Shown here one piece after another: positions 1 to 50,810 of a stretch of 50,810 nucleotides of DNA (positions are counted from its first letter, which is position 1; the number at the start of each line of letters is the position of its first letter). A program made the position numbers and the translations under genes. Below the pieces are notes generated by a model. It was given only the letters and a program-made list of their open reading frames with translations, was not told the DNA's origin and ran no database searches. The stretch covers positions 1 through 50,810 of the forward strand of contig JAGLLA010000012.1 of the NCBI GenBank assembly GCA_023140775.1. The letters are read 5' to 3'. The DNA is from Candidatus Parcubacteria bacterium. Lineage in GTDB: Bacteria > Patescibacteriota > Minisyncoccia > JAHIHE01 > JAGLIN01.

Positions 1-1088
1 GAATTATACCCTAAAAAGATTAAAACTGCAAAAAATCCCATATAATCTCCATAGTCAATTGATAGCAGAGTATAACTTGAAGCAAAATACACCAAAGCAT
101 TAGAAATGATAAGCGTAAGATCGAAAGTATCTACTCTCTTCTTGTATAAAATATTATGCGATACAATTGCCACCGAATATATGACAAACCATAATGTTAA
201 AAATACTAAAGTTGAGAAGAGTTGATTTCCATCGTAATGTTGCAAAAACCAAATGATATAAAGAAAAATTGTCGCCAAAAATCCAAGCAGATTAAGTTTC
301 TGCCAATTGCGAAAGTATGAAATACCAAGTATACCGAGATTTAAAATAGTAATATAGCTAAAAAGCTCGATTTGATTATCGATGCCAGTAGAAAGCAAAA
401 GCGGTGTCAAGAAGCCACCCAGAATAGATAGAGCAGCTAAACTTATCTGCTCATAGCGAATAGCTAAAAAAGCTCCAATCGCCGTAATAATCACCATAGT
501 AATAAAAGCTGGTATTTGTTCAATTAACTGATAATAAGCAAAACTAGAATAAATTGATAAATACAGAACGGCAATACCTCCACCAGTTAAAGTGGCAGCA
601 TAGGCATTGAACTTTTGTCGCAAAAAATCACCAAGATAAATCAGAATCATACCAGATAAAATTCCAATCGCGACACGACCAGTTTCACCAATCCAATCAT
701 TTTCAAAAGCATATTTCAAGAAGAAGGCAATGCCAAAAACCAAAGCCAAGATACCAATCCTACCCAACCATTTCAAACCAATCTCTGCTTCAAAATTTTC
801 CCTTTTTTTCGGTGTTTCTATTTTCGAATCTCTGCCAATTGAGTTGAGACCTTCTTTCTTAACAGAAGATTTCATATATTTTTCTAATTCTTGTGGCGCG
901 ACAACTGGCAATTCACGCTTCAGCTTCGAAGAAGAAAGACTATTAGCATAAAATGAAAGTATTTCTTTTTTATTTTTCTCTTTGTCATTTATCTGTCGCT
1001 CCAAAGAAGAAACTTTTTCCGACAAAAGAACAACCGTCTTTGATATCTCATCAAGTCGATTGATGATTGGATCTTTTTCTTGTGACAT
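1..1088 (-). CDS. DUF2339-type polytopic membrane protein, N-terminal part (runs off the window at position 1)
   Basis: Not in the ORF track. Reverse-strand ATG at 1088..1086 opens a stop-free frame to position 1: MSQEKDPIINRLDEISKTVVLLSEKVSSLERQINDKEK..., then LKWLGRIGILALVFGIAFFLKYAFENDWIGETGRVAIGILSGMILIYLGDFLRQKFNAYA and further TM segments. This coiled-coil plus multi-TM layout is what I associate with DUF2339. Confidence 0.6.
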   Translation of the reverse strand, partial: MSQEKDPIINRLDEISKTVVLLSEKVSSLERQINDKEKNKKEILSFYANSLSSSKLKRELPVVAPQELEKYMKSSVKKEGLNSIGRDSKIETPKKRENFEAEIGLKWLGRIGILALVFGIAFFLKYAFENDWIGETGRVAIGILSGMILIYLGDFLRQKFNAYAATLTGGGIAVLYLSIYSSFAYYQLIEQIPAFITMVIITAIGAFLAIRYEQISLAALSILGGFLTPLLLSTGIDNQIELFSYITILNLGILGISYFRNWQKLNLLGFLATIFLYIIWFLQHYDGNQLFSTLVFLTLWFVIYSVAIVSHNILYKKRVDTFDLTLIISNALVYFASSYTLLSIDYGDYMGFFAVLIFLGYN

Positions 1089-1139
1089 AAATTTAAATTA
1101 TTTATTAAATTTTTATTACAATTATTGTTTATATCCATA

Positions 1140-1272
1140 TTATACCACAAATCACTGAAAAATCCGCACTGATTTTTCTGCTATAATAATAACCGCTAAA
1201 ATTAGCAGTCATTTTGTTTGTTCGGGTCCCGGGACGGCCTGCCAGCCCGAGGAGGGATATTGGAACCTTTTT
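1140..1272. repeat. Junction repeat, copy 1 (most divergent)
   Basis: Right arm attttgtttgttcgggtcccgggacggcctgccagcccgaggagggatattggaaccttttt aligns with copies 2 and 3. On the gene (-) strand a gtggTATAAT box lies upstream of the DUF2339 ATG. Confidence 0.7.
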
Positions 1273-1291
1273 AAGGCAGAATATGAATTAA

Positions 1292-1831
1292 CTACTTCCC
1301 TTCACCAAATATCGAGATAAATTTCCCCTCTTTACCTACTTTCATCACCTCTTCTGGTGAAAAAACCCTACCATTCATACAAATATAGATACCAGGTTTT
1401 AAATCTTGTATTTTTGCGATTGAATAGCCAATACTAAATGGTCCATCAGAAGGACTAAAACCAACAAGAGGAATCATAGATCCCATAATAATTATAGTCT
1501 GATCTTTTCTTTTAAGATTTGCCTTCAGAAATCTAGCAGTGTCTGGCATGGTATATGTACCGTGAGTAATTATTATTTTCTTATTTGAACTTTTTTCAAC
1601 AGTAATTAAGATTTTTTTTAAGTCTGACTCAATAATATCTCTACTGTCTTTCATGCAAATATTTGTAAATTCAACAGGATTATATAATTTTAAACTTTTA
1701 ATAAAATTAGGTATTATTGATTTTTCATTTGGGACAGCCGTGTCTTTCGATGAGTCATAATAAGAATCAATTGTTCCTCCAGTTATTACAAAATGGATAG
1801 TTTTTTCTGACATAATACTTATATTAATCAA
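1292..1831 (-). CDS. Asparaginase/glutaminase-family domain protein (short, N-terminal domain only)
   Basis: IHFVITGGTIDS (TGGTI-type motif) and IIITHGTYTMPDTA (HGTDT-like motif), followed by IIIMGSMIPL. Confidence 0.7.
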   Translation of the reverse strand: MINISIMSEKTIHFVITGGTIDSYYDSSKDTAVPNEKSIIPNFIKSLKLYNPVEFTNICMKDSRDIIESDLKKILITVEKSSNKKIIITHGTYTMPDTARFLKANLKRKDQTIIIMGSMIPLVGFSPSDGPFSIGYSIAKIQDLKPGIYICMNGRVFSPEEVMKVGKEGKFISIFGEGK

Positions 1832-1849
1832 TTATTATATATATCCTAC

Positions 1850-1978
1850 CACAAAAATCACAAAAGTTCCAAAGTCCCTCAAGGGTTATAAAAATAACCG
1901 CTATAATTAGCGGATATTTTGTTTGTTCGGGTCCTGGGACAGCCTGCCCGCCTTCGGAGGGATGTTGGAACCTTTTTT
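1850..1978. repeat. Junction repeat, copy 2
   Basis: Left arm agttccaaag..ggttataaaaataaccgctataattagcggatattttgtttgttc is shared with copies 3 and 4. The GC-rich right arm gggtcctgggacagcctgcccgccttcggagggatgttggaacctttttt is identical to copy 3. On the (-) strand there is a CCGCTA/TAGCGG hairpin plus TTATTTTT (1890..1913) and a tgtggTAGGAT -10-like box before the ATG at 1831. Confidence 0.8.
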
Positions 1979-1989
1979 ATAAATAACAG

Positions 1990-2607
1990 CTAATTTATCA
2001 CTGGTCGAACTACAAATCTTCTTCTATTAATGCATACAAAAACTACAACCATATTTAATACAAAAAGAACTGCAAGATATGTGACGGTTAATAAATTATA
2101 TTCTGCATTTGAGATTATTGCCAAACAATCGACGATTGCCATTATAATCCAAAATGAAAGTGTTTCACTCCAGGGATTTTTTAAAGACTTTCTAATCGTA
2201 GGAATATAACCCGCACCATCAATTGCTGAAACCATTAACAGGGCGAGTAGCGGATTTTCTAGTTGCCACCAAATTACAATGGCAAGCAATGCTAACGCAA
2301 GAACAATTTTATCAGTAATGGTTATATCCCTGGTTCCATATTTAAATGAAAGTAAAAATATAACGAATACAAGAATAGTCCCAATAATCAAACTGATGCT
2401 TCCAAATTTACCACCTCCATATAACAAAGCGACGGTAGCTGTTCCTTGGGTAATCACCCAGATTAACCAAGTATACAAATGAGGTTTCGTTTTTTTTGCA
2501 AAAATATCTCTGAAATATGGAATAAAACCAATAATAGTAAGCGAGGCTGCAACGATTGCAATAATGAGCTTATAATCCATACTCTTTATAATTAAAATAA
2601 TTATCAA
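1990..2607 (-). CDS. Polytopic membrane protein, unknown family (likely true start at the Met at 2580)
   Basis: About 6-7 hydrophobic helices (LIIAIVAASLTIIGFIPYF, LIWVITQGTATVALLY, ISLIIGTILVFVIFLL...). No family recognised. Confidence 0.55.
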   Translation of the reverse strand: MIIILIIKSMDYKLIIAIVAASLTIIGFIPYFRDIFAKKTKPHLYTWLIWVITQGTATVALLYGGGKFGSISLIIGTILVFVIFLLSFKYGTRDITITDKIVLALALLAIVIWWQLENPLLALLMVSAIDGAGYIPTIRKSLKNPWSETLSFWIIMAIVDCLAIISNAEYNLLTVTYLAVLFVLNMVVVFVCINRRRFVVRPVIN

Positions 2608-2659
2608 CTAAAAACTTTTTCAAAATTCTATTTATTATTCTATTATATCTATATCTTAA

Positions 2660-2787
2660 CACAGACAATAAGAAGTTCCAAAGCTTCTCAATGGTTATAA
2701 AAATAACCACTATAAATAGCGGATATTTTGTTTGTTCGGGTCCTGGGACAGCCTGCCCGCCTTCGGAGGGATGTTGGAACCTTTTTT
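2660..2787. repeat. Junction repeat, copy 3
   Basis: Same architecture as copy 2. By eye, gcggatattttgtttgttcggg...ggaacctttttt is base-for-base identical to copy 2. Confidence 0.8.
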
Positions 2788-2799
2788 AAAAAATAAAGA

Positions 2800-3279
2800 C
2801 TATTTTTCCTTCAGTTCGCTTTCCCAACTTCTTAACAAATCCAATATCTTATTCTCAAATTTAGGCAAATACTCAATTTCAATTTGTCGATTATTTTCTT
2901 TATTGACTTGAATGATATCTGTCGCTCCTTCGTAAAATCCTTTTTCAATCATTTCGCTGGTTTTTCTACAGCCAAATACGATTCTCTTAATCCCAGACCA
3001 ATTTGCTACACTAAAACACATTAGACATGGTTGTAAAGAAGCATATAAAGTCGCACCAGTTAAATCTGCTGTTTGTGATTTTCTAGATGCCTCTCTTATA
3101 GAAGTTGTTTCAGCATGACCGGTAGGATCATTGAGCTTAGAGCCCAAGCTAACACCCTTAGCAATAATTTTTCTATTTTGAACTATAACAGAACCTGCGG
3201 GAAAACCGCCTTGCTCAACAGATTTTTTAGCCTGTTCAAGTGCTAACTCCAAAAATTGTTCGTCTTCTGATAAAAACAT
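2800..3279 (-). CDS. CMP/dCMP-type zinc deaminase (nucleoside, guanine or tRNA-adenosine deaminase-like)
   Basis: Zinc-ligand motifs GHAETTSIREA (HAE) and LQPCLMCFSV (PCxxC) at canonical spacing. Confidence 0.8.
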   Translation of the reverse strand: MFLSEDEQFLELALEQAKKSVEQGGFPAGSVIVQNRKIIAKGVSLGSKLNDPTGHAETTSIREASRKSQTADLTGATLYASLQPCLMCFSVANWSGIKRIVFGCRKTSEMIEKGFYEGATDIIQVNKENNRQIEIEYLPKFENKILDLLRSWESELKEK

Positions 3280-3319
3280 GTTGCTTATTAAATATTTTAA
3301 TTATCATAACTACATCTTA

Positions 3320-3399
3320 TCACAAATAACGAAAAAGTTCCAAAGTTTCTCAAGGGTTATAAAAATAATCACTATAAATAGCGGATATTTTGTTTGTTC
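3320..3399. repeat. Junction repeat, copy 4, left arm only (truncated at 3399)
   Basis: aagttccaaagtttctcaagggttataaaaataatcactataaatagcggatattttgtttgttc matches copies 2 and 3. Homology then stops abruptly and is replaced by cctctcacggtctagaacc. Confidence 0.75.
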
Positions 3400-3611
3400 C
3401 CTCTCACGGTCTAGAACCAAAGTGAATCAATCAGTGTAAGGGCTTTCTGACTCTTTTATGACGATAAAAATGACGCGTCTCGGTCGGGGTATAAAAGTGA
3501 GAAATGAGACAAATGGGACAGTATAAAAAGAGAATGTTTTTTGTGTCTGAATCCATAATTTTAAATAGTACAATAAGTTTTAAATTGAATGATAATAAAA
3601 AAGGAACCGCT

Positions 3612-4442
3612 TTATCTGTTTTTTAATTTAAAACAATTAAATTTCGTAACAATTGTAGTTCTACTCTTCTCACTATAAAGCAGGCCTAAAGATATTTCTT
3701 TTTCATTATTATAATATAAATTATCATTTACTTGGAATATATAAGGATTTTTTCTTGCAGTAGCTTGTCCGCTATTTTTATTTTCTTCAGGATAATATCT
3801 AAAATTTAAAGAAATATTTACAACATTCGAATTATTCATCATGCTTTGAATAATCTCAATTTCAACAGGTTCATCGAACCTAATCCTATTCGCTAATTCT
3901 ATTGGCCCAACAAAATCACTATTCGCTTCTGATATAAAATTATCTCCTTGCTTTAAATAAAAATGAGTATTATTTCCATCTCCTAAAATTATTTTATAAG
4001 AATTTCCGATATAAACAACAAAATTTATTTCCTTTTTTTCATTTAAAATTGGTACAAAATTAACGACCATATGAAAATTATTGGTTGTCTTTTGATTAAA
4101 TGTCATTTTTGGCCCCCAATCATTTTCAGGATTATAAGCAAAGACTTGACTATCTCTTTTCCACCAATCATCGATAGTCCACTTCTCAATATTAAGAAAA
4201 TCACTATCGCACTCTTTTGATTCTACATTTTTTTCTATTTCATTAGATTTATTTATTTCAACATGCGATTCTTTACTAATATTATCGTTTATATTTATTA
4301 AAATTTGATAAAATGCTCCAGCTTTAAAAATAATTGCCATAAAAGCAAAGATAGTCAGGCCTATAAGTAGATACCTATAAAAAGCATTATTTTCAAATTT
4401 TTCTAATGTCTTATTTTTTTTCTTTTTATTCTTATTCATCAA
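3612..4442 (-). CDS. Hypothetical membrane-anchored protein
   Basis: Long ORF with a basic N-terminus and one TM helix (YLLIGLTIFAFMAIIFKAGAF). It overlaps the upstream ORF by 11 nt (operon-like). Confidence 0.5.
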   Translation of the reverse strand: MMNKNKKKKNKTLEKFENNAFYRYLLIGLTIFAFMAIIFKAGAFYQILININDNISKESHVEINKSNEIEKNVESKECDSDFLNIEKWTIDDWWKRDSQVFAYNPENDWGPKMTFNQKTTNNFHMVVNFVPILNEKKEINFVVYIGNSYKIILGDGNNTHFYLKQGDNFISEANSDFVGPIELANRIRFDEPVEIEIIQSMMNNSNVVNISLNFRYYPEENKNSGQATARKNPYIFQVNDNLYYNNEKEISLGLLYSEKSRTTIVTKFNCFKLKNR

Positions 4443-5526
4443 AATTAAAAATACTATTTATATCCTCATTGGAACTATAAAAATTATCGATTTCTATATC
4501 TCCGCTATTTCCATAAACCGTGAAACCTGAAGAATCAAAGGGCCTACTTATGTGACTATAATCAATATAAGAAATCAATAAATTATCTTCTGAAGTTTTC
4601 TCGCCATCAGAAACAAATACTCTATAAACATCTTGAGTTCGAGTTATTTTTATTTGATAAGTTTCATTTTGTTCAAAAATAAAATTATTTCTTGCTAAAA
4701 CATTGCTTGTCTTTAAAATTACATCTTTGTTTGTGCCATCACCGAAAAAGATATTTAAACCCCTTTCTAATAAATAAGAATTAAGAACAACTGTTTCTGA
4801 TTTTGGAGTCAAATCATATTGCACAAAAAAATCACCTCTTAATTTTCTTATAAAAAACAATGAAGACTTTTTACAATTTTCACTTTCATTAAAAACTATC
4901 TTGTTTGTAATTAGTTTTCCATTTTCCATTTTCCAATTGTCATAACATGTTTTTGCTTCTTCAGTCATCCCCCAAAATTTCGACTCGTCAAGAGAAACAG
5001 AAAAATCATCATAAAACACTAGTATAAAATTATATTTTTCAGAAATTTCTTCACCCCCAAGTTTATAGTCAACTTTCAAAGAATGACTTTCTGGATTTAG
5101 TGTATATGGAAATTCAAATTTTACTCTTTCCTCGTTATTTTTACCTACATTAGCATTTGAAAATCTACTGCTTAGCAAATCTTCTTCTGATTCATCAAAA
5201 TAAATTTTCATATCTTGAATCTTTTTGTTTTTTGAGATAATAAATTCAGGTTGCAATGTCTTTGACTTTATCAAAACTATTTCTTTTTTTTCAAAAACTT
5301 CTTTATTTAATTGTTCTAACTTCCCATCGCTTTGTACATAAACTGAGACTGAACTATCTTCTCTTGTAGAGCTATTATCTTGAGTCTCAACCTTTATGCT
5401 CTCACTCTCCTTATTTTTTGGATCGTCTATATTAACATCCTCGCTTTTATAAAAAAATAAGTTCATTAAAGCTATCGCCAGTAATAAAAAAATAATCGTA
5501 AGAAAAAATTTAAATATTTTATTCAT
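4432..5526 (-). CDS. Hypothetical secreted or membrane-anchored protein
   Basis: N-terminal signal/anchor MNKIFKFFLTIIFLLLAIALMNLFF; 364-aa ORF, no recognised domain. Confidence 0.5.
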   Translation of the reverse strand: MNKIFKFFLTIIFLLLAIALMNLFFYKSEDVNIDDPKNKESESIKVETQDNSSTREDSSVSVYVQSDGKLEQLNKEVFEKKEIVLIKSKTLQPEFIISKNKKIQDMKIYFDESEEDLLSSRFSNANVGKNNEERVKFEFPYTLNPESHSLKVDYKLGGEEISEKYNFILVFYDDFSVSLDESKFWGMTEEAKTCYDNWKMENGKLITNKIVFNESENCKKSSLFFIRKLRGDFFVQYDLTPKSETVVLNSYLLERGLNIFFGDGTNKDVILKTSNVLARNNFIFEQNETYQIKITRTQDVYRVFVSDGEKTSEDNLLISYIDYSHISRPFDSSGFTVYGNSGDIEIDNFYSSNEDINSIFNFDE

Positions 5527-5688
5527 AGTAAATTGTTAGTAATTTTTTATATTTTCCTTGCAGTTATAAATTGCAATATTATATAGGAATAATTTTTTAT
5601 GATTAGCCATTAATATTCCCAATTAGCGCAATAGATATAAATCATAGTTTCCTCTTTCAAACTATATTTTTATATTAGCACAAGTCCT

Positions 5689-6327
5689 CTATTTTTTAAA
5701 AGCAGTTAAATAATCCCAAATCTTATAATTCTTCAAAGTTGTTTTGGGGTCTTGAAACTCGTACCAATCTTGAGAACTATATGTATTTTTTCCAACTCGC
5801 ACAGTTCGAGATTTTACAAGATTTTTTGGTGGCAAAGTACCAATATTGTCTTTAATAATAAATACTTTAAATCCAGTATCAGGTATAGTTCTAGACTTAA
5901 GAATCCCCTGTCTTTCAAGCTTGCGAACGGTTGGAGATTTCAATTTGAAATACGATTCAAATTCCCACATTGCATACCAAAGTTTATCATTATAACAAAT
6001 TTTACCAGGAACCATTTTTCTATTTACTGCATTTTGACACGCAAGACATTTGATTCCCCATTTATCATACCAAAGCTGTTCATCTTTGATATGACTGTGA
6101 CAAATACCACAATTATAAGAGTTACCATCCATCAATGAATAACCCTTTGGAAATTCCTTTAATTTTTCTTTTCTTTTTATATCTCTAACTTCACAATCAT
6201 AAAGAAGCTTAAAAAAACCAACTAACCGTTCACCTGATTCAGCAGCTTCATCGTAAGAAATTTCTTTTCCATATTCTTTCTTGAAAATTTCTTGGAATTC
6301 TTTAATTGATTTATCACTTAAAGACAT
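5689..6327 (-). CDS. Hypothetical protein with a CxxC...CxxC zinc-ribbon-like centre
   Basis: NCGICHSH...IKCLACQN. Sits next to the repressor gene on the same strand. Confidence 0.45.
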   Translation of the reverse strand: MSLSDKSIKEFQEIFKKEYGKEISYDEAAESGERLVGFFKLLYDCEVRDIKRKEKLKEFPKGYSLMDGNSYNCGICHSHIKDEQLWYDKWGIKCLACQNAVNRKMVPGKICYNDKLWYAMWEFESYFKLKSPTVRKLERQGILKSRTIPDTGFKVFIIKDNIGTLPPKNLVKSRTVRVGKNTYSSQDWYEFQDPKTTLKNYKIWDYLTAFKK

Positions 6328-6341
6328 GCTATTTTATAACT

Positions 6342-6980
6342 TTATTTTTTAATAACTTTCAATACAACCCCATTAATTAAATAATTGGGAGTTTTTATAT
6401 CATCTTCATGTAAAACAATCGGTGGAATATTTAGATTAGATTCTGAAACTAATCTTATCTCCTTATTTGTTCTATAATATCTTTTAAGATTAGCTGCTTC
6501 ATCAATTATTGATAAAACATAATCACCATTTTTTGGATTTCTATTTTTTCCATCTATTACAATGTAATCCCCGTTTTCAACTGGTCCACCGTTAAGATTC
6601 TTTGCTTGATTTAATGAATCACCTATAGCTCTTACAATAAATAAACCATCTATATTTTTCTTTCCTACAATTCCAGCTGATACTTTTAGATACCCTTCAA
6701 TGTTTTCATAAGCAAATACATTCGCCTCTCCGCAATTAGCTGATCCCAAAATTGGTATATTCAATATTTTTGCTATTTTATACCCCCTTGGTTCTGCAAT
6801 TATTATCTTTTTCGTTTTTAAATCAGTATAAATTAAACCCTTCTTTTTTAACTGCTCAAAATGATGCTTAACTATTTGTGGATGTTCTACATCTAATAAT
6901 CTTGCTAGTTCTCTCAGACCAGTATTTGAAATATCTTTCTTTTCTGCTAATTTTAATATTTTTTCCTGTACTTGATGCAT
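6342..6980 (-). CDS. LexA/CI-like repressor (winged-helix N-terminus plus S24 self-cleaving peptidase domain)
   Basis: N-terminal wHTH (LRELARLLDVEHPQIVKHHFEQLKKKGLI); C-terminal S24 signature AIGDSLNQ (GDSM-like Ser) ... NGDYIVID ... AANLKRYY (catalytic Lys). Confidence 0.75.
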   Translation of the reverse strand: MHQVQEKILKLAEKKDISNTGLRELARLLDVEHPQIVKHHFEQLKKKGLIYTDLKTKKIIIAEPRGYKIAKILNIPILGSANCGEANVFAYENIEGYLKVSAGIVGKKNIDGLFIVRAIGDSLNQAKNLNGGPVENGDYIVIDGKNRNPKNGDYVLSIIDEAANLKRYYRTNKEIRLVSESNLNIPPIVLHEDDIKTPNYLINGVVLKVIKK

Positions 6981-7040
6981 AATTTTAAGTTGATATATTA
7001 TATTCTTTTATACTTGTATATTATTATAATTTACAATGTT

Positions 7041-7079
7041 TGTCAAGTTTCTGTCAAGTTCTATTTTACACTCTTGACA
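7041..7079. promoter_or_regulatory. Candidate operator/promoter cluster in the divergent repressor intergenic region
   Basis: TGTCAAG at 7041-7047 and 7052-7058, and its complement CTTGACA at 7073-7079 (which also reads as a TTGACA -35 box for the + strand genes). Confidence 0.4.
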
Positions 7080-7132
7080 CTATTTTTATAACATGCTACC
7101 TTTAAATTAGATTTATCTTTAACAGTAAATAT

Positions 7133-7375
7133 ATGCCTAATTACCATGTAGTCAAAAATAATAATGACAAGATATGGGAGGTTAAAAAAGAAAATGCTGA
7201 CAGAATTAGCGCTAAAGCTAATACCCAAAAGGAAGCAGAAACTTTAGCAAAACAGTTTTGTAGCAATGCTGGTGGTGGAGAAGTTAGAATTCACAAACCT
7301 ACTGGTCCAATTCGAGATAGCGATACAGTGGCTCCAGGGAATGACCCTTATCCACCAAAAGACTTAAAACATTAA
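7133..7375 (+). CDS. DUF2188-like small protein
   Basis: YHVVKNNNDKIWEVKKENADRISAKANTQKEAETLAKQF...GGEVRIHKPTGPIRDSDT matches the DUF2188 pattern as I remember it. Confidence 0.6.
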   Translation: MPNYHVVKNNNDKIWEVKKENADRISAKANTQKEAETLAKQFCSNAGGGEVRIHKPTGPIRDSDTVAPGNDPYPPKDLKH

Positions 7376-7383
7376 ATAAGATT

Positions 7384-7650
7384 ATGGGAAAATGGAAACC
7401 AACAACTTTTAAAGATAACGGATATAAAGATATGCATTGTTGTAATTGTGGAAAACGTTTATATTTCGAATCTAGACTTATTGACAAAACATCAATTAAA
7501 AAGAAATGCAAAGAATGTAAAACAACAAACGCTATTCACCCTCCCAAGAAAGCAACTGTCAACGGCAACCCAGTTATCATGTTTAGAGATTATATTGATG
7601 GTCGCAACCCAATGGAATGTACTTTCACTGCAGATCAAACTCAAGAATAG
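7384..7650 (+). CDS. Small zinc-ribbon protein
   Basis: CCNCGK...CKECK four-Cys arrangement. Starts 9 nt after the DUF2188 stop. Confidence 0.45.
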   Translation: MGKWKPTTFKDNGYKDMHCCNCGKRLYFESRLIDKTSIKKKCKECKTTNAIHPPKKATVNGNPVIMFRDYIDGRNPMECTFTADQTQE

Positions 7651-7700
7651 AACTTTTACAATCTAACTAGGACATAGAGTAGTTTTTTAAACTAACAAGG

Positions 7701-7751
7701 AGCCTAATATGAATCAAATTTAACAATTTGGTCTATATTAGGCTTTTTTTA
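7701..7751 (+). terminator. Hairpin plus T-tract terminator
   Basis: AGCCTAATAT (7701-7710) pairs with ATATTAGGCT (7735-7744), followed by TTTTTTT (7745-7751). The loop is long (24 nt). Confidence 0.45.
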
Positions 7752-7776
7752 TTTATTAATTATTAACATTAAACAA

Positions 7777-9066
7777 ATGATAATCAAAAAAGAAGATGTA
7801 GGGAAACTAAAAGTTTTTTATGTTCCCCTCTCGGAACTGAATCCTGCTCCATATAATCCGAGAAAATGGAGCGAAGAAGCAATTAAAAAATTAACTGAGA
7901 GCATTAAGAGATTTGGGATGATAGACCCTGTAATCTGCAACTCAGCACCAAAAAGAAAAAATATCGTAATTGGAGGTCACTTTAGATTGAAGATTGCAAA
8001 AGACCTTGGGTTTAAAGAAGTGCCTGTTGTTTATATCAAGATGCTAAATATTGAAAAAGAGAAAGAACTGAACCTAAGATTAAATTCTAATGTTGGAGAG
8101 TGGGATTTTAACCTTCTTAAGGAATTTGATATTGAGATGCTACTCGATGTTGGATTCGATGATACCGACCTAAGCAATATTTGGGATGAACAATTAGAAA
8201 TTGAAGATGATAATTTCGATATTGAAAAAGAAATCGAAAAAGCAAAAAACACGAACATTAAGACTGGAGACCTGTTTCAGTTAGGAAGTCATTTTCTAAT
8301 TTGCGGAGATAGTCATCAAAAAGAAACCTTGGATAGATTAATGAAAAACAAAAAGGCAACAACAATCTCCAACGATCCGATTTTTAATATTAATGTAAAT
8401 TATAACAAAGGGATTGGTGGCAAGGCTAATTATGGTGGAGATATTAATGACAACAAAAGTGATTCTGAGTATAAAGAGTTTCTAAAACAAGGAATTGAAA
8501 ATTCCCTAAGACACGTAGAGAAAAACTGTCACATATTTACTTGGTGTGATCAAAGATACATTTGGCTTTTACAAACCTTGTATCAGGAATTCAAAATTAA
8601 GAATGAAAGAGTATGTTTTTGGGTAAAAAACGGATTCAACCCCACTCCCAATGTTGCCTTTAATAAACTAACAGAGACTTGTGTATATGGAACGATTGGA
8701 AGACCTTATCTATCCCCCTCCTCTACCAAAGCGTGTGAAATATTAAATAAAGAAATCGGCACGGGCAACAGAACGATTGATGACATCCTAGATATTATAG
8801 ATATTTGGTTAGCGAAAAGAGATGCTGGCACAGAATATTCTCACAGTACACAAAAACCTCTCTCGCTTCATGAAAAACCTCTAAGACGATGTACTAAACC
8901 CGGAGATATAGTTCTAGATATTTATGGAGGATCGGGATCAACGCTTCTATCTTGTGAACAACTAAAACGAATCTGTTATACGTCGGAGATAAATCCTATT
9001 TTTGTACAACTAATCATTAACCGCTATGAAACATATGCAAACAAAAAAGCAAAAAAACTTAATTAA
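7777..9066 (+). CDS. ParB-like nuclease domain fused to an N4/N6 (beta-class) DNA methyltransferase
   Basis: N-terminus LNPAPYNPRKW...GGHFRLKIAKDLG (ParB/Srx fold); C-terminus STQKPLSLHEKPLRRCTKPGDIVLDIYGGSGSTL (AdoMet motif I after the catalytic region). Catalytic tetrad reads DPIF. Confidence 0.8.
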   Translation: MIIKKEDVGKLKVFYVPLSELNPAPYNPRKWSEEAIKKLTESIKRFGMIDPVICNSAPKRKNIVIGGHFRLKIAKDLGFKEVPVVYIKMLNIEKEKELNLRLNSNVGEWDFNLLKEFDIEMLLDVGFDDTDLSNIWDEQLEIEDDNFDIEKEIEKAKNTNIKTGDLFQLGSHFLICGDSHQKETLDRLMKNKKATTISNDPIFNINVNYNKGIGGKANYGGDINDNKSDSEYKEFLKQGIENSLRHVEKNCHIFTWCDQRYIWLLQTLYQEFKIKNERVCFWVKNGFNPTPNVAFNKLTETCVYGTIGRPYLSPSSTKACEILNKEIGTGNRTIDDILDIIDIWLAKRDAGTEYSHSTQKPLSLHEKPLRRCTKPGDIVLDIYGGSGSTLLSCEQLKRICYTSEINPIFVQLIINRYETYANKKAKKLN

Positions 9067-9805
9067 ATATGGTGACTTATTTCAACTTGGCTCGCATAGA
9101 TTAATTTGTGGAGATTGTCGAGATAAAGAAATCGTAAAGAATCTGATTAAGAAAGATAAAATATGTCAGATCAATATCGACGTTCCCTACGGCGTTGGTT
9201 ATGTAGAATCAAAACAAGGATTTAAACAAAAGCTTGGATGTAATAAAATAATCGCCAACGATCAAACACAAAGCGAAGAAGAATATAAGAAATTTAATAC
9301 AGACTGGCTTGAAGCAATAAAACCTTTCCTATCCCCTACTAACTCATATTATATTTTCAATTCAGACAAAATGATCTTTGCCTTAAAGGAAGCATTAAAT
9401 GAATCCAAATATAAATTTTCACAACTACTCGTGTGGATTAAAAATAACTCAGTTGTTGGAAGACTAGACTATCTTCCACAACACGAATTGATTGCTTATG
9501 GATGGTTTGGTAAACATAAATTCAAAAAATCAAAAGACAAAAGCATACTATTTTGTCCGAAACCAAACAAAAGTAAAATCCATCCCACATCAAAACCTAT
9601 TAGTCTTTTAAGAAGACTGGTACTCAATAACACAAACATTAATGATATTGTTTACGACGGATGTGCTGGTGGTGGAAGTATTATGGTCGCCTGTGAACAA
9701 ACAAAAAGAAAAGCCTACATGATTGAAATTGATCCAGAATACTGTCAAAGAATAATTGACCGCTACGAAATATTAACTAATCAAAAAACTAATAAATTAA
9801 TTTAA
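9026..9805 (+). CDS. Second N4/N6 DNA methyltransferase (no ParB domain)
   Basis: GDLFQLGSHRLICGD (same N-terminal motif as the MTase part of the previous protein), DVPYGVGY tetrad region, TSKPISLLRRLV...VYDGCAGGGSIMVA. Confidence 0.75.
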   Translation: MKHMQTKKQKNLIKYGDLFQLGSHRLICGDCRDKEIVKNLIKKDKICQINIDVPYGVGYVESKQGFKQKLGCNKIIANDQTQSEEEYKKFNTDWLEAIKPFLSPTNSYYIFNSDKMIFALKEALNESKYKFSQLLVWIKNNSVVGRLDYLPQHELIAYGWFGKHKFKKSKDKSILFCPKPNKSKIHPTSKPISLLRRLVLNNTNINDIVYDGCAGGGSIMVACEQTKRKAYMIEIDPEYCQRIIDRYEILTNQKTNKLI

Positions 9806-9809
9806 AATA

Positions 9810-10250
9810 ATGGAAAAAGAATTAAGTTCTTCTCGAAAGGACAAGAATAAAGAGCTTTTAATCGAACAGCTTAAGAAAACTCCAATAATTCAGATAGTTT
9901 GCGAGAAATTAAATATCGCAAGGTCGACTTTCTATCGTTGGAAAAATGATGATGCACAATTCAGTAAAAATGTAGACAATGCCATAATCGAAGGTAATCA
10001 GCTTATAAATGACCTCGCTGAATCAAAACTTATTTCTGCCATTAAAGATCAAAATATGACAGGGATAATATTCTGGCTAAAGAATCATCACAAAACCTAT
10101 GCTGACAAACTTGAGCTGAGAGGAAAAATAAAAACAGAGATTAATAATTTAACTCCCGAACAAGAGGAGTTAATTACGAAAGCTCTTGAACTTTCATCAT
10201 TAGTTGAAAAAAAGAATTCAAGTGATAACAATTTATCAAATAACAATTAA
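9810..10250 (+). CDS. HTH protein, putative terminase small subunit
   Basis: IARSTFYRWKNDDAQFSKNVDNAI...GIIFWLKNHHK pattern, positioned directly upstream of the large terminase gene. Confidence 0.5.
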   Translation: MEKELSSSRKDKNKELLIEQLKKTPIIQIVCEKLNIARSTFYRWKNDDAQFSKNVDNAIIEGNQLINDLAESKLISAIKDQNMTGIIFWLKNHHKTYADKLELRGKIKTEINNLTPEQEELITKALELSSLVEKKNSSDNNLSNNN

Positions 10251-10254
10251 ACTT

Positions 10255-11700
10255 ATGGATATCAACAAATTAAGCAGAAAAGAAATTAATAATATAATTA
10301 ACAACAAGTCTCTAAGAGTAGGACTATGTAAAAATAGTCACAAGTGGTTTTTTAATATCTATTTCGGACATTATATCACACACGAGACTGCTGATTTTCA
10401 CCATAAAATGTTTTTATTAACTGAAAATGAAGATATACCAGTATTAGGAATAGTCGCTTTTAGAGGTTGCGCTAAATCCACAATTTTCACAATGTCCTTT
10501 CCTATGTGGTCGATAATTGGAAAACAAAATAAAAAATTTATCGTACTTCTCGGTGAAACCCAAAGACAAGCAAGACAGCATTTGATAAATATCAGAAAAG
10601 AATTAGAGTGTAATGAATTACTAAGGTCCGATCTTGGTCCATTTAAGGAAATCGAAGATGAGTGGGGTTCGTATTCACTTGTAATTCCAAAATACAATGC
10701 AAGAATTACGGCTGCTTCAATGGAACAGACTATTCGTGGGATGAGACATAATCAATACAGACCAGACCTTATTATTTGTGATGACATTGAAAATTTAAAC
10801 AATGTCAGAACAAAAGAAGGTAGAGATAAAGTATATAATTGGATTACTGGTGAAGTTATTCCAGCAGGAGATCTCAGTACTAGAATAATTTTTATAGGTA
10901 ATTTATTACATGAAGATTCTCTATTAATGAGAATTAAAGATAAAATTAAAAATGATGAACTTGATGGCAAATTCTATGAGATACCCCTTATTGATGAAAA
11001 TAATAAAATTACCTGGTCAGGAAAATATCCAGACATGAAATCAATCGAGAAGGAAAAAAAGAAAATCGGAAATAAAATTGCATGGGAAAGAGAATATATG
11101 CTCAGAATTGTTTCTGATTTTGGCAAAGTAGTTCACTTGGATTGGATACATTATTACGAGAACTTTCCATCTCATAAAGATTTTTTATTTACTATTACCG
11201 GGATAGACCTCGCTATTTCCCAAAATGTTAGCGCTGATTATACAGCCATGGTTTCTGCAAATGTATACATAGAAAATAATGAATTATTAATTTGTATTCT
11301 TCCTAACCCAATTAATGAAAAATTAAGCTTTCCTGAGACCGTAGAAAGATCAAAATTATTATCGAAATCATTAGGAAGCGGATATCCTACTGAACTAGTA
11401 ATCGAAAGTGTAGGATACCAACCAGCACTAATTCAAGAATTGCAAGATAAAGGATTCCCAGCAGAAGGTTTTCCTGTTAAAGGACAAGATAAACGAGCAA
11501 GATTAGCATTAACTACTCACATGATTAAATCTGGACGAATTTTATTTCCTAAAAATGGAGCAGAGCAACTTATTCAACAACTAGTAGGTTTCGGAGTTGA
11601 AAAACATGACGATTTAGCTGACGCATTCGCTATAGTAGTACTTCAATCTCTGAAAAAAGGAGATGAATATTTATACGAACTAATAGCATTCCTAGCATAA
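10255..11700 (+). CDS. Phage terminase large subunit
   Basis: ATPase motifs FRGCAKST (Walker A-like) and PDLIICDDIEN (Walker B); C-terminal RNase-H-like nuclease motifs GIDLAIS and KHDDLADAF. I place the start at the ATG at 10255 (MDINKL...) rather than the overlapping upstream start at 10204. Confidence 0.8.
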   Translation: MDINKLSRKEINNIINNKSLRVGLCKNSHKWFFNIYFGHYITHETADFHHKMFLLTENEDIPVLGIVAFRGCAKSTIFTMSFPMWSIIGKQNKKFIVLLGETQRQARQHLINIRKELECNELLRSDLGPFKEIEDEWGSYSLVIPKYNARITAASMEQTIRGMRHNQYRPDLIICDDIENLNNVRTKEGRDKVYNWITGEVIPAGDLSTRIIFIGNLLHEDSLLMRIKDKIKNDELDGKFYEIPLIDENNKITWSGKYPDMKSIEKEKKKIGNKIAWEREYMLRIVSDFGKVVHLDWIHYYENFPSHKDFLFTITGIDLAISQNVSADYTAMVSANVYIENNELLICILPNPINEKLSFPETVERSKLLSKSLGSGYPTELVIESVGYQPALIQELQDKGFPAEGFPVKGQDKRARLALTTHMIKSGRILFPKNGAEQLIQQLVGFGVEKHDDLADAFAIVVLQSLKKGDEYLYELIAFLA

Positions 11701-12069
11701 TTCAAAAAAGATCATCCCAGTTTTATATTATTAGTTACATTGATTATTAATCTTTTCTCCCCAAGTCATTTTATTTAATGACACAGATTCATTTCTCCTG
11801 AATTGTAACAAAATCTTCCAAAAATTTGATGGTCCAGAAGCATTACAGTTAAATCCAATATCGCTTGAACCAAGGCTAGCACGTAATTGCGGGATAATTG
11901 CATTTAAAGCAATAGAAGATAATGAAGAACCAATGGTTCCAGAAATATTTGTTATTAGTTCTAGTCCGCGCAAAGGAAGAGGATCTTTCGATTTCTGGAA
12001 CGACGAAGATGATGATTGAAATAACAATTAATCTGAAAATAAAAGATTATATTTATTTTGCACCTTTAT

Positions 12070-13341
12070 TTAATACTTATTATTTTCACAATAAACCCTC
12101 ATCTTATAGTCAGTCGACCATTCATTCGCACAAGACAATCTAGCAGAATTAAAGTCTGATTCGGAAACATTTGTTGGTTTACCCTGATTTAATGTTCTAA
12201 TAGCATCATATTGCTGACCTTCACAATAAGCGCGCATTTTAAAATCAGTCAACCACTCATTTTCGCACTTTGGACGAATTACATTAAACTCGATGTCACC
12301 AATATCTGCTGGCTTACCATTATTTAAAGTACGAACTCCATCAAATTGCTGACCTTCACAATAAGCCCTCATCTTAAAGTCAGTAGGCCATTGATTTTTA
12401 CAATGCTCTCTTATTGTTAAAAATTGACTTTCGTTAATATCTGAGGGTTTATTAAGGCTTAATGTTGTCAATCCATTATATTGTTGTTCCTTGCAAAATA
12501 CTTTCATTTTGGCATCATTCGGCCATTCTGACTGACAATGACTTTCTATAATTGTGTCTGCACTATCTTCTATGCTAGATTTTGTTTCAATTGGCAATTC
12601 TTGTGACTCTGAATTTGTTTCATTATTTAACGAGGAAACTATTTCTGTTTTTTCATTATTCTCTTGATTCGATTCAACCTCTACAGAATCCTTAATATCA
12701 TCTTTATTTTCATTTAATTGAATTGGTACTATTTCTTCCTGATTTATATTATTAGATACACTACTTGGTCTTTCTTTGTTAATATTATCAGTAAACTTAT
12801 AGGTTAATATTTGATCCTTTTTAAGATCAGCCTTACTCCAATCGCCATTAGGAGCCCATTCAGCCATAGCCAATGAATAACTGCCATCAACTTGAGTTTC
12901 ATCAAAATAATAAAAAATAGATAAAGCATCTGCTTTTTTTGTCTTATAGTCATTAACTATTTTTTCGCTAACTACCTTAATTTGATTCTCGGTGACGGGA
13001 TTGTTGTTAATAATTACTCTAATATTAAATCTATTAGCAAGAGCATATGAAATATCTTCTTCTTTTACAATTTTATAATCTATGTCTTTTAATATATCAA
13101 CTTTTTCTACTTCAGCTTGAATATTATTAACTGATTTATTTTTACTATCTTCATTACTTCCACCACCAATTATTCCCAAAATAAATACAATTAAAATAAG
13201 AGATATAATCTTATGTCTCATAAACCAATTCCTTAAATCAGATCCACAGTGTTTACATTTTTTAGCACTTTTTAAAACATCTTCTTTACACTTAGCACAT
13301 TTTTTTGTTTGCCCAGAATTTTGTTGTTTTTCTTCAATCAT
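12070..13341 (-). CDS. Zinc-ribbon/TM protein with four tandem Cys-containing C-terminal repeats
   Basis: N-terminus CAKCKEDV...CKHCGSDL, then TM IISLILIVFILGIIGG. The C-terminus carries four copies of C(x)2(E/Q)W(x)(N/T)D(x)KM(K/R)(x)(F/Y)C spaced about 45 aa apart. Confidence 0.6.
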   Translation of the reverse strand: MIEEKQQNSGQTKKCAKCKEDVLKSAKKCKHCGSDLRNWFMRHKIISLILIVFILGIIGGGSNEDSKNKSVNNIQAEVEKVDILKDIDYKIVKEEDISYALANRFNIRVIINNNPVTENQIKVVSEKIVNDYKTKKADALSIFYYFDETQVDGSYSLAMAEWAPNGDWSKADLKKDQILTYKFTDNINKERPSSVSNNINQEEIVPIQLNENKDDIKDSVEVESNQENNEKTEIVSSLNNETNSESQELPIETKSSIEDSADTIIESHCQSEWPNDAKMKVFCKEQQYNGLTTLSLNKPSDINESQFLTIREHCKNQWPTDFKMRAYCEGQQFDGVRTLNNGKPADIGDIEFNVIRPKCENEWLTDFKMRAYCEGQQYDAIRTLNQGKPTNVSESDFNSARLSCANEWSTDYKMRVYCENNKY

Positions 13342-13697
13342 ATGTTTTTTATTAAATAGATTATTTATCTGTTTGTTGACCTTTAGGTGCTGGTTCAGAA
13401 AAACACAAAAAGTCCCCCGAACCAGCTGATAGCCCCTTGCGGAATTATCACTACACCCTTTCGGGTATAGACTTATCCTACAAGTACTGGTCGGAAGACC
13501 ATTTCTGTAGGATAGGTTTTAATACCATGCCTTATGAGAATCACAAGGGTTAGGCATTGAATTGTAATTACATATTAGATTGAATTAAGGAAAAAGTAAA
13601 GCATTAGTTACCTACAGTTTGTCTACTTTAAGCCCTCTAGACACACTAGAGGGGTTGTGTCATTCATTGTTATAGAGATTAACAATAATGCAAAAAT

Positions 13698-15035
13698 ATG
13701 AATGATTCTACGAAAAAATTACAATCCTACAAGGAAATTACTGAGCAAACAAAAGAAGTTGTACCAGCTGTTCGTTATTGCCTTTATGCCAGAAAATCGA
13801 CTGAATCGGACGAACAACAAGCCCTTTCAATTGACTCCCAAATAAATGAAATGACAAATATAGCCATAAGAGATAATTTAAATATAACCGAGATTAGGAA
13901 AGAAAGTCATTCTGCCAAGGACTCAGGGCAAAGACCAGTCTTCAATCAATTAATCAAAGATATCCGAAATGAAATGTTCGATGGTATTCTCACATGGGCT
14001 CCAGATAGATTAAGCAGAAATGCTGGCGACCTTGGTTCCCTTGTAGATTTAATGGATCAGAAAAAGTTATTAAAAATCAAAACATATGGTCAAAACTTTT
14101 CAAACTCCCCTAACGAAAAATTCTTACTAATGATTCTCTGTTCTCAAGCTAAACTTGAGAATGATAACAAGAGCATTAATGTTAAACGAGGATTGAGAAC
14201 AAGATGTGAAATGGGGCTTAGACCAGGAATTGCACCAACTGGCTACCTTAACGAGAAACGAACTGATCGAAGATGTCATGTTCTAGTTGATGTCGATAGA
14301 TCATATGTCATTAGCCAAATGTATGAAAAAGTTGCTAACGAAAATTGGAGCGGAAGAAAAGTATTTCACTGGCTTAAAGATGATATAGATTTCAAAACAA
14401 AAAATGGCAAGCACCTCACCTTGAGTAATGTATATATCATTCTCAAAAATACATTTTACCATGGCAGATTTGAATATCCAGTTGGTAGTGGAAATTGGTA
14501 CACTGGACAGCACAAGCCATTAGTATCCAGAGACTTGTTCGAAAAAGTCCAAAAACAATTAAACCGCGGTATGATTGTGAGATCTGAATCAAAAGAATTT
14601 GCATTTACAAAATTAATCAAATGCGGTTTATGTGGATCTGGCGTAACAGCTGAGGATAAATATAAACAAAGAAAAGACGGCTCAAGAAAAAAATACATCT
14701 ACTATGGATGTACAAGATTCAACGACAAGAAATGTAAATGCGGATATGTTCAAGAGAAAGACTTACTTGAACAATTAATTAAAATACTTGATAAAATAGA
14801 TCTAGACCAAATTGGCATGAAAAGAAAAATTGAACTTGAGATTGAAAGATATAATAAATTTAGATTTGGAGTGTTGGGCATGGATAAAAAAGAAAAAAAT
14901 CAACAAAAAGATGTTGACATTAGAAACTATGCAAAATATATATTGAAAGAAGGAAATGTTTATGAGAAAAGAGAATTGCTGGAATGTTTGAAAAGTAAGT
15001 TAGTTTTAAATGATAAAAAACTATATTTGAGTTAA
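13698..15035 (+). CDS. Large serine recombinase (integrase)
   Basis: Resolvase catalytic domain YCLYARKSTESDEQQALSIDSQ ... ILTWAPDRLSRN; recombinase domain; zinc ribbon CGLCGSGV...YYGC; coiled-coil tail. Confidence 0.85.
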   Translation: MNDSTKKLQSYKEITEQTKEVVPAVRYCLYARKSTESDEQQALSIDSQINEMTNIAIRDNLNITEIRKESHSAKDSGQRPVFNQLIKDIRNEMFDGILTWAPDRLSRNAGDLGSLVDLMDQKKLLKIKTYGQNFSNSPNEKFLLMILCSQAKLENDNKSINVKRGLRTRCEMGLRPGIAPTGYLNEKRTDRRCHVLVDVDRSYVISQMYEKVANENWSGRKVFHWLKDDIDFKTKNGKHLTLSNVYIILKNTFYHGRFEYPVGSGNWYTGQHKPLVSRDLFEKVQKQLNRGMIVRSESKEFAFTKLIKCGLCGSGVTAEDKYKQRKDGSRKKYIYYGCTRFNDKKCKCGYVQEKDLLEQLIKILDKIDLDQIGMKRKIELEIERYNKFRFGVLGMDKKEKNQQKDVDIRNYAKYILKEGNVYEKRELLECLKSKLVLNDKKLYLS

Positions 15036-15132
15036 TTTTTATTGGAAATATTAACCCTTATTTTTTATACTGCAATAAATTGCACACTTCTATTATTACA
15101 CATCCAAAAAAACAGGGTCAAACGATGTCATA

Positions 15133-15168
15133 ATTGCACACTTCTATACAAGTGTGCAATGGGTTTTT
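15133..15168 (+). terminator. Perfect 11-bp-arm hairpin plus T-tract after the recombinase gene
   Basis: ATTGCACACTT (15133-15143) / AAGTGTGCAAT (15150-15160), 6-nt loop, then GGGTTTTT. Confidence 0.55.
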
Positions 15169-15423
15169 CTAAAATGGCATATCATCTGAATTTGTTTCCT
15201 CATCTTCGACAGAGGCAGTTTTTTCGATGTCATTAATCGCTTCTATCATTGAATTTATATGTCCTTGCTCTTCTTTGGAAATATCGCCTTCAAATTCTAC
15301 TTCTAATCCCTCTCCTTTTTTTAATTCCTTGATCATTGTTATATAATCTTCAGGAGAAAAGTCATCCCCCTTAATTGTTGCAGAGATTTCCCCGCTTTCT
15401 TTTTTTGTAAATTTTATCTTCAT
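15169..15423 (-). CDS. Small acidic protein, last gene of the PHP-ATPase operon
   Basis: 84 aa, strongly acidic (EVEFEGDISKEEQ...SVEDEETNSDDMPF). Its ATG lies 6 nt after the stop of the upstream gene. Confidence 0.5.
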   Translation of the reverse strand: MKIKFTKKESGEISATIKGDDFSPEDYITMIKELKKGEGLEVEFEGDISKEEQGHINSMIEAINDIEKTASVEDEETNSDDMPF

Positions 15424-15429
15424 ATATTG

Positions 15430-17781
15430 TTATTCTTTAAACTTTTTTAAATTATATTTTTTAAATCTTTTCTTAATTGAAGATTTCCCACCATCTGCAA
15501 TCCTCGCTATGTAATCAACCACGCTTATCTCGTCAATTTTACCTTCCAGCGGATTTGATCTTATTTTGATTTTACCCTCTTTGTTCTCACAAAGTATTAT
15601 ATTTTGAGCATCTCCTGCCATTGGAATTGTAGCGTTGTGAGAAACAAAAATGATTTGTTTTTTAGTTTTCATTTTTTTTATAGCACTTACAAGTCCATTA
15701 TTCATATAACTTGTGGCCAAATTATCTTCTGGCTGGTCGATAATTAGAGGAGCGGAATCCTTTTCGTAGTTTAATATGATCTCCAAAATCGCGGAGGTTT
15801 GACGTCCTGGACTTAAATTATCAATATCTTCTCCATCGGGAGTTTCAATTTTATAAATAACCTTATTTTCTTCTTGAAATTCTAAATAAACTCTATTCTT
15901 AAATCCAGTATAATCATTTACTTTTGGATTTTGTTTAAAACCTGCTTCAAATAATTTCTCCGGCACCAGCTCGCTAAAGAATTCAATTTCATTGTCTTTT
16001 AGTAAGAATTTATTAAATTTCTTTATTAAAATTTCTTTATTTAGTTCAAGTTTGTTCTTAATATATAAAGTATGTCCAGCGACTTTTATTTCTTTCGGTT
16101 TTGGATCAATTGAATATAAAGAAATTTTTTCTAGAGCCTTTTCAAACTTATATAAATTGTTGTAATACTCTTTCATTTTTCCAATAAGTTCCTTGAACTC
16201 TTGTCTATTCTTTTCTGATTCACCCATTTGATCTCTAAGTTCTGTATCAACCTCTTTTTTCTTATTTTCTATCACCATTCTTACTTTTTCCTCAAAAGCA
16301 GAATACTCCTGCATGTCTTTTATTGTTTTTATTAATTCTTCAATTAATTTTTTATTATGATCAACAAAAGGGTTTTGGGATATTTTTTTACTTATTTCGT
16401 TAATCTTATCAAGATGCTCCTCCATCTCCGATTTGCCATATGTGATAGTAGTTAAAGTACTTTCTTCGGGTAAAAGAGGAGTAATTAAATTTCTGTCAGT
16501 ATCTTCCGTGACTAGCAAAGAAGATATTGCCGGCATTTTTTTTATTTCTTTTTCCAAGGCATCTATTCTTTCAACAGAATTCATAAGGTCTGTAAGGTCT
16601 GTGTTTAGCTTCGCTAAACCATTATTTATTTTTTTCTCTGCATCTTTATCTATAGGGAAAACATTTTTAATGATGGCTATATCCGTAATTTTTACATTTT
16701 TATTAGAATCGCTTGTGGCATTAATTATAAAATTTTGCTTAATAAAATGTGGATGCATTTGCTTCGGGTAGTCGACTTTCATGTCTTCGACACCATACTC
16801 CAAATAATTACTGTCTTTAAAATTTGAACGGGTTATTTTCCTGTTTAGCGAATCAGCGAGAAGAGTTTTACCACTTGAAGATTCACCAATAATCACATTC
16901 AGCCCTGGGGTTAATTTGATATCTATATCGATATATTTATTATTTAATGTCACGCCTTTAATTGACTCTTTCCATTTTTCTGGTTGCGTCTGACTGTATA
17001 TTAATCGGGATGACTCAGATAAAGACAATCTAAGACCACTAAAAACTGGGGTTGCCAACATCCAAGTCGGAATAAATTCATAGGTTTCGTCAGCTTTTGG
17101 CTTTGGGTAAATTTCTGGATTGTAATTATCAGTACAAGTTATTAAATTTATGAATTCATCAATCCCGAGCTTTTTGAGATATGCTTTTGTATCTTCGGTT
17201 TTTTTGTCTGATCTGGACGTGAATCCGTCAAAGAAGTTGTAATATACATTTCTCTGCATAGTATTATCAAACTCTTTTCCCTTTGGGATAGACCTCTCAA
17301 AGGTGGAATGTGTTTGACCTCCGTGTGGTAAAAGAATAAAATCGTATTCATCAAATTCATCCAATATCTGCTCAATCATTGGTATTGTTTCATCTTTTAA
17401 GTCTGGCTGTTTGTTTTGGTATAGTTTATCTAACTTACTGTTTATATCATTCAAGACACCCTTATTGATTTCATCAAGATTAAAATATATATGACAATGG
17501 TACGCCTCCGTTTCTGTGTCTTTGTGAGTTTGTATGTGTAACTCAACACCAAGTATTAAACTATGCCTTATTTTTTCAACTGCTTCTAGATAAACTTTTT
17601 CATTTATAGTGTTATGGTCGGTAAATGAAATTAAAAAATCGGAGCCCTGAGCAACGACTTTAACTTTTTCTATCAATGTATCTAAGTCATAGTTTTCATT
17701 TAAACTATTCGGGTTTTCAGAAGTGTGAATATGTAAATCTAAATAGACTGGAACCATAATTTTATATATTGAATTTACCAT
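15430..17781 (-). CDS. PHP (polymerase/histidinol-phosphatase) domain fused to an SMC/ABC-like ATPase; Ppl-like defence candidate
   Basis: PHP motifs LDLHIHTSENP, FTDHNT, HCHIYF, LLPHGGQ; Walker A GESSSGKT; long coiled-coil insert; signature-like LSPGRQTS; Walker B LIIDQPEDNL; FVSHN. Confidence 0.8.
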   Translation of the reverse strand: MVNSIYKIMVPVYLDLHIHTSENPNSLNENYDLDTLIEKVKVVAQGSDFLISFTDHNTINEKVYLEAVEKIRHSLILGVELHIQTHKDTETEAYHCHIYFNLDEINKGVLNDINSKLDKLYQNKQPDLKDETIPMIEQILDEFDEYDFILLPHGGQTHSTFERSIPKGKEFDNTMQRNVYYNFFDGFTSRSDKKTEDTKAYLKKLGIDEFINLITCTDNYNPEIYPKPKADETYEFIPTWMLATPVFSGLRLSLSESSRLIYSQTQPEKWKESIKGVTLNNKYIDIDIKLTPGLNVIIGESSSGKTLLADSLNRKITRSNFKDSNYLEYGVEDMKVDYPKQMHPHFIKQNFIINATSDSNKNVKITDIAIIKNVFPIDKDAEKKINNGLAKLNTDLTDLMNSVERIDALEKEIKKMPAISSLLVTEDTDRNLITPLLPEESTLTTITYGKSEMEEHLDKINEISKKISQNPFVDHNKKLIEELIKTIKDMQEYSAFEEKVRMVIENKKKEVDTELRDQMGESEKNRQEFKELIGKMKEYYNNLYKFEKALEKISLYSIDPKPKEIKVAGHTLYIKNKLELNKEILIKKFNKFLLKDNEIEFFSELVPEKLFEAGFKQNPKVNDYTGFKNRVYLEFQEENKVIYKIETPDGEDIDNLSPGRQTSAILEIILNYEKDSAPLIIDQPEDNLATSYMNNGLVSAIKKMKTKKQIIFVSHNATIPMAGDAQNIILCENKEGKIKIRSNPLEGKIDEISVVDYIARIADGGKSSIKKRFKKYNLKKFKE

Positions 17782-18605
17782 TTTTTGTAATCTTTTTCTA
17801 AATTTTCTATTTCTTTTACTATTTTTTCTTCAAAATATTTATCCATTCTGTCTGCAGTTTTTTCTTTAAATTTATTTAACTCCTTTTTGTTTTTAAAATA
17901 TCGAAAATAAGTTCCTGCAAACTTTGATTTCCATTTTATTATTCCCATTTTCCTAAGCTCTAATAAAATAGTTCTTGTTGATACAAGGGTATAAATAGCA
18001 GTTTTAAGATTTTTCTCTATCATATCGCTATTAATCATTTTTTCGAATTCCTGTAGATTCCTTAAGTACATATCATTTTGTTCAGAAGGTAGGTTTAATT
18101 TTTTGAAAACCATTTTCTCGTTTTTATCAACAGTAGAAGTAAATTGCCTTCGTGTATCATCTATACTTTCTGAGAGATCTTTTAAATTTCTTAATACCAA
18201 TGCCATTTTATTATCCAAATATCCACTTTTTGTGTTTATCGATAAAATTTCATAATTAATAAATTCTTTTCCAATGTAAGGAAAGAATGCATTATCTGTT
18301 GAATAACAACTAACACTTCTTTCTTTAATATTTTCTTTAAGTCCCTTAAATTGACTACTTAAAAATTTCTCAATAGTATATTTAGTATCATAAATACTGT
18401 TTATAGCGTTAACAAGATATTTCTCTAAATAAATTAGATTTCTTTTATGTTCTTTCTTTGCTTCGTATAATTCTTTTAAATACCAAAACGAAATAGGCAG
18501 AATGATTCCAATAGTTGATCCAACCAATGTTTGCCAATTGTATAAGATATCGGTTATCGAAGATATTGTCATAATTTTATTATCAGTATTTTTTAAACTA
18601 GTCAA
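17775..18605 (-). CDS. Single-pass membrane, mostly helical protein; first gene of the PHP-ATPase operon
   Basis: TM LVGSTIGIILPISFWYL. Its stop TAA (17777-17775) overlaps the ATG (17781-17779) of the PHP-ATPase gene in ATGGTAA. Confidence 0.55.
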   Translation of the reverse strand: MTSLKNTDNKIMTISSITDILYNWQTLVGSTIGIILPISFWYLKELYEAKKEHKRNLIYLEKYLVNAINSIYDTKYTIEKFLSSQFKGLKENIKERSVSCYSTDNAFFPYIGKEFINYEILSINTKSGYLDNKMALVLRNLKDLSESIDDTRRQFTSTVDKNEKMVFKKLNLPSEQNDMYLRNLQEFEKMINSDMIEKNLKTAIYTLVSTRTILLELRKMGIIKWKSKFAGTYFRYFKNKKELNKFKEKTADRMDKYFEEKIVKEIENLEKDYKKW

Positions 18606-18634
18606 TAAAGAACACGGGGACTCTTTGTCTTTGT

Positions 18635-18724
18635 TTATTTCTTAGTTGAACTTTCTACAATTTTAATCTCCTCCTATCCTAATTCATATATTTTATAAAC
18701 CATCTCATCTGTTCTTGTTTCGAG
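18635..18724 (-). pseudogene. Decayed C-terminal tail of a methyltransferase/restriction-type gene (in-frame stop)
   Basis: Minus-strand frame reads LETRTDEMVYKIYELG*EEIKIVESSTKK*. It has no start codon and begins 9 nt after the Mrr-like stop. Confidence 0.35.
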
Positions 18725-18735
18725 TTATCTCCGTC

Positions 18736-19434
18736 TTAAATCTTTTTAGTAAATTTACATTTAGGATAATTTGAACATCCTACAAATTCACCAAACTTTC
18801 CTTTTCTCACTACGAGCTTTCCACCACAAGTCGGACAAACCTCTGTTTCTCTATTTTCGATAATTTCATTTTCTTTGTTTGCTAGTTTAACCAGTTTCAA
18901 TAATTCATCTCCATCGATCAATTCGATTGGTTTATCTTCTGCGAATTTCACAGCTTCTGTTGTGAAAATGTTTGTTGTAATAAAAATTCCCTTGCCTTGT
19001 GAAAGTTTATCCATTAAGGCACCAGCAAAATCCCTAACATCTCCAACCGATACTTTTGAAGTTATATATTTCTTACATTGAATGTAATGTTTGATACCAT
19101 CTTTTTCAGCAATCACATCCACTCCTCCGTCATATGAACCGCCAACCTTTTCCGTCTTATACCCAAGCTTGAAATACAAATCTGCAATATAAGCTTCAAA
19201 ATCATTTGGATGAAGTTTTCTTAACATTCCAAGTACATCTCGCTCTGATGACCATTTATTAACTTGATCGATTTTCTTCTCAGTCTTTAGCTTTTTAAAA
19301 TACCGTGGCAACCACACTTCGGCAGCTATTTTCATTAATGCAATTATAATCAATAGAATCCACACGGGCCAAAAAGAAATAAGCATAGAGAATATACTTG
19401 CATTTGTTTCATTCGCCATATTAGACCACTCCAT
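18736..19434 (-). CDS. Membrane-anchored Mrr-type restriction endonuclease with a topoisomerase-type zinc finger
   Basis: FEAYIADLYFKLGYKTEKVGGSYDGGVDVIAEKDGIKHYIQCKKY (Mrr_cat D...D..QCK core); C-terminus CPTCGGKLVVRKGKFGEFVGCSNYPKC. Confidence 0.8.
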   Translation of the reverse strand: MEWSNMANETNASIFSMLISFWPVWILLIIIALMKIAAEVWLPRYFKKLKTEKKIDQVNKWSSERDVLGMLRKLHPNDFEAYIADLYFKLGYKTEKVGGSYDGGVDVIAEKDGIKHYIQCKKYITSKVSVGDVRDFAGALMDKLSQGKGIFITTNIFTTEAVKFAEDKPIELIDGDELLKLVKLANKENEIIENRETEVCPTCGGKLVVRKGKFGEFVGCSNYPKCKFTKKI

Positions 19435-19590
19435 ATTGTTTAGTTATTATTAATTCCTTAGTTGCTTTGTCTTATTTTCTCTAAAAGAGTTTCCTTAAAC
19501 TTATACTATCTTCAGTTTAAACTATTTTTTTATTTTTCCACTGTTTATGATTTTGTGGAAATATGAAGAACACACTGAAACCATTTTTTC

Positions 19591-20157
19591 TTATTTCATC
19601 TTTTCCTTTTCGAATAATATCTCGGCGATTCTCCTTTCGTCTTCAGTTAAAAATTCTGATTTTGAAAAATCAGCTTCTTGGGCTGTCTCAAAATAATCAA
19701 TCAATATTTTTTCCTTAGTTTTTCTTAACGACAATGCTTGACCTTCATATTTGAGATTTTCGATTCGATTATGACTCAAATCATCTCTTATATTTTTTAG
19801 CTTCCATAATAGCTTAGTTCGTTTAGTTTCACCGAACAAAGCTTCGTATGCCTTAACTTTATCCGAAAAATTTTCAAGATCATTAAAATTAACTTCTTTT
19901 TCCCCTTTAATTTTCTCTTTTAGTATTTCTTCAACTTTTTTCTTTACTTCAGGAGATAGGGTAGAAGTCTCTGTTTTCAAGGATTCATTTAAAACATAAT
20001 ATAAATCAGTTTCAGCCATATAAACTAACCAGAACACAAAAGAGACAGTGGCAATTTGCTCATCATTCATTTTTAAAGCACATTTGGGAATGGTTTCATT
20101 AATTTGTTGATCTGAAATATCTTCAATTTTCTTTTTAAATAATTCTACTAATTCCAT
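19591..20157 (-). CDS. Helical protein with an Rx4H motif (possible HEPN/Abi-like)
   Basis: LWKLKNIRDDLSHNRIE contains R-x4-H in the C-terminal third of a mostly helical 188-aa protein. The motif alone is weak evidence. Confidence 0.4.
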   Translation of the reverse strand: MELVELFKKKIEDISDQQINETIPKCALKMNDEQIATVSFVFWLVYMAETDLYYVLNESLKTETSTLSPEVKKKVEEILKEKIKGEKEVNFNDLENFSDKVKAYEALFGETKRTKLLWKLKNIRDDLSHNRIENLKYEGQALSLRKTKEKILIDYFETAQEADFSKSEFLTEDERRIAEILFEKEKMK

Positions 20158-20166
20158 AAATTCAAT

Positions 20167-20271
20167 TTATTTATTTTCTATTATCTTAATTTCATCTTCA
20201 CTTAAATCATAAAGTTTATAAACAAGCTGATCGATTTGCGACTCAAGACTTTTAGTGTCCGTATCTTTGTT
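20167..20271 (-). pseudogene. Orphan C-terminal tail of a methyltransferase/restriction-type gene
   Basis: Minus-strand frame NKDTDTKSLESQIDQLVYKLYDLSEDEIKIIENK*. It has no start codon, begins right after the zinc-ribbon ORF stop and ends 9 nt before the next ATG. Confidence 0.4.
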
Positions 20272-20278
20272 TTATTTT

Positions 20279-20950
20279 TCATTCTTCTATTTTTCTAATC
20301 TTATCAACTAAAAACTTTATGTAATATCCTTTATCAGATCTCACTTGAACATATTTTTCATCTACAAAATAATCATACACTTCTCTCTGTGTAGTATCAT
20401 CACGATACCAAAACTTTAATGGCATATTATTTGCTTCTTGTTTTTTTAGGTAAGCAATTGTTTCTTCCAAAGTATTTTCTCTTTGAAAAGTATCTTTTAT
20501 TTTCGGCTTCCTGGGAACAAAGCTCTTAATAACTCCATTAGATGTCCAATTTCTTCCACAATCCTTGCAAACATATCTTTGCTTTTCATTTCTAAATCCT
20601 TTTTTCTCATAATTTTCAGAATCACATGTTGGACATCTATTTCCGTAACTAGAAACCTCATTTTTATTAAAAGCAACTTCACTTGTGCAATTTTGACAAA
20701 CATATATAGAGCCTTCTTTCGCTACCTCTAAATATCCACAATATGGACATTTTATTCCTTCTTGTTTGATTCTTAATTTCTGATAAATTTTCGATGTTCT
20801 TTCGCAATTTCTACAAATTTTATTGCCATTTTTATCTACCACTAACGATTCAGCCTGACAAGTTGAGCAAACTTGACGAATTCTCTCAACTTTCTTTGGT
20901 GTTTTTTTTACAAAACGTTTTTTGCTTATCTTTTTTCTATATTTATGCAA
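20279..20950 (-). CDS. Multi-zinc-ribbon protein (called from a TTG start; the frame stays open further upstream)
   Basis: Three CxxC...CxxC ribbons (CSTCQ..CRNC, CPYCG..CQNC, CPTCD..CKDC) and a C-terminal beta-rich domain. A fourth ribbon is encoded in-frame upstream at 20951-21102. Confidence 0.6.
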   Translation of the reverse strand: MHKYRKKISKKRFVKKTPKKVERIRQVCSTCQAESLVVDKNGNKICRNCERTSKIYQKLRIKQEGIKCPYCGYLEVAKEGSIYVCQNCTSEVAFNKNEVSSYGNRCPTCDSENYEKKGFRNEKQRYVCKDCGRNWTSNGVIKSFVPRKPKIKDTFQRENTLEETIAYLKKQEANNMPLKFWYRDDTTQREVYDYFVDEKYVQVRSDKGYYIKFLVDKIRKIEE

Positions 20951-21102
20951 AACAACACCATGTTCATTTTCGTAACAATTTATACAGTAATTTACAGATT
21001 TATAAGGAAAATAAATTGCTTCATTTATTTTTCCACAATTATCACAAGCCCTTTCGTTTCCTTCTTTTAATCTATCAATCTGATTATGTAATTTTTCAAG
21101 TA

Positions 21103-24100
21103 TTATTTGATTCTGTAGTTTTTTTTTACCAGATTTTGCAATCTGTTATCTAATGTTTCTATTGGATCATCTCCGATATTAAAGCGATTTATTCGCAAAA
21201 ATTTATAACCGTACCCTTCCAAAACTTTTTGCCTATAAATATCATCTTCTTTCATATAATATTTATAATTAGATTCATTCACTTCTTCTCTGTTAACAAA
21301 ATGCTCCTTGAATCCATCATATTCTATGACAATTTTTAATCCGTTGAAAATTAACAAAAAATCAACTTTATAATTTGGATGGTTATAATCCTTGTTTAAT
21401 TGTTTTAAGTATTTTCCAAGATCAAATTGCGGAATAAATTCAATTTTGTCTTTATTTTCTTTATAAAACTTTGTATTATGAAAAATTTCATCAACTTTAT
21501 ATTCCATTTTTGAATCAAGTTTTTTGGTGATTCTTTTCTTACCAATTTTTAATTCATTTTGGTAATGTAACATTGCATTTTTTATTTCTCCTTGAAAGTC
21601 TTCTATTGGTTTGCTTAATACAAAATGGATACATTCCTTAGCACGACTAAATCCGACATTCATTCTTTGAGACCTAAGTGTTCCATCTATTTCGTCGCTG
21701 ATTGAAGAAAAGTCTTTTAAGAATATCCAATTCAAACGATCTTTTTCTTTTGTTGCAACCATTGAATAAAAAATATAGTCCCTTTCTTCCCCCTGACAGG
21801 TATCAAAAGTCATTATTTTTAATTTACACTTTCCAAAAAGCCAATCTCTTTCTGGCAATTCGTTAATTTTATCAAAAAGTAGAGTTACTTGTTCTCTATG
21901 TGGAGTAATAATACCAAGACTTTGTTCAATCTCTTTTTCTTTAAATTCTTGAAGCTGTTTAATTATATGCTTTGCCTCAATTTCATTTGTATTTTTATTT
22001 TCATCAAATTTTCCGTCATGATCTATGACTTCAATTTTAATTACATCTTCAATCTGATTTCCTCTAATCTTCATACACTGAAGAGTATTGTCATAAAAAT
22101 ACTTATCAGAATAAGAAATAATTTCTGGATAACATCGGAAATGTTTTTTTAGTTGGCATTCATAATTTCTGATAAATCTTGAAAATTTAAGAATAGAATT
22201 TTTAATATCAAAATTTTCTTTTACTTTTGTGAGCCAACCATTTTTATCTAGTCCGTTAAGTCTTTCCTCTAAAAAAGTATCTTGTACTCTTTTTCTTAAC
22301 TCTTGATTTGTTACCTTGCTTGCATTATTTGCTTTCACATTTGAAAATTGCTTGTCATCTCCCAACACTATTATCTGTTTCCCTCGCACAAGTGCAGGCA
22401 ACGCCTGTGCAATACTAACTTGCGAAGCCTCGTCAATTATAATCAAATCAAATAGATTTTTCTCTAACGGAATAAATTCTGCATAATCCCTAATTCCTGC
22501 TAAAATACAAGGAAATGCCTTTTTCAAATTTTTAAAGAGGTCTTTCGGAAATTTTTGTTTTCTTCTTACAATATTTTTTAATGTATTTACTTCGCCAGCA
22601 CAATCATTGGTATATTCAATAATTCTTTTATCTAAGAAATATGTCATTCGTGCAGTCGTCAAGTCTTCAATCCCATTTATTGAATTAGAAAATCTGTCTT
22701 CTGGATAAGAGTTAAATTGCTTTTCAAGTTTTGATTGTAGGATTTTATGCTTTGAATATTCTTCAATTTCTTCATTTGTGTAGTCGGACAAAATGCTGGA
22801 CGATTTGTTTATATTCTTTGTCGATATATTTAGATTAATTTTCTCTGAAAAATCAGGATGATTCTCTTTTATGTTTAGAATAAAATCAACTTCGCTCTTT
22901 AATGTTCGCATTTTTTCGACTATCTTGATAAGTTTGTTTAAAGATTTACTTATGTCGTCTGAGAAAAACACACTACAATTTTCATTATTGTCTATTCTTA
23001 TATCACCTGGAATGATGTCTGATAATTTATTAACTACACAATCTATATTATTTATTTGCTTGAATACTTCTATATTCCAACTAACTTGCTGAATTTCATA
23101 CTCTAGATCACTTACATCAACGAGTGATGATTCTAATGTTTCAATCAATTCTTTTTCAGTTACAATATTCTTTTGTAGTTTTTTAATTTTTTGGTAATTA
23201 GACAGATACTCGTTGTTATCATTGCCTAACAAATCTATTAACACTCTAAAAATTGAATACATAGAATCTTCTTTTTCTTTGTATTCATTTGGAATTTTTT
23301 CATAAACAAAATCAAACAAATCAAAAACTTGCTGTATGTCTTTAATAAAATTTTGAGGACTTTCTATTCCAAAATAACTAAAGGTTTTTTTTAAATTTCG
23401 AGTAGCTTTTTCAACTTCCTTGTTTTTAAATAAGAATCCTATAATTGGTAACTTTATTGCATTCAAATTATCAACATATGTTTTAAGTTCTTCGATTGCT
23501 TTTTCAGAGTTTATATTTTTTGGAATCTCAAAATTAGAAAAAATATCGTAGTTATCAAATTTCTCTCCTAAAAATTTCTTTGATTCAGAAAATAGATTAA
23601 AAGATATATCTACAATTTCTGAACGCCACATCAAAACCCCGAGATCCAATTCTTTTGTTGGCTTGAATAATTTTGAAATTACAGGATTGTCTTTATATAG
23701 AATACTCAATTCAGATAATGTTGTTTGTATAGAACTTAAAGAATAAAGTATTTTTTCATCATATGGATTATGACTATCAAATCCTTCAATCAGAGCACCT
23801 GTATTAACATCATTATTTTTTTCTTCAAAATTTGTTTTTGACTCACTTAGAGTGTTTAATGAGTTTTGATATTCATTCAAAAGCTCATAGTTTGTGTCAG
23901 TTAATAATTTTCTATCAATTTTTAAATTACTATCATGTTTGCAAAGATTCTGAATTCCTTTTTTGATTCTCAATAAATCAATGTCATGTTCTTCTGGGGA
24001 ATTAAACCAATCAATGACTGAAAATTTATCAAGATTTTGAAAATAAAATTCAATATCTTTAATATCTATTCCCTCAAAATAATTTATATTTTCTTTTATA

Positions 24101-25839
24101 TTTTTTTCTAACTCACAAAGTGAATTTTTTCTAAGTTCATCATATTCACCCTTTTTATACTTGTAAGCACTATAATGTTCTTTAATTTTTTGAATAGTTT
24201 GACCTTGAACAATTTTATAAAATTTATTTCCTGTTTTTCCAAGTCTTAAAATAGGATTTTGAAAATCATCCTCATGTCTTATTTTGTTCAATGTGCCAGA
24301 AATTTTTTCTTCAACAACATCAAGAGCTTCTTTTTTATCTGATAAAACAAGAACAGACTTTTCTTCTAATAATGCTTTGCAAATAATCGCTGTAATTGTA
24401 TGACTTTTTCCTGTTCCTGGTGGCCCTTCTAGTATCATAAAATTACAATCTGGTTTTTGCAGAGCCATTAAAACTTTTTTTTGTTCATCATTAAGAGGAA
24501 TTGGACTTTCAAATATAAGTTTTTGAGAAATGTCTTTTTCATACCACTCATCTTCAACTTCTTCCATGAAAGGCTTTGGGTTTTCTTCAATAAAGCCATT
24601 TAATAAAGAAGTAAAGTTTTCGAGAATATTTCCGTCATCATTCAATATTTCTTCATAATCGTTAATTAGTGCTTCGTCTGACTTATCAAACAAAAATAAA
24701 TAACCTCTGTTAGAAAATGATGCTATAAGATTCATTCCTTTCTGAAATTCAGAATTTCCTAAATCTACATTTTTATTTAATTCAAAAAAGTTCTCTATTT
24801 TTCTAACATAATTTTTTAAAACGGAAGAAAAATCATCTTCTCCGTTTACGTATAAGATTCTGTCAAATTCTCCAGCTAGTGTTGATTTCTTTTCTGTTTG
24901 TAAATTGAATTCTTGCACAACAAAATCAATAGCCTTTGTATTCACAAAAACACGCTTCTCAAACTGAAAAACAAATCTATCCTCTTTCTTAATAATTGTT
25001 ATTGGTATGTAAAAAACAGGAAATTTTTCATTACCCATGGAAAGTTCATAAAAATATAGATATACTTCTGTTTTATCTATCAATTTATTATTTCTGTACA
25101 ATTGATAAATGTCAAAAAAAGCATCTCCGATAACAAAACTTTCAAAAAACTTGATGAGATTGTTTTTAATCTCAATTAGTTTAATAGTCTCCTGCAAGTT
25201 TTGTTTTGAATCAAAACCTTTTTTGTCTTGAAAAAAGTTTTGTAAGACTTCTGTATATTTATTTTCAAATATAGCAAAAATAGAATCAACAATGTCTGTT
25301 TCTAGTTGAAACTTGCTATTTTCATCGGCTATATCTAAATTTTCAAGTGGCTTGTCAAGGTCATCTAACAATGAAATAATTAAATTTCTTGAGAAAATAT
25401 TTTTTGTTTCTTCCTTGGACTCTTCTAAAAACTTATCATACTCCTTTGCGTACAAAACCCTTTTTTCTTCAATCATGTTTTCAATTTTATTGAAAACTTT
25501 ATCAAGGTCTTTTTCTGTAAGTTTCTTAATTCTCACCTCAATTAAATTAAAAAGGTTTTTAGGAACATTATTTACATATTCACCCTTTTTAATTTGCAAA
25601 CTTTCTTTTTTGAAACCGCTGTTCAAAAGTGCGAAAAAAGTTTTTTTAAGTTTTGGATATTTTTCAAGATCAATCCCGACTTTCAGCCCCTTTTGAGTCT
25701 TTTGAATAGCATTTCTTTTTGGGATTCTTCGCTTCTTAAAATCAGTTTCCAGAAAATTCATAAAATACTTAGCAACTTCTTTCACGAAAGAAGTTGTTTC
25801 AATATTTTCTGATTTTATAATTTCCTTTATTTTTGACAT
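21103..25839 (-). CDS. Giant SF1 (Upf1/Dna2-like) helicase with a DUF4011-like N-terminus and a Vsr/DUF559-like endonuclease C-terminus; Hhe-like defence candidate
   Basis: Walker A ILEGPPGTGKSHT; motif II LIIIDEASQV, VLGDDKQF; TFDTCQGEERDYIFYSMV; C-terminus VDFLLIFNGLKIVIEYDGFKEHF...YRQKVLEGYGYKFLRINRF. About 650 aa are inserted between motifs I and II. Confidence 0.85.
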   Translation of the reverse strand: MSKIKEIIKSENIETTSFVKEVAKYFMNFLETDFKKRRIPKRNAIQKTQKGLKVGIDLEKYPKLKKTFFALLNSGFKKESLQIKKGEYVNNVPKNLFNLIEVRIKKLTEKDLDKVFNKIENMIEEKRVLYAKEYDKFLEESKEETKNIFSRNLIISLLDDLDKPLENLDIADENSKFQLETDIVDSIFAIFENKYTEVLQNFFQDKKGFDSKQNLQETIKLIEIKNNLIKFFESFVIGDAFFDIYQLYRNNKLIDKTEVYLYFYELSMGNEKFPVFYIPITIIKKEDRFVFQFEKRVFVNTKAIDFVVQEFNLQTEKKSTLAGEFDRILYVNGEDDFSSVLKNYVRKIENFFELNKNVDLGNSEFQKGMNLIASFSNRGYLFLFDKSDEALINDYEEILNDDGNILENFTSLLNGFIEENPKPFMEEVEDEWYEKDISQKLIFESPIPLNDEQKKVLMALQKPDCNFMILEGPPGTGKSHTITAIICKALLEEKSVLVLSDKKEALDVVEEKISGTLNKIRHEDDFQNPILRLGKTGNKFYKIVQGQTIQKIKEHYSAYKYKKGEYDELRKNSLCELEKNIKENINYFEGIDIKDIEFYFQNLDKFSVIDWFNSPEEHDIDLLRIKKGIQNLCKHDSNLKIDRKLLTDTNYELLNEYQNSLNTLSESKTNFEEKNNDVNTGALIEGFDSHNPYDEKILYSLSSIQTTLSELSILYKDNPVISKLFKPTKELDLGVLMWRSEIVDISFNLFSESKKFLGEKFDNYDIFSNFEIPKNINSEKAIEELKTYVDNLNAIKLPIIGFLFKNKEVEKATRNLKKTFSYFGIESPQNFIKDIQQVFDLFDFVYEKIPNEYKEKEDSMYSIFRVLIDLLGNDNNEYLSNYQKIKKLQKNIVTEKELIETLESSLVDVSDLEYEIQQVSWNIEVFKQINNIDCVVNKLSDIIPGDIRIDNNENCSVFFSDDISKSLNKLIKIVEKMRTLKSEVDFILNIKENHPDFSEKINLNISTKNINKSSSILSDYTNEEIEEYSKHKILQSKLEKQFNSYPEDRFSNSINGIEDLTTARMTYFLDKRIIEYTNDCAGEVNTLKNIVRRKQKFPKDLFKNLKKAFPCILAGIRDYAEFIPLEKNLFDLIIIDEASQVSIAQALPALVRGKQIIVLGDDKQFSNVKANNASKVTNQELRKRVQDTFLEERLNGLDKNGWLTKVKENFDIKNSILKFSRFIRNYECQLKKHFRCYPEIISYSDKYFYDNTLQCMKIRGNQIEDVIKIEVIDHDGKFDENKNTNEIEAKHIIKQLQEFKEKEIEQSLGIITPHREQVTLLFDKINELPERDWLFGKCKLKIMTFDTCQGEERDYIFYSMVATKEKDRLNWIFLKDFSSISDEIDGTLRSQRMNVGFSRAKECIHFVLSKPIEDFQGEIKNAMLHYQNELKIGKKRITKKLDSKMEYKVDEIFHNTKFYKENKDKIEFIPQFDLGKYLKQLNKDYNHPNYKVDFLLIFNGLKIVIEYDGFKEHFVNREEVNESNYKYYMKEDDIYRQKVLEGYGYKFLRINRFNIGDDPIETLDNRLQNLVKKNYRIK

Positions 25840-26041
25840 ATTTTTTATTTAACCCCGTTCATTTATATACAAACAAATACGCCTGAAACATTTTAAAATC
25901 ACATAGGGCGTACCTATAACCTATATTACCCTTAAAAAGAGAATTAGTAAAGAAAATGAGAAAATTACACAACAAAAAAACACTTCCTAAAAAGCGCTTT
26001 TTTATAGGTGTCTCGGTCGCGAAACACCTCTCACATGACTG

Positions 26042-26112
26042 TTCGGGGACAGGGATTCGAACCCCGATTGCCTGGACCAAAACCAGGTGTCCTACCATTA
26101 GACTATCCCCGA
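26042..26112 (-). tRNA. tRNA-Gln (anticodon UUG)
   Basis: TCGGGGA TA GTCT AATGGTA GGAC A CCTGG TTTTGGT CCAGG CAAT CGGGG TTCGAAT CCCTG TCCCCGA A folds as a cloverleaf by hand. It has a U1:A72 pair, a 7-nt anticodon loop with TTG at 34-36, and no encoded CCA. Confidence 0.9.
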
Positions 26113-26358
26113 ATATTTATTTAATATTTGCCTTTTTTCATCTCTGCCAATGCCAGATTTCAAATATTTTTCACGTTTCAATGATTCTTCTCTTGATCTA
26201 TATTTTTCTTTATATATTATTTTTAATGGATACCTGCCTTTAGTTGACTTAACTTTTCCAGATTGATGTTCTTTGATTCTTCTCGTTAAATTTTCAGTTT
26301 GACCAACATAACTCCACGCTTTTTTTGTTTCAGAAATTAATATATAAACATAAAACAT
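26098..26358 (-). CDS. Small GIY-YIG nuclease family protein
   Basis: FYVYILIS (GIY), WSYVGQT (YIG), LTRRIKEH (Arg/Glu core). The last five codons and the TAA stop lie inside tRNA positions 1-15. Confidence 0.8.
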   Translation of the reverse strand: MFYVYILISETKKAWSYVGQTENLTRRIKEHQSGKVKSTKGRYPLKIIYKEKYRSREESLKREKYLKSGIGRDEKRQILNKYSGIV

Positions 26359-26429
26359 AGTTTTATTTTTGATATTGTCTATATTTCATCTTAAACTGCA
26401 TTTCTTCATCGCCTGGACTCTTGTCTGCC

Positions 26430-26496
26430 GGTAGGCATAAAAACCAGTTGTCCCTCCAGAGGCGGACAGGCCTACCATTGGACTATCCCCGAATAT
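26430..26496 (-). repeat. Displaced copy of the tRNA-Gln 5' part plus a nested hairpin and T5
   Basis: 26471-26496 (cctaccattggactatccccgaatat) matches 26091-26116 at 25/26 positions. GGTAGGC/GCCTACC (26470-26476 / 26430-26436) encloses an inner GC-rich hairpin and is followed by TTTTT on the minus strand. Confidence 0.75.
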
Positions 26497-26576
26497 AAAA
26501 TTTTACAAATACTTCGACAAGCTCAGGATAACACTTCCAACAGGCTTGATACTAACTACGAAATACTTAATACTAA

Positions 26577-28316
26577 TCATACCACTTCTCCACCGAACAT
26601 TTCCAAAGCCGAATCCATCAGATCGTCACTACTACTGCTCTTTTTCTTTTTTGATCCTAAAGGCATATGATCTTCAATATCATAACCCATACTTTTCGCT
26701 TCATCGTGAGAGATAAACTTGACTAAAACTTCAGTTTCAAAAATTTCTTTCATCACATTTTCAACAATCGTTTTGTTTTCAAATTTGTTTAATTTATCTT
26801 TGTGAAAAGAATATTCACATGAAATCAAAATTTCATTGCCGATAACTGCCACAGGCAAGCACGTTTTCAAGAATGCCGTCAATGAATGATTGTGAGGCTT
26901 AACATCTTCTAATATATCACACCATTCATCTTTGACAAGCTCCAAGCCAATACTGCTTTCTGTGTCAGTGTTTTCCTCTGCTTTTTCACCTTCTGATTCT
27001 GCAATTTTTTCTGCCTTTACTGACTCGGTATTTTTCTCCTCAGCCTCTTCGCTTTTGTTGACGATTGCGTCTCTGATGATAGACTCCCCTTCTTCGATGC
27101 TCTTCTTGATGAAATCTCCTGATTGTTTCACTGATTTTGAAACTTGTTCTGTAATCTTCTTGATCGGCTTGACGATTTTTCTATTATAGTCGTTTTTATT
27201 GTCACTTGTCAATGGTCTTTCATTTTCATCTTCAATAGTAATTTGAGCAATCGCTAATTCAAGTGGAAGCTGAGGAATGATCGCAGATCTAATTCCCTCT
27301 TTTGCCTTAATAAATTCGCGAATAATTTTTACGACTTGCGACAATTTTGCGCCAGAAGAAAGAGTTTTTATTTTTTCAATTTGTTCTTCTGTCATTTCTG
27401 ATGAAAAATGCTTTTCCATTTCTGGACTGATCTTGATCAGCAATAATTTTCTGGCAAACTCAATGATCGAAATTGTAAATTGCTCAATATCATATCCATT
27501 TTCAGTTGTTTCATCTATATATTTAATCGCCTCAGAATATTTTCCTTCCAAAATCAAACTCACCATTTGTATTGAAATTGAAATATCAGCCACAGAAAGA
27601 ATCTCTTGAACATCTTCAAGAGTAATCTTGTCTCCACCAACAGAAAGAATCTGTCCAAAAAGACTTTCACTGTCCCTCATTCCACCATTGGCATTGATTG
27701 CTATAAAGTCTAGAGCTTCTTTGGAAACTTTCACTTTTTCCTTTTCGGCAATTTCAGCGAGACAATTCGTGATTTCAGAAACTTTCAACCTTCTGAAATC
27801 AAACCTTTGACATCTTGAAATTATCGTTGCTGGAATTTTATGTATTTCAGTTGTCGCTAGGATAAAAACGACATGACTCGGTGGCTCTTCCAGTGTTTTC
27901 AAAAGAGCATTAAAAGCTCCTTTGGAAAGCATGTGAATTTCATCAATAATATAAACTTTATATTTTCCAAGTGAAGGAGTAAAATTTATTCTATCGATAA
28001 TGTCTCTCATCTTATCCACTTGGGTGTGGGTCGCAGCATCGATTTCGACCATATCCAAAAACTGATTTTGATTGATACTTTGACAGATCTCACACTGATT
28101 GCAAGGATTTGAGTCTTTTGGATCTTGGCAATTTATGACTTTGGCAAGTATTCTGGCAATTGTAGTTTTGCCAATTCCTCTTGAACCAGAAAATAAATAA
28201 GCATGCGCGACTTTGTCGTTCTTGATTGAATTCTTGATAGTCTTGATGACATGCTGTTGACCCACGACATCATCAAAATTAAGTGGTCTATATTTTCGAT
28301 ACAAAACTTCACTCAT
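26577..28316 (-). CDS. dnaX: DNA polymerase III subunit gamma/tau
   Basis: YRPLNFDDVVGQ, Walker A GSRGIGKTT, zinc module CNQCEIC, YIIDEIHMLS, SRCQRFDF. Confidence 0.9.
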   Translation of the reverse strand: MSEVLYRKYRPLNFDDVVGQQHVIKTIKNSIKNDKVAHAYLFSGSRGIGKTTIARILAKVINCQDPKDSNPCNQCEICQSINQNQFLDMVEIDAATHTQVDKMRDIIDRINFTPSLGKYKVYIIDEIHMLSKGAFNALLKTLEEPPSHVVFILATTEIHKIPATIISRCQRFDFRRLKVSEITNCLAEIAEKEKVKVSKEALDFIAINANGGMRDSESLFGQILSVGGDKITLEDVQEILSVADISISIQMVSLILEGKYSEAIKYIDETTENGYDIEQFTISIIEFARKLLLIKISPEMEKHFSSEMTEEQIEKIKTLSSGAKLSQVVKIIREFIKAKEGIRSAIIPQLPLELAIAQITIEDENERPLTSDNKNDYNRKIVKPIKKITEQVSKSVKQSGDFIKKSIEEGESIIRDAIVNKSEEAEEKNTESVKAEKIAESEGEKAEENTDTESSIGLELVKDEWCDILEDVKPHNHSLTAFLKTCLPVAVIGNEILISCEYSFHKDKLNKFENKTIVENVMKEIFETEVLVKFISHDEAKSMGYDIEDHMPLGSKKKKSSSSDDLMDSALEMFGGEVV

Positions 28317-28413
28317 ATAAAAATAAAATTATGTTTTAGATTATAAATTAAAAATAAAGCCTGAAAGCTTATATTTTTATGTAAAAAGACATTCAGCAAT
28401 AGCTCAACAATAT

Positions 28414-29121
28414 CTATGACAAATCATCAGAAATCCCATCATCATTATCTTCATGATAGCTAAATTCAGCTTCTTTTTTCATTTCTTCGACGCTAGGTGT
28501 CCATTCGTCTTCGATTAGTTCGTCTTTTGGTTCGTCTTTTGGTTTTTCCTGCTTAACCTCTTCTTTCTCTTCTATTGGTTCCGAAACAGCTTCTTCCTGC
28601 ATTGCACTGTCTGCTGAACTTTCCATAACAGCTTCAATTGCAGCCCAGCTACTTATTTTCTCTTTTGGTACAACCAAGGTCACTTCATTACCCTCTTCTG
28701 CTTTGAAATATGTCAAAGAAGCAAGAAGTACATTATATTTTCTTCCTTCAGAAAGAGCATAGTATTTATCATTTGAATCCTTGAGAATCGTTCCAATGAT
28801 CTGTCTTCTGTCTGCTGGAGAAATTTGCTTATAAAGAAATCTTCCGTCTTCGGTAATTGTCAATTTCAACAAATCTCCTTCAATTAGCTTTGATTTACTT
28901 GCGTAATTTACTGGTACTGGATATTTTTTACCATCAAGTCCGATCATCTTTTCTCCATCAAAAGTTCCTTCAATGATTTGGCTTGCCTCAGACACAACCA
29001 TCTTTCTACTAGGACTAGAGTCGATTTGAGATATAATCTGCTTGGCAGCAACAATATTCCTTTCAGCATTTTCAATCATTTGACGCAAAAGAACGATTTT
29101 GCTTTGTTTTTGTTCTTCCAT
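28414..29121 (-). CDS. Conserved-looking hypothetical protein with an acidic tail
   Basis: 235-aa ORF with normal composition and an acidic C-terminus. No family recognised. Confidence 0.5.
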   Translation of the reverse strand: MEEQKQSKIVLLRQMIENAERNIVAAKQIISQIDSSPSRKMVVSEASQIIEGTFDGEKMIGLDGKKYPVPVNYASKSKLIEGDLLKLTITEDGRFLYKQISPADRRQIIGTILKDSNDKYYALSEGRKYNVLLASLTYFKAEEGNEVTLVVPKEKISSWAAIEAVMESSADSAMQEEAVSEPIEEKEEVKQEKPKDEPKDELIEDEWTPSVEEMKKEAEFSYHEDNDDGISDDLS

Positions 29122-29330
29122 GTTTTTATTTTTATTTTGTTATTTTTGATATGTTCAATACTGTAAGTATATCAGATTATTAGGATTTGTAAAATAAACC
29201 AGAAATGAGAAGTTAAGCTAATCAATGGCATTTGTTTTTCTTTTAAATAGACCTACAAACAAAAATGATCAATCTCAATTCTTTTTTTGTAAGTGTGATT
29301 TCCTACTAATCAGAATTTAAATCGAAGCTC

Positions 29331-29359
29331 TTGACATAATTTAAAAAATATGTTATTTT
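29331..29359 (+). promoter_or_regulatory. Sigma70-like promoter upstream of a long structured efp leader
   Basis: TTGACA (29331-29336), 17-nt spacer, extended -10 TGtTATTTT (29351-29359). Confidence 0.45.
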
Positions 29360-29609
29360 TGCATTGTTGTTGATTAAGGAATGTCAGGTGTAAGACCATA
29401 CCTGAATTAATCAACTATGCCACATTGTTGGCAAGGCAAGAGGAAACAGCTCGTTTCACTACCTCCTTTTTTCCTCTTGTCTCAATTTCTTCTTCGAATA
29501 ATATAGACTATTGATATGTCTGTTTTTTTATGACAAAATTCACTCCTTGCCAAAAATATATTAATAAGATACCTTTAAATGTATAAGGTAATCTATAAAA
29601 ATAAACAAT

Positions 29610-30179
29610 ATGTCAACAATTGCTTTCAAAGAGATCAAAAAGGGCACCACAATCCTAATTGAAGGAGAGCCATATGAGGTTGTCGACCGATCTTTCCGCG
29701 CCAAACAACAAAGAGAGGCGATGGCGACAGTTATCATGAAGAATCTTTTAACAGGCAAGGTTCTGACCAAAAACTTTCAATCCTCTGCTCAAGTCGAAGA
29801 AATAACACTTGATGAATCAAGAGCGCAATTTTTGTATAAAGATGGAGAAGAATACAATTTTATGGATCAAGAGACATATGACCAATTTGCTTTGACAGAA
29901 GATCAACTGGGAGATTCCGTAAAATACCTCAAAGAAGAAATTATTGCAAAGATCAAAAAATTCAACGATAAGCCGATTGACATCATATTGCCTGCAGAAG
30001 TAAGTCTAGAAGTTATCGACGCCCCTCCTGGACTCAAAGGTGACACAGTACAGGGTGGCGGATCAAAAACCGTGACCCTTGAAACAGGAATGCAGATCAA
30101 TGTTCCCCTATTCATCAAAGAGGGAGACAAACTCATCATCAAGACAAAAACTGGAAATTTTGACAGAAGAGAGAATTAA
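29610..30179 (+). CDS. efp: Elongation factor P (atypical beta3-beta4 loop)
   Basis: [16 protein letters not shown]..., three-domain length (189 aa), C-terminal [32 protein letters not shown]. Confidence 0.85.
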   Translation: [189 protein letters not shown]

Positions 30180-30348
30180 ATTACAAATAAATCAACTGAT
30201 GGCAAATTTGTAAATAATGTCATACAAAAGATACGAAAGCTCGAATAATATTTGTTTAGTTTACAAACTTCTGAATCTTTCCGATTAACGAACCATTTCA
30301 AGAAGATGAAAACGTACATCTATATTCTAAAAATACTAAATCAACCAT

Positions 30349-31221
30349 ATGGAACTTTGGCATTTATTAATTACAGGTTCAGTTTTCACAATGGTCACTG
30401 GACAGTTTATTGGGAAAATTTTTATTAACAAGCTACATCCATATCAAATTCTTTTTTATCAATACATAGCATCAATATCTCTTGTCTCAATTTATATTTA
30501 TTTTTTGAAACAAAGTGATGCTTTTTTTGATATTCCAATTTGGTTTATTGTGATTGGCTTTATGTATGCCATAGGAATCACCTCAAAATATCATGCCCAA
30601 AAACAATCTCTCTCGAAAACCAGTATTATGGCAAACTTCACAAGCTTCATTCCCATTATTTTATCAATATTATTCTTAAGTGAATACAAAATATTTTATA
30701 TCGAAGGACTAGAAGGAATAAAAAAAGTTACGGGACTAACGTTAACTGCTGTTGCACTATACTTTTTTTATAAGAAAAAATCTCATCATGGCAGTGAGGA
30801 ATCATTCAATTTTAAAATTTGGATAAAATGGATTTCAATTCATGTCTTGATTATTGGTCTGGCTAGTTTTATCGTGAAATATGCCGTAAATTTACACGAA
30901 CCATTATCAATTCTTCGTCTTCAATATCTCGGATCATTTATATTTATTATTCTCATTTGTTTGTATTCCAAAACAAATTTAAGAATTGGTTGGAAAAATA
31001 TCGTTGGCAGTATGTTTATTGGATTTTTTATCTCTTCATCACTAGCGATGCTTTACACATCACTTTCCATAGCTAGCGCAACTCAAGTTTTCTCCATTTC
31101 CACGATTTCAACAACTGTAGCTCTCACAATTATAGGTATTCTTTTTTTCAAAGAAAAATTAACCAAAAAAATGCTTCTACCTTTTATTATTTCCATAGTT
31201 GCGATATATTTATTAAAATAG
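30349..31221 (+). CDS. DMT/EamA-like 10-TM transporter
   Basis: Two roughly 5-TM halves. The assignment rests on topology and size only. Confidence 0.5.
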   Translation: MELWHLLITGSVFTMVTGQFIGKIFINKLHPYQILFYQYIASISLVSIYIYFLKQSDAFFDIPIWFIVIGFMYAIGITSKYHAQKQSLSKTSIMANFTSFIPIILSILFLSEYKIFYIEGLEGIKKVTGLTLTAVALYFFYKKKSHHGSEESFNFKIWIKWISIHVLIIGLASFIVKYAVNLHEPLSILRLQYLGSFIFIILICLYSKTNLRIGWKNIVGSMFIGFFISSSLAMLYTSLSIASATQVFSISTISTTVALTIIGILFFKEKLTKKMLLPFIISIVAIYLLK

Positions 31222-31257
31222 ATATAAATATATTGCGATTATAATGTGACCTACCAA

Positions 31258-31390
31258 AGGAGGCTCTGAAAAACTAATAAATTTCTCTTTGATAATTTAT
31301 TTTTTGTCTTAAATAAAGATTCCCGCCGGAGTTTATGCTGAATTTATTTCAGTGCGGGAATGACAAAAACTGCGTTTTTCAGAGGTTCCT
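31258..31390. mobile_element. MITE-like element with 17-nt terminal inverted repeats and an internal nested palindrome
   Basis: aggaggctctgaaaaac (31258-31274) versus gtttttcagaggttcct (31374-31390), 15/17 complementary. Inside is gattcccgc...ctgaatttatttcag...gcgggaatgac (31318-31364). Confidence 0.5.
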
Positions 31391-31681
31391 AAAGAAAGAG
31401 ATGTATGTGTATATGTGTAATAATTGCGATAAAATAATCAAGTAAATAAGGGAGGTGCTAGAAGGTCTAAATAGTAATTCCACTAGAAATCAAAAAAATG
31501 TGATGAGTGTAATAAGAGAATTACTTTCCAAAAAATTGAGAGAGAAATAAAAGTGTAGTAAGATTCACAAAACAATTAAGTTTTTTGAATATTCTTTTAT
31601 CTATGAAGACTTAACACTAATTGACAATATAAATTATCAATTCCTCTATTAGATATCGAGGAATTAAAAAAAGAATATGAA

Positions 31682-31954
31682 ATGTCAAACGCATCAATGA
31701 CGAGTAAATTGTCGTTTAACTATGGCAAAAAAAGACTCATCTTAACATTAAGTTTTTACTGGTACAGCTCCATTACAAACACAAAAACCATCCAAGAAAA
31801 TCAAGAATCTTTAAAAAAGATAGAAAATGAATTTTCTAAGGAAGGATGGTATACTATTGAAAGAGAAAACAACACTTATAAAGGAGATGATGGAAGATTG
31901 GAAAGTCTTCACTGTCAAAAACTAACTATTGAAACAAGAACTGTGTTTATATAA
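31682..31954 (+). CDS. Hypothetical small protein
   Basis: 90-aa ORF preceded by an AATTCCTC/GAGGAATT hairpin. No family recognised. Confidence 0.3.
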   Translation: MSNASMTSKLSFNYGKKRLILTLSFYWYSSITNTKTIQENQESLKKIENEFSKEGWYTIERENNTYKGDDGRLESLHCQKLTIETRTVFI

Positions 31955-31993
31955 ATGGAATATCGAAGCTAAAAATATTTAGCTTCTCTTTTA

Positions 31994-32021
31994 TTGACAT
32001 AACTACAAAATTGATTATACT
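31994..32021 (+). promoter_or_regulatory. Sigma70-like promoter
   Basis: TTGACA (31994-31999), 16-nt spacer, TATACT (32016-32021), about 50 nt upstream of the ATG at 32070. Confidence 0.4.
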
Positions 32022-32069
32022 GATGTCAATTGATAGTTCTTTATTATAATAAAAGCAGGAGAGAAAAAT

Positions 32070-32885
32070 ATGTTAATTGTACCTTGTGTATATGAAATAA
32101 TATACTCTACAAAGCATGGCATTCCTTATATTGGACTAAAAATTCACGAGAAAGCTCTTCAAAAAATTAAACCTTGCTTTAGGGATAATCTACTAGTCGA
32201 TATTCTAACAAAAGAACTTGGACTTCCAGCTTTTCTTGGAAAATGGAGTAAAGATATAGGATTCGGAGGAATTCTGAACCGAATAGAAGGAGGATTGGAT
32301 AAAGACTTTATTACCTTTGTAGCTCAAATACCAAAAGTAGTGAAAAGAAGTGATGACGACTGTGAGCTGTGTATGGGATCAGGAAGAGAGCAATCATTCA
32401 TTGGAGGGGAATGTTTATCCTGTGTAGGTAGTGGCAAAAGATTTGGCATAGACTGGCAAGAAGCATATACAATTTCTGCGAGTTTTACTGTTATTTTAAA
32501 ACTGTTGAATCGTTGTCAGATTACAACTAACGCAACTAATCAACAATTAATAACAGTTCAAACCTATACCTCAAACGGAAATTATGGAGGAGCGTTATCA
32601 GGAGAAGTTAGCTTTGTAATGTATAATTGGCTAAAATCTCATGAACAAGAAATTGATTTGTCAGAAGCTTGTGAGGCATCTAAACTTATATTCAGCACAA
32701 TCTTTGGGTTAGGCGGAAATTCTGCACACATTTTAATCAAAAAAGGAATAATCACGGTAATGCACAATGATTATGGATTGTATACTGAGGTAGATTGTGA
32801 ATTTCATTCTCACGACACCAGGACATCAGGCCATCAATTTATTCTTCTGGCTATACTAGCAATTTTACAAAAAATGGCAAAATAG
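32070..32885 (+). CDS. Hypothetical protein with two DnaJ-type CxxCxGxG zinc motifs
   Basis: CELCMGSG and CLSCVGSG, 11 residues apart. The rest is unrecognised. Confidence 0.5.
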   Translation: MLIVPCVYEIIYSTKHGIPYIGLKIHEKALQKIKPCFRDNLLVDILTKELGLPAFLGKWSKDIGFGGILNRIEGGLDKDFITFVAQIPKVVKRSDDDCELCMGSGREQSFIGGECLSCVGSGKRFGIDWQEAYTISASFTVILKLLNRCQITTNATNQQLITVQTYTSNGNYGGALSGEVSFVMYNWLKSHEQEIDLSEACEASKLIFSTIFGLGGNSAHILIKKGIITVMHNDYGLYTEVDCEFHSHDTRTSGHQFILLAILAILQKMAK

Positions 32886-32936
32886 AATATTACAAAAAAC
32901 ATATCGGTTCGATGTCTCTGACTTGAACCTCTTTTT

Positions 32937-33881
32937 TTATATCCCTTTTAAAACTCTTTTTATATCACCCATGCTTTCAACTTGTACCAACTCCTTTCTG
33001 ATTTCCTTTGCATTTTCAAACCCACGAAAATACCAAAGAAGATATTTTCTCATCTGGATTATTCCATGTTTTCCCATACTCTTATATGCCATTTCGGCAT
33101 GTACTAGGGATGCTTTTTTTATTTCTTCCAACTCAAACTCTTGATATTCTCCTGTTTTCAAGAATTCTTTTGTTTGAGAAAAAAGCCACGGCTTAGTGAG
33201 CGCACCTCTGGCAATTCCAATTCCATCCGCTCCAGTTCTTTGTAACATTCTTCTAGCATCTTCAGGAGAATTAATCCCCCCATTTGCCAAGACTGGAATA
33301 TCAACCAAATTCATTACTTTCTTGATTTGCTCATAATTTATCTCACCTGCAAATCCCTGCTTCAAGCTTCTACCATGAACCATAATCGCCGCAATCGGCA
33401 GGTCATTTAGTTTTTTGATGAATTTATATGCTGTCATCTTTCCCACTTTTGCCCGAATCTTAATCGAAACTGGCAAGTTCGTTCCCCTTAAAGTTTCTTT
33501 GATAATTTCTCTGGCAACCTCTGGCTTGTTCATCAAGGCCGCTCCGCTTCCGCTAGAAAAAACTTTTTTGGCTGGACATCCCATGTTTATATCAATGCCA
33601 TCTGGCCTTATTTTTTCGCTTACAAATTCGGCAGCACTGCTAAAATATTTTGGATCATTGCCAAAAAGCTGAACAACAAAAGGTTGCTCTGATCTTTCAA
33701 ACTCTAATAATTCCAAAGTTCTTTTGCCTTGAAAGCTCAAGGCTGTTGCGCTGGCAAGTTCAGAGTACACCACATCTGCGCCGTGATATTTGCAAATCTG
33801 CCGAAATGACGAAGTGGTATAACCAGCCATGGGAGCCAGGGCTAGAATCGGCTTCTTTATTTTTTTCCAAAAGTTTTTCAT
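32937..33881 (-). CDS. dus: tRNA-dihydrouridine synthase
   Basis: LAPMAGYTTSSFR, DINMGCPAKKV, VSIKIR, MVHGRS: TIM-barrel Dus motifs. Confidence 0.85.
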   Translation of the reverse strand: MKNFWKKIKKPILALAPMAGYTTSSFRQICKYHGADVVYSELASATALSFQGKRTLELLEFERSEQPFVVQLFGNDPKYFSSAAEFVSEKIRPDGIDINMGCPAKKVFSSGSGAALMNKPEVAREIIKETLRGTNLPVSIKIRAKVGKMTAYKFIKKLNDLPIAAIMVHGRSLKQGFAGEINYEQIKKVMNLVDIPVLANGGINSPEDARRMLQRTGADGIGIARGALTKPWLFSQTKEFLKTGEYQEFELEEIKKASLVHAEMAYKSMGKHGIIQMRKYLLWYFRGFENAKEIRKELVQVESMGDIKRVLKGI

Positions 33882-33900
33882 TTAATATATTTTAGATTTG

Positions 33901-33926
33901 TGTCATCCTGAATTTATTTCAGGATC
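33901..33926. repeat. Palindromic repeat (family GTCATyCTGAAyTwrwTTCAGrATC), copy a
   Basis: tgtcatcctgaatttatttcaggatc is self-complementary. Its inverted partner lies at 34032-34057. Confidence 0.7.
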
Positions 33927-34031
33927 TTTTATAAGTTAAAATTTAATTGATATTTAGCTCAACAAATAATAATTTATAAGCAGTATAAAAAAGTTTAGAT
34001 GTTATAAAAAAATTTACCGTAAGACACAGGA

Positions 34032-34057
34032 GATTCTGAAATAAATTCAGAATGACA
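34032..34057. repeat. Palindromic repeat, copy b (inverted relative to copy a)
   Basis: gattctgaaataaattcagaatgaca; its reverse complement matches copy a at 24/26 positions. Confidence 0.7.
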
Positions 34058-34082
34058 TATTAATTATTAATATTGAACCTCC

Positions 34083-34970
34083 TTAATTCTCTTTTCTGAC
34101 AATTATCATCGCTGTTTTTTCTTCTTCAATTTTTTCATGAGAACCGGTTGGATAATCAAGCAATGCGCTTTCCAGGATATCTTCATCATATCTATATTTT
34201 TCTCCATTTCTTGTGCCTGGATCATGTGTGATAAATTCTTTTGCAAGAGGATCATATCCCGAAACCAGAAGATAGTGCGTTGTTGGCCCTGGAGGTGTGT
34301 AATTTGGATTCATCAGTAATCGTCCGTTTGTAGGAACAAGAATCAAATTACCCTTGCTTAATTCTGCCTTGATATCATCCTTGCCAATCTCATATATAAT
34401 TTCCACATTATCATATTTATAATATTTTTGAAATATAATTTCCACAGTATCTTTTGCGCTTGTATCTTGAAAAGTTCCAAGTTCTTTTTCCTCCAGCACA
34501 GAAATCTCATTGATTCTATCATCGGCTTCTTGAGGTGTCAAACCTTCTCCCCTGACCCAAGCCATCGCCATAATCACGACCGCCTCTTCACAACCCTCTT
34601 GCTTTCGAACATCACTCCAATTGCCAAAGGGGGCCTGAGCAGAGAAAGGAACTTCCAGTGAAACATTTTTAATCTCCATCTGCTCGACAGAATCTTCCTC
34701 TTTTTTAAGAACTTCCACTTCCACATTCTGCTCAACTTCTTTTTCTTCGAGTACCTTCTCTGTATCTTCACTTTCCTCAATGCCATCAGAATTGTTTAAT
34801 ATATCTTCATCACTTATGTTTTTTTCAAAATCTTCCAGAGTATCTTCTATTTTTTGATCTGTATATTGATCGCTTTTTAAATTGATATAAAAATTAACCG
34901 CACCAACAAAAACAATCGTCATCACGATAAACAGGAAAAACATATTAATTATTTTTTTTATTGTTTTCAT
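34083..34970 (-). CDS. Membrane-anchored C39-like cysteine peptidase domain protein
   Basis: N-terminal TM, acidic linker, then VPFSAQAPFGNWSDVRKQEGCEEAVVIMA ... HYLLVSGYD, resembling peptidase_C39-like domains. Confidence 0.55.
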   Translation of the reverse strand: MKTIKKIINMFFLFIVMTIVFVGAVNFYINLKSDQYTDQKIEDTLEDFEKNISDEDILNNSDGIEESEDTEKVLEEKEVEQNVEVEVLKKEEDSVEQMEIKNVSLEVPFSAQAPFGNWSDVRKQEGCEEAVVIMAMAWVRGEGLTPQEADDRINEISVLEEKELGTFQDTSAKDTVEIIFQKYYKYDNVEIIYEIGKDDIKAELSKGNLILVPTNGRLLMNPNYTPPGPTTHYLLVSGYDPLAKEFITHDPGTRNGEKYRYDEDILESALLDYPTGSHEKIEEEKTAMIIVRKEN

Positions 34971-35014
34971 ATTTTGAAATTAACTCGTTCTTAACTATCA
35001 GAGATTTAGAAAAC

Positions 35015-35434
35015 TTAAGATTTTAAACTTTTTATAAAAGACACCAGACTTCCTCGATCGCAAGACTCAAATTCCAAACTTTCATAAAAATTCCTAATAG
35101 CCCTCGACTCCTCAGTCAAAAGAACACACTGACGAACATCTTTATATCTATTCAGAATTTTTTTAACCAGAGTTGTGACGATTTGTTTTCTTTGATATTT
35201 TCTATGAACTATAATATCTTGAATATATATTATCGTAAATCCATCACCAACCACTCGCACAAGACCAACGAGTTTATTGTTATGCCAAGCTGTTATTGTA
35301 GTGAGGGATCTTTTTATTGCTTTTAAGAGGTTTTGCAAGTCTTTTGTATATTCAACCCAACCAACATCATTGTAAAGATTAAAAATATCATCTTTGTCTA
35401 ACTTGACATCAATTTTATAAATTATATCTTTCAT
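35015..35434 (-). CDS. GNAT family N-acetyltransferase
   Basis: LVGLVRVVGDG...IQDIIVHRKYQRKQIVTTLVKKIL (acetyl-CoA binding motif A region). Confidence 0.7.
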   Translation of the reverse strand: MKDIIYKIDVKLDKDDIFNLYNDVGWVEYTKDLQNLLKAIKRSLTTITAWHNNKLVGLVRVVGDGFTIIYIQDIIVHRKYQRKQIVTTLVKKILNRYKDVRQCVLLTEESRAIRNFYESLEFESCDRGSLVSFIKSLKS

Positions 35435-35474
35435 ATTTTATTTATTTGTAATTTATCAAAAAATACGTGAATTT

Positions 35475-36206
35475 TCATTTCTCAAAACTCCCCACAAATT
35501 CCAGTTCCCGTAGAAGTATTTTGGAAACATCTTTTGACATATCTTTTTCCAACACCCCTTCCAATATTATAGGCACTTGGATTTTTGCACTAAAAGACTT
35601 TTTGATCTCCTCTCGATTCGCTGCAAGACTAGAAGGATAATGATTACTGAAATCAGTCTGCCCGCTAAGATGAATATGCCTTAACTTATCTCCCATTACC
35701 TGAATAAAATCTTTTACTGACTCCATTAACGGGTCATTTTCAAATACATGTTGAAAATCAAGCACAAAACCAAAATCATAATTATTTTTTATTTTTTCAA
35801 AATATTCTGGATCAATTCCAATATGATTCCTGATATCCATATTTTCAAGCAAAATCGGCAATCCAGATCTTTCTAGTACCGAAAGACTCTCAATCGTGTT
35901 CGGATGAAAAACAATTCCAGATACCTCAAAAGTCTCACAAAGAAACTTCAACTTTTCAATCATTTTTTTGGACTGCAAACTGAAATTATATTTTGAATTC
36001 TTGTCATTCGGGGCATGAAGTGAAACAAATTTATACTTTTCGATATCACTGACAATCTCCTTTGAGGTCTGAAAATTCTCCAATTGATTTGAATCATTAA
36101 ACATAATTTCAAGAGCATCAGCTCCAAGCTGACTATATAGTTTAATTCTCTGATAAACATTAATGTCTAGTTTATAAAGACATCCAGTCGAAAATCCTGT
36201 GATCAT
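35475..36206 (-). CDS. Xylose-isomerase-like TIM-barrel protein (sugar phosphate isomerase/epimerase family)
   Basis: MITGFSTG..., GADALEI, VSLHAP, IVFHPN, LLENM, HIHLS pattern. I prefer the internal Met at 36206 over the upstream start at 36299. Confidence 0.5.
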   Translation of the reverse strand: MITGFSTGCLYKLDINVYQRIKLYSQLGADALEIMFNDSNQLENFQTSKEIVSDIEKYKFVSLHAPNDKNSKYNFSLQSKKMIEKLKFLCETFEVSGIVFHPNTIESLSVLERSGLPILLENMDIRNHIGIDPEYFEKIKNNYDFGFVLDFQHVFENDPLMESVKDFIQVMGDKLRHIHLSGQTDFSNHYPSSLAANREEIKKSFSAKIQVPIILEGVLEKDMSKDVSKILLRELEFVGSFEK

Positions 36207-36508
36207 TACCTTATATTTAATATTCTGTATGATTATTTTAGCAGAATTAACCGAATTATGGAAATAATAATAATTGGAGATAATAATTTCCCTTGACACA
36301 TTATCTGCAATATATTAAAGTATAAATAGATAAATTATATTTTTATGAATCCACTAATAGCTAAAAAATACTTTAAATTTTCTTCCATCCTTGATAGGTT
36401 GCTGTTTTAGTGTTTTTAAATAAAAGTGAGAAAGCAATAACCCGTCAAAGGGTTGTTTTTTATTATGCTAAAATCAAAATATTCAAACAAAAAGGGAGAC
36501 TAAGAGAG

Positions 36509-36826
36509 ATGAATCTATACGACAAAGCAATTGGTAGGGAAGAATTATTCAGTAAAGACCTAGAAGATCTCATGCAGCACTGGGGTCTAAAAGCAATAAC
36601 AACAGCTATCTATATCCAGTATGCAATAGCTCGATATAATTATTTAAGAAAAAGAATAGGAGCTGAGAAAAAAATAACGCTACTAGGGGAAATTATTGAA
36701 GAAATTCTTGAATATCCCCTTGATAGAAAAGAACGAAAAAACTTTAACGGATACCTAAAGCAAATTAGAAAAATAAAAATAATTTGCAATGCAACAACAT
36801 CGATTGTTGCTTCTTTTTTTGCGTAA
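36509..36826 (+). CDS. Hypothetical small protein
   Basis: ATG at 36509 preceded by aaagggag. The track ORF starts at an upstream GTG (36410) that spans a hairpin plus T-tract. Confidence 0.35.
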   Translation: MNLYDKAIGREELFSKDLEDLMQHWGLKAITTAIYIQYAIARYNYLRKRIGAEKKITLLGEIIEEILEYPLDRKERKNFNGYLKQIRKIKIICNATTSIVASFFA

Positions 36827-36886
36827 ATAAAAAAAGTGACTATGTATCACTAATTTTCAAAATTATTATAGACTAAATTAAAAATA

Positions 36887-37213
36887 TTAATGTAATAAAA
36901 ATGTTTCGATTACATAAAAAACAAAAAGGACTAACACACCAAATATTGAAACCAAGTTTAAAATCCACAAACTCTCGATTAAATTTTTCTTAGAGCTTTT
37001 CCTTTGGGAATAAATCGTCATAAGACTTTGTGTCAAAAGAAAGATCAGCGAAGCTAAAATTCCTTTTCCAATCCAATGATGATAGAAGTTATCCTTTAGC
37101 CAATCCTTCAAAGGAGGAACCAAATCAGCAACAATTGTAATCAAGACGATAAAAACAACCGAAGCAATTGCCCCTACTATGAATGAATTTAGGATTTTTG
37201 ATTTTTCGATCAT
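36887..37213 (-). CDS. Small membrane protein
   Basis: Three hydrophobic helices. Last of three tightly packed membrane-protein genes. Confidence 0.45.
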   Translation of the reverse strand: MIEKSKILNSFIVGAIASVVFIVLITIVADLVPPLKDWLKDNFYHHWIGKGILASLIFLLTQSLMTIYSQRKSSKKNLIESLWILNLVSIFGVLVLFVFYVIETFLLH

Positions 37214-37218
37214 ATATT

Positions 37219-37674
37219 TTATCTAACTGCTCCTGAGATGATTACGCCTGACAATGTGATTATAATTCCCAAGACCACAATAATTCCTGTGAGAAAGATT
37301 AATGGTTTTTTTAATTCTTCATCCGCAATAATTTCCTTCCCTTGATAGTGCAAAGAAAGAAAGACGATCAAAGACAAAAAAGGTAGGAAAAGGAAAATGT
37401 GCTCTTTAGCTTCCATGAACACTTTATGAGCCCAAAAATAATCGCCCTGTATAATGACTGGTTTCACATTTTTTCCATAATATTCCACATAATAATATCC
37501 GGCACTTACCCAAGAAATGAGAAATAAAACAAATCCAGAGAAACTATATCGTTTCAAAAATTTTAACTTACACTCTTTTTTCAAAAGATGCATCAAGACA
37601 ATATAAAATATTATAATAGCTACAACTCCAGAAACGATATGCCAAAGAAGTAAATTTTGAAATAAACTGCTCAT
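37219..37674 (-). CDS. Small membrane protein
   Basis: Four hydrophobic helices. Overlaps the upstream gene by 4 nt. Confidence 0.45.
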   Translation of the reverse strand: MSSLFQNLLLWHIVSGVVAIIIFYIVLMHLLKKECKLKFLKRYSFSGFVLFLISWVSAGYYYVEYYGKNVKPVIIQGDYFWAHKVFMEAKEHIFLFLPFLSLIVFLSLHYQGKEIIADEELKKPLIFLTGIIVVLGIIITLSGVIISGAVR

Positions 37675-38168
37675 ATTTTGATATTTAATATTCTTTTTAT
37701 ATAATCAAGCACAAAAGCAACAAAAACAATCATCGCTATATAAATTATCATCGCTTGGAAATAAGACATTTCGACATTTCGAAAGATTCCCAAAAACATT
37801 GCAATATACCAAGAGACAAGAGAAATGGGACTTCCCAGCCAAGTGGGAATTTTTCTTGCTTGTAAAAGAATAGCATTGAAAGCAATGACGATCACAATCG
37901 TTAACTTTGCCCAAAGTTGAGAATTATACAAAAGCTCCTCGCTTCCAATCAACCTATAATAGACAAGAAATCCAAATCCCGACAACACCAACAAAATCGT
38001 TCCCATTCGCAAAACAAAATATGTAGTTCTCAAAAAACTGCTTTCAGTCTCATCTATAACATTATCTCTGGCAGACTTAAAATAAAAGATCTCAGCAAAA
38101 GTAATTCCACCAACACCCAGAATTGCTCCAAAGATATGAGCTGTCACAAGAAAAAGATAGTAATCCAT
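37671..38168 (-). CDS. Small membrane protein
   Basis: Four to five hydrophobic helices. Confidence 0.45.
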   Translation of the reverse strand: MDYYLFLVTAHIFGAILGVGGITFAEIFYFKSARDNVIDETESSFLRTTYFVLRMGTILLVLSGFGFLVYYRLIGSEELLYNSQLWAKLTIVIVIAFNAILLQARKIPTWLGSPISLVSWYIAMFLGIFRNVEMSYFQAMIIYIAMIVFVAFVLDYIKRILNIKI

Positions 38169-38218
38169 TGTAATACAAAAGTTATTTTTTTAGTGACTTT
38201 ATTATACATTATTATAGT

Positions 38219-38968
38219 CTATTTCACAATTTCACCACCCAAAGAAATGCAATATTTTTTGATGTCTATGTTCTTTTGTGATTTTTTGATCGCTTCTGAG
38301 ACCATATGTTCAATTCCTGAGCAACATGGCACTTCCATATGCACGATTGTAATTAATCTTATATTTCGATTCTCAAAAATATAAGCAAGCTTTTCAATAT
38401 AATCTTTCCTGACATCATCTAGTTTCGGACATAAAATGGTCAAAATTTTTCCTTTCAAAAGTTTTTGATGGAAATTAGGATAGGCAAAAGGAGCGCAATC
38501 TGCAGATACAATCAAATCCGCATTTTCAAGATATGGCGCGTCAGGATTCATTAGTCTCAACTGCAATGGCCAATTGTGAAGTTCAGGTTGAATATCAACT
38601 AAAGATGATGCATTATCTTTGTCATGAAAGATATTTTTGGGCATTGTTCCTGGACAAGACTTTCCCATGGAACAGGCAGCTGGTTCTTTTTTGAAGCCAT
38701 GTACATTTTTTGCGGCTTTCTCTCCTCTCAAATCCTTAACTCTGCTATATGCTTTCTCCGAGTCATACCGATCTGCATCTTTTTCAACAATTTCAAGTGC
38801 TCCAACAGGGCAAACATCCAAACACGCCCCCATCCCGTCACACAAAAAATCATTAACAACCTTGGCTTTGCCGTCAATAATTTCCAGTGCCGCTTCTGCG
38901 CAGATTCCAACGCACTTTCCGCAACCGTTACACTTTTCTTCATCAATCTTTATTATTTTTCTTTTCAT
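38219..38968 (-). CDS. 4Fe-4S dicluster domain protein
   Basis: CNGCGKCVGIC and CDGMGACLDVCP ferredoxin motifs, plus a C-terminal Cys-containing domain (MEVPCCSG). Confidence 0.7.
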   Translation of the reverse strand: MKRKIIKIDEEKCNGCGKCVGICAEAALEIIDGKAKVVNDFLCDGMGACLDVCPVGALEIVEKDADRYDSEKAYSRVKDLRGEKAAKNVHGFKKEPAACSMGKSCPGTMPKNIFHDKDNASSLVDIQPELHNWPLQLRLMNPDAPYLENADLIVSADCAPFAYPNFHQKLLKGKILTILCPKLDDVRKDYIEKLAYIFENRNIRLITIVHMEVPCCSGIEHMVSEAIKKSQKNIDIKKYCISLGGEIVK

Positions 38969-38993
38969 TTTAATTTAAAGTTATTTTTATTAA

Positions 38994-39037
38994 TTATTTT
39001 ATTATGATTAGTTATTTTATTATGATTAGTTATTTTG
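38994..39037. repeat. 18-bp tandem duplication (2.4 units)
   Basis: ttattttattatgattag at 38994-39011 and 39012-39029, then ttattttg. Confidence 0.6.
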
Positions 39038-39043
39038 TTAAAT

Positions 39044-39078
39044 AGGAATCTTTGAAAAACACAGTTTTTGCCATTCCT
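39044..39078. repeat. Partial inverted copy of the right end of the 31.3-kb MITE-like element
   Basis: The reverse complement aggaatggcaaaaactgtgtttttcaaagattcct matches gggaatgacaaaaactgcgtttttcagaggttcct (31356-31390) at 30/35 positions. Confidence 0.55.
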
Positions 39079-39241
39079 ATAAAAGTTTAACGCTCAACTG
39101 ACAAAATCTTACTAAATTCTGTTAGCGAGTTAATAAACATCTACAATCTTAAAGAATGAAATATAGGATCGAACTAAAAAACAAATTCTAAAAATATGAT
39201 TTTTATAGTTTATCAGAGATTCCTTTATATCTTCCATTTTA

Positions 39242-39562
39242 CTAAAAAAGATACAAAAGAAACTTAAAATCACTCTTAGCCTTAATTGCATGCACTAAAT
39301 TTTCTTCCATAAAAAAATAATCATTCTCTTGAAAATTATGCCATTTTTCATCAAGCATAAACTCCCCCATTCCTTCCACAATATGAACAATCGCCTTTGA
39401 TGTGGTGGTGTGTTTAGAAAATTCTTGCCCCTTTGCAACAGCAAACAGTGTTATATTCAGTTCATCGCTTTTCAAGATAACCTTACTTATAATCGCTCCT
39501 TCTTGATATTTAATCTCATTTGAAATATTTTCAGGAACTTTTGAAATTACATTTGTATTCAT
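39242..39562 (-). CDS. Cupin-domain protein
   Basis: GQEFSKHTTTSKAIVHIVEGMGEF...LVHAIKA. The start is placed at Met 39562 because the longer track ORF overlaps the end of recQ. Confidence 0.55.
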   Translation of the reverse strand: MNTNVISKVPENISNEIKYQEGAIISKVILKSDELNITLFAVAKGQEFSKHTTTSKAIVHIVEGMGEFMLDEKWHNFQENDYFFMEENLVHAIKAKSDFKFLLYLF

Positions 39563-39572
39563 GTTTTTAAAA

Positions 39573-41741
39573 TTATTTATAAAACAACTTACCCAGTCTA
39601 ATCTCATCATAAGAATATTCTCCTTTGAGATATTCAAAAACTGGTTTGAGTTTTTCATCACCGCATTTTTCAAATGCTGTTTTTATTTTTTTTAATCTTT
39701 CCTGCGCTGGTTTGAGATAATCGATATCAATGTCTTCTCCATTTAAAATTAATTTTTCGATATGTACAACAATTGTTCCCTCTTGAAATCCTTGTATATC
39801 GGCAATTTTTGAAATTGACATTTTTTTGTCGAGCATCTCTTTCGTTTTGCGATATCTATCTGAAACTGTAAAATTATTATTTTCGACATTTATATTTTGA
39901 ATACGATTTGGAATTTCAACAGACTGAATATTATTTTCTTTAACATATCTATTTATAACAGCTAAGAATGCTTCTGAAAAACTTTCCAATTTTTTAACGC
40001 CCACACCTTCAATTTTGGAAAAAGAATTTTTATCAGCAGGAAAATATCGCGTCATCTCTTGCAAAGACACATCAGAGAAGATCATAAAAGGAGGCACATT
40101 GTTTTGATCAGCAATTTGTTTTCGTAAAGCTCGAAGTTTTTCAAACAAATCAAGGTCATACTTCGTCCTTCTCTTTGAAACTTTTTCTCCGCCTTCTGAT
40201 TCTTGATGCGCCTTCGGTAATTCCAACGACTCTTTTTCTTTCAAAAACTGAATTCCTTTTTGAGTAACTGAAACCGTGGGATACTTTCCGATACTTGTAT
40301 GCAGAAATTCATATGCAATCAATGATTTCATGATCTGATTGATCTCATCTTTGTCAAAATCAGAAACAATTCCGAAAACCGAAAGGCTATTATGTTGATT
40401 ATCAATGATTTGCTGTGAACTTTTTCCCAAAAGAACATCAGCAATATAGTTTCTGCCAAATCTGCTACCAGTACGAATGACGCAAGATATGATTTTTTTG
40501 GTAATTTCCGTGGCATCAAACATTGAATTTGGATTCAAGCAAATATCACAAGCTTCACAACCTTTTTGCTCCTCGTCTTTACCCACAAGTGGAAAAGAAT
40601 ATTCTTCACCAAAATATTTTAGCACATGTTTTCTGCGACAATTCACTGTCTCGCAATACTCGATGATCTGCCTCAGCTTTTCTCTGGATTTTTCCTGCTC
40701 CACGCTATCCTCAATTTGATCGATAAAAAACTCATGTTTTCTGACATCCCCATAAGAATAGAACAGGACACATTCGCTCGGTAATCCATCTCTTCCTGCT
40801 CTGCCAATCTCTTGATAATATCCTTCGATGGTTTTTGGAAATGTATAATGGACTACAAGACGAACATCTGGCTTGTCAATTCCCATTCCAAAAGCAATTG
40901 TGGCAACGATAATTGACGCTTCATCTTTGATAAACAGTTCTTGATTATTCTTACGCGTTTCGTTATTTAGTCCCGCATGATATGGCAAAGCATTGAAACC
41001 CTCTGCCCGTAAATTCATGGCAATCTTTTCCGTGTCTTTTCTGGAAAAACAGTAGATAATCACTGATTCATTTTTATGTTTTTGAAGAAGCCCTAGAAGC
41101 TTTTCATAGGCCTTTCTTTTTCTGGTAACGATCATAGACAGATTCTCTCTGTTAAAACTGGATATAAACAAACGAGGATCATTCAAAGCAAGCTGCCTGA
41201 CAATATCTTCTCTTACTTTCGCCGTCGCTGTGGCAGTCAAGGCAATGATTGGAACTTTGGGAAACTGGCTTTTGAAAAGTTTCAAATTGCGATAATCAGG
41301 ACGAAAGTCATGCCCCCATTGAGAGATGCAATGCGCTTCATCAATGGCGATTAATTTCACATCAACTTTTTTGAGAAAACTGACAAAATCAGGCGATGCC
41401 AGTCGTTCTGGAGCGATATAAAGAATTTTTGTTTTACCTGAAATTATTTTCTCTTGAATCTGCCCAATTTGAGCAGGCAGGAGAGAAGAATTGATAAATT
41501 CCGCCGAAACGCCATTTGTTTTCAAAGCGTCAACCTGATCTTTCATCAAAGCAATCAGCGGAGAAACAACCAAAGTCAGCCCCTCAAACTTCAAGGCTGG
41601 CAATTGATAACACATAGACTTTCCGCCTCCAGTCGGCATCAAAACAAAACAATCCTTTCCCGAAAGAACATGCTCAATAACCTCCTCCTGTAAAGGACGA
41701 AACTCATCATAACCAAAATATTTTTTCAAAAGCTCTTTCAT
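39573..41741 (-). CDS. recQ: ATP-dependent DNA helicase RecQ
   Basis: FGYDEFRPLQEEVI, MPTGGGKS, IAIDEAHCISQWGHDFRPDY, zinc module CRRK...C..CDIC, HRDC region (LRALRKQIADQNNVPPFMIFSD). Confidence 0.9.
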   Translation of the reverse strand: MKELLKKYFGYDEFRPLQEEVIEHVLSGKDCFVLMPTGGGKSMCYQLPALKFEGLTLVVSPLIALMKDQVDALKTNGVSAEFINSSLLPAQIGQIQEKIISGKTKILYIAPERLASPDFVSFLKKVDVKLIAIDEAHCISQWGHDFRPDYRNLKLFKSQFPKVPIIALTATATAKVREDIVRQLALNDPRLFISSFNRENLSMIVTRKRKAYEKLLGLLQKHKNESVIIYCFSRKDTEKIAMNLRAEGFNALPYHAGLNNETRKNNQELFIKDEASIIVATIAFGMGIDKPDVRLVVHYTFPKTIEGYYQEIGRAGRDGLPSECVLFYSYGDVRKHEFFIDQIEDSVEQEKSREKLRQIIEYCETVNCRRKHVLKYFGEEYSFPLVGKDEEQKGCEACDICLNPNSMFDATEITKKIISCVIRTGSRFGRNYIADVLLGKSSQQIIDNQHNSLSVFGIVSDFDKDEINQIMKSLIAYEFLHTSIGKYPTVSVTQKGIQFLKEKESLELPKAHQESEGGEKVSKRRTKYDLDLFEKLRALRKQIADQNNVPPFMIFSDVSLQEMTRYFPADKNSFSKIEGVGVKKLESFSEAFLAVINRYVKENNIQSVEIPNRIQNINVENNNFTVSDRYRKTKEMLDKKMSISKIADIQGFQEGTIVVHIEKLILNGEDIDIDYLKPAQERLKKIKTAFEKCGDEKLKPVFEYLKGEYSYDEIRLGKLFYK

Positions 41742-41960
41742 AAAATTGTATTTATTCTGTCATTCTTTTTATCGCTGAAAATATGTGTTTGCTATTGGAA
41801 AGATTAAATGCTGGATTTTTAGGATCAACATTAGATTTTTTACAATATAATTCAAATGATATTAAAACTATTCATCAAAAGCTGAATAGTTTCCTTATTA
41901 GTTTTGCGTGCTTTTTAAATAATCATAAAGTAAAAAACTATTAATAACCTTAGACTAATA

Positions 41961-43766
41961 TTATATTTTTCCTAATTTTTTTGCAAGTTTTTCTGTTTCA
42001 TCCAACAGACATTCCACCCGATCAATTCCTTTATTCCAAAAATCATTATCTTCTATGTTTATTCCTATCTTCATAAATATATTTTTAGGCGAATCAGAAG
42101 AGCCCGCAGATAAAATTTCTCTAATCTTTTCTATAAACATAGGTTTTTCTCTATAATAATTGTATAGTGCCTTGGCTATTAAAACACCCGAGGAATATTG
42201 GTAATTATAAAAGAAAATTCTAAAAGACCTAATATGTATCCACCAATTCTCTGCTCCTTCTGTTTGCAAAACCGCATCACCTAAAAAGCTAGCCATGTGT
42301 TTTTTCCACAACTGGCCAATTTCTTCTTTCGATAAATAGCCTTTTTGCCTGAAACTTTGATGCATTTCGCATTCAAATTTATTAAATGCCGACATCATGA
42401 AAATGCTCACTATCTCATCATTTAATTTTACCATCATTATTGGCAATCGTGATTCCTGATTTTCTTTATTTATCATTTCGTGAAAGACTAATTCTTCTGC
42501 AAATTTACTGGCAATCTCTGCGGTAAAACGCGATCCGCCAAAATTCAAAGAGTTTAAATTTTTTCTCATAAGTTCATCACTTATTCCATGCCCACACTCA
42601 TGAGCCAAAGCAAAAACGTCGCGTAATCTTCCTGCAAAATTAATGGATATATATGTCGGCTGGCTAATTAAATTCTTAAAACAAATTCCGCCGCTATTTT
42701 TGCCTTTTTTAGGAAAAACATCAATCTGCCCATTCTCAATAAATTTTCTAAAAATATCGGCGAATTCCTTGTCAGTTTTATTAAATGCATTAAAAATAAT
42801 ATTAACTGCTTCGAAATAGGAATATTTTTTATCAAGATTTCCGTATTCGACACTTCTCTCATAATATTTTAATTTCTTTACTCCGAGCATCTTAGCTTTT
42901 AACCGATAATATCTTCGAGAAATACCAAACCTTTCAATTGCTGTATTAACTAAAAAATCGGCAATATCGCTAGTAATATCATCATCCAAATGCATTGACG
43001 AATCCGGCCGAAAAAAACCTCTCAATTCATCGTTAATTTTTTTATCCGCCATTATAGAATTCATTTCCGCTTCAGCCACATCAGCATGCTTTTTAAAAAT
43101 ATCGTTTACAGCGAGAGTAGCAATGTCTCTCACTCGCTTTTTCCTACTGCTGGATAAATTTAAAATCTCGGAAAAACTTTTCTTCGCTTTTTTACCATCA
43201 AACCCTAACACAACCCTCTCCTCTCTTACCAAGAATCCTTCAGTCATATTTACCCAATTCGAATAAGCAGGCACCAATTTCAAATTCATAATTTTTTCTT
43301 CCGGCTCAGTCAATAAATACCGCGCTTCAGTAAATGTTTTTTCCAAAAAATGCTTATACTCTTTTAAACTGTCAGACTCCAAAAACTTCTTCTGCGATTC
43401 TTCATTAATTCGTCCAATATTTAAAAGAAAAAATTGAATATCGTTCGCAATTTCAATGCTGAGATTTTTAATTTTATTATACTTTTCTTTTAACTTGGGA
43501 TTATTATGATTTTGATAAGTTCTTAATTGAAAGTATATCTTTTCTCTCCCGCCAGCATAAAAATATCTCCGCCACACTTCATACTCATCCAGTGCTTCTT
43601 TCAATACTTCAGAATTTACCAGATAATCCTTACGCTCTCGCCATTTATCGATAAATTTATAACTTTCACGCTTAACACTTCTCTGCATTCTCGCCATCTC
43701 TGGATCATTGTCATTTTTAAAAAATGGCTTAAGATTCCAAACAGTTTGTTTTATTTTAATTGACAT
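41961..43766 (-). CDS. pepF: M3-family oligoendopeptidase F
   Basis: HECGHG zinc motif in a ~600-aa protein with the typical helical N-terminal half. Confidence 0.75.
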   Translation of the reverse strand: MSIKIKQTVWNLKPFFKNDNDPEMARMQRSVKRESYKFIDKWRERKDYLVNSEVLKEALDEYEVWRRYFYAGGREKIYFQLRTYQNHNNPKLKEKYNKIKNLSIEIANDIQFFLLNIGRINEESQKKFLESDSLKEYKHFLEKTFTEARYLLTEPEEKIMNLKLVPAYSNWVNMTEGFLVREERVVLGFDGKKAKKSFSEILNLSSSRKKRVRDIATLAVNDIFKKHADVAEAEMNSIMADKKINDELRGFFRPDSSMHLDDDITSDIADFLVNTAIERFGISRRYYRLKAKMLGVKKLKYYERSVEYGNLDKKYSYFEAVNIIFNAFNKTDKEFADIFRKFIENGQIDVFPKKGKNSGGICFKNLISQPTYISINFAGRLRDVFALAHECGHGISDELMRKNLNSLNFGGSRFTAEIASKFAEELVFHEMINKENQESRLPIMMVKLNDEIVSIFMMSAFNKFECEMHQSFRQKGYLSKEEIGQLWKKHMASFLGDAVLQTEGAENWWIHIRSFRIFFYNYQYSSGVLIAKALYNYYREKPMFIEKIREILSAGSSDSPKNIFMKIGINIEDNDFWNKGIDRVECLLDETEKLAKKLGKI

Positions 43767-43865
43767 ATATGTATTTAAATTATTTCGGACAAATATATAT
43801 CTTTTCTTAATTAACTGATATTTATGTTTTTTAAAACCAATTTTATAAAAACAACATGATTATAA

Positions 43866-44720
43866 TTACACTTCCTTTTCAAAAGAATATTTTACATTTG
43901 CCGAAAGTTTATCTTTTTCCTTGACCATAACTGGACCAGCAACAATTTTTTCACCATCATTATCGTGCATTATAGGTTCAATGCAAATAAAATTTTTGTC
44001 ACGCTCTGTCCAAATCCAAACTTTTTCATATTCTTTTGACATATCCATTTTTATTGTTCCAACTCCAGGAATATCAATCTTCATCTCTTCTCCTGGATTA
44101 TCAATCCTCTCTAGGAAAGCACTATAATTTTCATCTTGTTTGTCTAAAGTTAACCATTTTTTAATTTTTCCTTCAATGTCTTTTCCACCATCAAAATCAA
44201 ATTTAATATTTTCTTTATCTCCTTCTGGTACATTAAAATATGGGTGTAATCCCATAGATACAGGCATCTCATTATCTCCTTTATTCTCAACTTCTTGAGT
44301 TAATGTTACACCCCCAGATTCATCAATCTCTGACCTCATTTTTAGTTCAAAGTCATGTGGATATATTTCTTTTGTTTCATTATTCGATTTTAAAACTTCA
44401 ACAAACTCACCGTTTTCATTTTTTTTAATTTCCCATGGCAAGTCTCTTGCAAAACCATGCTGCTTTAATTTCGAAAATGGTCCTTCTTTTGTTTTTGGTC
44501 CTGCCATCGGAAAAAGAGTAGGAACCCCCCCTCTATCACTCTTGTCGGGGTCATTAAGCCTTTCATAGTCCATATATAAAGTTTCAACATCACCAAATTT
44601 CATAGATATTAGAAGTCCACCTCTTTCTGGATCAAATGATAATTCTCTATCATGGTATTCTATTCTACTTTCTAAAACAGATTTATTCTCAAAACCCTCC
44701 GTTCCAATTACACCTTCCAT
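43866..44720 (-). CDS. Aldose 1-epimerase (mutarotase) family protein
   Basis: GGVPTLFPMAG, KQHGFARDLPWE, GLHPYFNV. Confidence 0.55.
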   Translation of the reverse strand: MEGVIGTEGFENKSVLESRIEYHDRELSFDPERGGLLISMKFGDVETLYMDYERLNDPDKSDRGGVPTLFPMAGPKTKEGPFSKLKQHGFARDLPWEIKKNENGEFVEVLKSNNETKEIYPHDFELKMRSEIDESGGVTLTQEVENKGDNEMPVSMGLHPYFNVPEGDKENIKFDFDGGKDIEGKIKKWLTLDKQDENYSAFLERIDNPGEEMKIDIPGVGTIKMDMSKEYEKVWIWTERDKNFICIEPIMHDNDGEKIVAGPVMVKEKDKLSANVKYSFEKEV

Positions 44721-44752
44721 ATTTTTATCTTATTTAATAAAAAAAATATTTC

Positions 44753-45328
44753 CTAATAGTTCTCTTCCTTCATTGCAAAATATGACTGAGGGTGGAGGCA
44801 AGCAGGACATTTTTCTGGGGTTTTTGTTCCCTCATACAAATAACCACAATTCAAACATTTCCAAATCACATTTCCTTCTTTCTCGAAAACTTTACCTTCT
44901 TCCAAATTTTTATATAACTTTCGGTATCTTGCTTCATGCGCTTTTTCCACAGTGGCAATCATCTTATAGGCAGTCACAATCTCTGGAAAGCCCTCTTCTT
45001 CTGCCACTTTGGCAAACTCTGGATAAAGCTCTGTCCATTCTTCATTCTCACCATTTGCTGATGCTTCCAAATTTTCCAATGTTGTGCCAATTTTTCCTGA
45101 TGGATAGGTAGCGGTGATCTCCACTGCTCCACCCTCCAAAAATTTGAAAAACACCTTGGCATGTTCTTTTTCGTTCAAAGCAGTTTCTGCAAAAATCGCT
45201 GACATTTGTACCAGACCCTCTTTTTTGGCCTGGCTAGCAAAATAATCATACCTCATTCTTGCCTGAGATTCTCCGGCAAACGATTTTAGCAAATTTTGCT
45301 CTGTTTTAGTTCCTTTTAATGATTTCAT
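44753..45328 (-). CDS. rbr: Rubrerythrin
   Basis: Ferritin-like [20 protein letters not shown]...EKEHAK...E..H, and C-terminal rubredoxin-like WKCLNCGY...CPACLHP. Confidence 0.85.
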
Positions 45329-45476
45329 ATATTTATCTTAGATTGATTAAACTATCTTGATTTTAGCAAACTTGAATTGATTTGCAAATATAAATAGAAC
45401 GATATACAATTGCATTTTCAAATTCAAATTCAAATATCCAATGCTTTATAGGGATACTCTACTATAAATTACGAAA

Positions 45477-45502
45477 GATTCTGAACTAAATTCAGAATGA
45501 CA
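45477..45502. repeat. Palindromic repeat, copy c
   Basis: gattctgaactaaattcagaatgaca, same family as 33901 and 34032. Confidence 0.65.
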
Positions 45503-45534
45503 AGTATATTATTTCAACATTCAAAATAACATTC

Positions 45535-46512
45535 TTAATCTTCTTTTTTGAATACTCTATCGCCCTTGATGACGATTTTGAAAGGCAAAGACATTTTGCC
45601 GATGAATTTGTCTTCGTGCTCATTTAACCATCCAATTGACGTATACTCATCCCCTTTTTCAGAAAGTAATCTGACATCATAAATTTTCTTTTCATATTCC
45701 AAAACAACTCCGTTTCCATTCACTGGACTGTATCCTCTAAAAAGGTTGTCCGAATAATAGCAATGTAATCCACCATGATCTCCCACTTTCTTTTCCCAGT
45801 CTGGCTCGTACAATCCCTGATCACCTGAAACACTGAAGAACAAATAATATTTACCCTTATGATACACCACTTGAGATGTTTCCATTTCGTCATATCTACC
45901 TGGGGCAAGTATCGGTTCAAGAACTTTCCACTTGAGTAAATTCTCAGAAGTTGCCAGAGCGATACAACTATTATATTTTCTCTTACTTCCCTTCTTTCTG
46001 GCTGAAATTGTCATGAAATATTTTCCAGACACTGGATCTTTGAAAACAAATGGATCTCTCCACGCTCCTTTTTTTCCCAAAGTGTTTAATTTATTATTCA
46101 TTTGATAATAACTCTTTTCAAATTCTATAATTGGATTTTCATGACATTTTTCCCAATTTATCAAATCATTTGAAACTGCCAGTCCAATCTTCTGAATTAA
46201 TCTGATATCTTTTTCTTTGCTTCTTCCTGTATAATACATATAATATTTTTTGCCCTTCTGGATTACGCTACCAGTCCATAAGGATAAATTATCCCATTGA
46301 CCGATTCCTCCTGGCTCAAGCGCAGGAAGAAGTTCAACCCAACTTTTCAAATCCTTGGAGATAGCATGTCCGATGGAAACATTTTCATTATGTCTGTCTT
46401 CTGGGTCTTTGGTTCTGACAGATTGAAGATAAAAAACATGCCAATTCCCTCTTGCTTTGATAAACCACAGATCCCACAAACATTTTCCAACGGGACAATA
46501 ATTATCATTCAT
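45535..46512 (-). CDS. Five-bladed beta-propeller glycoside hydrolase (GH32/GH68-clan-like)
   Basis: LWDLWFI, SLWTGSV, WRDPFVF (RDP motif), YDEMETSQV. Confidence 0.5.
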   Translation of the reverse strand: MNDNYCPVGKCLWDLWFIKARGNWHVFYLQSVRTKDPEDRHNENVSIGHAISKDLKSWVELLPALEPGGIGQWDNLSLWTGSVIQKGKKYYMYYTGRSKEKDIRLIQKIGLAVSNDLINWEKCHENPIIEFEKSYYQMNNKLNTLGKKGAWRDPFVFKDPVSGKYFMTISARKKGSKRKYNSCIALATSENLLKWKVLEPILAPGRYDEMETSQVVYHKGKYYLFFSVSGDQGLYEPDWEKKVGDHGGLHCYYSDNLFRGYSPVNGNGVVLEYEKKIYDVRLLSEKGDEYTSIGWLNEHEDKFIGKMSLPFKIVIKGDRVFKKED

Positions 46513-46547
46513 AACTTTTGTATTATTTTCTTTAAAATCTTATGGAA

Positions 46548-47132
46548 TTAAACGCACCAATTTGTTTGCTCTTCCTCAGTTGGCGTTTCTAGTCCGTTAT
46601 TACTATTAATATAGAAAAACTGATAGAGTGGTTCACAGTTAGGATTTCCTATTGTCTTAAACGCTTTCCATGTATCAATTTGATCTTTGGAAATTAAAAA
46701 AACTGAAAAATTACCGTCCCTAAATCTAGACAATGCTTTGTCATAAGCCTCTGAATAACTAACATTAAAGCTACACCTCTCTGCTCCAGATCTATATGTA
46801 CATAATGGTAAGTTTTGCTGTTCTGGAAATTCAACATCATCCTTATCAGTATTAAAACCAATGGTTACATAATATTTATATTTTTCTGAAAATGGCAAAA
46901 ACTTATATTTATAGTATATGATATGTGCATCACTAGGACCCAAAGGACCCATCTTCCTCGTGCCCCTGTATGAAGTTTTAAGTTTAAAGTTTTTATAGTA
47001 ATCAACGCCTACTTCCTTTTTTAAGAAATTTTCTACCTTTTCATTGCCAACTTCCCTGTTCAAAACAATAAAAACAACTAAAATGATTATCATTAACGCT
47101 AGTAAAATTTTTATGTTTTTTCTAATTTTCAT
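46548..47132 (-). CDS. Hypothetical membrane-anchored or secreted protein
   Basis: N-terminal anchor ILLALMIIILVVFIVL. No family recognised. Confidence 0.4.
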   Translation of the reverse strand: MKIRKNIKILLALMIIILVVFIVLNREVGNEKVENFLKKEVGVDYYKNFKLKTSYRGTRKMGPLGPSDAHIIYYKYKFLPFSEKYKYYVTIGFNTDKDDVEFPEQQNLPLCTYRSGAERCSFNVSYSEAYDKALSRFRDGNFSVFLISKDQIDTWKAFKTIGNPNCEPLYQFFYINSNNGLETPTEEEQTNWCV

Positions 47133-47141
47133 AATAATTTT

Positions 47142-47663
47142 TTACTGAGACATGTTGATTACATCTTTTATTGATCCGTTGGAAATATAATATAACCTTC
47201 CTTCTTGATCCTTCAACACTGTTGAACGCATTGTGATTCTAACAACGTTTCCCTCCGAGCTTCCAATTTTCACCTTGTCGCCAATGCCATATTGATTTTC
47301 AACTAGAATGAAAAGTCCAGAAACAAAATCCTTGACCAAGGTCTGTGCGCCAAAACCGACAGCCAGTCCAATGACGCCGGCTCCTGCCAAGATTGGTCTG
47401 GTATCAATACCAAACATATTCAAAACCACGAACAAAATAGTTGCATAAATAATGATATTTCCAATTGAGATGACAACATGTCCCAGAGTCTCCACTCTTT
47501 TTTCTTTTTGAGAGATATGATCCTGGTCGCCATCATCAACCACCTTTGCCATTCTTCTGACGATTAATTTCAAAATCGTTTTACCCAAAAAGAACAAAAT
47601 GAAGATCCAGATAATATCGACGGCATTTTGTTCGATAAGGTTAATAATAAATTCTTTTGTCAT
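47142..47663 (-). CDS. Small MscS-family mechanosensitive channel
   Basis: GVIGLAVGFGAQTLVKDFVSGLFILVENQYGIGDKVKI. Confidence 0.7.
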   Translation of the reverse strand: MTKEFIINLIEQNAVDIIWIFILFFLGKTILKLIVRRMAKVVDDGDQDHISQKEKRVETLGHVVISIGNIIIYATILFVVLNMFGIDTRPILAGAGVIGLAVGFGAQTLVKDFVSGLFILVENQYGIGDKVKIGSSEGNVVRITMRSTVLKDQEGRLYYISNGSIKDVINMSQ

Positions 47664-47682
47664 AAGTATAATTTAATAATTA

Positions 47683-48588
47683 TTATTTTGAGAAATAATC
47701 TTTTCCATTCATAATTTCCAAAGGTAAGTTTGGAACTGGACCATTCAAATAGCCTTTCAAATCTTTTGATTGTCTTCTTAATTTTTCTTCATAACCTAAC
47801 ACAATTAGTGTACTACCGCTGGCAAGTTCTAAATCATTACACAATTTTCCCTCTCGATAGACTCTGATATCCCCCAACGGACCAGACCGGTCATCAACAT
47901 AATTGCTATTAAACTTCCACACATCAAGCATTTTATCCCCATCCAATGACCATATGAATACAATAATATATGCCGAATTATCATAATATTTATCAGTAGA
48001 GATTATATTTTTTATATAATCTCCCAACTTCTTCTGGGAAAAACCTTTATACGATTTCTTGGCATCAGCATCTGGCCAAACGATGATTTGAAGATCATCA
48101 ATAAAGTAGTTCAAATTTTTATAATACGAGTGATTTGGTTTATATTCAAACTCAAGACTGGGAGATTGTCCCTGATCCCAAATGCTCATAAACAATTGTT
48201 TTTGGTTATTAGCAAACTTCTTGTCTTCAATTATTAACAACTCATCTTTATTATAGATTGCAATTGTTTCATCAAATATTAAAATTTCGTTTTCTATAGA
48301 AAAAATATCTTTTTGTATATAACGGAATGTCATTACCTTGTTCACAAACTCATCATTATCACTAAATTTTGGCAAAGTAGGTATGTTTGTAATTTGCTTT
48401 ACATTTATTTTGTTTTTTAGAAAACTCTTTCTTAGCTTTTCTGCTTTTGTATCTTCAAAAAGATCAGACAACGATCCTTTTTCAAATATAAACACCTCTC
48501 CACTTTTCGCCATTGAAGATTTCAGAGAAATTTGGTATAAATCGCTATTTGTGGCTTTTTTAAGTTTTTCTGTAAATTTGGTGATCAT
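47683..48588 (-). CDS. Hypothetical protein
   Basis: 301-aa ORF, no recognised motif. Confidence 0.4.
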   Translation of the reverse strand: MITKFTEKLKKATNSDLYQISLKSSMAKSGEVFIFEKGSLSDLFEDTKAEKLRKSFLKNKINVKQITNIPTLPKFSDNDEFVNKVMTFRYIQKDIFSIENEILIFDETIAIYNKDELLIIEDKKFANNQKQLFMSIWDQGQSPSLEFEYKPNHSYYKNLNYFIDDLQIIVWPDADAKKSYKGFSQKKLGDYIKNIISTDKYYDNSAYIIVFIWSLDGDKMLDVWKFNSNYVDDRSGPLGDIRVYREGKLCNDLELASGSTLIVLGYEEKLRRQSKDLKGYLNGPVPNLPLEIMNGKDYFSK

Positions 48589-48740
48589 ATCATTAAAATT
48601 ATCAATAACTTGCTATATATTCATCATAACCATAGCTTTATTATACTATTTTATGACAAATACACAAATGATTGTATTTGTCGATAATCTAAATCTTCTA
48701 TATACTAACTATAGATTTAAATAATGTATAATTTATAATT

Positions 48741-49547
48741 ATGAATATCTTAGATAAAATCGAAACATTCAAAATTGCCAGCAAAGATAATGCCAAAATA
48801 AAAGAGTTGAGAAAACTGGGACAAAAAAAATACCGCAATGAAAGTGGAAAATTTTTGGTGGAAAATGCAATTATCGTGCATGATGCGACAAAAGCGGGAA
48901 TTGTTTTTGAAGCAATATTTGTGACCACAGAATTCACGAGAAAGAACAAGGAGCTGCTTGACCTTATCATTAATGAAAGCGGAGTCAAAAAATACTACCT
49001 CATTGATGAAAGAATCAACAAATCGTTTTCCGCGCTGGATACAGCATCAGGCATCGTGGCGGTCTATGCCAAAGTTGAAAATCAGATTGATCTTACAGGA
49101 CCCATTGTCTATCTGAACGCAATCAATGACCCTGGAAATCTGGGCACAATCTTGCGATCAGCCCTCGCCTTTGACTTGAAAAATATTGTCATCGATGAAA
49201 ACTGCGCTGATGCTTATAACCCCAAAACGATTAGTGCCAGCAAAGATGCAATTTTCAAATTGAATATCGAATTTGACCAAGACTTGAAAATCCTAAAAAA
49301 AATCAAGAAAAAAATGCCAATTTTTTCAACAAGACTTGAAAGATCAAAAGGTCTGGAGATTTTGAAAGATCAAAAACAATTTTGTATTGTTTTTGGAAAC
49401 GAAACGCACGGAGTGAAAAAAGAAATTCAAGAAATGAGCAACGCTTTTGTCAAAATTCCAATGAGCAACGAAATCGAATCCCTCAATGTCGCCGTCAGCG
49501 CTGGCATTATCTTTTGCGAGATTTATTCACAAATAATTAAAACTTAA
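48741..49547 (+). CDS. SpoU/TrmH-family RNA 2'-O-methyltransferase
   Basis: DPGNLGTILRSA, VFGNETHGV, IPMSNEIESLNVAVSAGIIF. Confidence 0.8.
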   Translation: MNILDKIETFKIASKDNAKIKELRKLGQKKYRNESGKFLVENAIIVHDATKAGIVFEAIFVTTEFTRKNKELLDLIINESGVKKYYLIDERINKSFSALDTASGIVAVYAKVENQIDLTGPIVYLNAINDPGNLGTILRSALAFDLKNIVIDENCADAYNPKTISASKDAIFKLNIEFDQDLKILKKIKKKMPIFSTRLERSKGLEILKDQKQFCIVFGNETHGVKKEIQEMSNAFVKIPMSNEIESLNVAVSAGIIFCEIYSQIIKT

Positions 49548-49553
49548 AAACAT

Positions 49554-50075
49554 TTATTTTGTCTTACTTAAAACATAGTTAATAAATTCAATTTTTCTTC
49601 GATAATATTCTCTAGTACTCATACCGCTACAATATTCTTTGAGTTGTTCGTATTTTTCCAGAACCTCTTGATGCTCCTTGAGATATTTCTCAAACTTTAC
49701 CCCATCCAACCATCCAGAGCACTTATTATTTATTAAAAAAACATCAATACGTTTTTCATCTACAGAAGTTACAAAGCGTGCTCTTTCAAGAGGATAATGA
49801 CTTTTAGGTTTCCCAAATAACTTTGTTAATGGAAAAATATAATCATTGAAAGTTTCTGGTTGTACTGGAATATAAACGTCGATTTCATCCTGACCAGATA
49901 TTTTAAGACTTGTAGCACCACGATGCTCGACCAATACTGATCTTCCTAATTTAGATTGTATGATTTGTCTCACTTGTTCAAATTTTTCCTCACAACTTGA
50001 ATCAAAGGGAATAATCTTTATTTTCGATTCACTTGAAAGATGTGCTATCCACTTCTCTTGATCTTTTTTTAACAT
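49554..50075 (-). CDS. GrpB-family protein
   Basis: VEHRGATSLKISGQDEIDVYI and a size of about 170 aa resemble GrpB nucleotidyltransferase-fold proteins. Confidence 0.55.
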   Translation of the reverse strand: MLKKDQEKWIAHLSSESKIKIIPFDSSCEEKFEQVRQIIQSKLGRSVLVEHRGATSLKISGQDEIDVYIPVQPETFNDYIFPLTKLFGKPKSHYPLERARFVTSVDEKRIDVFLINNKCSGWLDGVKFEKYLKEHQEVLEKYEQLKEYCSGMSTREYYRRKIEFINYVLSKTK

Positions 50076-50147
50076 CCATTTAAATTTATTATAAAAAAAG
50101 TTTTATAGAGCTATTTTGTTAATAAGCAAATTAACGATAGCACGACT

Positions 50148-50171
50148 TGGCGGAGAGGGAGGGATTTGAAT
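50148..50171 (-). other. Orphan tRNA 3'-end-like fragment (T-loop half, acceptor strand and CCA)
   Basis: Minus strand reads ATTCAAATCCCTCCCTCTCCGCCA. No matching 5' acceptor strand or D/anticodon arms could be folded upstream. Confidence 0.4.
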
Positions 50172-50195
50172 GTCCTCGTGATGACACTAGGATGT

Positions 50196-50810
50196 TTATT
50201 TATTTAGAACAAGCCAATCTCCCTCGGATATAACTTCGACTTTTCCATCAATAACCTTAAAAGCAGACTGATCATCCATGGCATAAATAATTTCAGATAT
50301 ATCTTTCGTTAACTTCGCAATAAAATCTTTCCTAATATTTGGAAACCACTCTGCATTAAGATGTGGTATGAAATAAAAATCAACATAATTTAATCCGTCC
50401 ATCTCTTCTGTTTTATCTAAGTCCTCACCGTAAAGTACTTGTGATATTTTAAGCGCTAAATCTTTATTAGTTACCATACTGCCCGCACTCACGCCAACAT
50501 ACACTTTATCCTTAAGTAATTCTGGTAATAATTCAGTAAATTTTGATTTATTTAGCCATTTCATCAGATGATAAGTATTACCACCTTCAAAAAATAGAAC
50601 ATCAGCATTTTTTATTTTTGGTTCCCAAATTGCTCTATCAACTGCCGAAATATCAGCAATGTCAATCTCAGAAAAGTTTCTTTTCTGTAAATTTATAAGA
50701 TCATTGATAAACCAGCTTTTATCACCAATTTCGACATTAGAAGCAGTAGGAATAAAAACAAGCTTAGTATTTTCTGGTTTTTTACCTAATGAAGCTCCCC
50801 GCCGCAAGCG
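50196..50810 (-). CDS. Peptidase S51 (dipeptidase E)-like protein; start may lie beyond the window
   Basis: LVFIPTAS, FFEGGNTYHL, VYVGVSAGSM (nucleophile Ser elbow). The track start is a TTG 3 nt from the window edge. Confidence 0.6.
   Translation of the reverse strand, partial: RLRRGASLGKKPENTKLVFIPTASNVEIGDKSWFINDLINLQKRNFSEIDIADISAVDRAIWEPKIKNADVLFFEGGNTYHLMKWLNKSKFTELLPELLKDKVYVGVSAGSMVTNKDLALKISQVLYGEDLDKTEEMDGLNYVDFYFIPHLNAEWFPNIRKDFIAKLTKDISEIIYAMDDQSAFKVIDGKVEVISEGDWLVLNK

Follow-up and report, generated by a model that had tools for sequence, protein, structure and literature searches.

Single-gene cassettes stacked beside a tRNA-Gln gene in a tiny-genome CPR/Paceibacteria bacterium

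CIMEs (Streptococcus ICESt1/ICESt3) are cis-mobilisable elements that are flanked by att sites and carry no recombination genes. Integrons line up single-ORF cassettes that are unrelated to one another, all oriented alike and each closed by a conserved recombination-type repeat (attC); the arrays are anchored at attI, their content varies among strains, and the recombinase (IntI) lies outside the cassettes. In tycheposons and accretion islands, flexible genes pile up at tRNA genes, partial tRNA-like repeats lie between the units, and newcomers displace older units outwards; the tycheposons of Prochlorococcus use both tyrosine and large serine recombinases (bioRxiv 10.1101/2020.12.28.424599). 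In the 50,810-nt stretch of DNA analyzed here (the window), single-gene cassettes are stacked beside a tRNA-Gln gene of a tiny-genome CPR/Paceibacteria bacterium. With its tripartite junctions and an array that differs among close relatives, the locus looks like an integron-like gene-swapping site of a type not previously described in CPR/Paceibacteria. The array is best read as a variation, itself new, on tRNA-anchored island building, and not as an integron, a MITE or a plus-strand small RNA.

An earlier note on this DNA described a cassette-like run of unrelated short genes, all on the minus strand, and ORF calls and Pfam bear this out. The genes, the junctions between them and the anchor are as follows.

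2-1088, minus strand: gene of a DUF2339 membrane protein, truncated at the window end; forms the array's distal flank
1140-1280: junction c1, gap between the DUF2339 and asparaginase-like genes
1292-1813, minus strand: cassette ORF 3, asparaginase-N-domain protein, 173 aa (Pfam)
1840-1980: junction c2, gap between the asparaginase-like and membrane protein genes
1990-2580, minus strand: cassette ORF 2, membrane protein, 196 aa, without a Pfam match
2649-2790: junction c3, gap between the membrane protein and deaminase genes
2800-3279, minus strand: cassette ORF 1, cytidine/dCMP-type deaminase, 159 aa (ORF call and Pfam)
3311-3399: junction c4, upstream of the deaminase gene
3487-26009, no strand: 22.5-kb island between tRNA-Gln and the array
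26041-26112, minus strand: tRNA-Gln(UUG), hotspot anchor, with 3' end ...GGTTCGAATCCCTGTCCCCGAAC

On the gene strand, the junction is tripartite: a box (B) is followed by an A-rich spacer with an intrinsic terminator and then by a promoter-like segment (module A). A cassette is thus made up of a terminator, a promoter, an ORF and B. A 21-nt core pattern has four matches in the window against 0.00 expected from shuffles, and all copies within the 50.8 kb sit in this one array, with none elsewhere in the window. The same element had been said to fill every gap; a copy does lie at each of the four gaps, but only c2 and c3 are complete, with B, spacer/terminator and A. Junction c4 has the promoter and terminator part without B (B' precedes its spacer) and diverges from position 3400 onward, while c1 has B and spacer/terminator followed by an unrelated flank, and lacks the promoter arm of about 25 nt (GTTCCAAAGTCCCTC). 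These partial copies agree with what is expected for the two ends of a tandem array. Junctions c2 and c3 are 94.8% identical across 116 nt, and the identity over about 70 nt pointed out before is an exact 72-nt run (1908-1979 = 2717-2788). It had been taken for recent duplication or conversion. The run fits gene conversion, or repeated use of one attachment-type sequence, but alone it is no evidence for gene duplication. The modules are as follows.

1139-1192, minus strand: stretch beyond the c1 terminator that is the distal flank and the DUF2339 promoter rather than module A1
1193-1208, minus strand: c1 terminator hairpin, CUGCUAAUUUUAGCGG
1220-1267, minus strand: long-form box B, copy 1 (a diverged variant), which is the asparaginase-like cassette's 3' module
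1834-1885, minus strand: module A of c2, promoter-like region of the asparaginase-like gene
1898-1913, minus strand: c2 intrinsic terminator hairpin, CCGCUAAUUAUAGCGG, then U-tract (terminator scan)
1914-1924: c2 spacer, AAACAAAAUAU
1925-1972, minus strand: long-form box B, copy 2, which is the membrane-protein cassette's 3' module; gene strand GGTTCCAACATCCCTCCGAAGGCGGGCAGGCTGTCCCAGGACCCGAAC
2640-2694, minus strand: module A of c3, promoter-like region of the membrane-protein gene
2707-2722, minus strand: c3 intrinsic terminator hairpin, CCGCUAUUUAUAGUGG, with a G.U pair on the gene strand only (terminator scan)
2734-2781, minus strand: long-form box B, copy 3 (same sequence as copy 2), which is the deaminase cassette's 3' module
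3296-3356, minus strand: module A of c4, promoter-like region of the deaminase gene
3369-3384, minus strand: c4 terminator hairpin
3396-3418, minus strand: B', a 23-nt degenerate tRNA-3'-end-like box, GGTTCTAGACCGTGAGAGGGAAC; proximal anchor of the array

The CCGCTA/TAGCGG hairpin with its T-tract had been called terminator-like, and the terminator scan detects minus-strand terminators at c2 and c3. Hairpin sequences are wholly different between junctions, while the stem and U-tract are kept and stability is usually higher on the gene strand (for c1, a folding energy of -12.2 kcal/mol there vs -5.6 on the other). The terminator palindrome (13-nt arms, 4-nt spacer) was considered as a tyrosine-recombinase core site and rejected, because the hairpin sequence differs entirely elsewhere while the stem and U-tract persist. 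Module A of c2 has a -35-like box (TTGGAA or TTGTGA) and a -10-like box (TGnTAGGAT or TATAAT), and it includes an arm, GAGGGACTTTGGAAC, that is inverted relative to the 5' end of B. The -10-like box reported before each ATG is present as TGTG(G/T/A)TA(T/G/A)(A/G)AT at 1139-1149, 1843-1853, 2653-2663 and 3314-3324. The region at 1139-1192 has a different hairpin (GAAAAAUC..GAUUUUUC) plus TGTGGTATAAT.

The array is anchored at tRNA-Gln and displaced from it in the window by the 22.5-kb island, a relation that the earlier note missed. The island contains phage-like genes, Mrr, a 1578-aa SF1 helicase, a large serine recombinase (13698-15035) and LOOT RNA, and it is bounded by a 10-bp direct repeat, CGACCGAGAC (plus strand GTCTCGGTCG, 3477-3486 and 26010-26019). 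When positions 3487-26009 are removed, the window is colinear with the uninterrupted locus L080, and the array begins about 125 nt past tRNA-Gln. ARAGORN with relaxed settings found no credible tRNA upstream of c4 between 3300 and 3700.

Box B has the gene-strand consensus AAAAAGGTTCCAAYAT...CCCGA(A/G)C and measures 28 nt in most relatives (B-short) and 48 nt in the window (B-long), where an extra 20-nt GC-rich block accounts for the difference. Its GC-rich arm is a mimic of the tRNA-Gln 3' end, which also had gone unnoticed. Local alignment of B with the segment of tRNA-Gln from T-loop to 3' end gives p ~0.003 on the same strand and is not significant on the reverse strand, and a profile built from B also detects tRNA-Gln 3' ends. 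Rather than a simple tRNA copy, B is a conserved box of its own that exceeds the tRNA segment by 5 or 25 nt; B', immediately before the c4 spacer, has the length of the tRNA segment (23 nt). B terminates CCCGAAC where the resident tRNA terminates CCCCGAAC; in L037, B ends CCCGAGC and the tRNA CCCCGAGC, and in L079, B ends GCGAGC and the tRNA CTCCGAGC. Across nine distinct copies of B-short from four lineages, the first 23 nt hardly vary; the dnaX genes of these lineages are 68-85% identical to that of the window. Of the GC-rich structured segment proposed before, the GC-rich arm stands, but the RNA fold is weak (alifold -4 kcal/mol, one compensatory pair, four sequences). An origin of B as the reverse complement of the tRNA 5' half was also considered and rejected, the B-short alignment not being significant. 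A disrupted tRNA copy at 26.4 kb has a strong reverse-strand match to B-long, which is due to a common 18-20-nt GC-rich block.

The comparative data are metagenome contigs or MAGs only, mostly from one sample series. The earlier note had allowed that the element might occur only here, yet it is present in at least five other Paceibacterota lineages and so is not confined to the window locus. In related Paceibacterota, the same junctions lie immediately past tRNA-Gln(UUG) or tRNA-Gln(CUG). The 831-kb scaffold L037 has five B junctions immediately past tRNA-Gln(UUG), and in MAG RS_2_29 (L020), tRNA-Gln(CUG) adjoins the same spacer and terminator, followed by a gene, B, further genes and B. Box B also lies downstream of tRNA-Gln in L014/L026, L015, L027 and L079, and the array starts directly at the tRNA-Gln 3' side in L020, L029, L037 and L079. 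Some 5' modules recur in front of different ORFs: A1 in both the window and L037, A2 in both L014/L026 and L020. The cassette ORFs of relatives encode small proteins, none with a recombinase domain.

The tRNA-Gln locus is hypervariable, and relatives part company exactly at the tRNA 3' end. In a lineage whose dnaX is 81% identical to that of the window, three different sequences lie past the tRNA in different samples, and four contigs end at ...CCCCGAACA(A). In L029, the tRNA is followed directly by spacer, terminator, A and the asparaginase-like gene, 100% identical to window c2 over 251 nt with the c2-specific variants included, while the L029 backbone is only 76-80% identical to the window. 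The asparaginase-like cassette occupies two different array positions on different backbones, and L029 places the cassette boundary at CCCGAAC|AAAC, on the B/spacer side of the junction. L029 could be a mis-join via a shared repeat of at least 55 nt; yet the tRNA|spacer junction must occur in reads.

The closest homologues of the asparaginase-N-like protein are 81-82% identical and include DPANN archaeal proteins. Exact-protein look-ups with the three cassette proteins returned the same array alone, on short contigs that break off within the repeats (k = 55 type ends); the element is absent from the neighborhoods of the closest DUF2339 homologue (59% identity). Four patterns searched in IMG/VR gave chance or coding-sequence coincidences only; the 34 matches to a B 18-mer all fall within one GC-rich phage gene family. 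A scan of JGI metagenomes with a 19-mer gave two chance matches only.

Taken together, we think it likely that the three-module junctions bound mobile single-gene cassettes in a strain-variable array downstream of tRNA-Gln in a Candidatus Paceibacterota clade. Cassettes may have entered and left, for which the alternative tRNA neighbors across samples and the one cassette found at two positions are indirect evidence; neither a circular form nor a pair of empty and occupied sites was seen. The cassettes would be exchanged by recombination within the shared segment CCCGAAC|AAACAAAATATCCGCTA, the chromosome offering the tRNA 3' end as its site and the cassette carrying B as its own; each arrival would then restore the terminator behind the tRNA and push older cassettes outwards. 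The spacer, stem-loop and U-tract would end transcription of the upstream gene or tRNA, and the promoter-like segment would drive the next gene. B may have a 3'-UTR function alongside a DNA role.

This arrangement resembles tycheposons and accretion islands in the piling up of flexible genes at a tRNA, the tRNA-like repeats between units and the proposed outward displacement of older units. It differs in that a cassette measures 0.6-0.8 kb, holds just one ORF and lacks both integrase and replication module. In addition, the repeat stands apart from a plain partial tRNA as a conserved box in its own right, each unit has a terminator and a promoter, and the host is a CPR bacterium. As in CIMEs, the cargo is bounded by attachment-site repeats and has no integrase of its own, and the integrase of a neighbor in the hotspot could move it. 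However, CIMEs are kilobase-long decay products of ICEs, whereas here diverse ORFs sit between conserved 5' and 3' modules in units that are uniform and minimal.

The main alternative, which we regard as unlikely, needs no dedicated system: terminator-promoter modules would be homogenized by gene conversion, and cassettes swapped through RecA homologous recombination (e.g., after DNA uptake). The “minimal mobile elements” of Neisseria are swapped in this way, through flanking homology. Exact repeats of 25-72 nt flank each gene here and could suffice without a dedicated enzyme, the cassettes have no linked recombinase, and the sharing of A1 and A2 by cassettes with different ORFs is in keeping with such exchange. 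However, this homology is short for RecA, and RecA exchange leaves several observations unexplained: the mimicry of the tRNA-Gln 3' end by the repeat, the arrays at two different tRNA-Gln genes with variation starting exactly at the tRNA 3' end, the tracking of the resident tRNA by the last bases of B, and 23 nt of B that are nearly invariant though coding backbones differ by at least 20%.

Repeated insertion of a MITE-like, Correia-like element, an imperfect palindrome of about 113 nt (arms AAAAGGTTCCAA...TTGGAACTTTT) carrying terminator and promoter, is highly improbable. The long closing stem (7+6 bp), folding z-scores of -5.1 and -4.5, and conservation of the arms between the window and L037 junction a speak for it. 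But the window copies form a single cluster, those of relatives lie downstream of tRNA-Gln and nowhere else, and the second arm is missing from most relatives' junctions (L014, L015, L037 b-e). Moreover, c1 and c4 are partial in a modular way, the gene downstream of c2 is accompanied in L029 by the c2-specific terminator and promoter, and no target-site duplication was seen.

Equally hard to credit is a reading at the RNA level, either as a plus-strand small RNA (promoter at 1901-1906, terminator at 1978), as the earlier note had suggested, or with B purely as a tRNA-like 3'-UTR element for processing or stability. On the plus strand a T-tract does follow GGAACC, the c2 hairpin is bidirectional, and B, which has a T-loop-like box, would be transcribed as 3' UTR if the terminators work. 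The small RNA itself did not hold up: its “TATAAT” at 1901-1906 is loop and stem of the terminator hairpin, G.U pairing favors the gene strand only, and Rfam 15 with gathering and E-value thresholds gave no match over 1050-3700 (best E = 0.23, a spurious MIR477 match reflecting the palindrome). The consensus fold of B shows almost no covariation, and tRNA anchoring and strain-level variability would be left unexplained.

Least probable of all is a classical integron array with the junction as attC: the single-ORF cassettes in one orientation, each ending in a recombination-type repeat, the strain-variable content, the absence of a recombinase from the cassettes and a palindromic junction with R/L-like boxes (7-bp outer box, 2-nt gap, 6-bp inner box) are integron-like, but the window has neither IntI nor an attC consensus, the R that defines RYYYAAC is lacking from TTCCAAC and the G and Y of GTTRRRY from TTTGGAA, the boundary from L029 lies at the proximal B/spacer side and not at a distal R' box, the last junction (c1) is without its distal arm whereas the last attC of an integron is complete, the repeat is tRNA-like and strongly conserved in sequence rather than structure, the anchor is a tRNA gene instead of attI, and each cassette carries its own promoter and its upstream neighbor's terminator.

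For the mobile cassettes that we favor, the agent would most likely be a site-specific recombinase acting in trans, a proposal that we hold with about even confidence. Among window ORFs of 90 aa or longer, a Pfam scan detected neither a Phage_integrase-type protein nor any other tyrosine recombinase, in line with the earlier remark that neither an integron integrase nor an attC consensus could be seen; the large serine recombinase at 13698-15035 is the sole recombinase found. No recombinase is encoded within or beside any cassette. The large serine recombinases of the same hotspot are the best lead, though a tentative one. In L079, a large serine recombinase ORF (as called) overlaps the tRNA-Gln 3' end and starts an island that ends in a B box; the window enzyme lies inside a separate island and is 26% identical to it.

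Repeated recombination of attL-like sites is not expected of serine integrases, and tandem arrays would need reuse of a site that is canonically left as an inactive attL. Their zinc-ribbon motif is offset by 5 bp between attB and attP and is closer to the crossover in attB (PMC3783163). From GGTTC(C/G)AA to the CG of CCCGAAC there are 10 nt in the tRNA and 15 nt in B-short, so that the shared 8-nt box is 5 bp farther from the presumed crossover in B-short. In three lineages, the lengths of 28 nt (B-short) vs 23 nt (tRNA) show this same 5-bp offset as in the zinc-ribbon rule, while the 48-nt B of the window deviates from the spacing. The att sites of these enzymes span about 40-50 bp and have two half-sites in imperfect dyad symmetry about a central dinucleotide. 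No symmetric second half-site was found here: to the right of CCCGAAC, in the A-rich spacer and variable hairpins, there is no inverted box copy at the expected distance. It is possible, if somewhat doubtful, that the whole constitutes a dedicated platform for gene capture in this clade, like an integron in function but of different build, with docking at the tRNA-Gln 3' end, box B, cassettes that express themselves from a promoter of their own and supply a terminator to the upstream neighbor, a recombinase encoded elsewhere and acting in trans (possibly a large serine recombinase reading the 5-bp offset between B and tRNA) and movement between lineages that includes cargo shared with DPANN.

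Gain and loss of accessory genes are poorly understood in CPR/Patescibacteria, whose genomes are very small. The array accounts for the assemblies of such genomes breaking exactly at the tRNA-Gln locus. If the cassette reading is true, compact self-expressing cassettes docked at a tRNA would be a concrete mechanism of strain-level gene turnover, and box B would serve as a searchable signature of the CPR flexible gene pool in metagenomes. The locus might also reveal a recombinase/site pair with integron-like behavior and different chemistry.

The window corresponds to ENA contig ZHAN22-2 scaffold_151 (G+C about 31%) and carries at its left end four minus-strand genes separated by a junction element. 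Copies c1 to c4 were located in all the gaps where the earlier note had placed it, and c2 and c3 alone are complete.

Genes and junction copies at the left end of the window
2-1088, minus strand, DUF2339 gene (Pfam)
1140-1280, gene strand minus, junction c1
1292-1813, minus strand, gene for an asparaginase-N-domain protein (Pfam)
1840-1980, gene strand minus, junction c2
1990-2580, minus strand, membrane protein gene without a Pfam hit
2649-2790, gene strand minus, junction c3
2800-3279, minus strand, cytidine/dCMP-type deaminase gene
3311-3399, gene strand minus, junction c4

The 21-nt junction core pattern has four matches in the window versus 0.00 expected. Junctions c2 and c3 are 94.8% identical across 116 nt and share an exact run of 72 nt (1908-1979 and 2717-2788), in agreement with the roughly 70 nt of identity previously claimed. 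A 25-nt arm is absent from c1, and similarity of c4 to the other junctions ends at 3400.

On the gene strand, the upstream stop codon is followed by box B, then a spacer and terminator, then module A. Box B is an A-run followed by GGTTCCAACATCCCTCCGAAGGCGGGCAGGCTGTCCCAGGACCCGAAC; the spacer is AAACAAAAUAU, leading into a 6-bp stem-loop with a U-tract; and the promoter-like module A ends in TGTG(G/T/A)TA(N)(A/G)AT about 30 nt ahead of the next ATG. A terminator scan picked up c2 and c3, both on the minus strand. The hairpin's variant arms (CCACTA, TCACTA, and TAGCAG) keep their pairing solely as G.U on the gene strand, where folding is also usually stabler (for c1, -12.2 versus -5.6 kcal/mol on the opposite strand), and both features argue that the hairpin is an RNA terminator of that strand. 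The plus-strand small RNA suggested in the earlier note is not supported: its TATAAT box (1901-1906) is simply the loop of this hairpin. Together with an arm in module A (GAGGGACTTTGGAAC), the 5' end of B makes up a long imperfect palindrome in c2 and c3. The palindrome is not the essential feature, because most junctions of relatives lack the arm. The junction element had no Rfam match.

The element also occurs beyond the window, where a search had been advised: scanning GTDB genomes with it identified two Candidatus Paceibacterota MAGs. In RS_2_29 (L020), tRNA-Gln(CUG) is directly followed by spacer and terminator, and then by a gene, a B junction, two genes, and another B junction. Box B is similar to the 3'-terminal 23 nt of tRNA-Gln, a stretch that starts at the T-loop (tRNA GGTTCGAA-----TCCCTGTCCCCGAACA versus the short form of B, GGTTCCAACATCGTCCCAGGACCCGAACA). 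The same-strand alignment has p of about 0.003, the reverse-strand alignment is not significant, and in a search with an nhmmer profile built on B, tRNA-Gln 3' ends come up as weak matches. In the window and two related contigs, the end of B tracks the resident tRNA.

Ends of tRNA-Gln and of box B
Window, tRNA 3' end CCCCGAAC, B end CCCGAAC
L037, tRNA 3' end CCCCGAGC, B end CCCGAGC
L079, tRNA 3' end CTCCGAGC, B end GCGAGC

The first 23 nt of short B are almost invariant (9/9 distinct copies), while the coding backbone of the lineage with 81% dnaX identity is just 76-80% identical to the window at the nucleotide level. This marks B as a conserved functional sequence rather than a decaying relic. 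Long B is set apart from short B by an 18-20-nt GC-rich block, CCTG(Y)CCGCCT(YY)GGAGG, with three matches versus 0.01 expected; this block could be a very small insertion module.

GC-rich block of long B
Window 1943-1960 and 2752-2769, plus strand
L037 14618-14682 and 15267-15331

The block is also found at 26453-26470 (minus strand) in the D-arm of a disrupted tRNA-Gln copy, where it runs opposite to the tRNA strand. In IMG/VR, the 18-mer GGTTCCAACATCGTCCCA is present in 34 GC-rich viral contigs (L045-L078), each time within one and the same conserved coding region; this is a chance agreement with a single phage gene family and is unrelated to box B.

Relatives were reached via dnaX, which lies just upstream of tRNA-Gln(UUG) in the window. 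Contigs L026/L014 (dnaX 85% identical) have one B 2.5 kb after tRNA-Gln, at the same locus as the window, and on the 831-kb scaffold L037 (dnaX 68%), the 3.4 kb directly after tRNA-Gln contain five B junctions, of which three are short and two are long. In L079 (dnaX 68%), an island lies between tRNA-Gln and a B variant. In the window itself, array and tRNA are separated by a later island.

Island and tRNA-Gln neighborhood in the window
3487-26009, island (22.5 kb) interrupting the hairpin just past tRNA-Gln(UUG), flanked by a 10-bp direct repeat
13428-13556, minus strand, LOOT RNA (Rfam RF03000, 69 bits, E = 5e-11)
13698-15035, large serine recombinase gene, in the island
18736-19434, Mrr gene, in the island
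26041-26112, tRNA-Gln(UUG), with dnaX just upstream
26120-26496, minus strand, 5' part of a disrupted second tRNA-Gln, with an ORF, between dnaX and the intact tRNA-Gln

The hairpin-forming AGTCATGTGAGAGGTGTTTCGCGACCGAGAC downstream of tRNA-Gln also follows the tRNA in L035 and L080. The direct repeat is the 10-mer CGACCGAGAC, with copies at 3477-3486 (plus-strand GTCTCGGTCG) and 26010-26019. Without 3487-26009, the window is colinear with the uninterrupted L080 locus (tRNA, hairpin, 23-nt tRNA-end-like box, spacer, terminator), and the cassette array begins about 125 nt past tRNA-Gln. The 23-nt box is at 3396-3418 in the window (B') and is GGATTCGAATTGATATTTCCGAAC in L080. The island also encodes phage-like and terminase-like genes, a LexA-like repressor, a ParB-methylase, methylases, an AAA ATPase, and a 1578-aa SF1 helicase. 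The LOOT RNA lies directly upstream of the large serine recombinase gene, perhaps where one element meets another inside the island. L035 has the same tRNA-proximal island end but a type I R-M system instead. The 41-aa ORF at 3431-3556 (minus strand), which contains a CPIC motif, is probably not a real gene because it spans the island boundary. The disrupted tRNA-Gln is 96% identical to the real tRNA over its first 26 nt, has small insertions in the D-arm and anticodon loop, and is followed by a small GIY-YIG-like ORF (26357->26120); in L029 and L080 the tRNA comes directly after dnaX.

Variation at this locus begins at the tRNA end. Eight contigs of the 81%-dnaX lineage, from different samples and carrying dnaX and tRNA-Gln, diverge from the first bases past ...CCCCGAAC.

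Sequence following tRNA-Gln in the 81%-dnaX lineage
L029, AAACAAAATATCCGCTAATTATAGCGG...
L027 and L028, AAACAAAATAATCGC..., then a reverse 96-aa gene and a B box
L034, AAAAAAATACACC...

Four of the eight stop exactly at ...CCCCGAACA(A). The locus is a systematic assembly breakpoint in this lineage; assemblies from the eight samples (L027-L034) break 0-670 bp past tRNA-Gln. Past its tRNA, L029 matches the window at 100% identity for 251 nt, from the c2 spacer through the terminator and module A into the start of the asparaginase-like gene, including the positions that distinguish c2 from c3 and c4, so a gene moves together with the terminator and promoter that precede it. L029 comes from a metagenome assembly, and a jump via a longer shared repeat further on is possible, but the k-mer common with any B junction is only 17 nt, so that reads must contain its tRNA|spacer joint. 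These alignments point to a cassette composed of terminator, promoter, ORF, and B, with a predicted exchange point within CCCGAACAAACAAAATATCCGCTA. The asparaginase-like cassette is tRNA-proximal in the L029 lineage and occupies third place in the window's array. A cassette array predicts partial copies such as c4 and c1 at its two ends, and the earlier intuition of such an array was right. Cassettes with unrelated ORFs share 5' modules (type A1 of module A in the window and L037a, type A2 in L014/L026 and L020). The cargo appears to be foreign: proteins with 81-82% identity to the asparaginase-like protein are encoded by DPANN archaea, on archaeal contigs with fibrillarin/Nop genes (in L081, a fibrillarin/Nop neighborhood). 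The protein belongs to a very conserved family of ~172 aa common to CPR bacteria and DPANN archaea (L081-L083), which suggests inter-domain exchange of this small gene.

Modular anatomy, tRNA anchoring, B conservation, and strain-level variability from the tRNA end onward are evident. In the proposed exchange, a cassette-borne B|spacer site would recombine with the tRNA 3' end or with a resident B. The cassettes contain no recombinase genes. Large serine recombinases are a lead. In L079, such a gene adjoins the tRNA-Gln 3' end and heads an island that closes with a B box (11843-21300); the 537-aa product's called ORF overlaps the tRNA 3' end. This island also encodes a REP_ORF2-G2P replication protein and two reverse transcriptases, one fused to a trypsin-like domain. 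In three lineages, the distance from the GGTTC(C/G)AA box to the CG of CCCGAAC is 10 nt in the tRNA and 15 nt in short B, an offset equal to the 5-bp shift of the zinc-ribbon motif between attB and attP that has been reported for serine integrases (PMC3783163). However, B in the window is 20 nt longer, a symmetric second half-site is not visible, the two recombinases seen share just 26% identity, and reuse of attL-type sites is unexpected of canonical serine integrases. Homologous recombination through the 25-72-nt repeats is a real alternative. An integron, which the array resembles in functional behavior, is rejected: as the earlier note had stated, there is no IntI and no attC consensus. 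In addition, the boundary is on the wrong side, and the window ORFs scanned (at least 90 aa) include no tyrosine recombinase. Nor is the junction MITE-like, given the confinement of its copies to tRNA-Gln loci and a dispensable second arm.

The closest described process is that of tycheposons, in which tRNA-anchored islands grow as units integrate one after another, with partial tRNA repeats separating them; integrase-less units of the CIME type are a related case. The present units differ from these: they are uniform and minimal, each 0.6-0.8 kb with one ORF, lack hallmark genes, carry a conserved mimic of the tRNA end that is distinct from a plain partial tRNA, and each bring a terminator and promoter. 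The description that fits the junction best is a mimic of the tRNA-Gln end joined to a terminator and a promoter. It delimits the exchangeable one-gene cassettes found at the tRNA-Gln hotspot of a Paceibacterota clade. Should a dedicated recombinase turn up, CPR bacteria would have a gene-capture platform of a new type.

Follow-up and report, generated by a model that had tools for sequence, protein, structure and literature searches.

A PHP-ATPase related to Ppl is strictly linked to a small acidic partner in a candidate two-gene defence module

A contig of a Candidatus Parcubacteria bacterium (JAGLLA010000012.1; the whole stretch of 50,810 nt is called the window here) carries a gene that fuses a PHP phosphoesterase to an SMC/ABC-type ATPase, with a smaller gene on either side of it on the same strand. 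Which of the three genes form a unit, and what might that unit do? The first-pass annotation had read them as an operon, a possible multi-component relative of the single-gene system Ppl. Three ORFs were found on the minus strand, encoding 84 aa (15169-15423), 783 aa (15430-17781) and 276 aa (17775-18605). The translation of the second contains all the motifs that had been named, LDLHIHTS, HCHIYF and LLPHGGQ as well as Walker A (GESSSGKT), LSPGRQTS and LIIDQPEDNL, and in the DNA its stop codon is separated by 6 nt from the 84-aa ORF.

The 783-aa product is an alternative that begins at an in-frame ATG at 17781; in every homologue and in the public annotation, translation starts at the second in-frame ATG (M9, 17757). 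Based on the ORF list, the homologue starts and the NCBI annotation, the PHP-ABC ATPase gene probably extends over 15430..17757 (minus strand) and encodes 775 aa. An ATGGTAA overlap at 17775-17781 is indeed present in the DNA, but the translational coupling to the 276-aa ORF that had been deduced from it probably does not hold, because with the conserved start the two genes are probably separated by a 17-nt gap instead of overlapping by 7 nt. The upstream gene, which encodes a basic protein and is co-directional with the ATPase gene (17775..18572, minus strand), starts at the ATG at 18572 in homologues and in the ENA gene call; its product probably has 265 aa, rather than the 276 aa counted from a TTG at 18605.

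In a Pfam search of the ATPase, the PHP model gave no match. Assignment of the PHP domain (aa 1-255; 16993..17757, minus strand) is based instead on an NCBIfam alignment, the invariant His/Asp/Glu residues of its motifs and Foldseek matches. The alignment with NCBIfam Spaf_1101 was nearly full-length (query residues 54-777 against model residues 112-833); as the only curated alignment of that extent, it provides the best support for homology through the PHP region. The putative metal ligands (D7, H9, H11, D47, H48, E72, H74, H87, H89, H145, H150 and D210) were invariant in 50 homologues. With the AF2 model of the ATPase (mean pLDDT 82.6), Foldseek retrieved the PHP structures 3o0f (E 2.7e-5), 2yb1 and PolIII-alpha 4iqj, these matches being moderate (TM about 0.44).

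Downstream of the PHP domain, the N-lobe of the ABC head (aa 268-345; 16723..16956, minus strand) contains Walker A and the Q-loop Gln, and the C-lobe (aa 555-755; 15493..16095, minus strand) contains the signature-like LSPGRQTS, the Walker B LIIDQPEDNL and the H-loop VSHNA. According to AF2 secondary structure, the lobes are separated by a coiled-coil insertion (aa 371-546; 16120..16647, minus strand) with long helices at 371-406, 442-461, 469-511 and 513-546. The N-lobe matched the Walker A region of Rad50 in a profile search of PDB sequences, and the head matched those of SMC, RecN, JetC, Rad50 and AriA in Foldseek (E 5e-7 to 1e-3). Walker A, signature and H-loop motifs were invariant among the 50 homologues. 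The protein thus has the split head of the SMC/Rad50/RecN type with a coiled coil between the lobes, deviating from it in Walker B, where Gln occupies the position of the ABC catalytic Glu; DQPED is kept in 47/47 clade members (see below) and in 16/16 longer (at least 800 aa) distant relatives. The basic C-terminal tail (GGKSSIKKRFKKYNLKKFKE; 15433..15492, minus strand) is invariant and predicted to be disordered (pLDDT below 50 at residues 757-775), and its net charge is +7.6 in the clade versus +2.7 in the longer, partner-less distant relatives (p = 2e-9). Motifs, invariant residues, Foldseek and NCBIfam matches together bear out a PHP and SMC/ABC-ATPase fusion related to Ppl.

Related to Ppl, the protein nevertheless falls below the cut-off of every curated model of this superfamily. 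Its best curated match was TrlF (NCBIfam NF045780; 186.3 bits, E 1.3e-54, cut-off 350), followed by Spaf_1101 (NF045781; 113.4 bits, cut-off 475) and Ppl (NF042955; 100.8 bits, cut-off 1000). The best stretch in the Ppl model covered residues 642-775 only, the same residues to which the PADLOC Ppl model (PDLC02208, 72 bits) was confined. The protein is not an orthologue of Ppl, as its score with the Ppl model is far short of the cut-off and lower than that with TrlF. The 10 distant relatives that we scanned scored 358-597 bits with the TrlF model, all above the cut-off of 350. Because the window's ATPase reaches none of the three cut-offs, we place it in a separate clade: judged by sequence, the PHP-ATPases of about 775 aa are a fourth, unnamed clade of the Ppl/TrlF/Spaf_1101 superfamily. 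More than 1,000 proteins matched the ATPase query, and the best 120 were all full-length with at least 49% identity. The clade occurs in Bacteroidota, Bacillota, Proteobacteria, Campylobacterota, Actinobacteria and CPR bacteria; the presence of close relatives in unrelated phyla indicates horizontal transfer. Searches of phage and plasmid collections and of IMG/VR turned up no clade member.

We surveyed 80 loci, comprising 56 species-representative clade loci and 24 reached through distant relatives, plus 4 close metagenomic relatives. A profile of the acidic 84-aa protein matched 56 ORFs in the 80 loci, every one directly after the ATPase gene. A partner homologue was immediately downstream in 56/56 clade loci and in 4/4 close metagenomic relatives, whereas the profile search detected it in 0/24 distant-relative loci. 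The gaps between the two genes ranged from -29 to +9 nt, and the two proteins co-diverged (r = 0.83, a value reached in 0/2000 Mantel permutations). No other conserved neighbour emerged: clustering of the 359 flanking genes gave 313 groups, and even the most frequent of these occurred at no more than 5 loci. The acidic ORF, already suspected to be a linked partner, is the obligate second gene of the clade (60/60 clade loci versus 0/24 distant-relative loci), and it is probably translationally coupled to the ATPase gene. The stand-alone organization reported for Ppl is therefore not found at any of the 60 clade loci. Of the undescribed multi-component configuration put forward earlier, the multi-gene nature and the lack of a match to any curated defence model stood, but the number of genes did not, the conserved system being one of two genes.

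The partner gene (15169..15423, minus strand) encodes a protein with a pI of 4.28 and 23 D/E versus 10 K/R; the mean net charge of its family is -9. In the AF2 model, residues 1-64 form a beta-beta-alpha-beta-alpha core (pLDDT about 85), for which no relative was found in Pfam, PADLOC, PHROG or PDB. The remainder (aa 65-84; 15172..15231, minus strand) is an acidic tail predicted to be disordered, with pLDDT below 50 at residues 71-78. E. coli SSB has an acidic C-terminal tail with the end ...DDDIPF. The partner terminates similarly in ...EETNSDDMPF (DDMPF at 15172-15186), with SDDMPF at the free C-terminus after the low-pLDDT acidic stretch, and in close homologues a disordered acidic linker leads up to DDIPF, DDLPF, DDVPF or EDIPF. 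The likeness to SSB lies in this disordered acidic tail closing in a DD[ILVM]PF-type motif; unlike SSB, the partner has no OB fold but a globular domain of about 64 aa without detectable relatives, and the tip is absent from most of the more distant members of the family. An ending like [DE][DE][ILVM]PF-COOH was present in 26/48 of the closest partner homologues and in 7/57 of the species-representative set. Since such endings are present in a subset only, and their carriers are scattered over the ATPase tree, the core function of the partner must lie elsewhere than in the SSB-like tip.

Downstream of the partner gene, a hairpin with an 11-bp stem followed by a T-run (15133..15160) lies in front of a convergent gene for a large serine recombinase (13698..15035, plus strand; Pfam Resolvase, Recombinase and Zn_ribbon_recom); to judge by the sequence, the hairpin is likely a bidirectional terminator that closes the operon. 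A 60% identical recombinase is located at the equivalent convergent position in two other clade loci (L091/L092), and a fragment of it in a third (L093); the window's recombinase likely mobilises the element in which the module resides. The window copy lies between the recombinase and a tRNA gene, in an island that is bounded by tRNA-Gln and includes an Mrr-type enzyme (Mrr_cat) and an SF1 helicase (PDC-S37/MkoA-like) beside the recombinase. Flanking genes elsewhere in the clade include Type I and III RM, AbiLi, AriA, PglX and SLFN helicases, as well as relaxases, integrases and one transposase. The module appears to be cargo of defence islands and integrative elements, and the neighbouring recombinases suggest that it is mobile.

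The strict linkage, the co-divergence and the variable, defence-rich neighbourhoods describe a self-contained two-gene PHP-nuclease/ATPase module, Ppl-like and previously undescribed, whose role is in our judgement probably defence against phages or other mobile elements; homology and context point in this direction. Ppl is a 3'-5' ssDNA exonuclease that is inhibited by NTP and senses 3'-OH ends (PMC12904381); this activity, together with protection against phage, is known for the E. coli protein only, and 10.64898/2026.05.12.722862 cites Xu et al. (2026, Mol Cell 86:180) as the primary paper on the mechanism. As similarity to Ppl is confined to the C-terminal approximately 130 residues, to transfer its substrate or trigger to the clade is a long extrapolation, and DNA as the substrate of the clade enzyme is presumed by analogy. 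In the proposed mechanism, the ABC heads would take up NTP and then dimerise; as Walker B carries Gln where the catalytic Glu is expected, the head may be an NTP sensor more than a motor. Licensing would allow the PHP domain, a metal-dependent nuclease, to attack the free ends of invader DNA and degrade it. Genomic linkage and charge suggest that the acidic protein is a regulatory subunit bound to the enzyme; its polyanionic tail may pair with the clade-specific basic C-terminal tail or with the DNA-binding surface of the enzyme. The partner may act as an inhibitor that protects host DNA from the nuclease and is displaced upon infection.

A more specific role of the partner, as an SSB-tail decoy or adaptor acting via its DD[ILVM]PF tip, can be imagined, though we regard it as unlikely. 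The tail would occupy a pocket for SSB tails on the PHP-ATPase or, alternatively, mimic an SSB tail towards those phage or host proteins that bind SSB. The partner would be displaced or captured once SSB-coated phage ssDNA is abundant, or by a phage protein with affinity for SSB tails, and its removal would free a 3'-end-directed PHP exonuclease. If true, this would be a new sensing principle within a widespread two-gene defence family, in which the SSB interaction hub is watched through a mimic subunit.

The same pair could be an addiction module resembling a toxin-antitoxin system, in which the PHP nuclease is the toxin and the acidic protein a labile antitoxin, and which would mainly stabilise a serine-recombinase element and not fend off phages. 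A large enzyme strictly linked to a small acidic protein with a disordered tail would fit such a module, as would its scattering over phyla in variable contexts and the adjoining recombinase in the window and L091-L093. However, a homologous recombinase is adjacent at only 4/60 loci, the neighbourhoods consist mainly of defence genes with no single type of element, and Ppl, the closest relative to have been characterised, is a defence nuclease activated by phage. We therefore consider this explanation rather improbable. Addiction and defence roles are not mutually exclusive.

The original three-gene proposal, in which the single-TM 276-aa protein would join the PHP-ATPase and the acidic protein as their membrane component, failed the test of linkage. 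The gene is co-directional with the ATPase gene, 17 nt away or overlapping it by 7 nt, and is preceded by some 130-160 nt of non-coding DNA, room for a promoter of all three genes. Homologues of its product also occur in defence-type settings (after a Type IIG RM gene, near AAA_15/DUF3226 genes). As to the membrane, one conserved N-terminal segment (18477-18533) is moderately hydrophobic (Kyte-Doolittle 1.3-1.6 over 19 aa), and a membrane anchor is plausible. However, a homologue was found in 0/60 clade loci, including relatives with 61-70% identical ATPases, and the homologues P0123-P0133 (63-72% identical) occupy four contexts, all without a PHP-ATPase. At the loci of close relatives, the gene that stops 4 nt ahead of the ATPase gene is an unrelated one (Type III Res or SF1 helicase), so tight upstream spacing is no evidence of partnership. 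The 276-aa gene is a chance neighbour and not a conserved component, and we hold a three-gene system to be very unlikely. A housekeeping DNA-repair machine, in which the fused nuclease and Rad50/RecN-like ATPase, aided by a small accessory factor, act on DNA ends as SbcCD or Mre11-Rad50 do, would suit the Rad50, RecN and SMC heads as structural neighbours, the proofreading/repair PHP nucleases of PolX and PolIII and the SSB-tip-like tail, but is scarcely credible given variable flanks in which RM, Abi, transposase and integrase genes abound, no conserved genomic position, close relatives in unrelated phyla that point to horizontal transfer, and the island position of the window copy between recombinase and tRNA gene.

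The two-gene defence reading is directly testable, and current defence finders would miss or mislabel such a system: Ppl is catalogued as a one-gene system, TrlF and Spaf_1101 are annotation labels only, and the acidic partner of the fourth clade is described in no database. The clade also offers a natural experiment on the regulation of Ppl-type enzymes, by an acidic subunit in trans (clade) or by intrinsic NTP inhibition (Ppl). With its SSB-tip-like ending, the partner ties the system to anti-phage immunity based on the sensing of SSB and ssDNA, a recurrent theme. The case of the 276-aa gene illustrates that close spacing of genes within defence islands says little about whether they work together.

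Among known systems, Ppl shares with the clade the plan of an N-terminal PHP phosphoesterase followed by an ABC/SMC-like NTPase with a coiled-coil insert, a homologous C-terminal portion of about 130 residues, including the IIDQPED Walker B and the GG...R..KY tail, and defence-island contexts. The window's ATPase is about 100 residues shorter, and the clade differs in its Walker A, G[EG]SSSGKT, and in a far more basic C-terminal tail. Gao et al. reportedly described Ppl in 2020 as a single-gene system. By that account Ppl acts alone, whereas the clade is always accompanied by a small acidic second gene; none of the distant-relative loci reached the Ppl cut-off, and the partner-less state of Ppl is taken from the literature.

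A multi-gene precedent is the trlR-trlF-trlG operon, the 'temperature restriction locus' of Photorhabdus (bioRxiv 10.1101/2020.06.02.129163), in which, as in the clade, a PHP-ATPase lies within an operon that includes a small protein. TrlF proteins, however, have 850-980 aa versus about 775 aa in the clade, and their partners are an upstream regulator-like TrlR of about 79 aa and a downstream AlbA_2/HATPase_c_4 protein, TrlG. No TrlG- or TrlR-type genes flanking the window's ATPase were found in the ORF list or with Pfam; a downstream gene of about 400 aa is present at five distant-relative loci (L065, L067, L068, L073 and L080), and the acidic partner of the clade is absent from 24/24 distant-relative loci. 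The Spaf_1101-annotated genes that we found are located on Bacillus plasmids, where the clade is absent. With SbcCD/Mre11-Rad50, RecN, Wadjet JetC, PARIS AriA-AriB, Gabija GajA and Septu/retron PtuA, the clade has in common the head fold with a coiled-coil insertion and the logic of an NTP-gated ATPase controlling a nuclease. In those machines, the nuclease is an Mre11, TOPRIM or HNH subunit, whereas in the clade it is a PHP domain fused in cis, and Gln replaces the catalytic Glu of Walker B; the extra subunit of the clade is a tiny acidic protein instead of a nuclease or kleisin.

Translation of the minus strand gave three consecutive ORFs of 276 aa (17775-18605), 783 aa (15430-17781) and 84 aa (15169-15423), placed as in the first-pass annotation, and the 783-aa product contained the motifs claimed for it (PHP-like LDLHIHTS, HCHIYF and LLPHGGQ; ATPase GESSSGKT, LSPGRQTS and LIIDQPEDNL). 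The 6-nt spacing ahead of the 84-aa ORF was also seen in the DNA. The ATGGTAA overlap, from which translational coupling of the first two genes had been proposed, is present as well, but in all homologues and in the public annotation the large protein begins at the second in-frame Met (MxPVYLDLH; position 17757; 775 aa), so that the upstream stop codon is probably followed by a 17-nt gap with no overlap. For the upstream protein, the ATG at 18572 is the most likely start (265 aa). The window comes from a contig of Candidatus Parcubacteria and matched P0001 and P0121 at 100%.

The large protein matched more than 1300 database proteins, the best 120 of which were all 769-794 aa long, full-length and at least 49% identical. 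By scanning one genome per species, we obtained 56 loci encoding PHP-ATPases of about 775 aa like that of the window (the clade), from Bacteroidota, Bacillota, Pseudomonadota, Campylobacterota, Desulfobacterota, Actinobacteria, Cloacimonadota and Patescibacteria, and 24 loci of distant relatives that matched at the C-terminus only. In Pfam, the PHP domain of the large protein had no match, and the sole match of the whole protein was a sub-threshold one to AAA_21. Scores against the NCBIfam models were 186 bits for TrlF (cut-off 350), 113 bits for Spaf_1101 (cut-off 475; aligned residues 54-777) and 101 bits for Ppl (cut-off 1000; best stretch, residues 642-775), and the PADLOC Ppl model matched the C-terminal 134 residues only. 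Membership of all three curated families was rejected on these cut-offs; the TrlF cut-off was passed by 10/10 distant relatives scanned. Judged by these profiles, the large protein is within the superfamily of the three PHP-ATPase families and belongs to a widespread clade distinct from them. No full-length clade member was found in INPHARED phages, PLSDB plasmids or IMG/VR, where only TrlF/Spaf-type relatives occurred, and phage or plasmid carriage was rejected on this basis.

An AlphaFold2 model of the large protein, built from 50 homologues (mean pLDDT 82.6), predicted from N to C terminus an alpha/beta domain (residues 1-255), the N-lobe of an ABC head carrying Walker A, a stretch of about 175 residues in long helices (371-546), the C-lobe of the head and a disordered basic tail. 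Employing Foldseek against the PDB, we matched the model to the heads of condensin/SMC, RecN, JetC, Rad50 and AriA (E 5e-7 to 1e-4), and its N-terminal domain to the PHP enzymes 3o0f and 2yb1 and the PHP domain of PolIII-alpha; no Ppl structure was found in the PDB by sequence or fold. The His, Asp and Glu residues of the PHP motifs, taken as putative metal ligands, are unchanged across 50 sequences, and Walker A, the Q-loop Gln, the signature Ser/Gly, Walker B and the H-loop are likewise invariant. Walker B (within 15493-16095, minus strand, in the window) reads IIDQPED in 47/47 clade members and in 16/16 longer distant relatives from the species-representative loci. ABC ATPases normally carry the catalytic Glu at the position of this Gln. 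From the replacement we infer that NTP binding and dimerisation of the head may be accompanied by poor NTP hydrolysis. The distribution of the Gln suggests that, throughout the Ppl/TrlF superfamily, the NTPase site is unusual and possibly slow or of a sensor type.

In tblastn searches, many loci had a homologue of the 84-aa protein just downstream of the ATPase gene, and in nearly all of those loci a small acidic ORF (72-105 aa, median pI 4.45) came after the ATPase gene at a spacing of -29 to +9 nt. All ORFs of 40 aa or more in the 80 loci were then searched with a profile of the partner family (alignment A4). There were 56 matches, all directly after the ATPase gene, in 56/56 clade loci, whereas the profile matched in 0/24 distant-relative loci and nowhere else in the 80 loci. 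The partner was also present in 4/4 close metagenomic relatives, whose ATPases are 61-70% identical to that of the window. Pairwise identities of ATPases and partners correlate with r = 0.83, a value reached by 0/2000 Mantel permutations, so the pair is inherited and diverges as a unit. By this observed linkage, the partnership of the small acidic protein with the clade ATPase is obligate. A third conserved gene was rejected, since 359 flanking genes fell into 313 clusters with none in more than 5 loci. Nearest neighbours of the pair include Type I and Type III RM systems, AbiLi, AriA, PglX, SLFN-type helicases, relaxases, integrases and one transposase. As these neighbourhoods read, the pair is a self-contained module moving among defence islands and mobile elements, with a variable neighbourhood as its signature.

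Searches for relatives of the partner gave nothing consistent in Pfam, PADLOC, PHROGs or NCBIfam, and only a designed-repeat artefact in a profile search of the PDB. Its AlphaFold2 model (47-sequence alignment, pLDDT 79) comprises a beta-beta-alpha-beta-alpha core over residues 1-64 and, after it, an acidic tail that is disordered. Foldseek matches to ExbD/TolR-like proteins in the PDB (E ~0.03) were too weak, and this identity was set aside; against BFVD there was no match under E = 0.1. The mean net charge of the partner is -9, and that of the enzyme C-terminal tail is +7.6 in the clade versus +2.7 in the partner-less longer relatives (p = 2e-9). This complementarity suggests an electrostatic contact between the basic tail and the acidic partner.

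The partner of the window ends in ...EETNSDDMPF. Its closest homologues have the consensus C-terminus D-x-P-F, with endings such as DDIPF, DDLPF, DDVPF and EDIPF, and 26/48 of them carry such an ending. We take the DD[ILVM]PF-like ending to be the motif of the bacterial SSB C-terminal tip. That tip (...DDDIPF in E. coli) is a docking peptide for many genome-maintenance proteins, and the partner could be an SSB-tail mimic used for sensing. We consider this reading doubtful. The tip is found in only 7/57 partners of the species-representative set, and its carriers are scattered over the ATPase tree; the tip therefore recurs as an addition to the partner and is not its core function. That the linked pair is a toxin-antitoxin-like addiction module is unlikely.

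The first-pass annotation had proposed a possible three-gene system, with the upstream 276-aa protein as a single-TM membrane partner. The acidic ORF of this proposal stands as a conserved partner; the upstream gene does not. In a tblastn search of 93 loci, no homologue of the 276-aa protein was found in the 60 clade loci. Its own 11 homologues (63-72% identity), four of which had their contexts looked up, occur in four other contexts, none with a PHP-ATPase. In L081-L083 the gene directly follows a Type IIG RM gene at a distance of 22 nt; in L084 and L085 it is flanked by tsaE and a PRiA4-like gene; in L086-L088 it lies downstream of dnaX, with an unknown gene on one side and a pyruvate-kinase fragment on the other; and L089 offers another context again. 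In close relatives of the ATPase, the upstream position is taken by a 188-aa ORF, by a Type III Res gene (4-nt gap) or by an SF1 helicase gene (4-nt gap). The 276-aa protein is basic (pI 9.3) and does possess one conserved, moderately hydrophobic N-terminal segment, but on this distribution it is not a partner of the PHP-ATPase, and the three-gene model, rejected by these searches, is very improbable. The 265-aa product (17775-18572, minus strand) represents a small family in CPR/DPANN-type metagenome contigs, with the conserved hydrophobic segment NWQTLVGSxIGIILP. Across L081-L089 it is always a solo gene in variable, often defence-like surroundings (near AAA_15/DUF3226 pairs in L084 and L089), and it may be a candidate gene for defence or an accessory role in its own right.

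In the window, a hairpin with an 11-bp stem and a T-run (15133-15160) lies downstream of the partner gene, and beyond it a large serine recombinase gene (13698-15035) is convergent with the pair. The same convergent position holds a 60% identical recombinase in two of the close metagenomic relatives (L091 and L092) and a fragment in a third (L093). Upstream, on the same strand as the pair (18736-25839, minus strand), are genes for an Mrr_cat nuclease (Top1-type zinc ribbon; hydrophobic stretch at the N-terminus), for a 188-aa protein that matched nothing, for a 223-aa protein built from several zinc ribbons (IS1/IS1595-type N-terminal Zn domain) and for an SF1 helicase of 1578 aa (AAA_11/AAA_12; PADLOC PDC-S37, MkoA/MkoC, Hhe). 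Homology of the 188-aa ORF with the 188-aa genes of L081 and L090 was rejected, as there was no match. Beyond the island genes are tRNA-Gln and then dnaX; on the other side of the recombinase are genes for small and large terminase subunits, two DNA methyltransferases and an S24 repressor-like protein. Together with the recombinase, these last neighbours indicate that the pair is cargo of an integrative or prophage-like region. A housekeeping repair role for the pair is scarcely credible.

The region 6342-15035 is a phage-like block without recognisable capsid genes, in which an S24 peptidase repressor-like gene, a ParB-fused methyltransferase gene, a second (N6/N4) DNA methyltransferase gene and the terminase genes (small and large subunits; phrog_38, E = 6e-77) are followed by the recombinase gene. 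One possibility is a degraded prophage, another a satellite-like element, in either case with the defence cargo at its integrase-proximal end. At 13428-13556 (minus strand), the Rfam LOOT RNA motif is matched over its full length (RF03000; 69 bits versus a gathering score of 46); the match lies about 90 nt upstream of the gene for a 423-aa zinc-ribbon/repeat protein (12070-13341, minus strand) and so may be a 5'-UTR element of that gene. There is also a 26-nt direct repeat, 96% identical (26091-26116 and 26471-26496). One copy overlaps tRNA-Gln (26041-26112, minus strand) in its 5' part and the second is 380 nt away, toward dnaX; the repeat could have arisen by partial duplication of the tRNA, or could be the remnant of an att site at this edge of the defence island. 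L091 and L092 are 99.8% identical from an HTH regulator gene on, through Type III Mod/Res, the PHP-ATPase, the partner and the serine recombinase, but fully different left of position ~927, where one has Fic and the other a sensor kinase. The comparison captured only one element boundary and is consistent with a mobile unit inserted or recombined into different backgrounds. In a promoter scan, the number of promoter-like sites was not above the shuffled expectation.

To our knowledge, E. coli Ppl is the only characterised relative of the large protein. Ppl is described as a single-gene 3'-5' ssDNA exonuclease in which NTPs inhibit the PHP and NTPase domains and which senses 3'-OH ends (PMC12904381); its primary paper is cited as Xu et al. 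2026, Mol Cell 86:180 (in 10.64898/2026.05.12.722862). Because the PHP and NTP-binding motifs are intact in the observed architecture, we propose the same basic logic here. In its presumed defence role, the window protein would use NTP-gated dimeric heads to control the PHP nuclease, with invader DNA ends as the putative substrate. The acidic partner, supposing that it binds the enzyme physically, would add regulation in trans, most likely as an inhibitor or DNA mimic released on infection; alternatively, it might be an adaptor.

The two-gene configuration with this partner matched no PADLOC, Pfam or NCBIfam model, and no description of it was found in the searchable literature, a scope outside which the ABC-ATPase survey of Krishnan et al. 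2020 lies. A precedent for a multi-gene PHP-ATPase operon is trlR-trlF-trlG (bioRxiv 10.1101/2020.06.02.129163). Among our distant relatives, a gene of about 390-410 aa lies directly downstream of the ATPase gene in L065, L067, L068, L073 and L080 (L065, L067 and L073 being confirmed TrlF family), and directly upstream there is a 185-aa gene in L060, L061, L067 and L071 and a 190-aa gene in L073. This arrangement may match the trlG partner of Photorhabdus and hints at a conserved third gene in the TrlF family. Although within none of the curated families, the window protein would be Ppl/TrlF-like in its mode of action.

Follow-up and report, generated by a model that had tools for sequence, protein, structure and literature searches.

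Free-standing GIY-YIG homing endonucleases are known from the Seg family of T4-like phages, an example being SegB in the T4 tRNA gene cluster. Seg genes presumably spread when breaks are repaired and flanking sequence is co-converted, and their products are proteins of at least 200 aa with DNA-binding domains that belong to the I-TevI/UvrC lineage; neither a target duplication nor a palindrome accompanies them. Integrase islands, in turn, depend on an integrase, bring in kilobases of cargo and leave the 3' part of a tRNA gene duplicated in the form of a short att core. Small mobile palindromes form another group, which includes the Rickettsia palindromic elements, the GC clusters of yeast mitochondria and the PstI palindromes that flank tRNA genes in Neurospora. 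Coding palindromes that are tolerated within genes have also been reported from mitochondria (PMC6649704).

In fungal mitochondria, a part of atp6, atp9, cox2 or nad3 is pushed aside by mobile endonuclease ORFs (mORFs), which provide another copy of that part (PMC3630166). Examples come from Allomyces macrogynus (atp6) and Glomus (atp6, atp9, cox2 and nad3), and the enzyme found at atp9 is of the GIY-YIG type (PMC3630166). Among prokaryotes, the Slx1-like proteins have been interpreted as putative repair proteins of vertical descent, and selfish GIY-YIG members have been assigned to the other (UvrC+) lineage (PMC1564403). Here, we describe a small GIY-YIG gene lodged at a bacterial tRNA-Gln gene, in a cassette layout whose occurrence across phyla points to a small selfish element. 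We did not find this arrangement described in the searchable literature outside subscription journals.

Layout of the tRNA-Gln locus

The window, i.e., the whole 50,810-nt stretch of DNA that was analyzed, contains a single tRNA, tRNA-Gln(UUG), which was called at 26041..26112 by ARAGORN and scored 66.1 bits (E 5e-14) with the Rfam tRNA model. Every feature of the tRNA-Gln/nuclease block lies on the minus strand. A repeat search of the window recovered the 26-nt direct repeat on which the initial annotation was built, with 26471-26496 repeating 26091-26116 at 25/26 positions (96%) at a distance of 380 nt; each copy comprises four flanking nucleotides and nt 1-22 of tRNA-Gln. The downstream copy had been taken as part of an intact tRNA and the upstream copy as dead, which was borne out, as neither ARAGORN nor Rfam called a tRNA at the upstream copy. 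When tRNA-Gln was aligned to the 450 nt upstream of the ORF, the local alignment score was 47, compared to 24 for the best of 100 shuffles (z = 13.8).

Read along the minus strand, the block is preceded by dnaX (DNA polymerase III gamma/tau, 26577..28316), which served as synteny anchor and whose 579-aa ORF is 100% identical to P0121, a DNA polymerase III subunit gamma/tau named as a Candidatus Parcubacteria protein. A consensus scan placed a putative promoter (TTGTCG-17-TATATT) at 26492..26520, before the dead copy. Its spacer, 'tttgtaaaattt(t/a)atat|tcgggg', also precedes the uninterrupted tRNA-Gln of a relative (L159), and by this sequence similarity it is probably the native tRNA-Gln promoter, now positioned ahead of the dead copy. 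The dead copy itself spans 26408-26496 and consists of three colinear tRNA-Gln pieces, delimited by repeat search and alignment and reaching to approximately nt 46, with two GC-rich inserts between them. The upstream repeat copy (26471..26496) forms the first piece and is interrupted after the D-arm by an 18-nt insert with a degenerate hairpin (CCTGTCCGCCTCTGGAGG, 26453..26470). This is followed by a segment corresponding to tRNA linear nt 22-34 (26440..26452, 12/13 identical), which covers the 3' side of the D-stem, the 5' side of the anticodon stem and the first two anticodon bases. Between anticodon bases 2 and 3, the second insert (26420..26439) is a relic of the 20-nt palindrome CCTGCCTGCCGGCAGGCAGG (PAL), which it matches at 15/20 positions, and the last segment (26408..26419) corresponds to linear nt 35-46 (10/12).

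An AT-rich leader of 49 nt without tRNA similarity (26359..26407) lies ahead of the ORF for an 86-aa GIY-YIG nuclease (26098..26358; Pfam PF01541). The last five codons of the ORF (S-G-I-V-stop) are nt 1-15 of the intact tRNA, so that the stop codon falls in the D-loop. A further putative promoter (TTGGCA-16-AATATT, 26123..26150), predicted by consensus scan only, lies in the 3' end of the ORF ahead of the intact tRNA. The native tRNA-Gln 3' flank (25989..26040), near-identical to that of L162, carries a hairpin (GGTGTTTCGCGACCGAGACACC) and an A/T-rich tail; the hairpin was not called as a terminator by a simple scan. Downstream of tRNA-Gln, a helicase is found in the window, a type I R-M in L162 and a serine recombinase in L169.

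With these features resolved, some earlier statements needed amendment. The GIY-YIG ORF placed between the repeats is indeed there and intact, with the correction that it runs into the tRNA, and the leader region, first given as ~110 nt, exists and holds the additional tRNA pieces and both inserts. The proposed targeting of the D-arm is not supported: the break at the D-arm of the dead copy goes back to a palindrome that was inserted later, and the 26-nt repeat is the remnant of a longer duplication that extends to ~nt 46 here and further in fresh copies. A ribozyme or known RNA hidden in 26359-26496 was rejected, with no Rfam match at E up to 10 and an RNA fold z of +0.48 over the 138 nt; this region is decayed tRNA plus inserts. 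A group I intron in the anticodon loop was likewise rejected, given that no intron model of Rfam matched (E up to 10), that a complete tRNA lies downstream and that the leader has no excess structure.

A minimal Slx1/UPF0213-type nuclease

The ORF product matched Pfam GIY-YIG over residues 1-68 with 52.9 bits (cut-off 22.6; E 4.7e-14), and the catalytic domain takes up residues 1 to ~75 of the 86. Residues Y5, Y17, G19, R27, H31 and E63 are invariant across 31 aligned family sequences, and all are kept in the window protein. The AlphaFold2 model (pLDDT 92.4) presented a confident GIY-YIG fold with the order E-E-H-E-H-H. These residues and this fold provide the conserved tyrosines, Arg, His and Glu and the three-stranded sheet with flanking helices by which the GIY-YIG superfamily is recognized. 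Profile matches were obtained to the UPF0213 structures PDB 1zg2 (E 9.6e-13) and 1ywl (E 1.5e-12) and to SLX1 (1e-6 to 1e-4), and the best Foldseek matches were 1zg2 and Slx1 6seh (TMq 0.68, rmsd 2.1 Å), compared to TM 0.44-0.46 and E > 0.6 for I-TevI and UvrC. The profile match on the I-TevI side was also weak, with TIGR01453 at 18.5 bits against a cut-off of 56. No DNA-binding module (NUMOD, helix-turn-helix or zinc finger) and no other Pfam or NCBIfam domain was found in the 86 aa, and the C-terminal Asn used for classification in PMC1564403 has no invariant counterpart after E63 in the family alignment. Overall, the protein is a minimal Slx1/UPF0213-type GIY-YIG domain, unlike I-TevI-type homing enzymes. 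The homing-like strategy suggested in the initial annotation is so far not supported by a protein that is a catalytic domain only and falls in this branch.

At E up to 1e-3, the nuclease family comprises 5,502 clusters at 50% identity. Its members are usually 77-90 aa long and represent the minimal domain without auxiliary domains; in many representatives, the N-terminal 'extension' is tRNA or palindrome sequence that has been read as protein. Purifying selection acts on the ORF, with dN/dS of 0.35 for window/L001 and 0.13 for L024/L025, a vertically shared locus (dS 0.20; synonymous sites differ by 17%). Such constraint in a vertically shared locus, and nearest structures that are structure-specific Slx1 nucleases, would be expected if the gene encoded a host-retained, presently immobile Slx1-like structure-specific nuclease. 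It might be kept beside tRNA genes to be expressed from their strong promoters or for the processing of palindrome or hairpin DNA and might mobilize or counteract PAL mini-elements, with the tRNA duplications arising as by-products of unequal crossing-over and palindrome insertions. We consider this explanation decidedly unlikely.

Filled and empty tRNA-Gln sites

Uninterrupted tRNA-Gln loci, the comparison first suggested as a check, were found in three syntenic relatives (L158, L159-161 and L162-163), where dnaX is followed by one uninterrupted tRNA-Gln without a GIY-YIG gene; the sites of the window and L001 are filled. DnaX identity to the window is 85% for L158, 81% for L159-161 and 77% for L162-163, the gene order efp...dnaX...tRNA-Gln is common to L158, L159 and L162, and the window tRNA-Gln is 96-99% identical to that of L158 and L159. 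The 5' flank of the empty sites matches that of the window dead copy, their 3' flank matches that of the live copy, and the sites are scar-free. As the nuclease gene is missing from three syntenic relatives, some genomes have the block and others do not, and this presence/absence polymorphism at a conserved dnaX-tRNA-Gln site is a mark of free-standing homing endonuclease genes. The native locus has gained ~380 nt: its promoter region and approximately the first two-thirds of tRNA-Gln now lie upstream as the dead copy, and the ORF reads into nt 1-15 of a complete tRNA-Gln that retains the native 3' flank. This intact downstream gene preserves the locus, in agreement with the earlier suggestion that the tRNA stays functional. 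Absence of the gene from 3/3 close relatives speaks against retention for the host.

Because the repeats enclose no more than the 86-aa ORF and it is the 5' part of the tRNA that is duplicated, an integrase-mediated tRNA-site island was rejected. The related idea that the fragment is an att-site remnant of such an island, or a chance repeat, is already refuted and keeps practically no probability. Although tRNA genes are classic integration sites and downstream gene content varies between relatives, the repeats bracket a 260-nt ORF without an integrase, integrases duplicate the 3' part instead of the 5' part, and chance is contradicted by the z-score against shuffles and by the same layout in dozens of loci.

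The same arrangement at other tRNA genes

The search for GIY-YIG ORFs beside tRNAs with duplicated fragments, which had also been proposed, was carried out on 37 genome loci gathered with a close sequence set, a sample that is accordingly biased towards relatives of the window protein. A same-strand tRNA lies within ~110 nt of the ORF in 34/37 of these loci, and ~25 present the entire sandwich of palindrome-broken partial tRNA copy, ORF and intact tRNA (25 pass the threshold for a significant partial copy, z >= 10 against shuffles). Together with the insertion polymorphism, this recurrence largely supports the selfish element of the initial annotation, stripped of its D-arm target and replacement segment. 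The tRNA types include Gln, Arg, Cys, Pro, Ala, Asn, Ser and Lys over several phyla, and further cases come from metagenome contigs and one viral contig (L081, Asn; L087, Ser; L110, Lys; L131, Arg; L164, Arg-CCT; L169, Gln; L208). The viral contig, L208, bears a cassette of another clade, and no relatives of the Gln clade were found in viral contigs.

Fresh copies duplicate tRNA nt 1 to 63-69 (L001, 65/65; L007, 65/66; L011, 59/59; a reach also seen in L016), and the length of the duplication differs between clades, from ~30 to 112 nt. The two tRNA copies of a locus are 92-100% identical, i.e., the foreign gene part that mORFs supply was not found, and they have the acceptor and anticodon stems typical of their host (GGGGATAGTC in the window as well as in L158 and L159; TCCCGGG in L005; TCCCAGA in L008). 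Host-specific tRNA sequence is present in both copies at every locus, and the ORFs are 50-70% identical between loci. In Acidobacteria and in L081 the two copies also have host-specific upstream flank in common. Such flank is part of the duplication in L021-L023, L030, L031 and L081 and amounts to ~55 nt in L021, ~30 nt in L022, ~14 nt in L031 and ~12 nt in L081. Since copies and flank are host-specific despite ORF divergence between loci, the duplicated tRNA part looks resident-derived or homogenized rather than imported, which does not support a replacement 5' segment carried by the element. One observation is in favor of such a segment: an ORF plus tRNA-Ser nt 1 to ~41 is found at two loci of one MAG (L035/L037) with 98.4% identity, and here, as the sole such case, ORF and tRNA 5' part act as a discrete unit.

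Host-specific and often identical copies, combined with ORFs that differ by 30-50% between loci, would also result if the element inserted in a transposition-like manner and left a long target-site duplication behind. The nuclease would make staggered cuts, one close to the 5' end of the tRNA and one within it, a short ORF-only element would be joined in, fill-in would duplicate 30-110 nt of resident sequence, and the palindrome would be added at insertion or soon after. The inclusion of non-conserved, locus-specific upstream flank (L021, L022, L031, L081) is consistent with this route, as is the finding that leader and ORF are the only sequence common to related cassettes. However, we judge it unlikely, given the variable duplication length between clades, the joint movement of ORF and tRNA 5' part in L035/L037 and the fact that identical proteins are never found at several loci. 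To our knowledge, no nuclease-only element inserts by staggered breaks with a long fill-in duplication.

Recent multi-copy spread of the IS type was not seen, as P0079 and P0007, which recur as identical proteins on 24 and 12 contigs, respectively, always occur in one locus type each. A single stable locus for each protein is in keeping with a host-retained nuclease, and so are the tandem arrays of L006, L032 and L087, the expected product of unequal crossing-over, and the L024/L025 locus, where the dead-copy 5' part and hairpin show 0/39 changes versus ~10% in neighboring non-coding DNA. Nested or tandem arrays (L003, L006, L032, L087), being equally explicable by unequal crossing-over, are no proof of re-invasion either. 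In contrast, host retention is difficult to reconcile with a single protein family that serves at least 10 tRNA identities and is patchy over phyla, and with the frequency of pseudogenized copies (frameshifted or truncated ORFs in L019, L029, L032 and L034-L037). A decay series of broken ORFs of this kind is typical of selfish elements.

Palindromes in the dead copies

PAL, a perfect palindrome rich in GC, has the same sequence in contigs of GC 0.29-0.71, across phyla and in phage contigs. Its copies are dispersed over contexts that have nothing in common, and some lie in frame within core genes such as ATP synthase and SecA, and is regularly found with GIY-YIG cassettes, where its insertions in dead tRNA copies are clean (exactly 20 nt, without target duplication). 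Landing at the apex of pre-existing hairpins was rejected, with flank pairing of >=5 bp at 2.5% of 121 sites compared to 2.1% of shuffled ones. The dead tRNA copy bears GC-rich palindromes in every cassette, which would suit a nuclease kept by the host, whereas a PAL type that apparently does not follow protein clade would not. Co-variation of hairpin type with nuclease clade would speak for a partnership of protein and hairpin; five different protein clusters are accompanied by the CCTGCC palindrome, and elsewhere clade is confounded with host and tRNA type.

Throughout the Gln clade, the palindrome is confined to the truncated copy. This confinement, the scar-free empty sites and the succession of truncated copy, ORF and full copy, which is the exact product of a single crossover, are compatible with Campbell-type integration. 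In such a scheme, a small circle carrying the ORF and a palindrome-broken tRNA fragment would recombine with the chromosomal tRNA 5' of the palindrome, leaving a dead upstream and a restored downstream copy, and excision between the repeats would regenerate circle and empty site. We rate this scheme as highly improbable: the circle of ~350 bp would be without replication or transfer function, the donor-type sequence predicted in parts of both copies was not seen, and the mirror-image loci (L014, L026, L029) would require a different circle.

In the 50.8-kb window, the relic at 26420-26439 is the best PAL-like site (next best, 13/20), and its position is exactly that of the intact PAL in L001-L008, L034 and L169. 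No other PAL copy at <=3 mismatches and no CCGCC..GGCGG hairpin was found in the window. The insert at 26453-26470 resembles the TCCGCC-N-GGCGGA hairpins found at similar positions in L005, L014, L016, L021 and L029, with no perfect stem of >=5 bp left. From a PAL reduced to 15/20, a decayed second hairpin, a missing 3' part of the dead copy and four substitutions over the three tRNA-derived segments, we infer that the window cassette is an aged copy of the element, the ORF of which is still intact.

Discussion

The explanation that we favor, and regard as reasonably probable, is that the block is an old copy of a selfish cassette of ~0.3 kb, in which a minimal Slx1/UPF0213-type GIY-YIG gene sits inside a tandem partial tRNA duplication. 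Transcription of such a cassette would start at the tRNA promoter and run through the dead copy, and the nuclease would break the same tRNA gene where it is uninterrupted, on a chromosome of the population that lacks the cassette. Repair off the cassette-bearing chromosome, with the flanks and the tRNA segments that border the ORF at both ends as homology arms, would copy in the ORF and keep one tRNA copy whole, amounting to intron-less homing with target duplication. The palindrome in the dead copy may shorten the direct repeats and thereby limit loss by repeat recombination, and it probably also turns the dead copy into a poor substrate.

Several observations weigh against selfish homing. 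With an 86-aa protein without a DNA-binding domain, recognition of one tRNA gene is unexplained, and the intact downstream tRNA, being identical to the presumed target, should be cut too. Simple import does not predict host-specific copies and flank, and the piece imported in mitochondria is divergent. Identical proteins occur on many contigs in a single locus type, with no recent multi-site spread seen, and purifying selection in the vertically shared L024/L025 is also expected of a host-useful gene. Prokaryotic Slx1-like proteins are, moreover, regarded as vertically inherited repair enzymes (PMC1564403).

Speculatively, and with a small chance of being correct, the dead copy and its conserved hairpin could be a working targeting module for a nuclease that itself lacks a DNA-binding domain. 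The matching tRNA gene would be found through pairing with the tRNA-derived 5' segment, either as a transcript or as extruded DNA, and the Slx1-like enzyme would bind or cut the palindromic hairpin as its handle. With each duplication of part of the landing-site tRNA gene, the specificity would then be reprogrammed, and the dispersed solo 20-nt palindromes could be non-autonomous passengers of the same enzyme. This possibility fits a palindrome in every dead copy, a dead copy identical to the host tRNA, the 0/39 changes in L024/L025 set against 17% at synonymous sites and the at least 10 tRNA identities for one family. If true, target choice by the 86-aa nuclease may be set by adjacent nucleic acid instead of protein domains.

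If the class is real, a very small (~300 nt) and very widespread kind of selfish element would be added to bacterial genomes, one that exploits tRNA genes without intron or integrase and saves the essential gene by partial tandem duplication. Part of the 'prokaryotic Slx1-like repair protein' family would be reassigned to mobile DNA. The class would also account for many partial tRNA genes and spurious 'GIY-YIG' proteins with N-terminal extensions that are annotated in MAGs. The cassettes would also be linked to a cross-phylum, cross-phage 20-nt palindrome that needs its own explanation.

Comparison with known systems

Like the cassette, integrase islands land in a tRNA gene, the function of which is preserved through partial duplication. 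PAL resembles the small mobile palindromes in being GC-rich, dispersed and sometimes in frame inside essential genes, and differs from them in being only 20 nt long, identical across contigs, cleanly inserted and tied to GIY-YIG cassettes. With Seg, the window gene has in common an intron-less GIY-YIG gene amid tRNA genes; in contrast to the Seg lineage, its product matches I-TevI weakly (TM 0.44). The stand-alone Slx1-like/UPF0213 (YhbQ-type) proteins are the same minimal domain, also without auxiliary domains or a conserved C-terminal Asn, whereas the systematic link to tRNA genes, duplications and palindromes seen for the cassette family is not reported in PMC1564403.

The closest analogue is provided by the mORFs of fungal mitochondria. 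They differ from the cassette in residing in organelle protein genes, to which they supply the 3' end, while the cassette resides in a bacterial tRNA gene of which the 5' part is duplicated; in supplying a foreign piece (63% identity to the native one), while the cassette copies are host-like and near-identical; and in lacking both the palindrome that is always present in the dead copy and the 86-aa Slx1-type enzyme without DNA-binding modules. In common are an intron-less endonuclease ORF within a gene, one functional and one displaced copy of part of that gene, and presence/absence between closely related genomes (PMC3630166). In both, the same logic is followed, as the invaded locus is kept functional by a supplied intact copy (PMC3630166).

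A GIY-YIG gene within a duplicated tRNA-Gln

All features of the tRNA-Gln/GIY-YIG locus lie on the minus strand. ARAGORN identified tRNA-Gln(UUG) at 26041-26112 as the sole tRNA in the 50.8-kb window (66.1 bits with the Rfam tRNA model), and a repeat search found the segment at 26091-26116, comprising four flanking bases and tRNA nt 1-22, again at 26471-26496 (25/26 identical). When the tRNA was aligned locally to the 450 nt upstream, the score was 47 (best of 100 shuffles, 24; z = 13.8), and an 86-aa ORF at 26098-26358 matched Pfam GIY-YIG (E 4.7e-14). These results therefore confirm the initial annotation's observation of a GIY-YIG ORF between an intact tRNA-Gln and a repeat of its 5′ part. 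Its description of the intervening DNA as this ORF plus a ~110-nt leader held for the ORF's placement but not for its limits, as the last codons (S-G-I-V-stop, 26098-26112) are tRNA nt 1-15 and the ORF terminates within the tRNA, while the leader itself holds tRNA pieces. Read along the strand, the upstream, “dead” copy consists of nt 1-22, an 18-nt GC-rich insert, nt 22-34 (12/13 identical), a 20-nt block and nt 35-46 (10/12), followed by a 49-nt AT-rich leader and the ATG; the nt 22-34 and nt 35-46 segments were recovered as two weaker colinear repeats. The leader region gave no Rfam matches, and its RNA structure was not in excess (z = +0.48). With its palindrome and hairpin decayed and four substitutions across three tRNA-derived segments, this cassette looks old; the dead copy has lost its 3′ part, and the ORF is still intact.

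The nuclease stop codon is supplied by the D-loop TAA of the tRNA in the window (26098-26112) and also at loci L001, L003-L008, L011, L016 and L033-L035. If RNase P cut at the tRNA 5′ end, the mRNA would lose its stop codon; a single precursor could therefore give either the tRNA or a message from which nuclease can be translated, which might restrain nuclease expression.

Uninterrupted loci in syntenic relatives

The upstream neighbor of the cassette is dnaX. Its nearest relatives (85, 81 and 77% identical) are found on contigs that keep the same efp...dnaX order, where dnaX is in all cases followed by one uninterrupted tRNA-Gln(UUG). In the comparison with uninterrupted loci suggested by the initial annotation, the syntenic relatives (L158, L159 and L162 groups) have a single whole tRNA at dnaX-tRNA-Gln with no GIY-YIG gene and no tRNA fragment. 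The 5′ spacer of the window's dead copy (gtatttgtaaaattttatat before tcgggg) matches the native flank in L159 (ggatttgtaaaatttaatat before tcgggg), and the 3′ flank of the intact tRNA, hairpin GGTGTTTCGCGACCGAGACACC included, is that of the L162 tRNA-Gln; therefore, the window locus is the native dnaX-tRNA-Gln arrangement with about 380 extra nt. A fresher cassette occupies the same position in L001, another Parcubacteria MAG. We regard insertion-type polymorphism at this tRNA gene as established, although precise loss through repeat recombination would also leave an empty site, so that gain and loss are indistinguishable from these data alone.

The flanks of tRNA-Gln are mosaic. The L158 dnaX is 82% identical to that of the window at the nucleotide level, yet its tRNA 3′ flank is common with L001 (L001 4242-4374 versus L158 4778-4910, 90% identity across 133 nt, against just 69% for dnaX); likewise, window 25985-26112 and L162 3713-3862 have a common 3′ flank with dnaX at 75%. 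This pattern suggests recombination breakpoints at tRNA-Gln. The region 3′ of the tRNA differs among relatives, with a 1578-aa Upf1-like SF1 helicase in the window (21103-25839, minus strand; AAA_11/AAA_12; PADLOC PDC-S37/MkoA/Hhe-like), and, downstream of tRNA-Gln, a type I restriction-modification system in L162 (4003-6677) and a serine recombinase in the L169 lineage (1758-3254). tRNA-Gln is the edge of a variable, defence-island-like region.

Recurrence of the cassette at tRNA genes

A genome scan (one genome per species, queried with an alignment of the closest relatives) yielded 37 loci from Patescibacteria, MAGs labelled Gammaproteobacteria, Acidobacteriota, Bacteroidota, Ignavibacteriales, Planctomycetota, Elusimicrobia and Verrucomicrobia. 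The predicted abutment of GIY-YIG ORFs and tRNAs with duplicated fragments recurred: at 34 of the 37 loci ARAGORN placed a tRNA on the same strand, no more than about 110 nt from the ORF, and 25 have a partial copy (z of at least 10 versus shuffles in all). At two loci beyond these 34, L018 and L037, the tRNA 5′ part is visible, but the tRNA is truncated or runs off the contig. Twenty loci have the intact tRNA, often overlapping the ORF stop codon, directly downstream of the ORF and the partial copy of the same tRNA directly upstream; five (L009, L014, L026, L027, L029) have the mirror order. Genome loci involve Gln (UUG, CUG), Arg (four anticodons), Cys, Pro, Ala, Ser and a Thr-Tyr-Trp cluster; loci from metagenomes and viral contigs extend the set to Asn, Ser(GGA), Lys, Arg(UCG) and Arg(CCU).

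Fresh copies span nearly all of the tRNA (nt 0-64 in L001, up to nt 63 in L007 and up to nt 69 in L016) and are 98-100% identical, one inserted hairpin aside; the window's 26-nt repeat is thus what has survived best of a longer duplication, and the D-arm targeting proposed initially was not supported. Decayed relatives are numerous (L019, L029, L032, L034-L037). Many family representatives in the protein database carry N-terminal extensions that are translated tRNA or palindrome (e.g., ...GSNP... and WRNLPAGRLVDA), and the arrangement therefore reaches well beyond the 37 loci.

MAGs labelled “uncultured Gammaproteobacteria” (L004-L006, L008, L010, L020) carry cassettes of Patescibacteria-MAG clades; either the elements cross phyla or the record names are unreliable. 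One sub-clade (L010, L012, L015, L017, L020) follows tRNA-Tyr in a Thr-Tyr-Thr-Trp cluster and has copies of palindrome ACCGCGTTCAACGCGGT on both sides; in L010, L012 and L020 a conserved, possibly structured ~150-nt sequence comes next (...cctggaNaa(t)tccaggtgggta...aacagggtc).

Palindromes in and outside the dead copies

In every Gln-type cassette, a 20-nt perfect palindrome (PAL, CCTGCCTGCCGGCAGGCAGG) splits the dead copy between anticodon bases 2 and 3. A PAL relic (15/20) stands at exactly this position in the window (26420-26439, minus strand) and is its top PAL-like site (runner-up, 13/20). Other clades carry different GC-rich hairpins (TCCGCC-N3-GGCGGA, GTCGCCGCGGCGAC, CCCGCC-N3-4-GGCGGG and ACCGCGTTCAACGCGGT), which lie in the D-loop or T-loop of the dead copy or else at the anticodon arm or in its place, and the window's 18-nt insert after the D-arm resembles a decayed TCCGCC type. 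Partial tandem duplication that spares one tRNA, with palindromes in the other copy, is taken as established. PAL type does not strictly track nuclease clade. An early impression that PAL sits at the tip of pre-existing hairpins was dropped after a shuffle control.

PAL also occurs outside cassettes, in at least 120 metagenome contigs and 35 viral contigs (L038-L157 and L177-L211) with GC contents of 0.29-0.71 and unrelated flanks, in several copies on some (four on L097, at least six on one IMG/VR contig); among the matches listed, about 1/12 of occurrences lie beside a GIY-YIG gene. Its insertion into dead tRNA copies is exactly 20 nt without target duplication, and PAL behaves like a free-living mini-element. 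On several contigs it lies in frame within conserved essential genes, translated as LPAGRQ (L076, ATP synthase alpha; L119, SecA-like; L130, P-type ATPase; L046, PheS-like), a likeness to Rickettsia palindromic elements. In L076 it forms a 7-residue (21-nt) insertion just past the P-loop region, as judged against two solved bacterial ATP synthase alpha structures with the alignments inspected. In viral contigs L201 (2239-2330) and L178, PAL occupies the variable-loop position of a phage tRNA-Met that ARAGORN still calls as a 92-nt tRNA, so the insertion may be tolerated there as a long variable arm.

The hairpin GTCGCCGCGGCGAC (L022-L026, L018, L019, L031) has CCGCGG at its center, the recognition site of Eco29kI. 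The GIY-YIG restriction enzyme Cfr42I cuts at CCGCGG (PMC2241918), and Eco29kI is another such enzyme (PMC1952068). The CCTGCC palindrome has GCCGGC at its center. The correspondence between these centers and GIY-YIG restriction sites may be coincidence.

Origin of the duplicated segment

Within each locus, both tRNA copies have the same host-specific sequence, with acceptor stems of TCGGGGA (window, L158, L159), TCCCGGG (L005), TCCCAGA (L008) and TCCGGGG (L011); the ORFs, by contrast, are just 50-70% identical between loci. In L021-L023, L030, L031 and L081 the duplication includes 12-55 nt of locus-specific upstream flank with an extended -10-like motif. Host-type copies would fit spread among near-identical genomes only, homogenization by gene conversion, or insertion that duplicates resident sequence.

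Two further comparisons point in different directions. L024 and L025 (Acidobacteria) have a common cassette at one locus, whose ORFs differ at 17% of synonymous sites (dN/dS 0.13). At 3919-3960, the dead-copy 5′ segment (25 nt) and hairpin GTCGCCGCGGCGAC (14 nt) show 0/39 changes, versus 4/42 in the dead-copy 3′ segment and 4/38 in the upstream spacer; hence, in this one pair, part of the “dead” copy is either under constraint or subject to conversion. One Verrucomicrobia MAG has a 309-nt block (30 nt of leader, an ORF with a frameshift, and the first ~41 nt of tRNA-Ser) at two loci with 98.4% identity, with unrelated DNA following it at the second, as would be expected of an element carrying a tRNA 5′ part. 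The carried replacement segment proposed initially thus finds a counterpart in this block, but sits poorly with the host-type copies at each locus.

The nuclease and the proposed mode of spread

An exact copy of the window protein is annotated in Candidatus Parcubacteria (P0001), and all residues invariant in 31 relatives (Y5, Y17, G19, R27, H31, E63) are kept. The family profile matched UPF0213 proteins 1zg2 and 1ywl at about 1e-12, with SLX1 next, and the AlphaFold2 model (pLDDT 92.4) superposed best on 1zg2 and Slx1 (TMq 0.68, rmsd 2.1 Å) and poorly on I-TevI and UvrC domains (TM 0.44-0.46). The protein scored far under the cut-off of the NCBIfam group I intron endonuclease model. The enzyme therefore consists of a minimal GIY-YIG domain of the Slx1 type and lacks a DNA-binding module. 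Dunin-Horkawicz et al. described this group as vertically inherited repair proteins and assigned selfish GIY-YIG enzymes to the other lineage (PMC1564403). At 50% identity, the family comprises 5,502 clusters at an E-value limit of 1e-3 and 370 when the limit is tightened to 1e-10.

The cassette is very probably a selfish element that exploits tRNA genes through function-preserving duplication. The nuclease is conserved and under purifying selection, which we count as established and which would be equally expected of a host-useful gene. Break-repair homing is a tentative candidate for the cassette's mode of spread. Transcription would start from the tRNA promoter now ahead of the dead copy (TTGTCG-17-TATATT), the nuclease would cut cassette-free copies of the tRNA gene, and repair off a cassette-bearing chromosome would copy in the ORF with the flanking tRNA segments as homology arms. 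The palindrome would break up the direct repeats so that no piece is long enough for efficient deletion, and may shield the dead copy. The chief difficulties for this account are the missing DNA-binding domain, the identity of the live tRNA copy with the presumed target, the host-type sequence of both tRNA copies, one stable locus per protein in population data, and the purifying selection noted above.

Relation to known systems

No description of a bacterial tRNA/GIY-YIG/tRNA sandwich, nor of the PAL 20-mer or LPAGRQ insertions, was found in the full-text literature searched, which covers few subscription journals, so an earlier description may exist. In its logic the cassette resembles the free-standing Seg endonucleases in the T4 tRNA region. 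It follows the same logic as mitochondrial mobile endonuclease ORFs that make gene hybrids (PMC3630166). The piece supplied by the mitochondrial ORFs is foreign (PMC3630166), whereas both copies here are host-type. Membership in either the mitochondrial or the Seg group fails, as the supplied segment is not foreign and the window enzyme has no DNA-binding module and falls in the Slx1 lineage, not in that of I-TevI.
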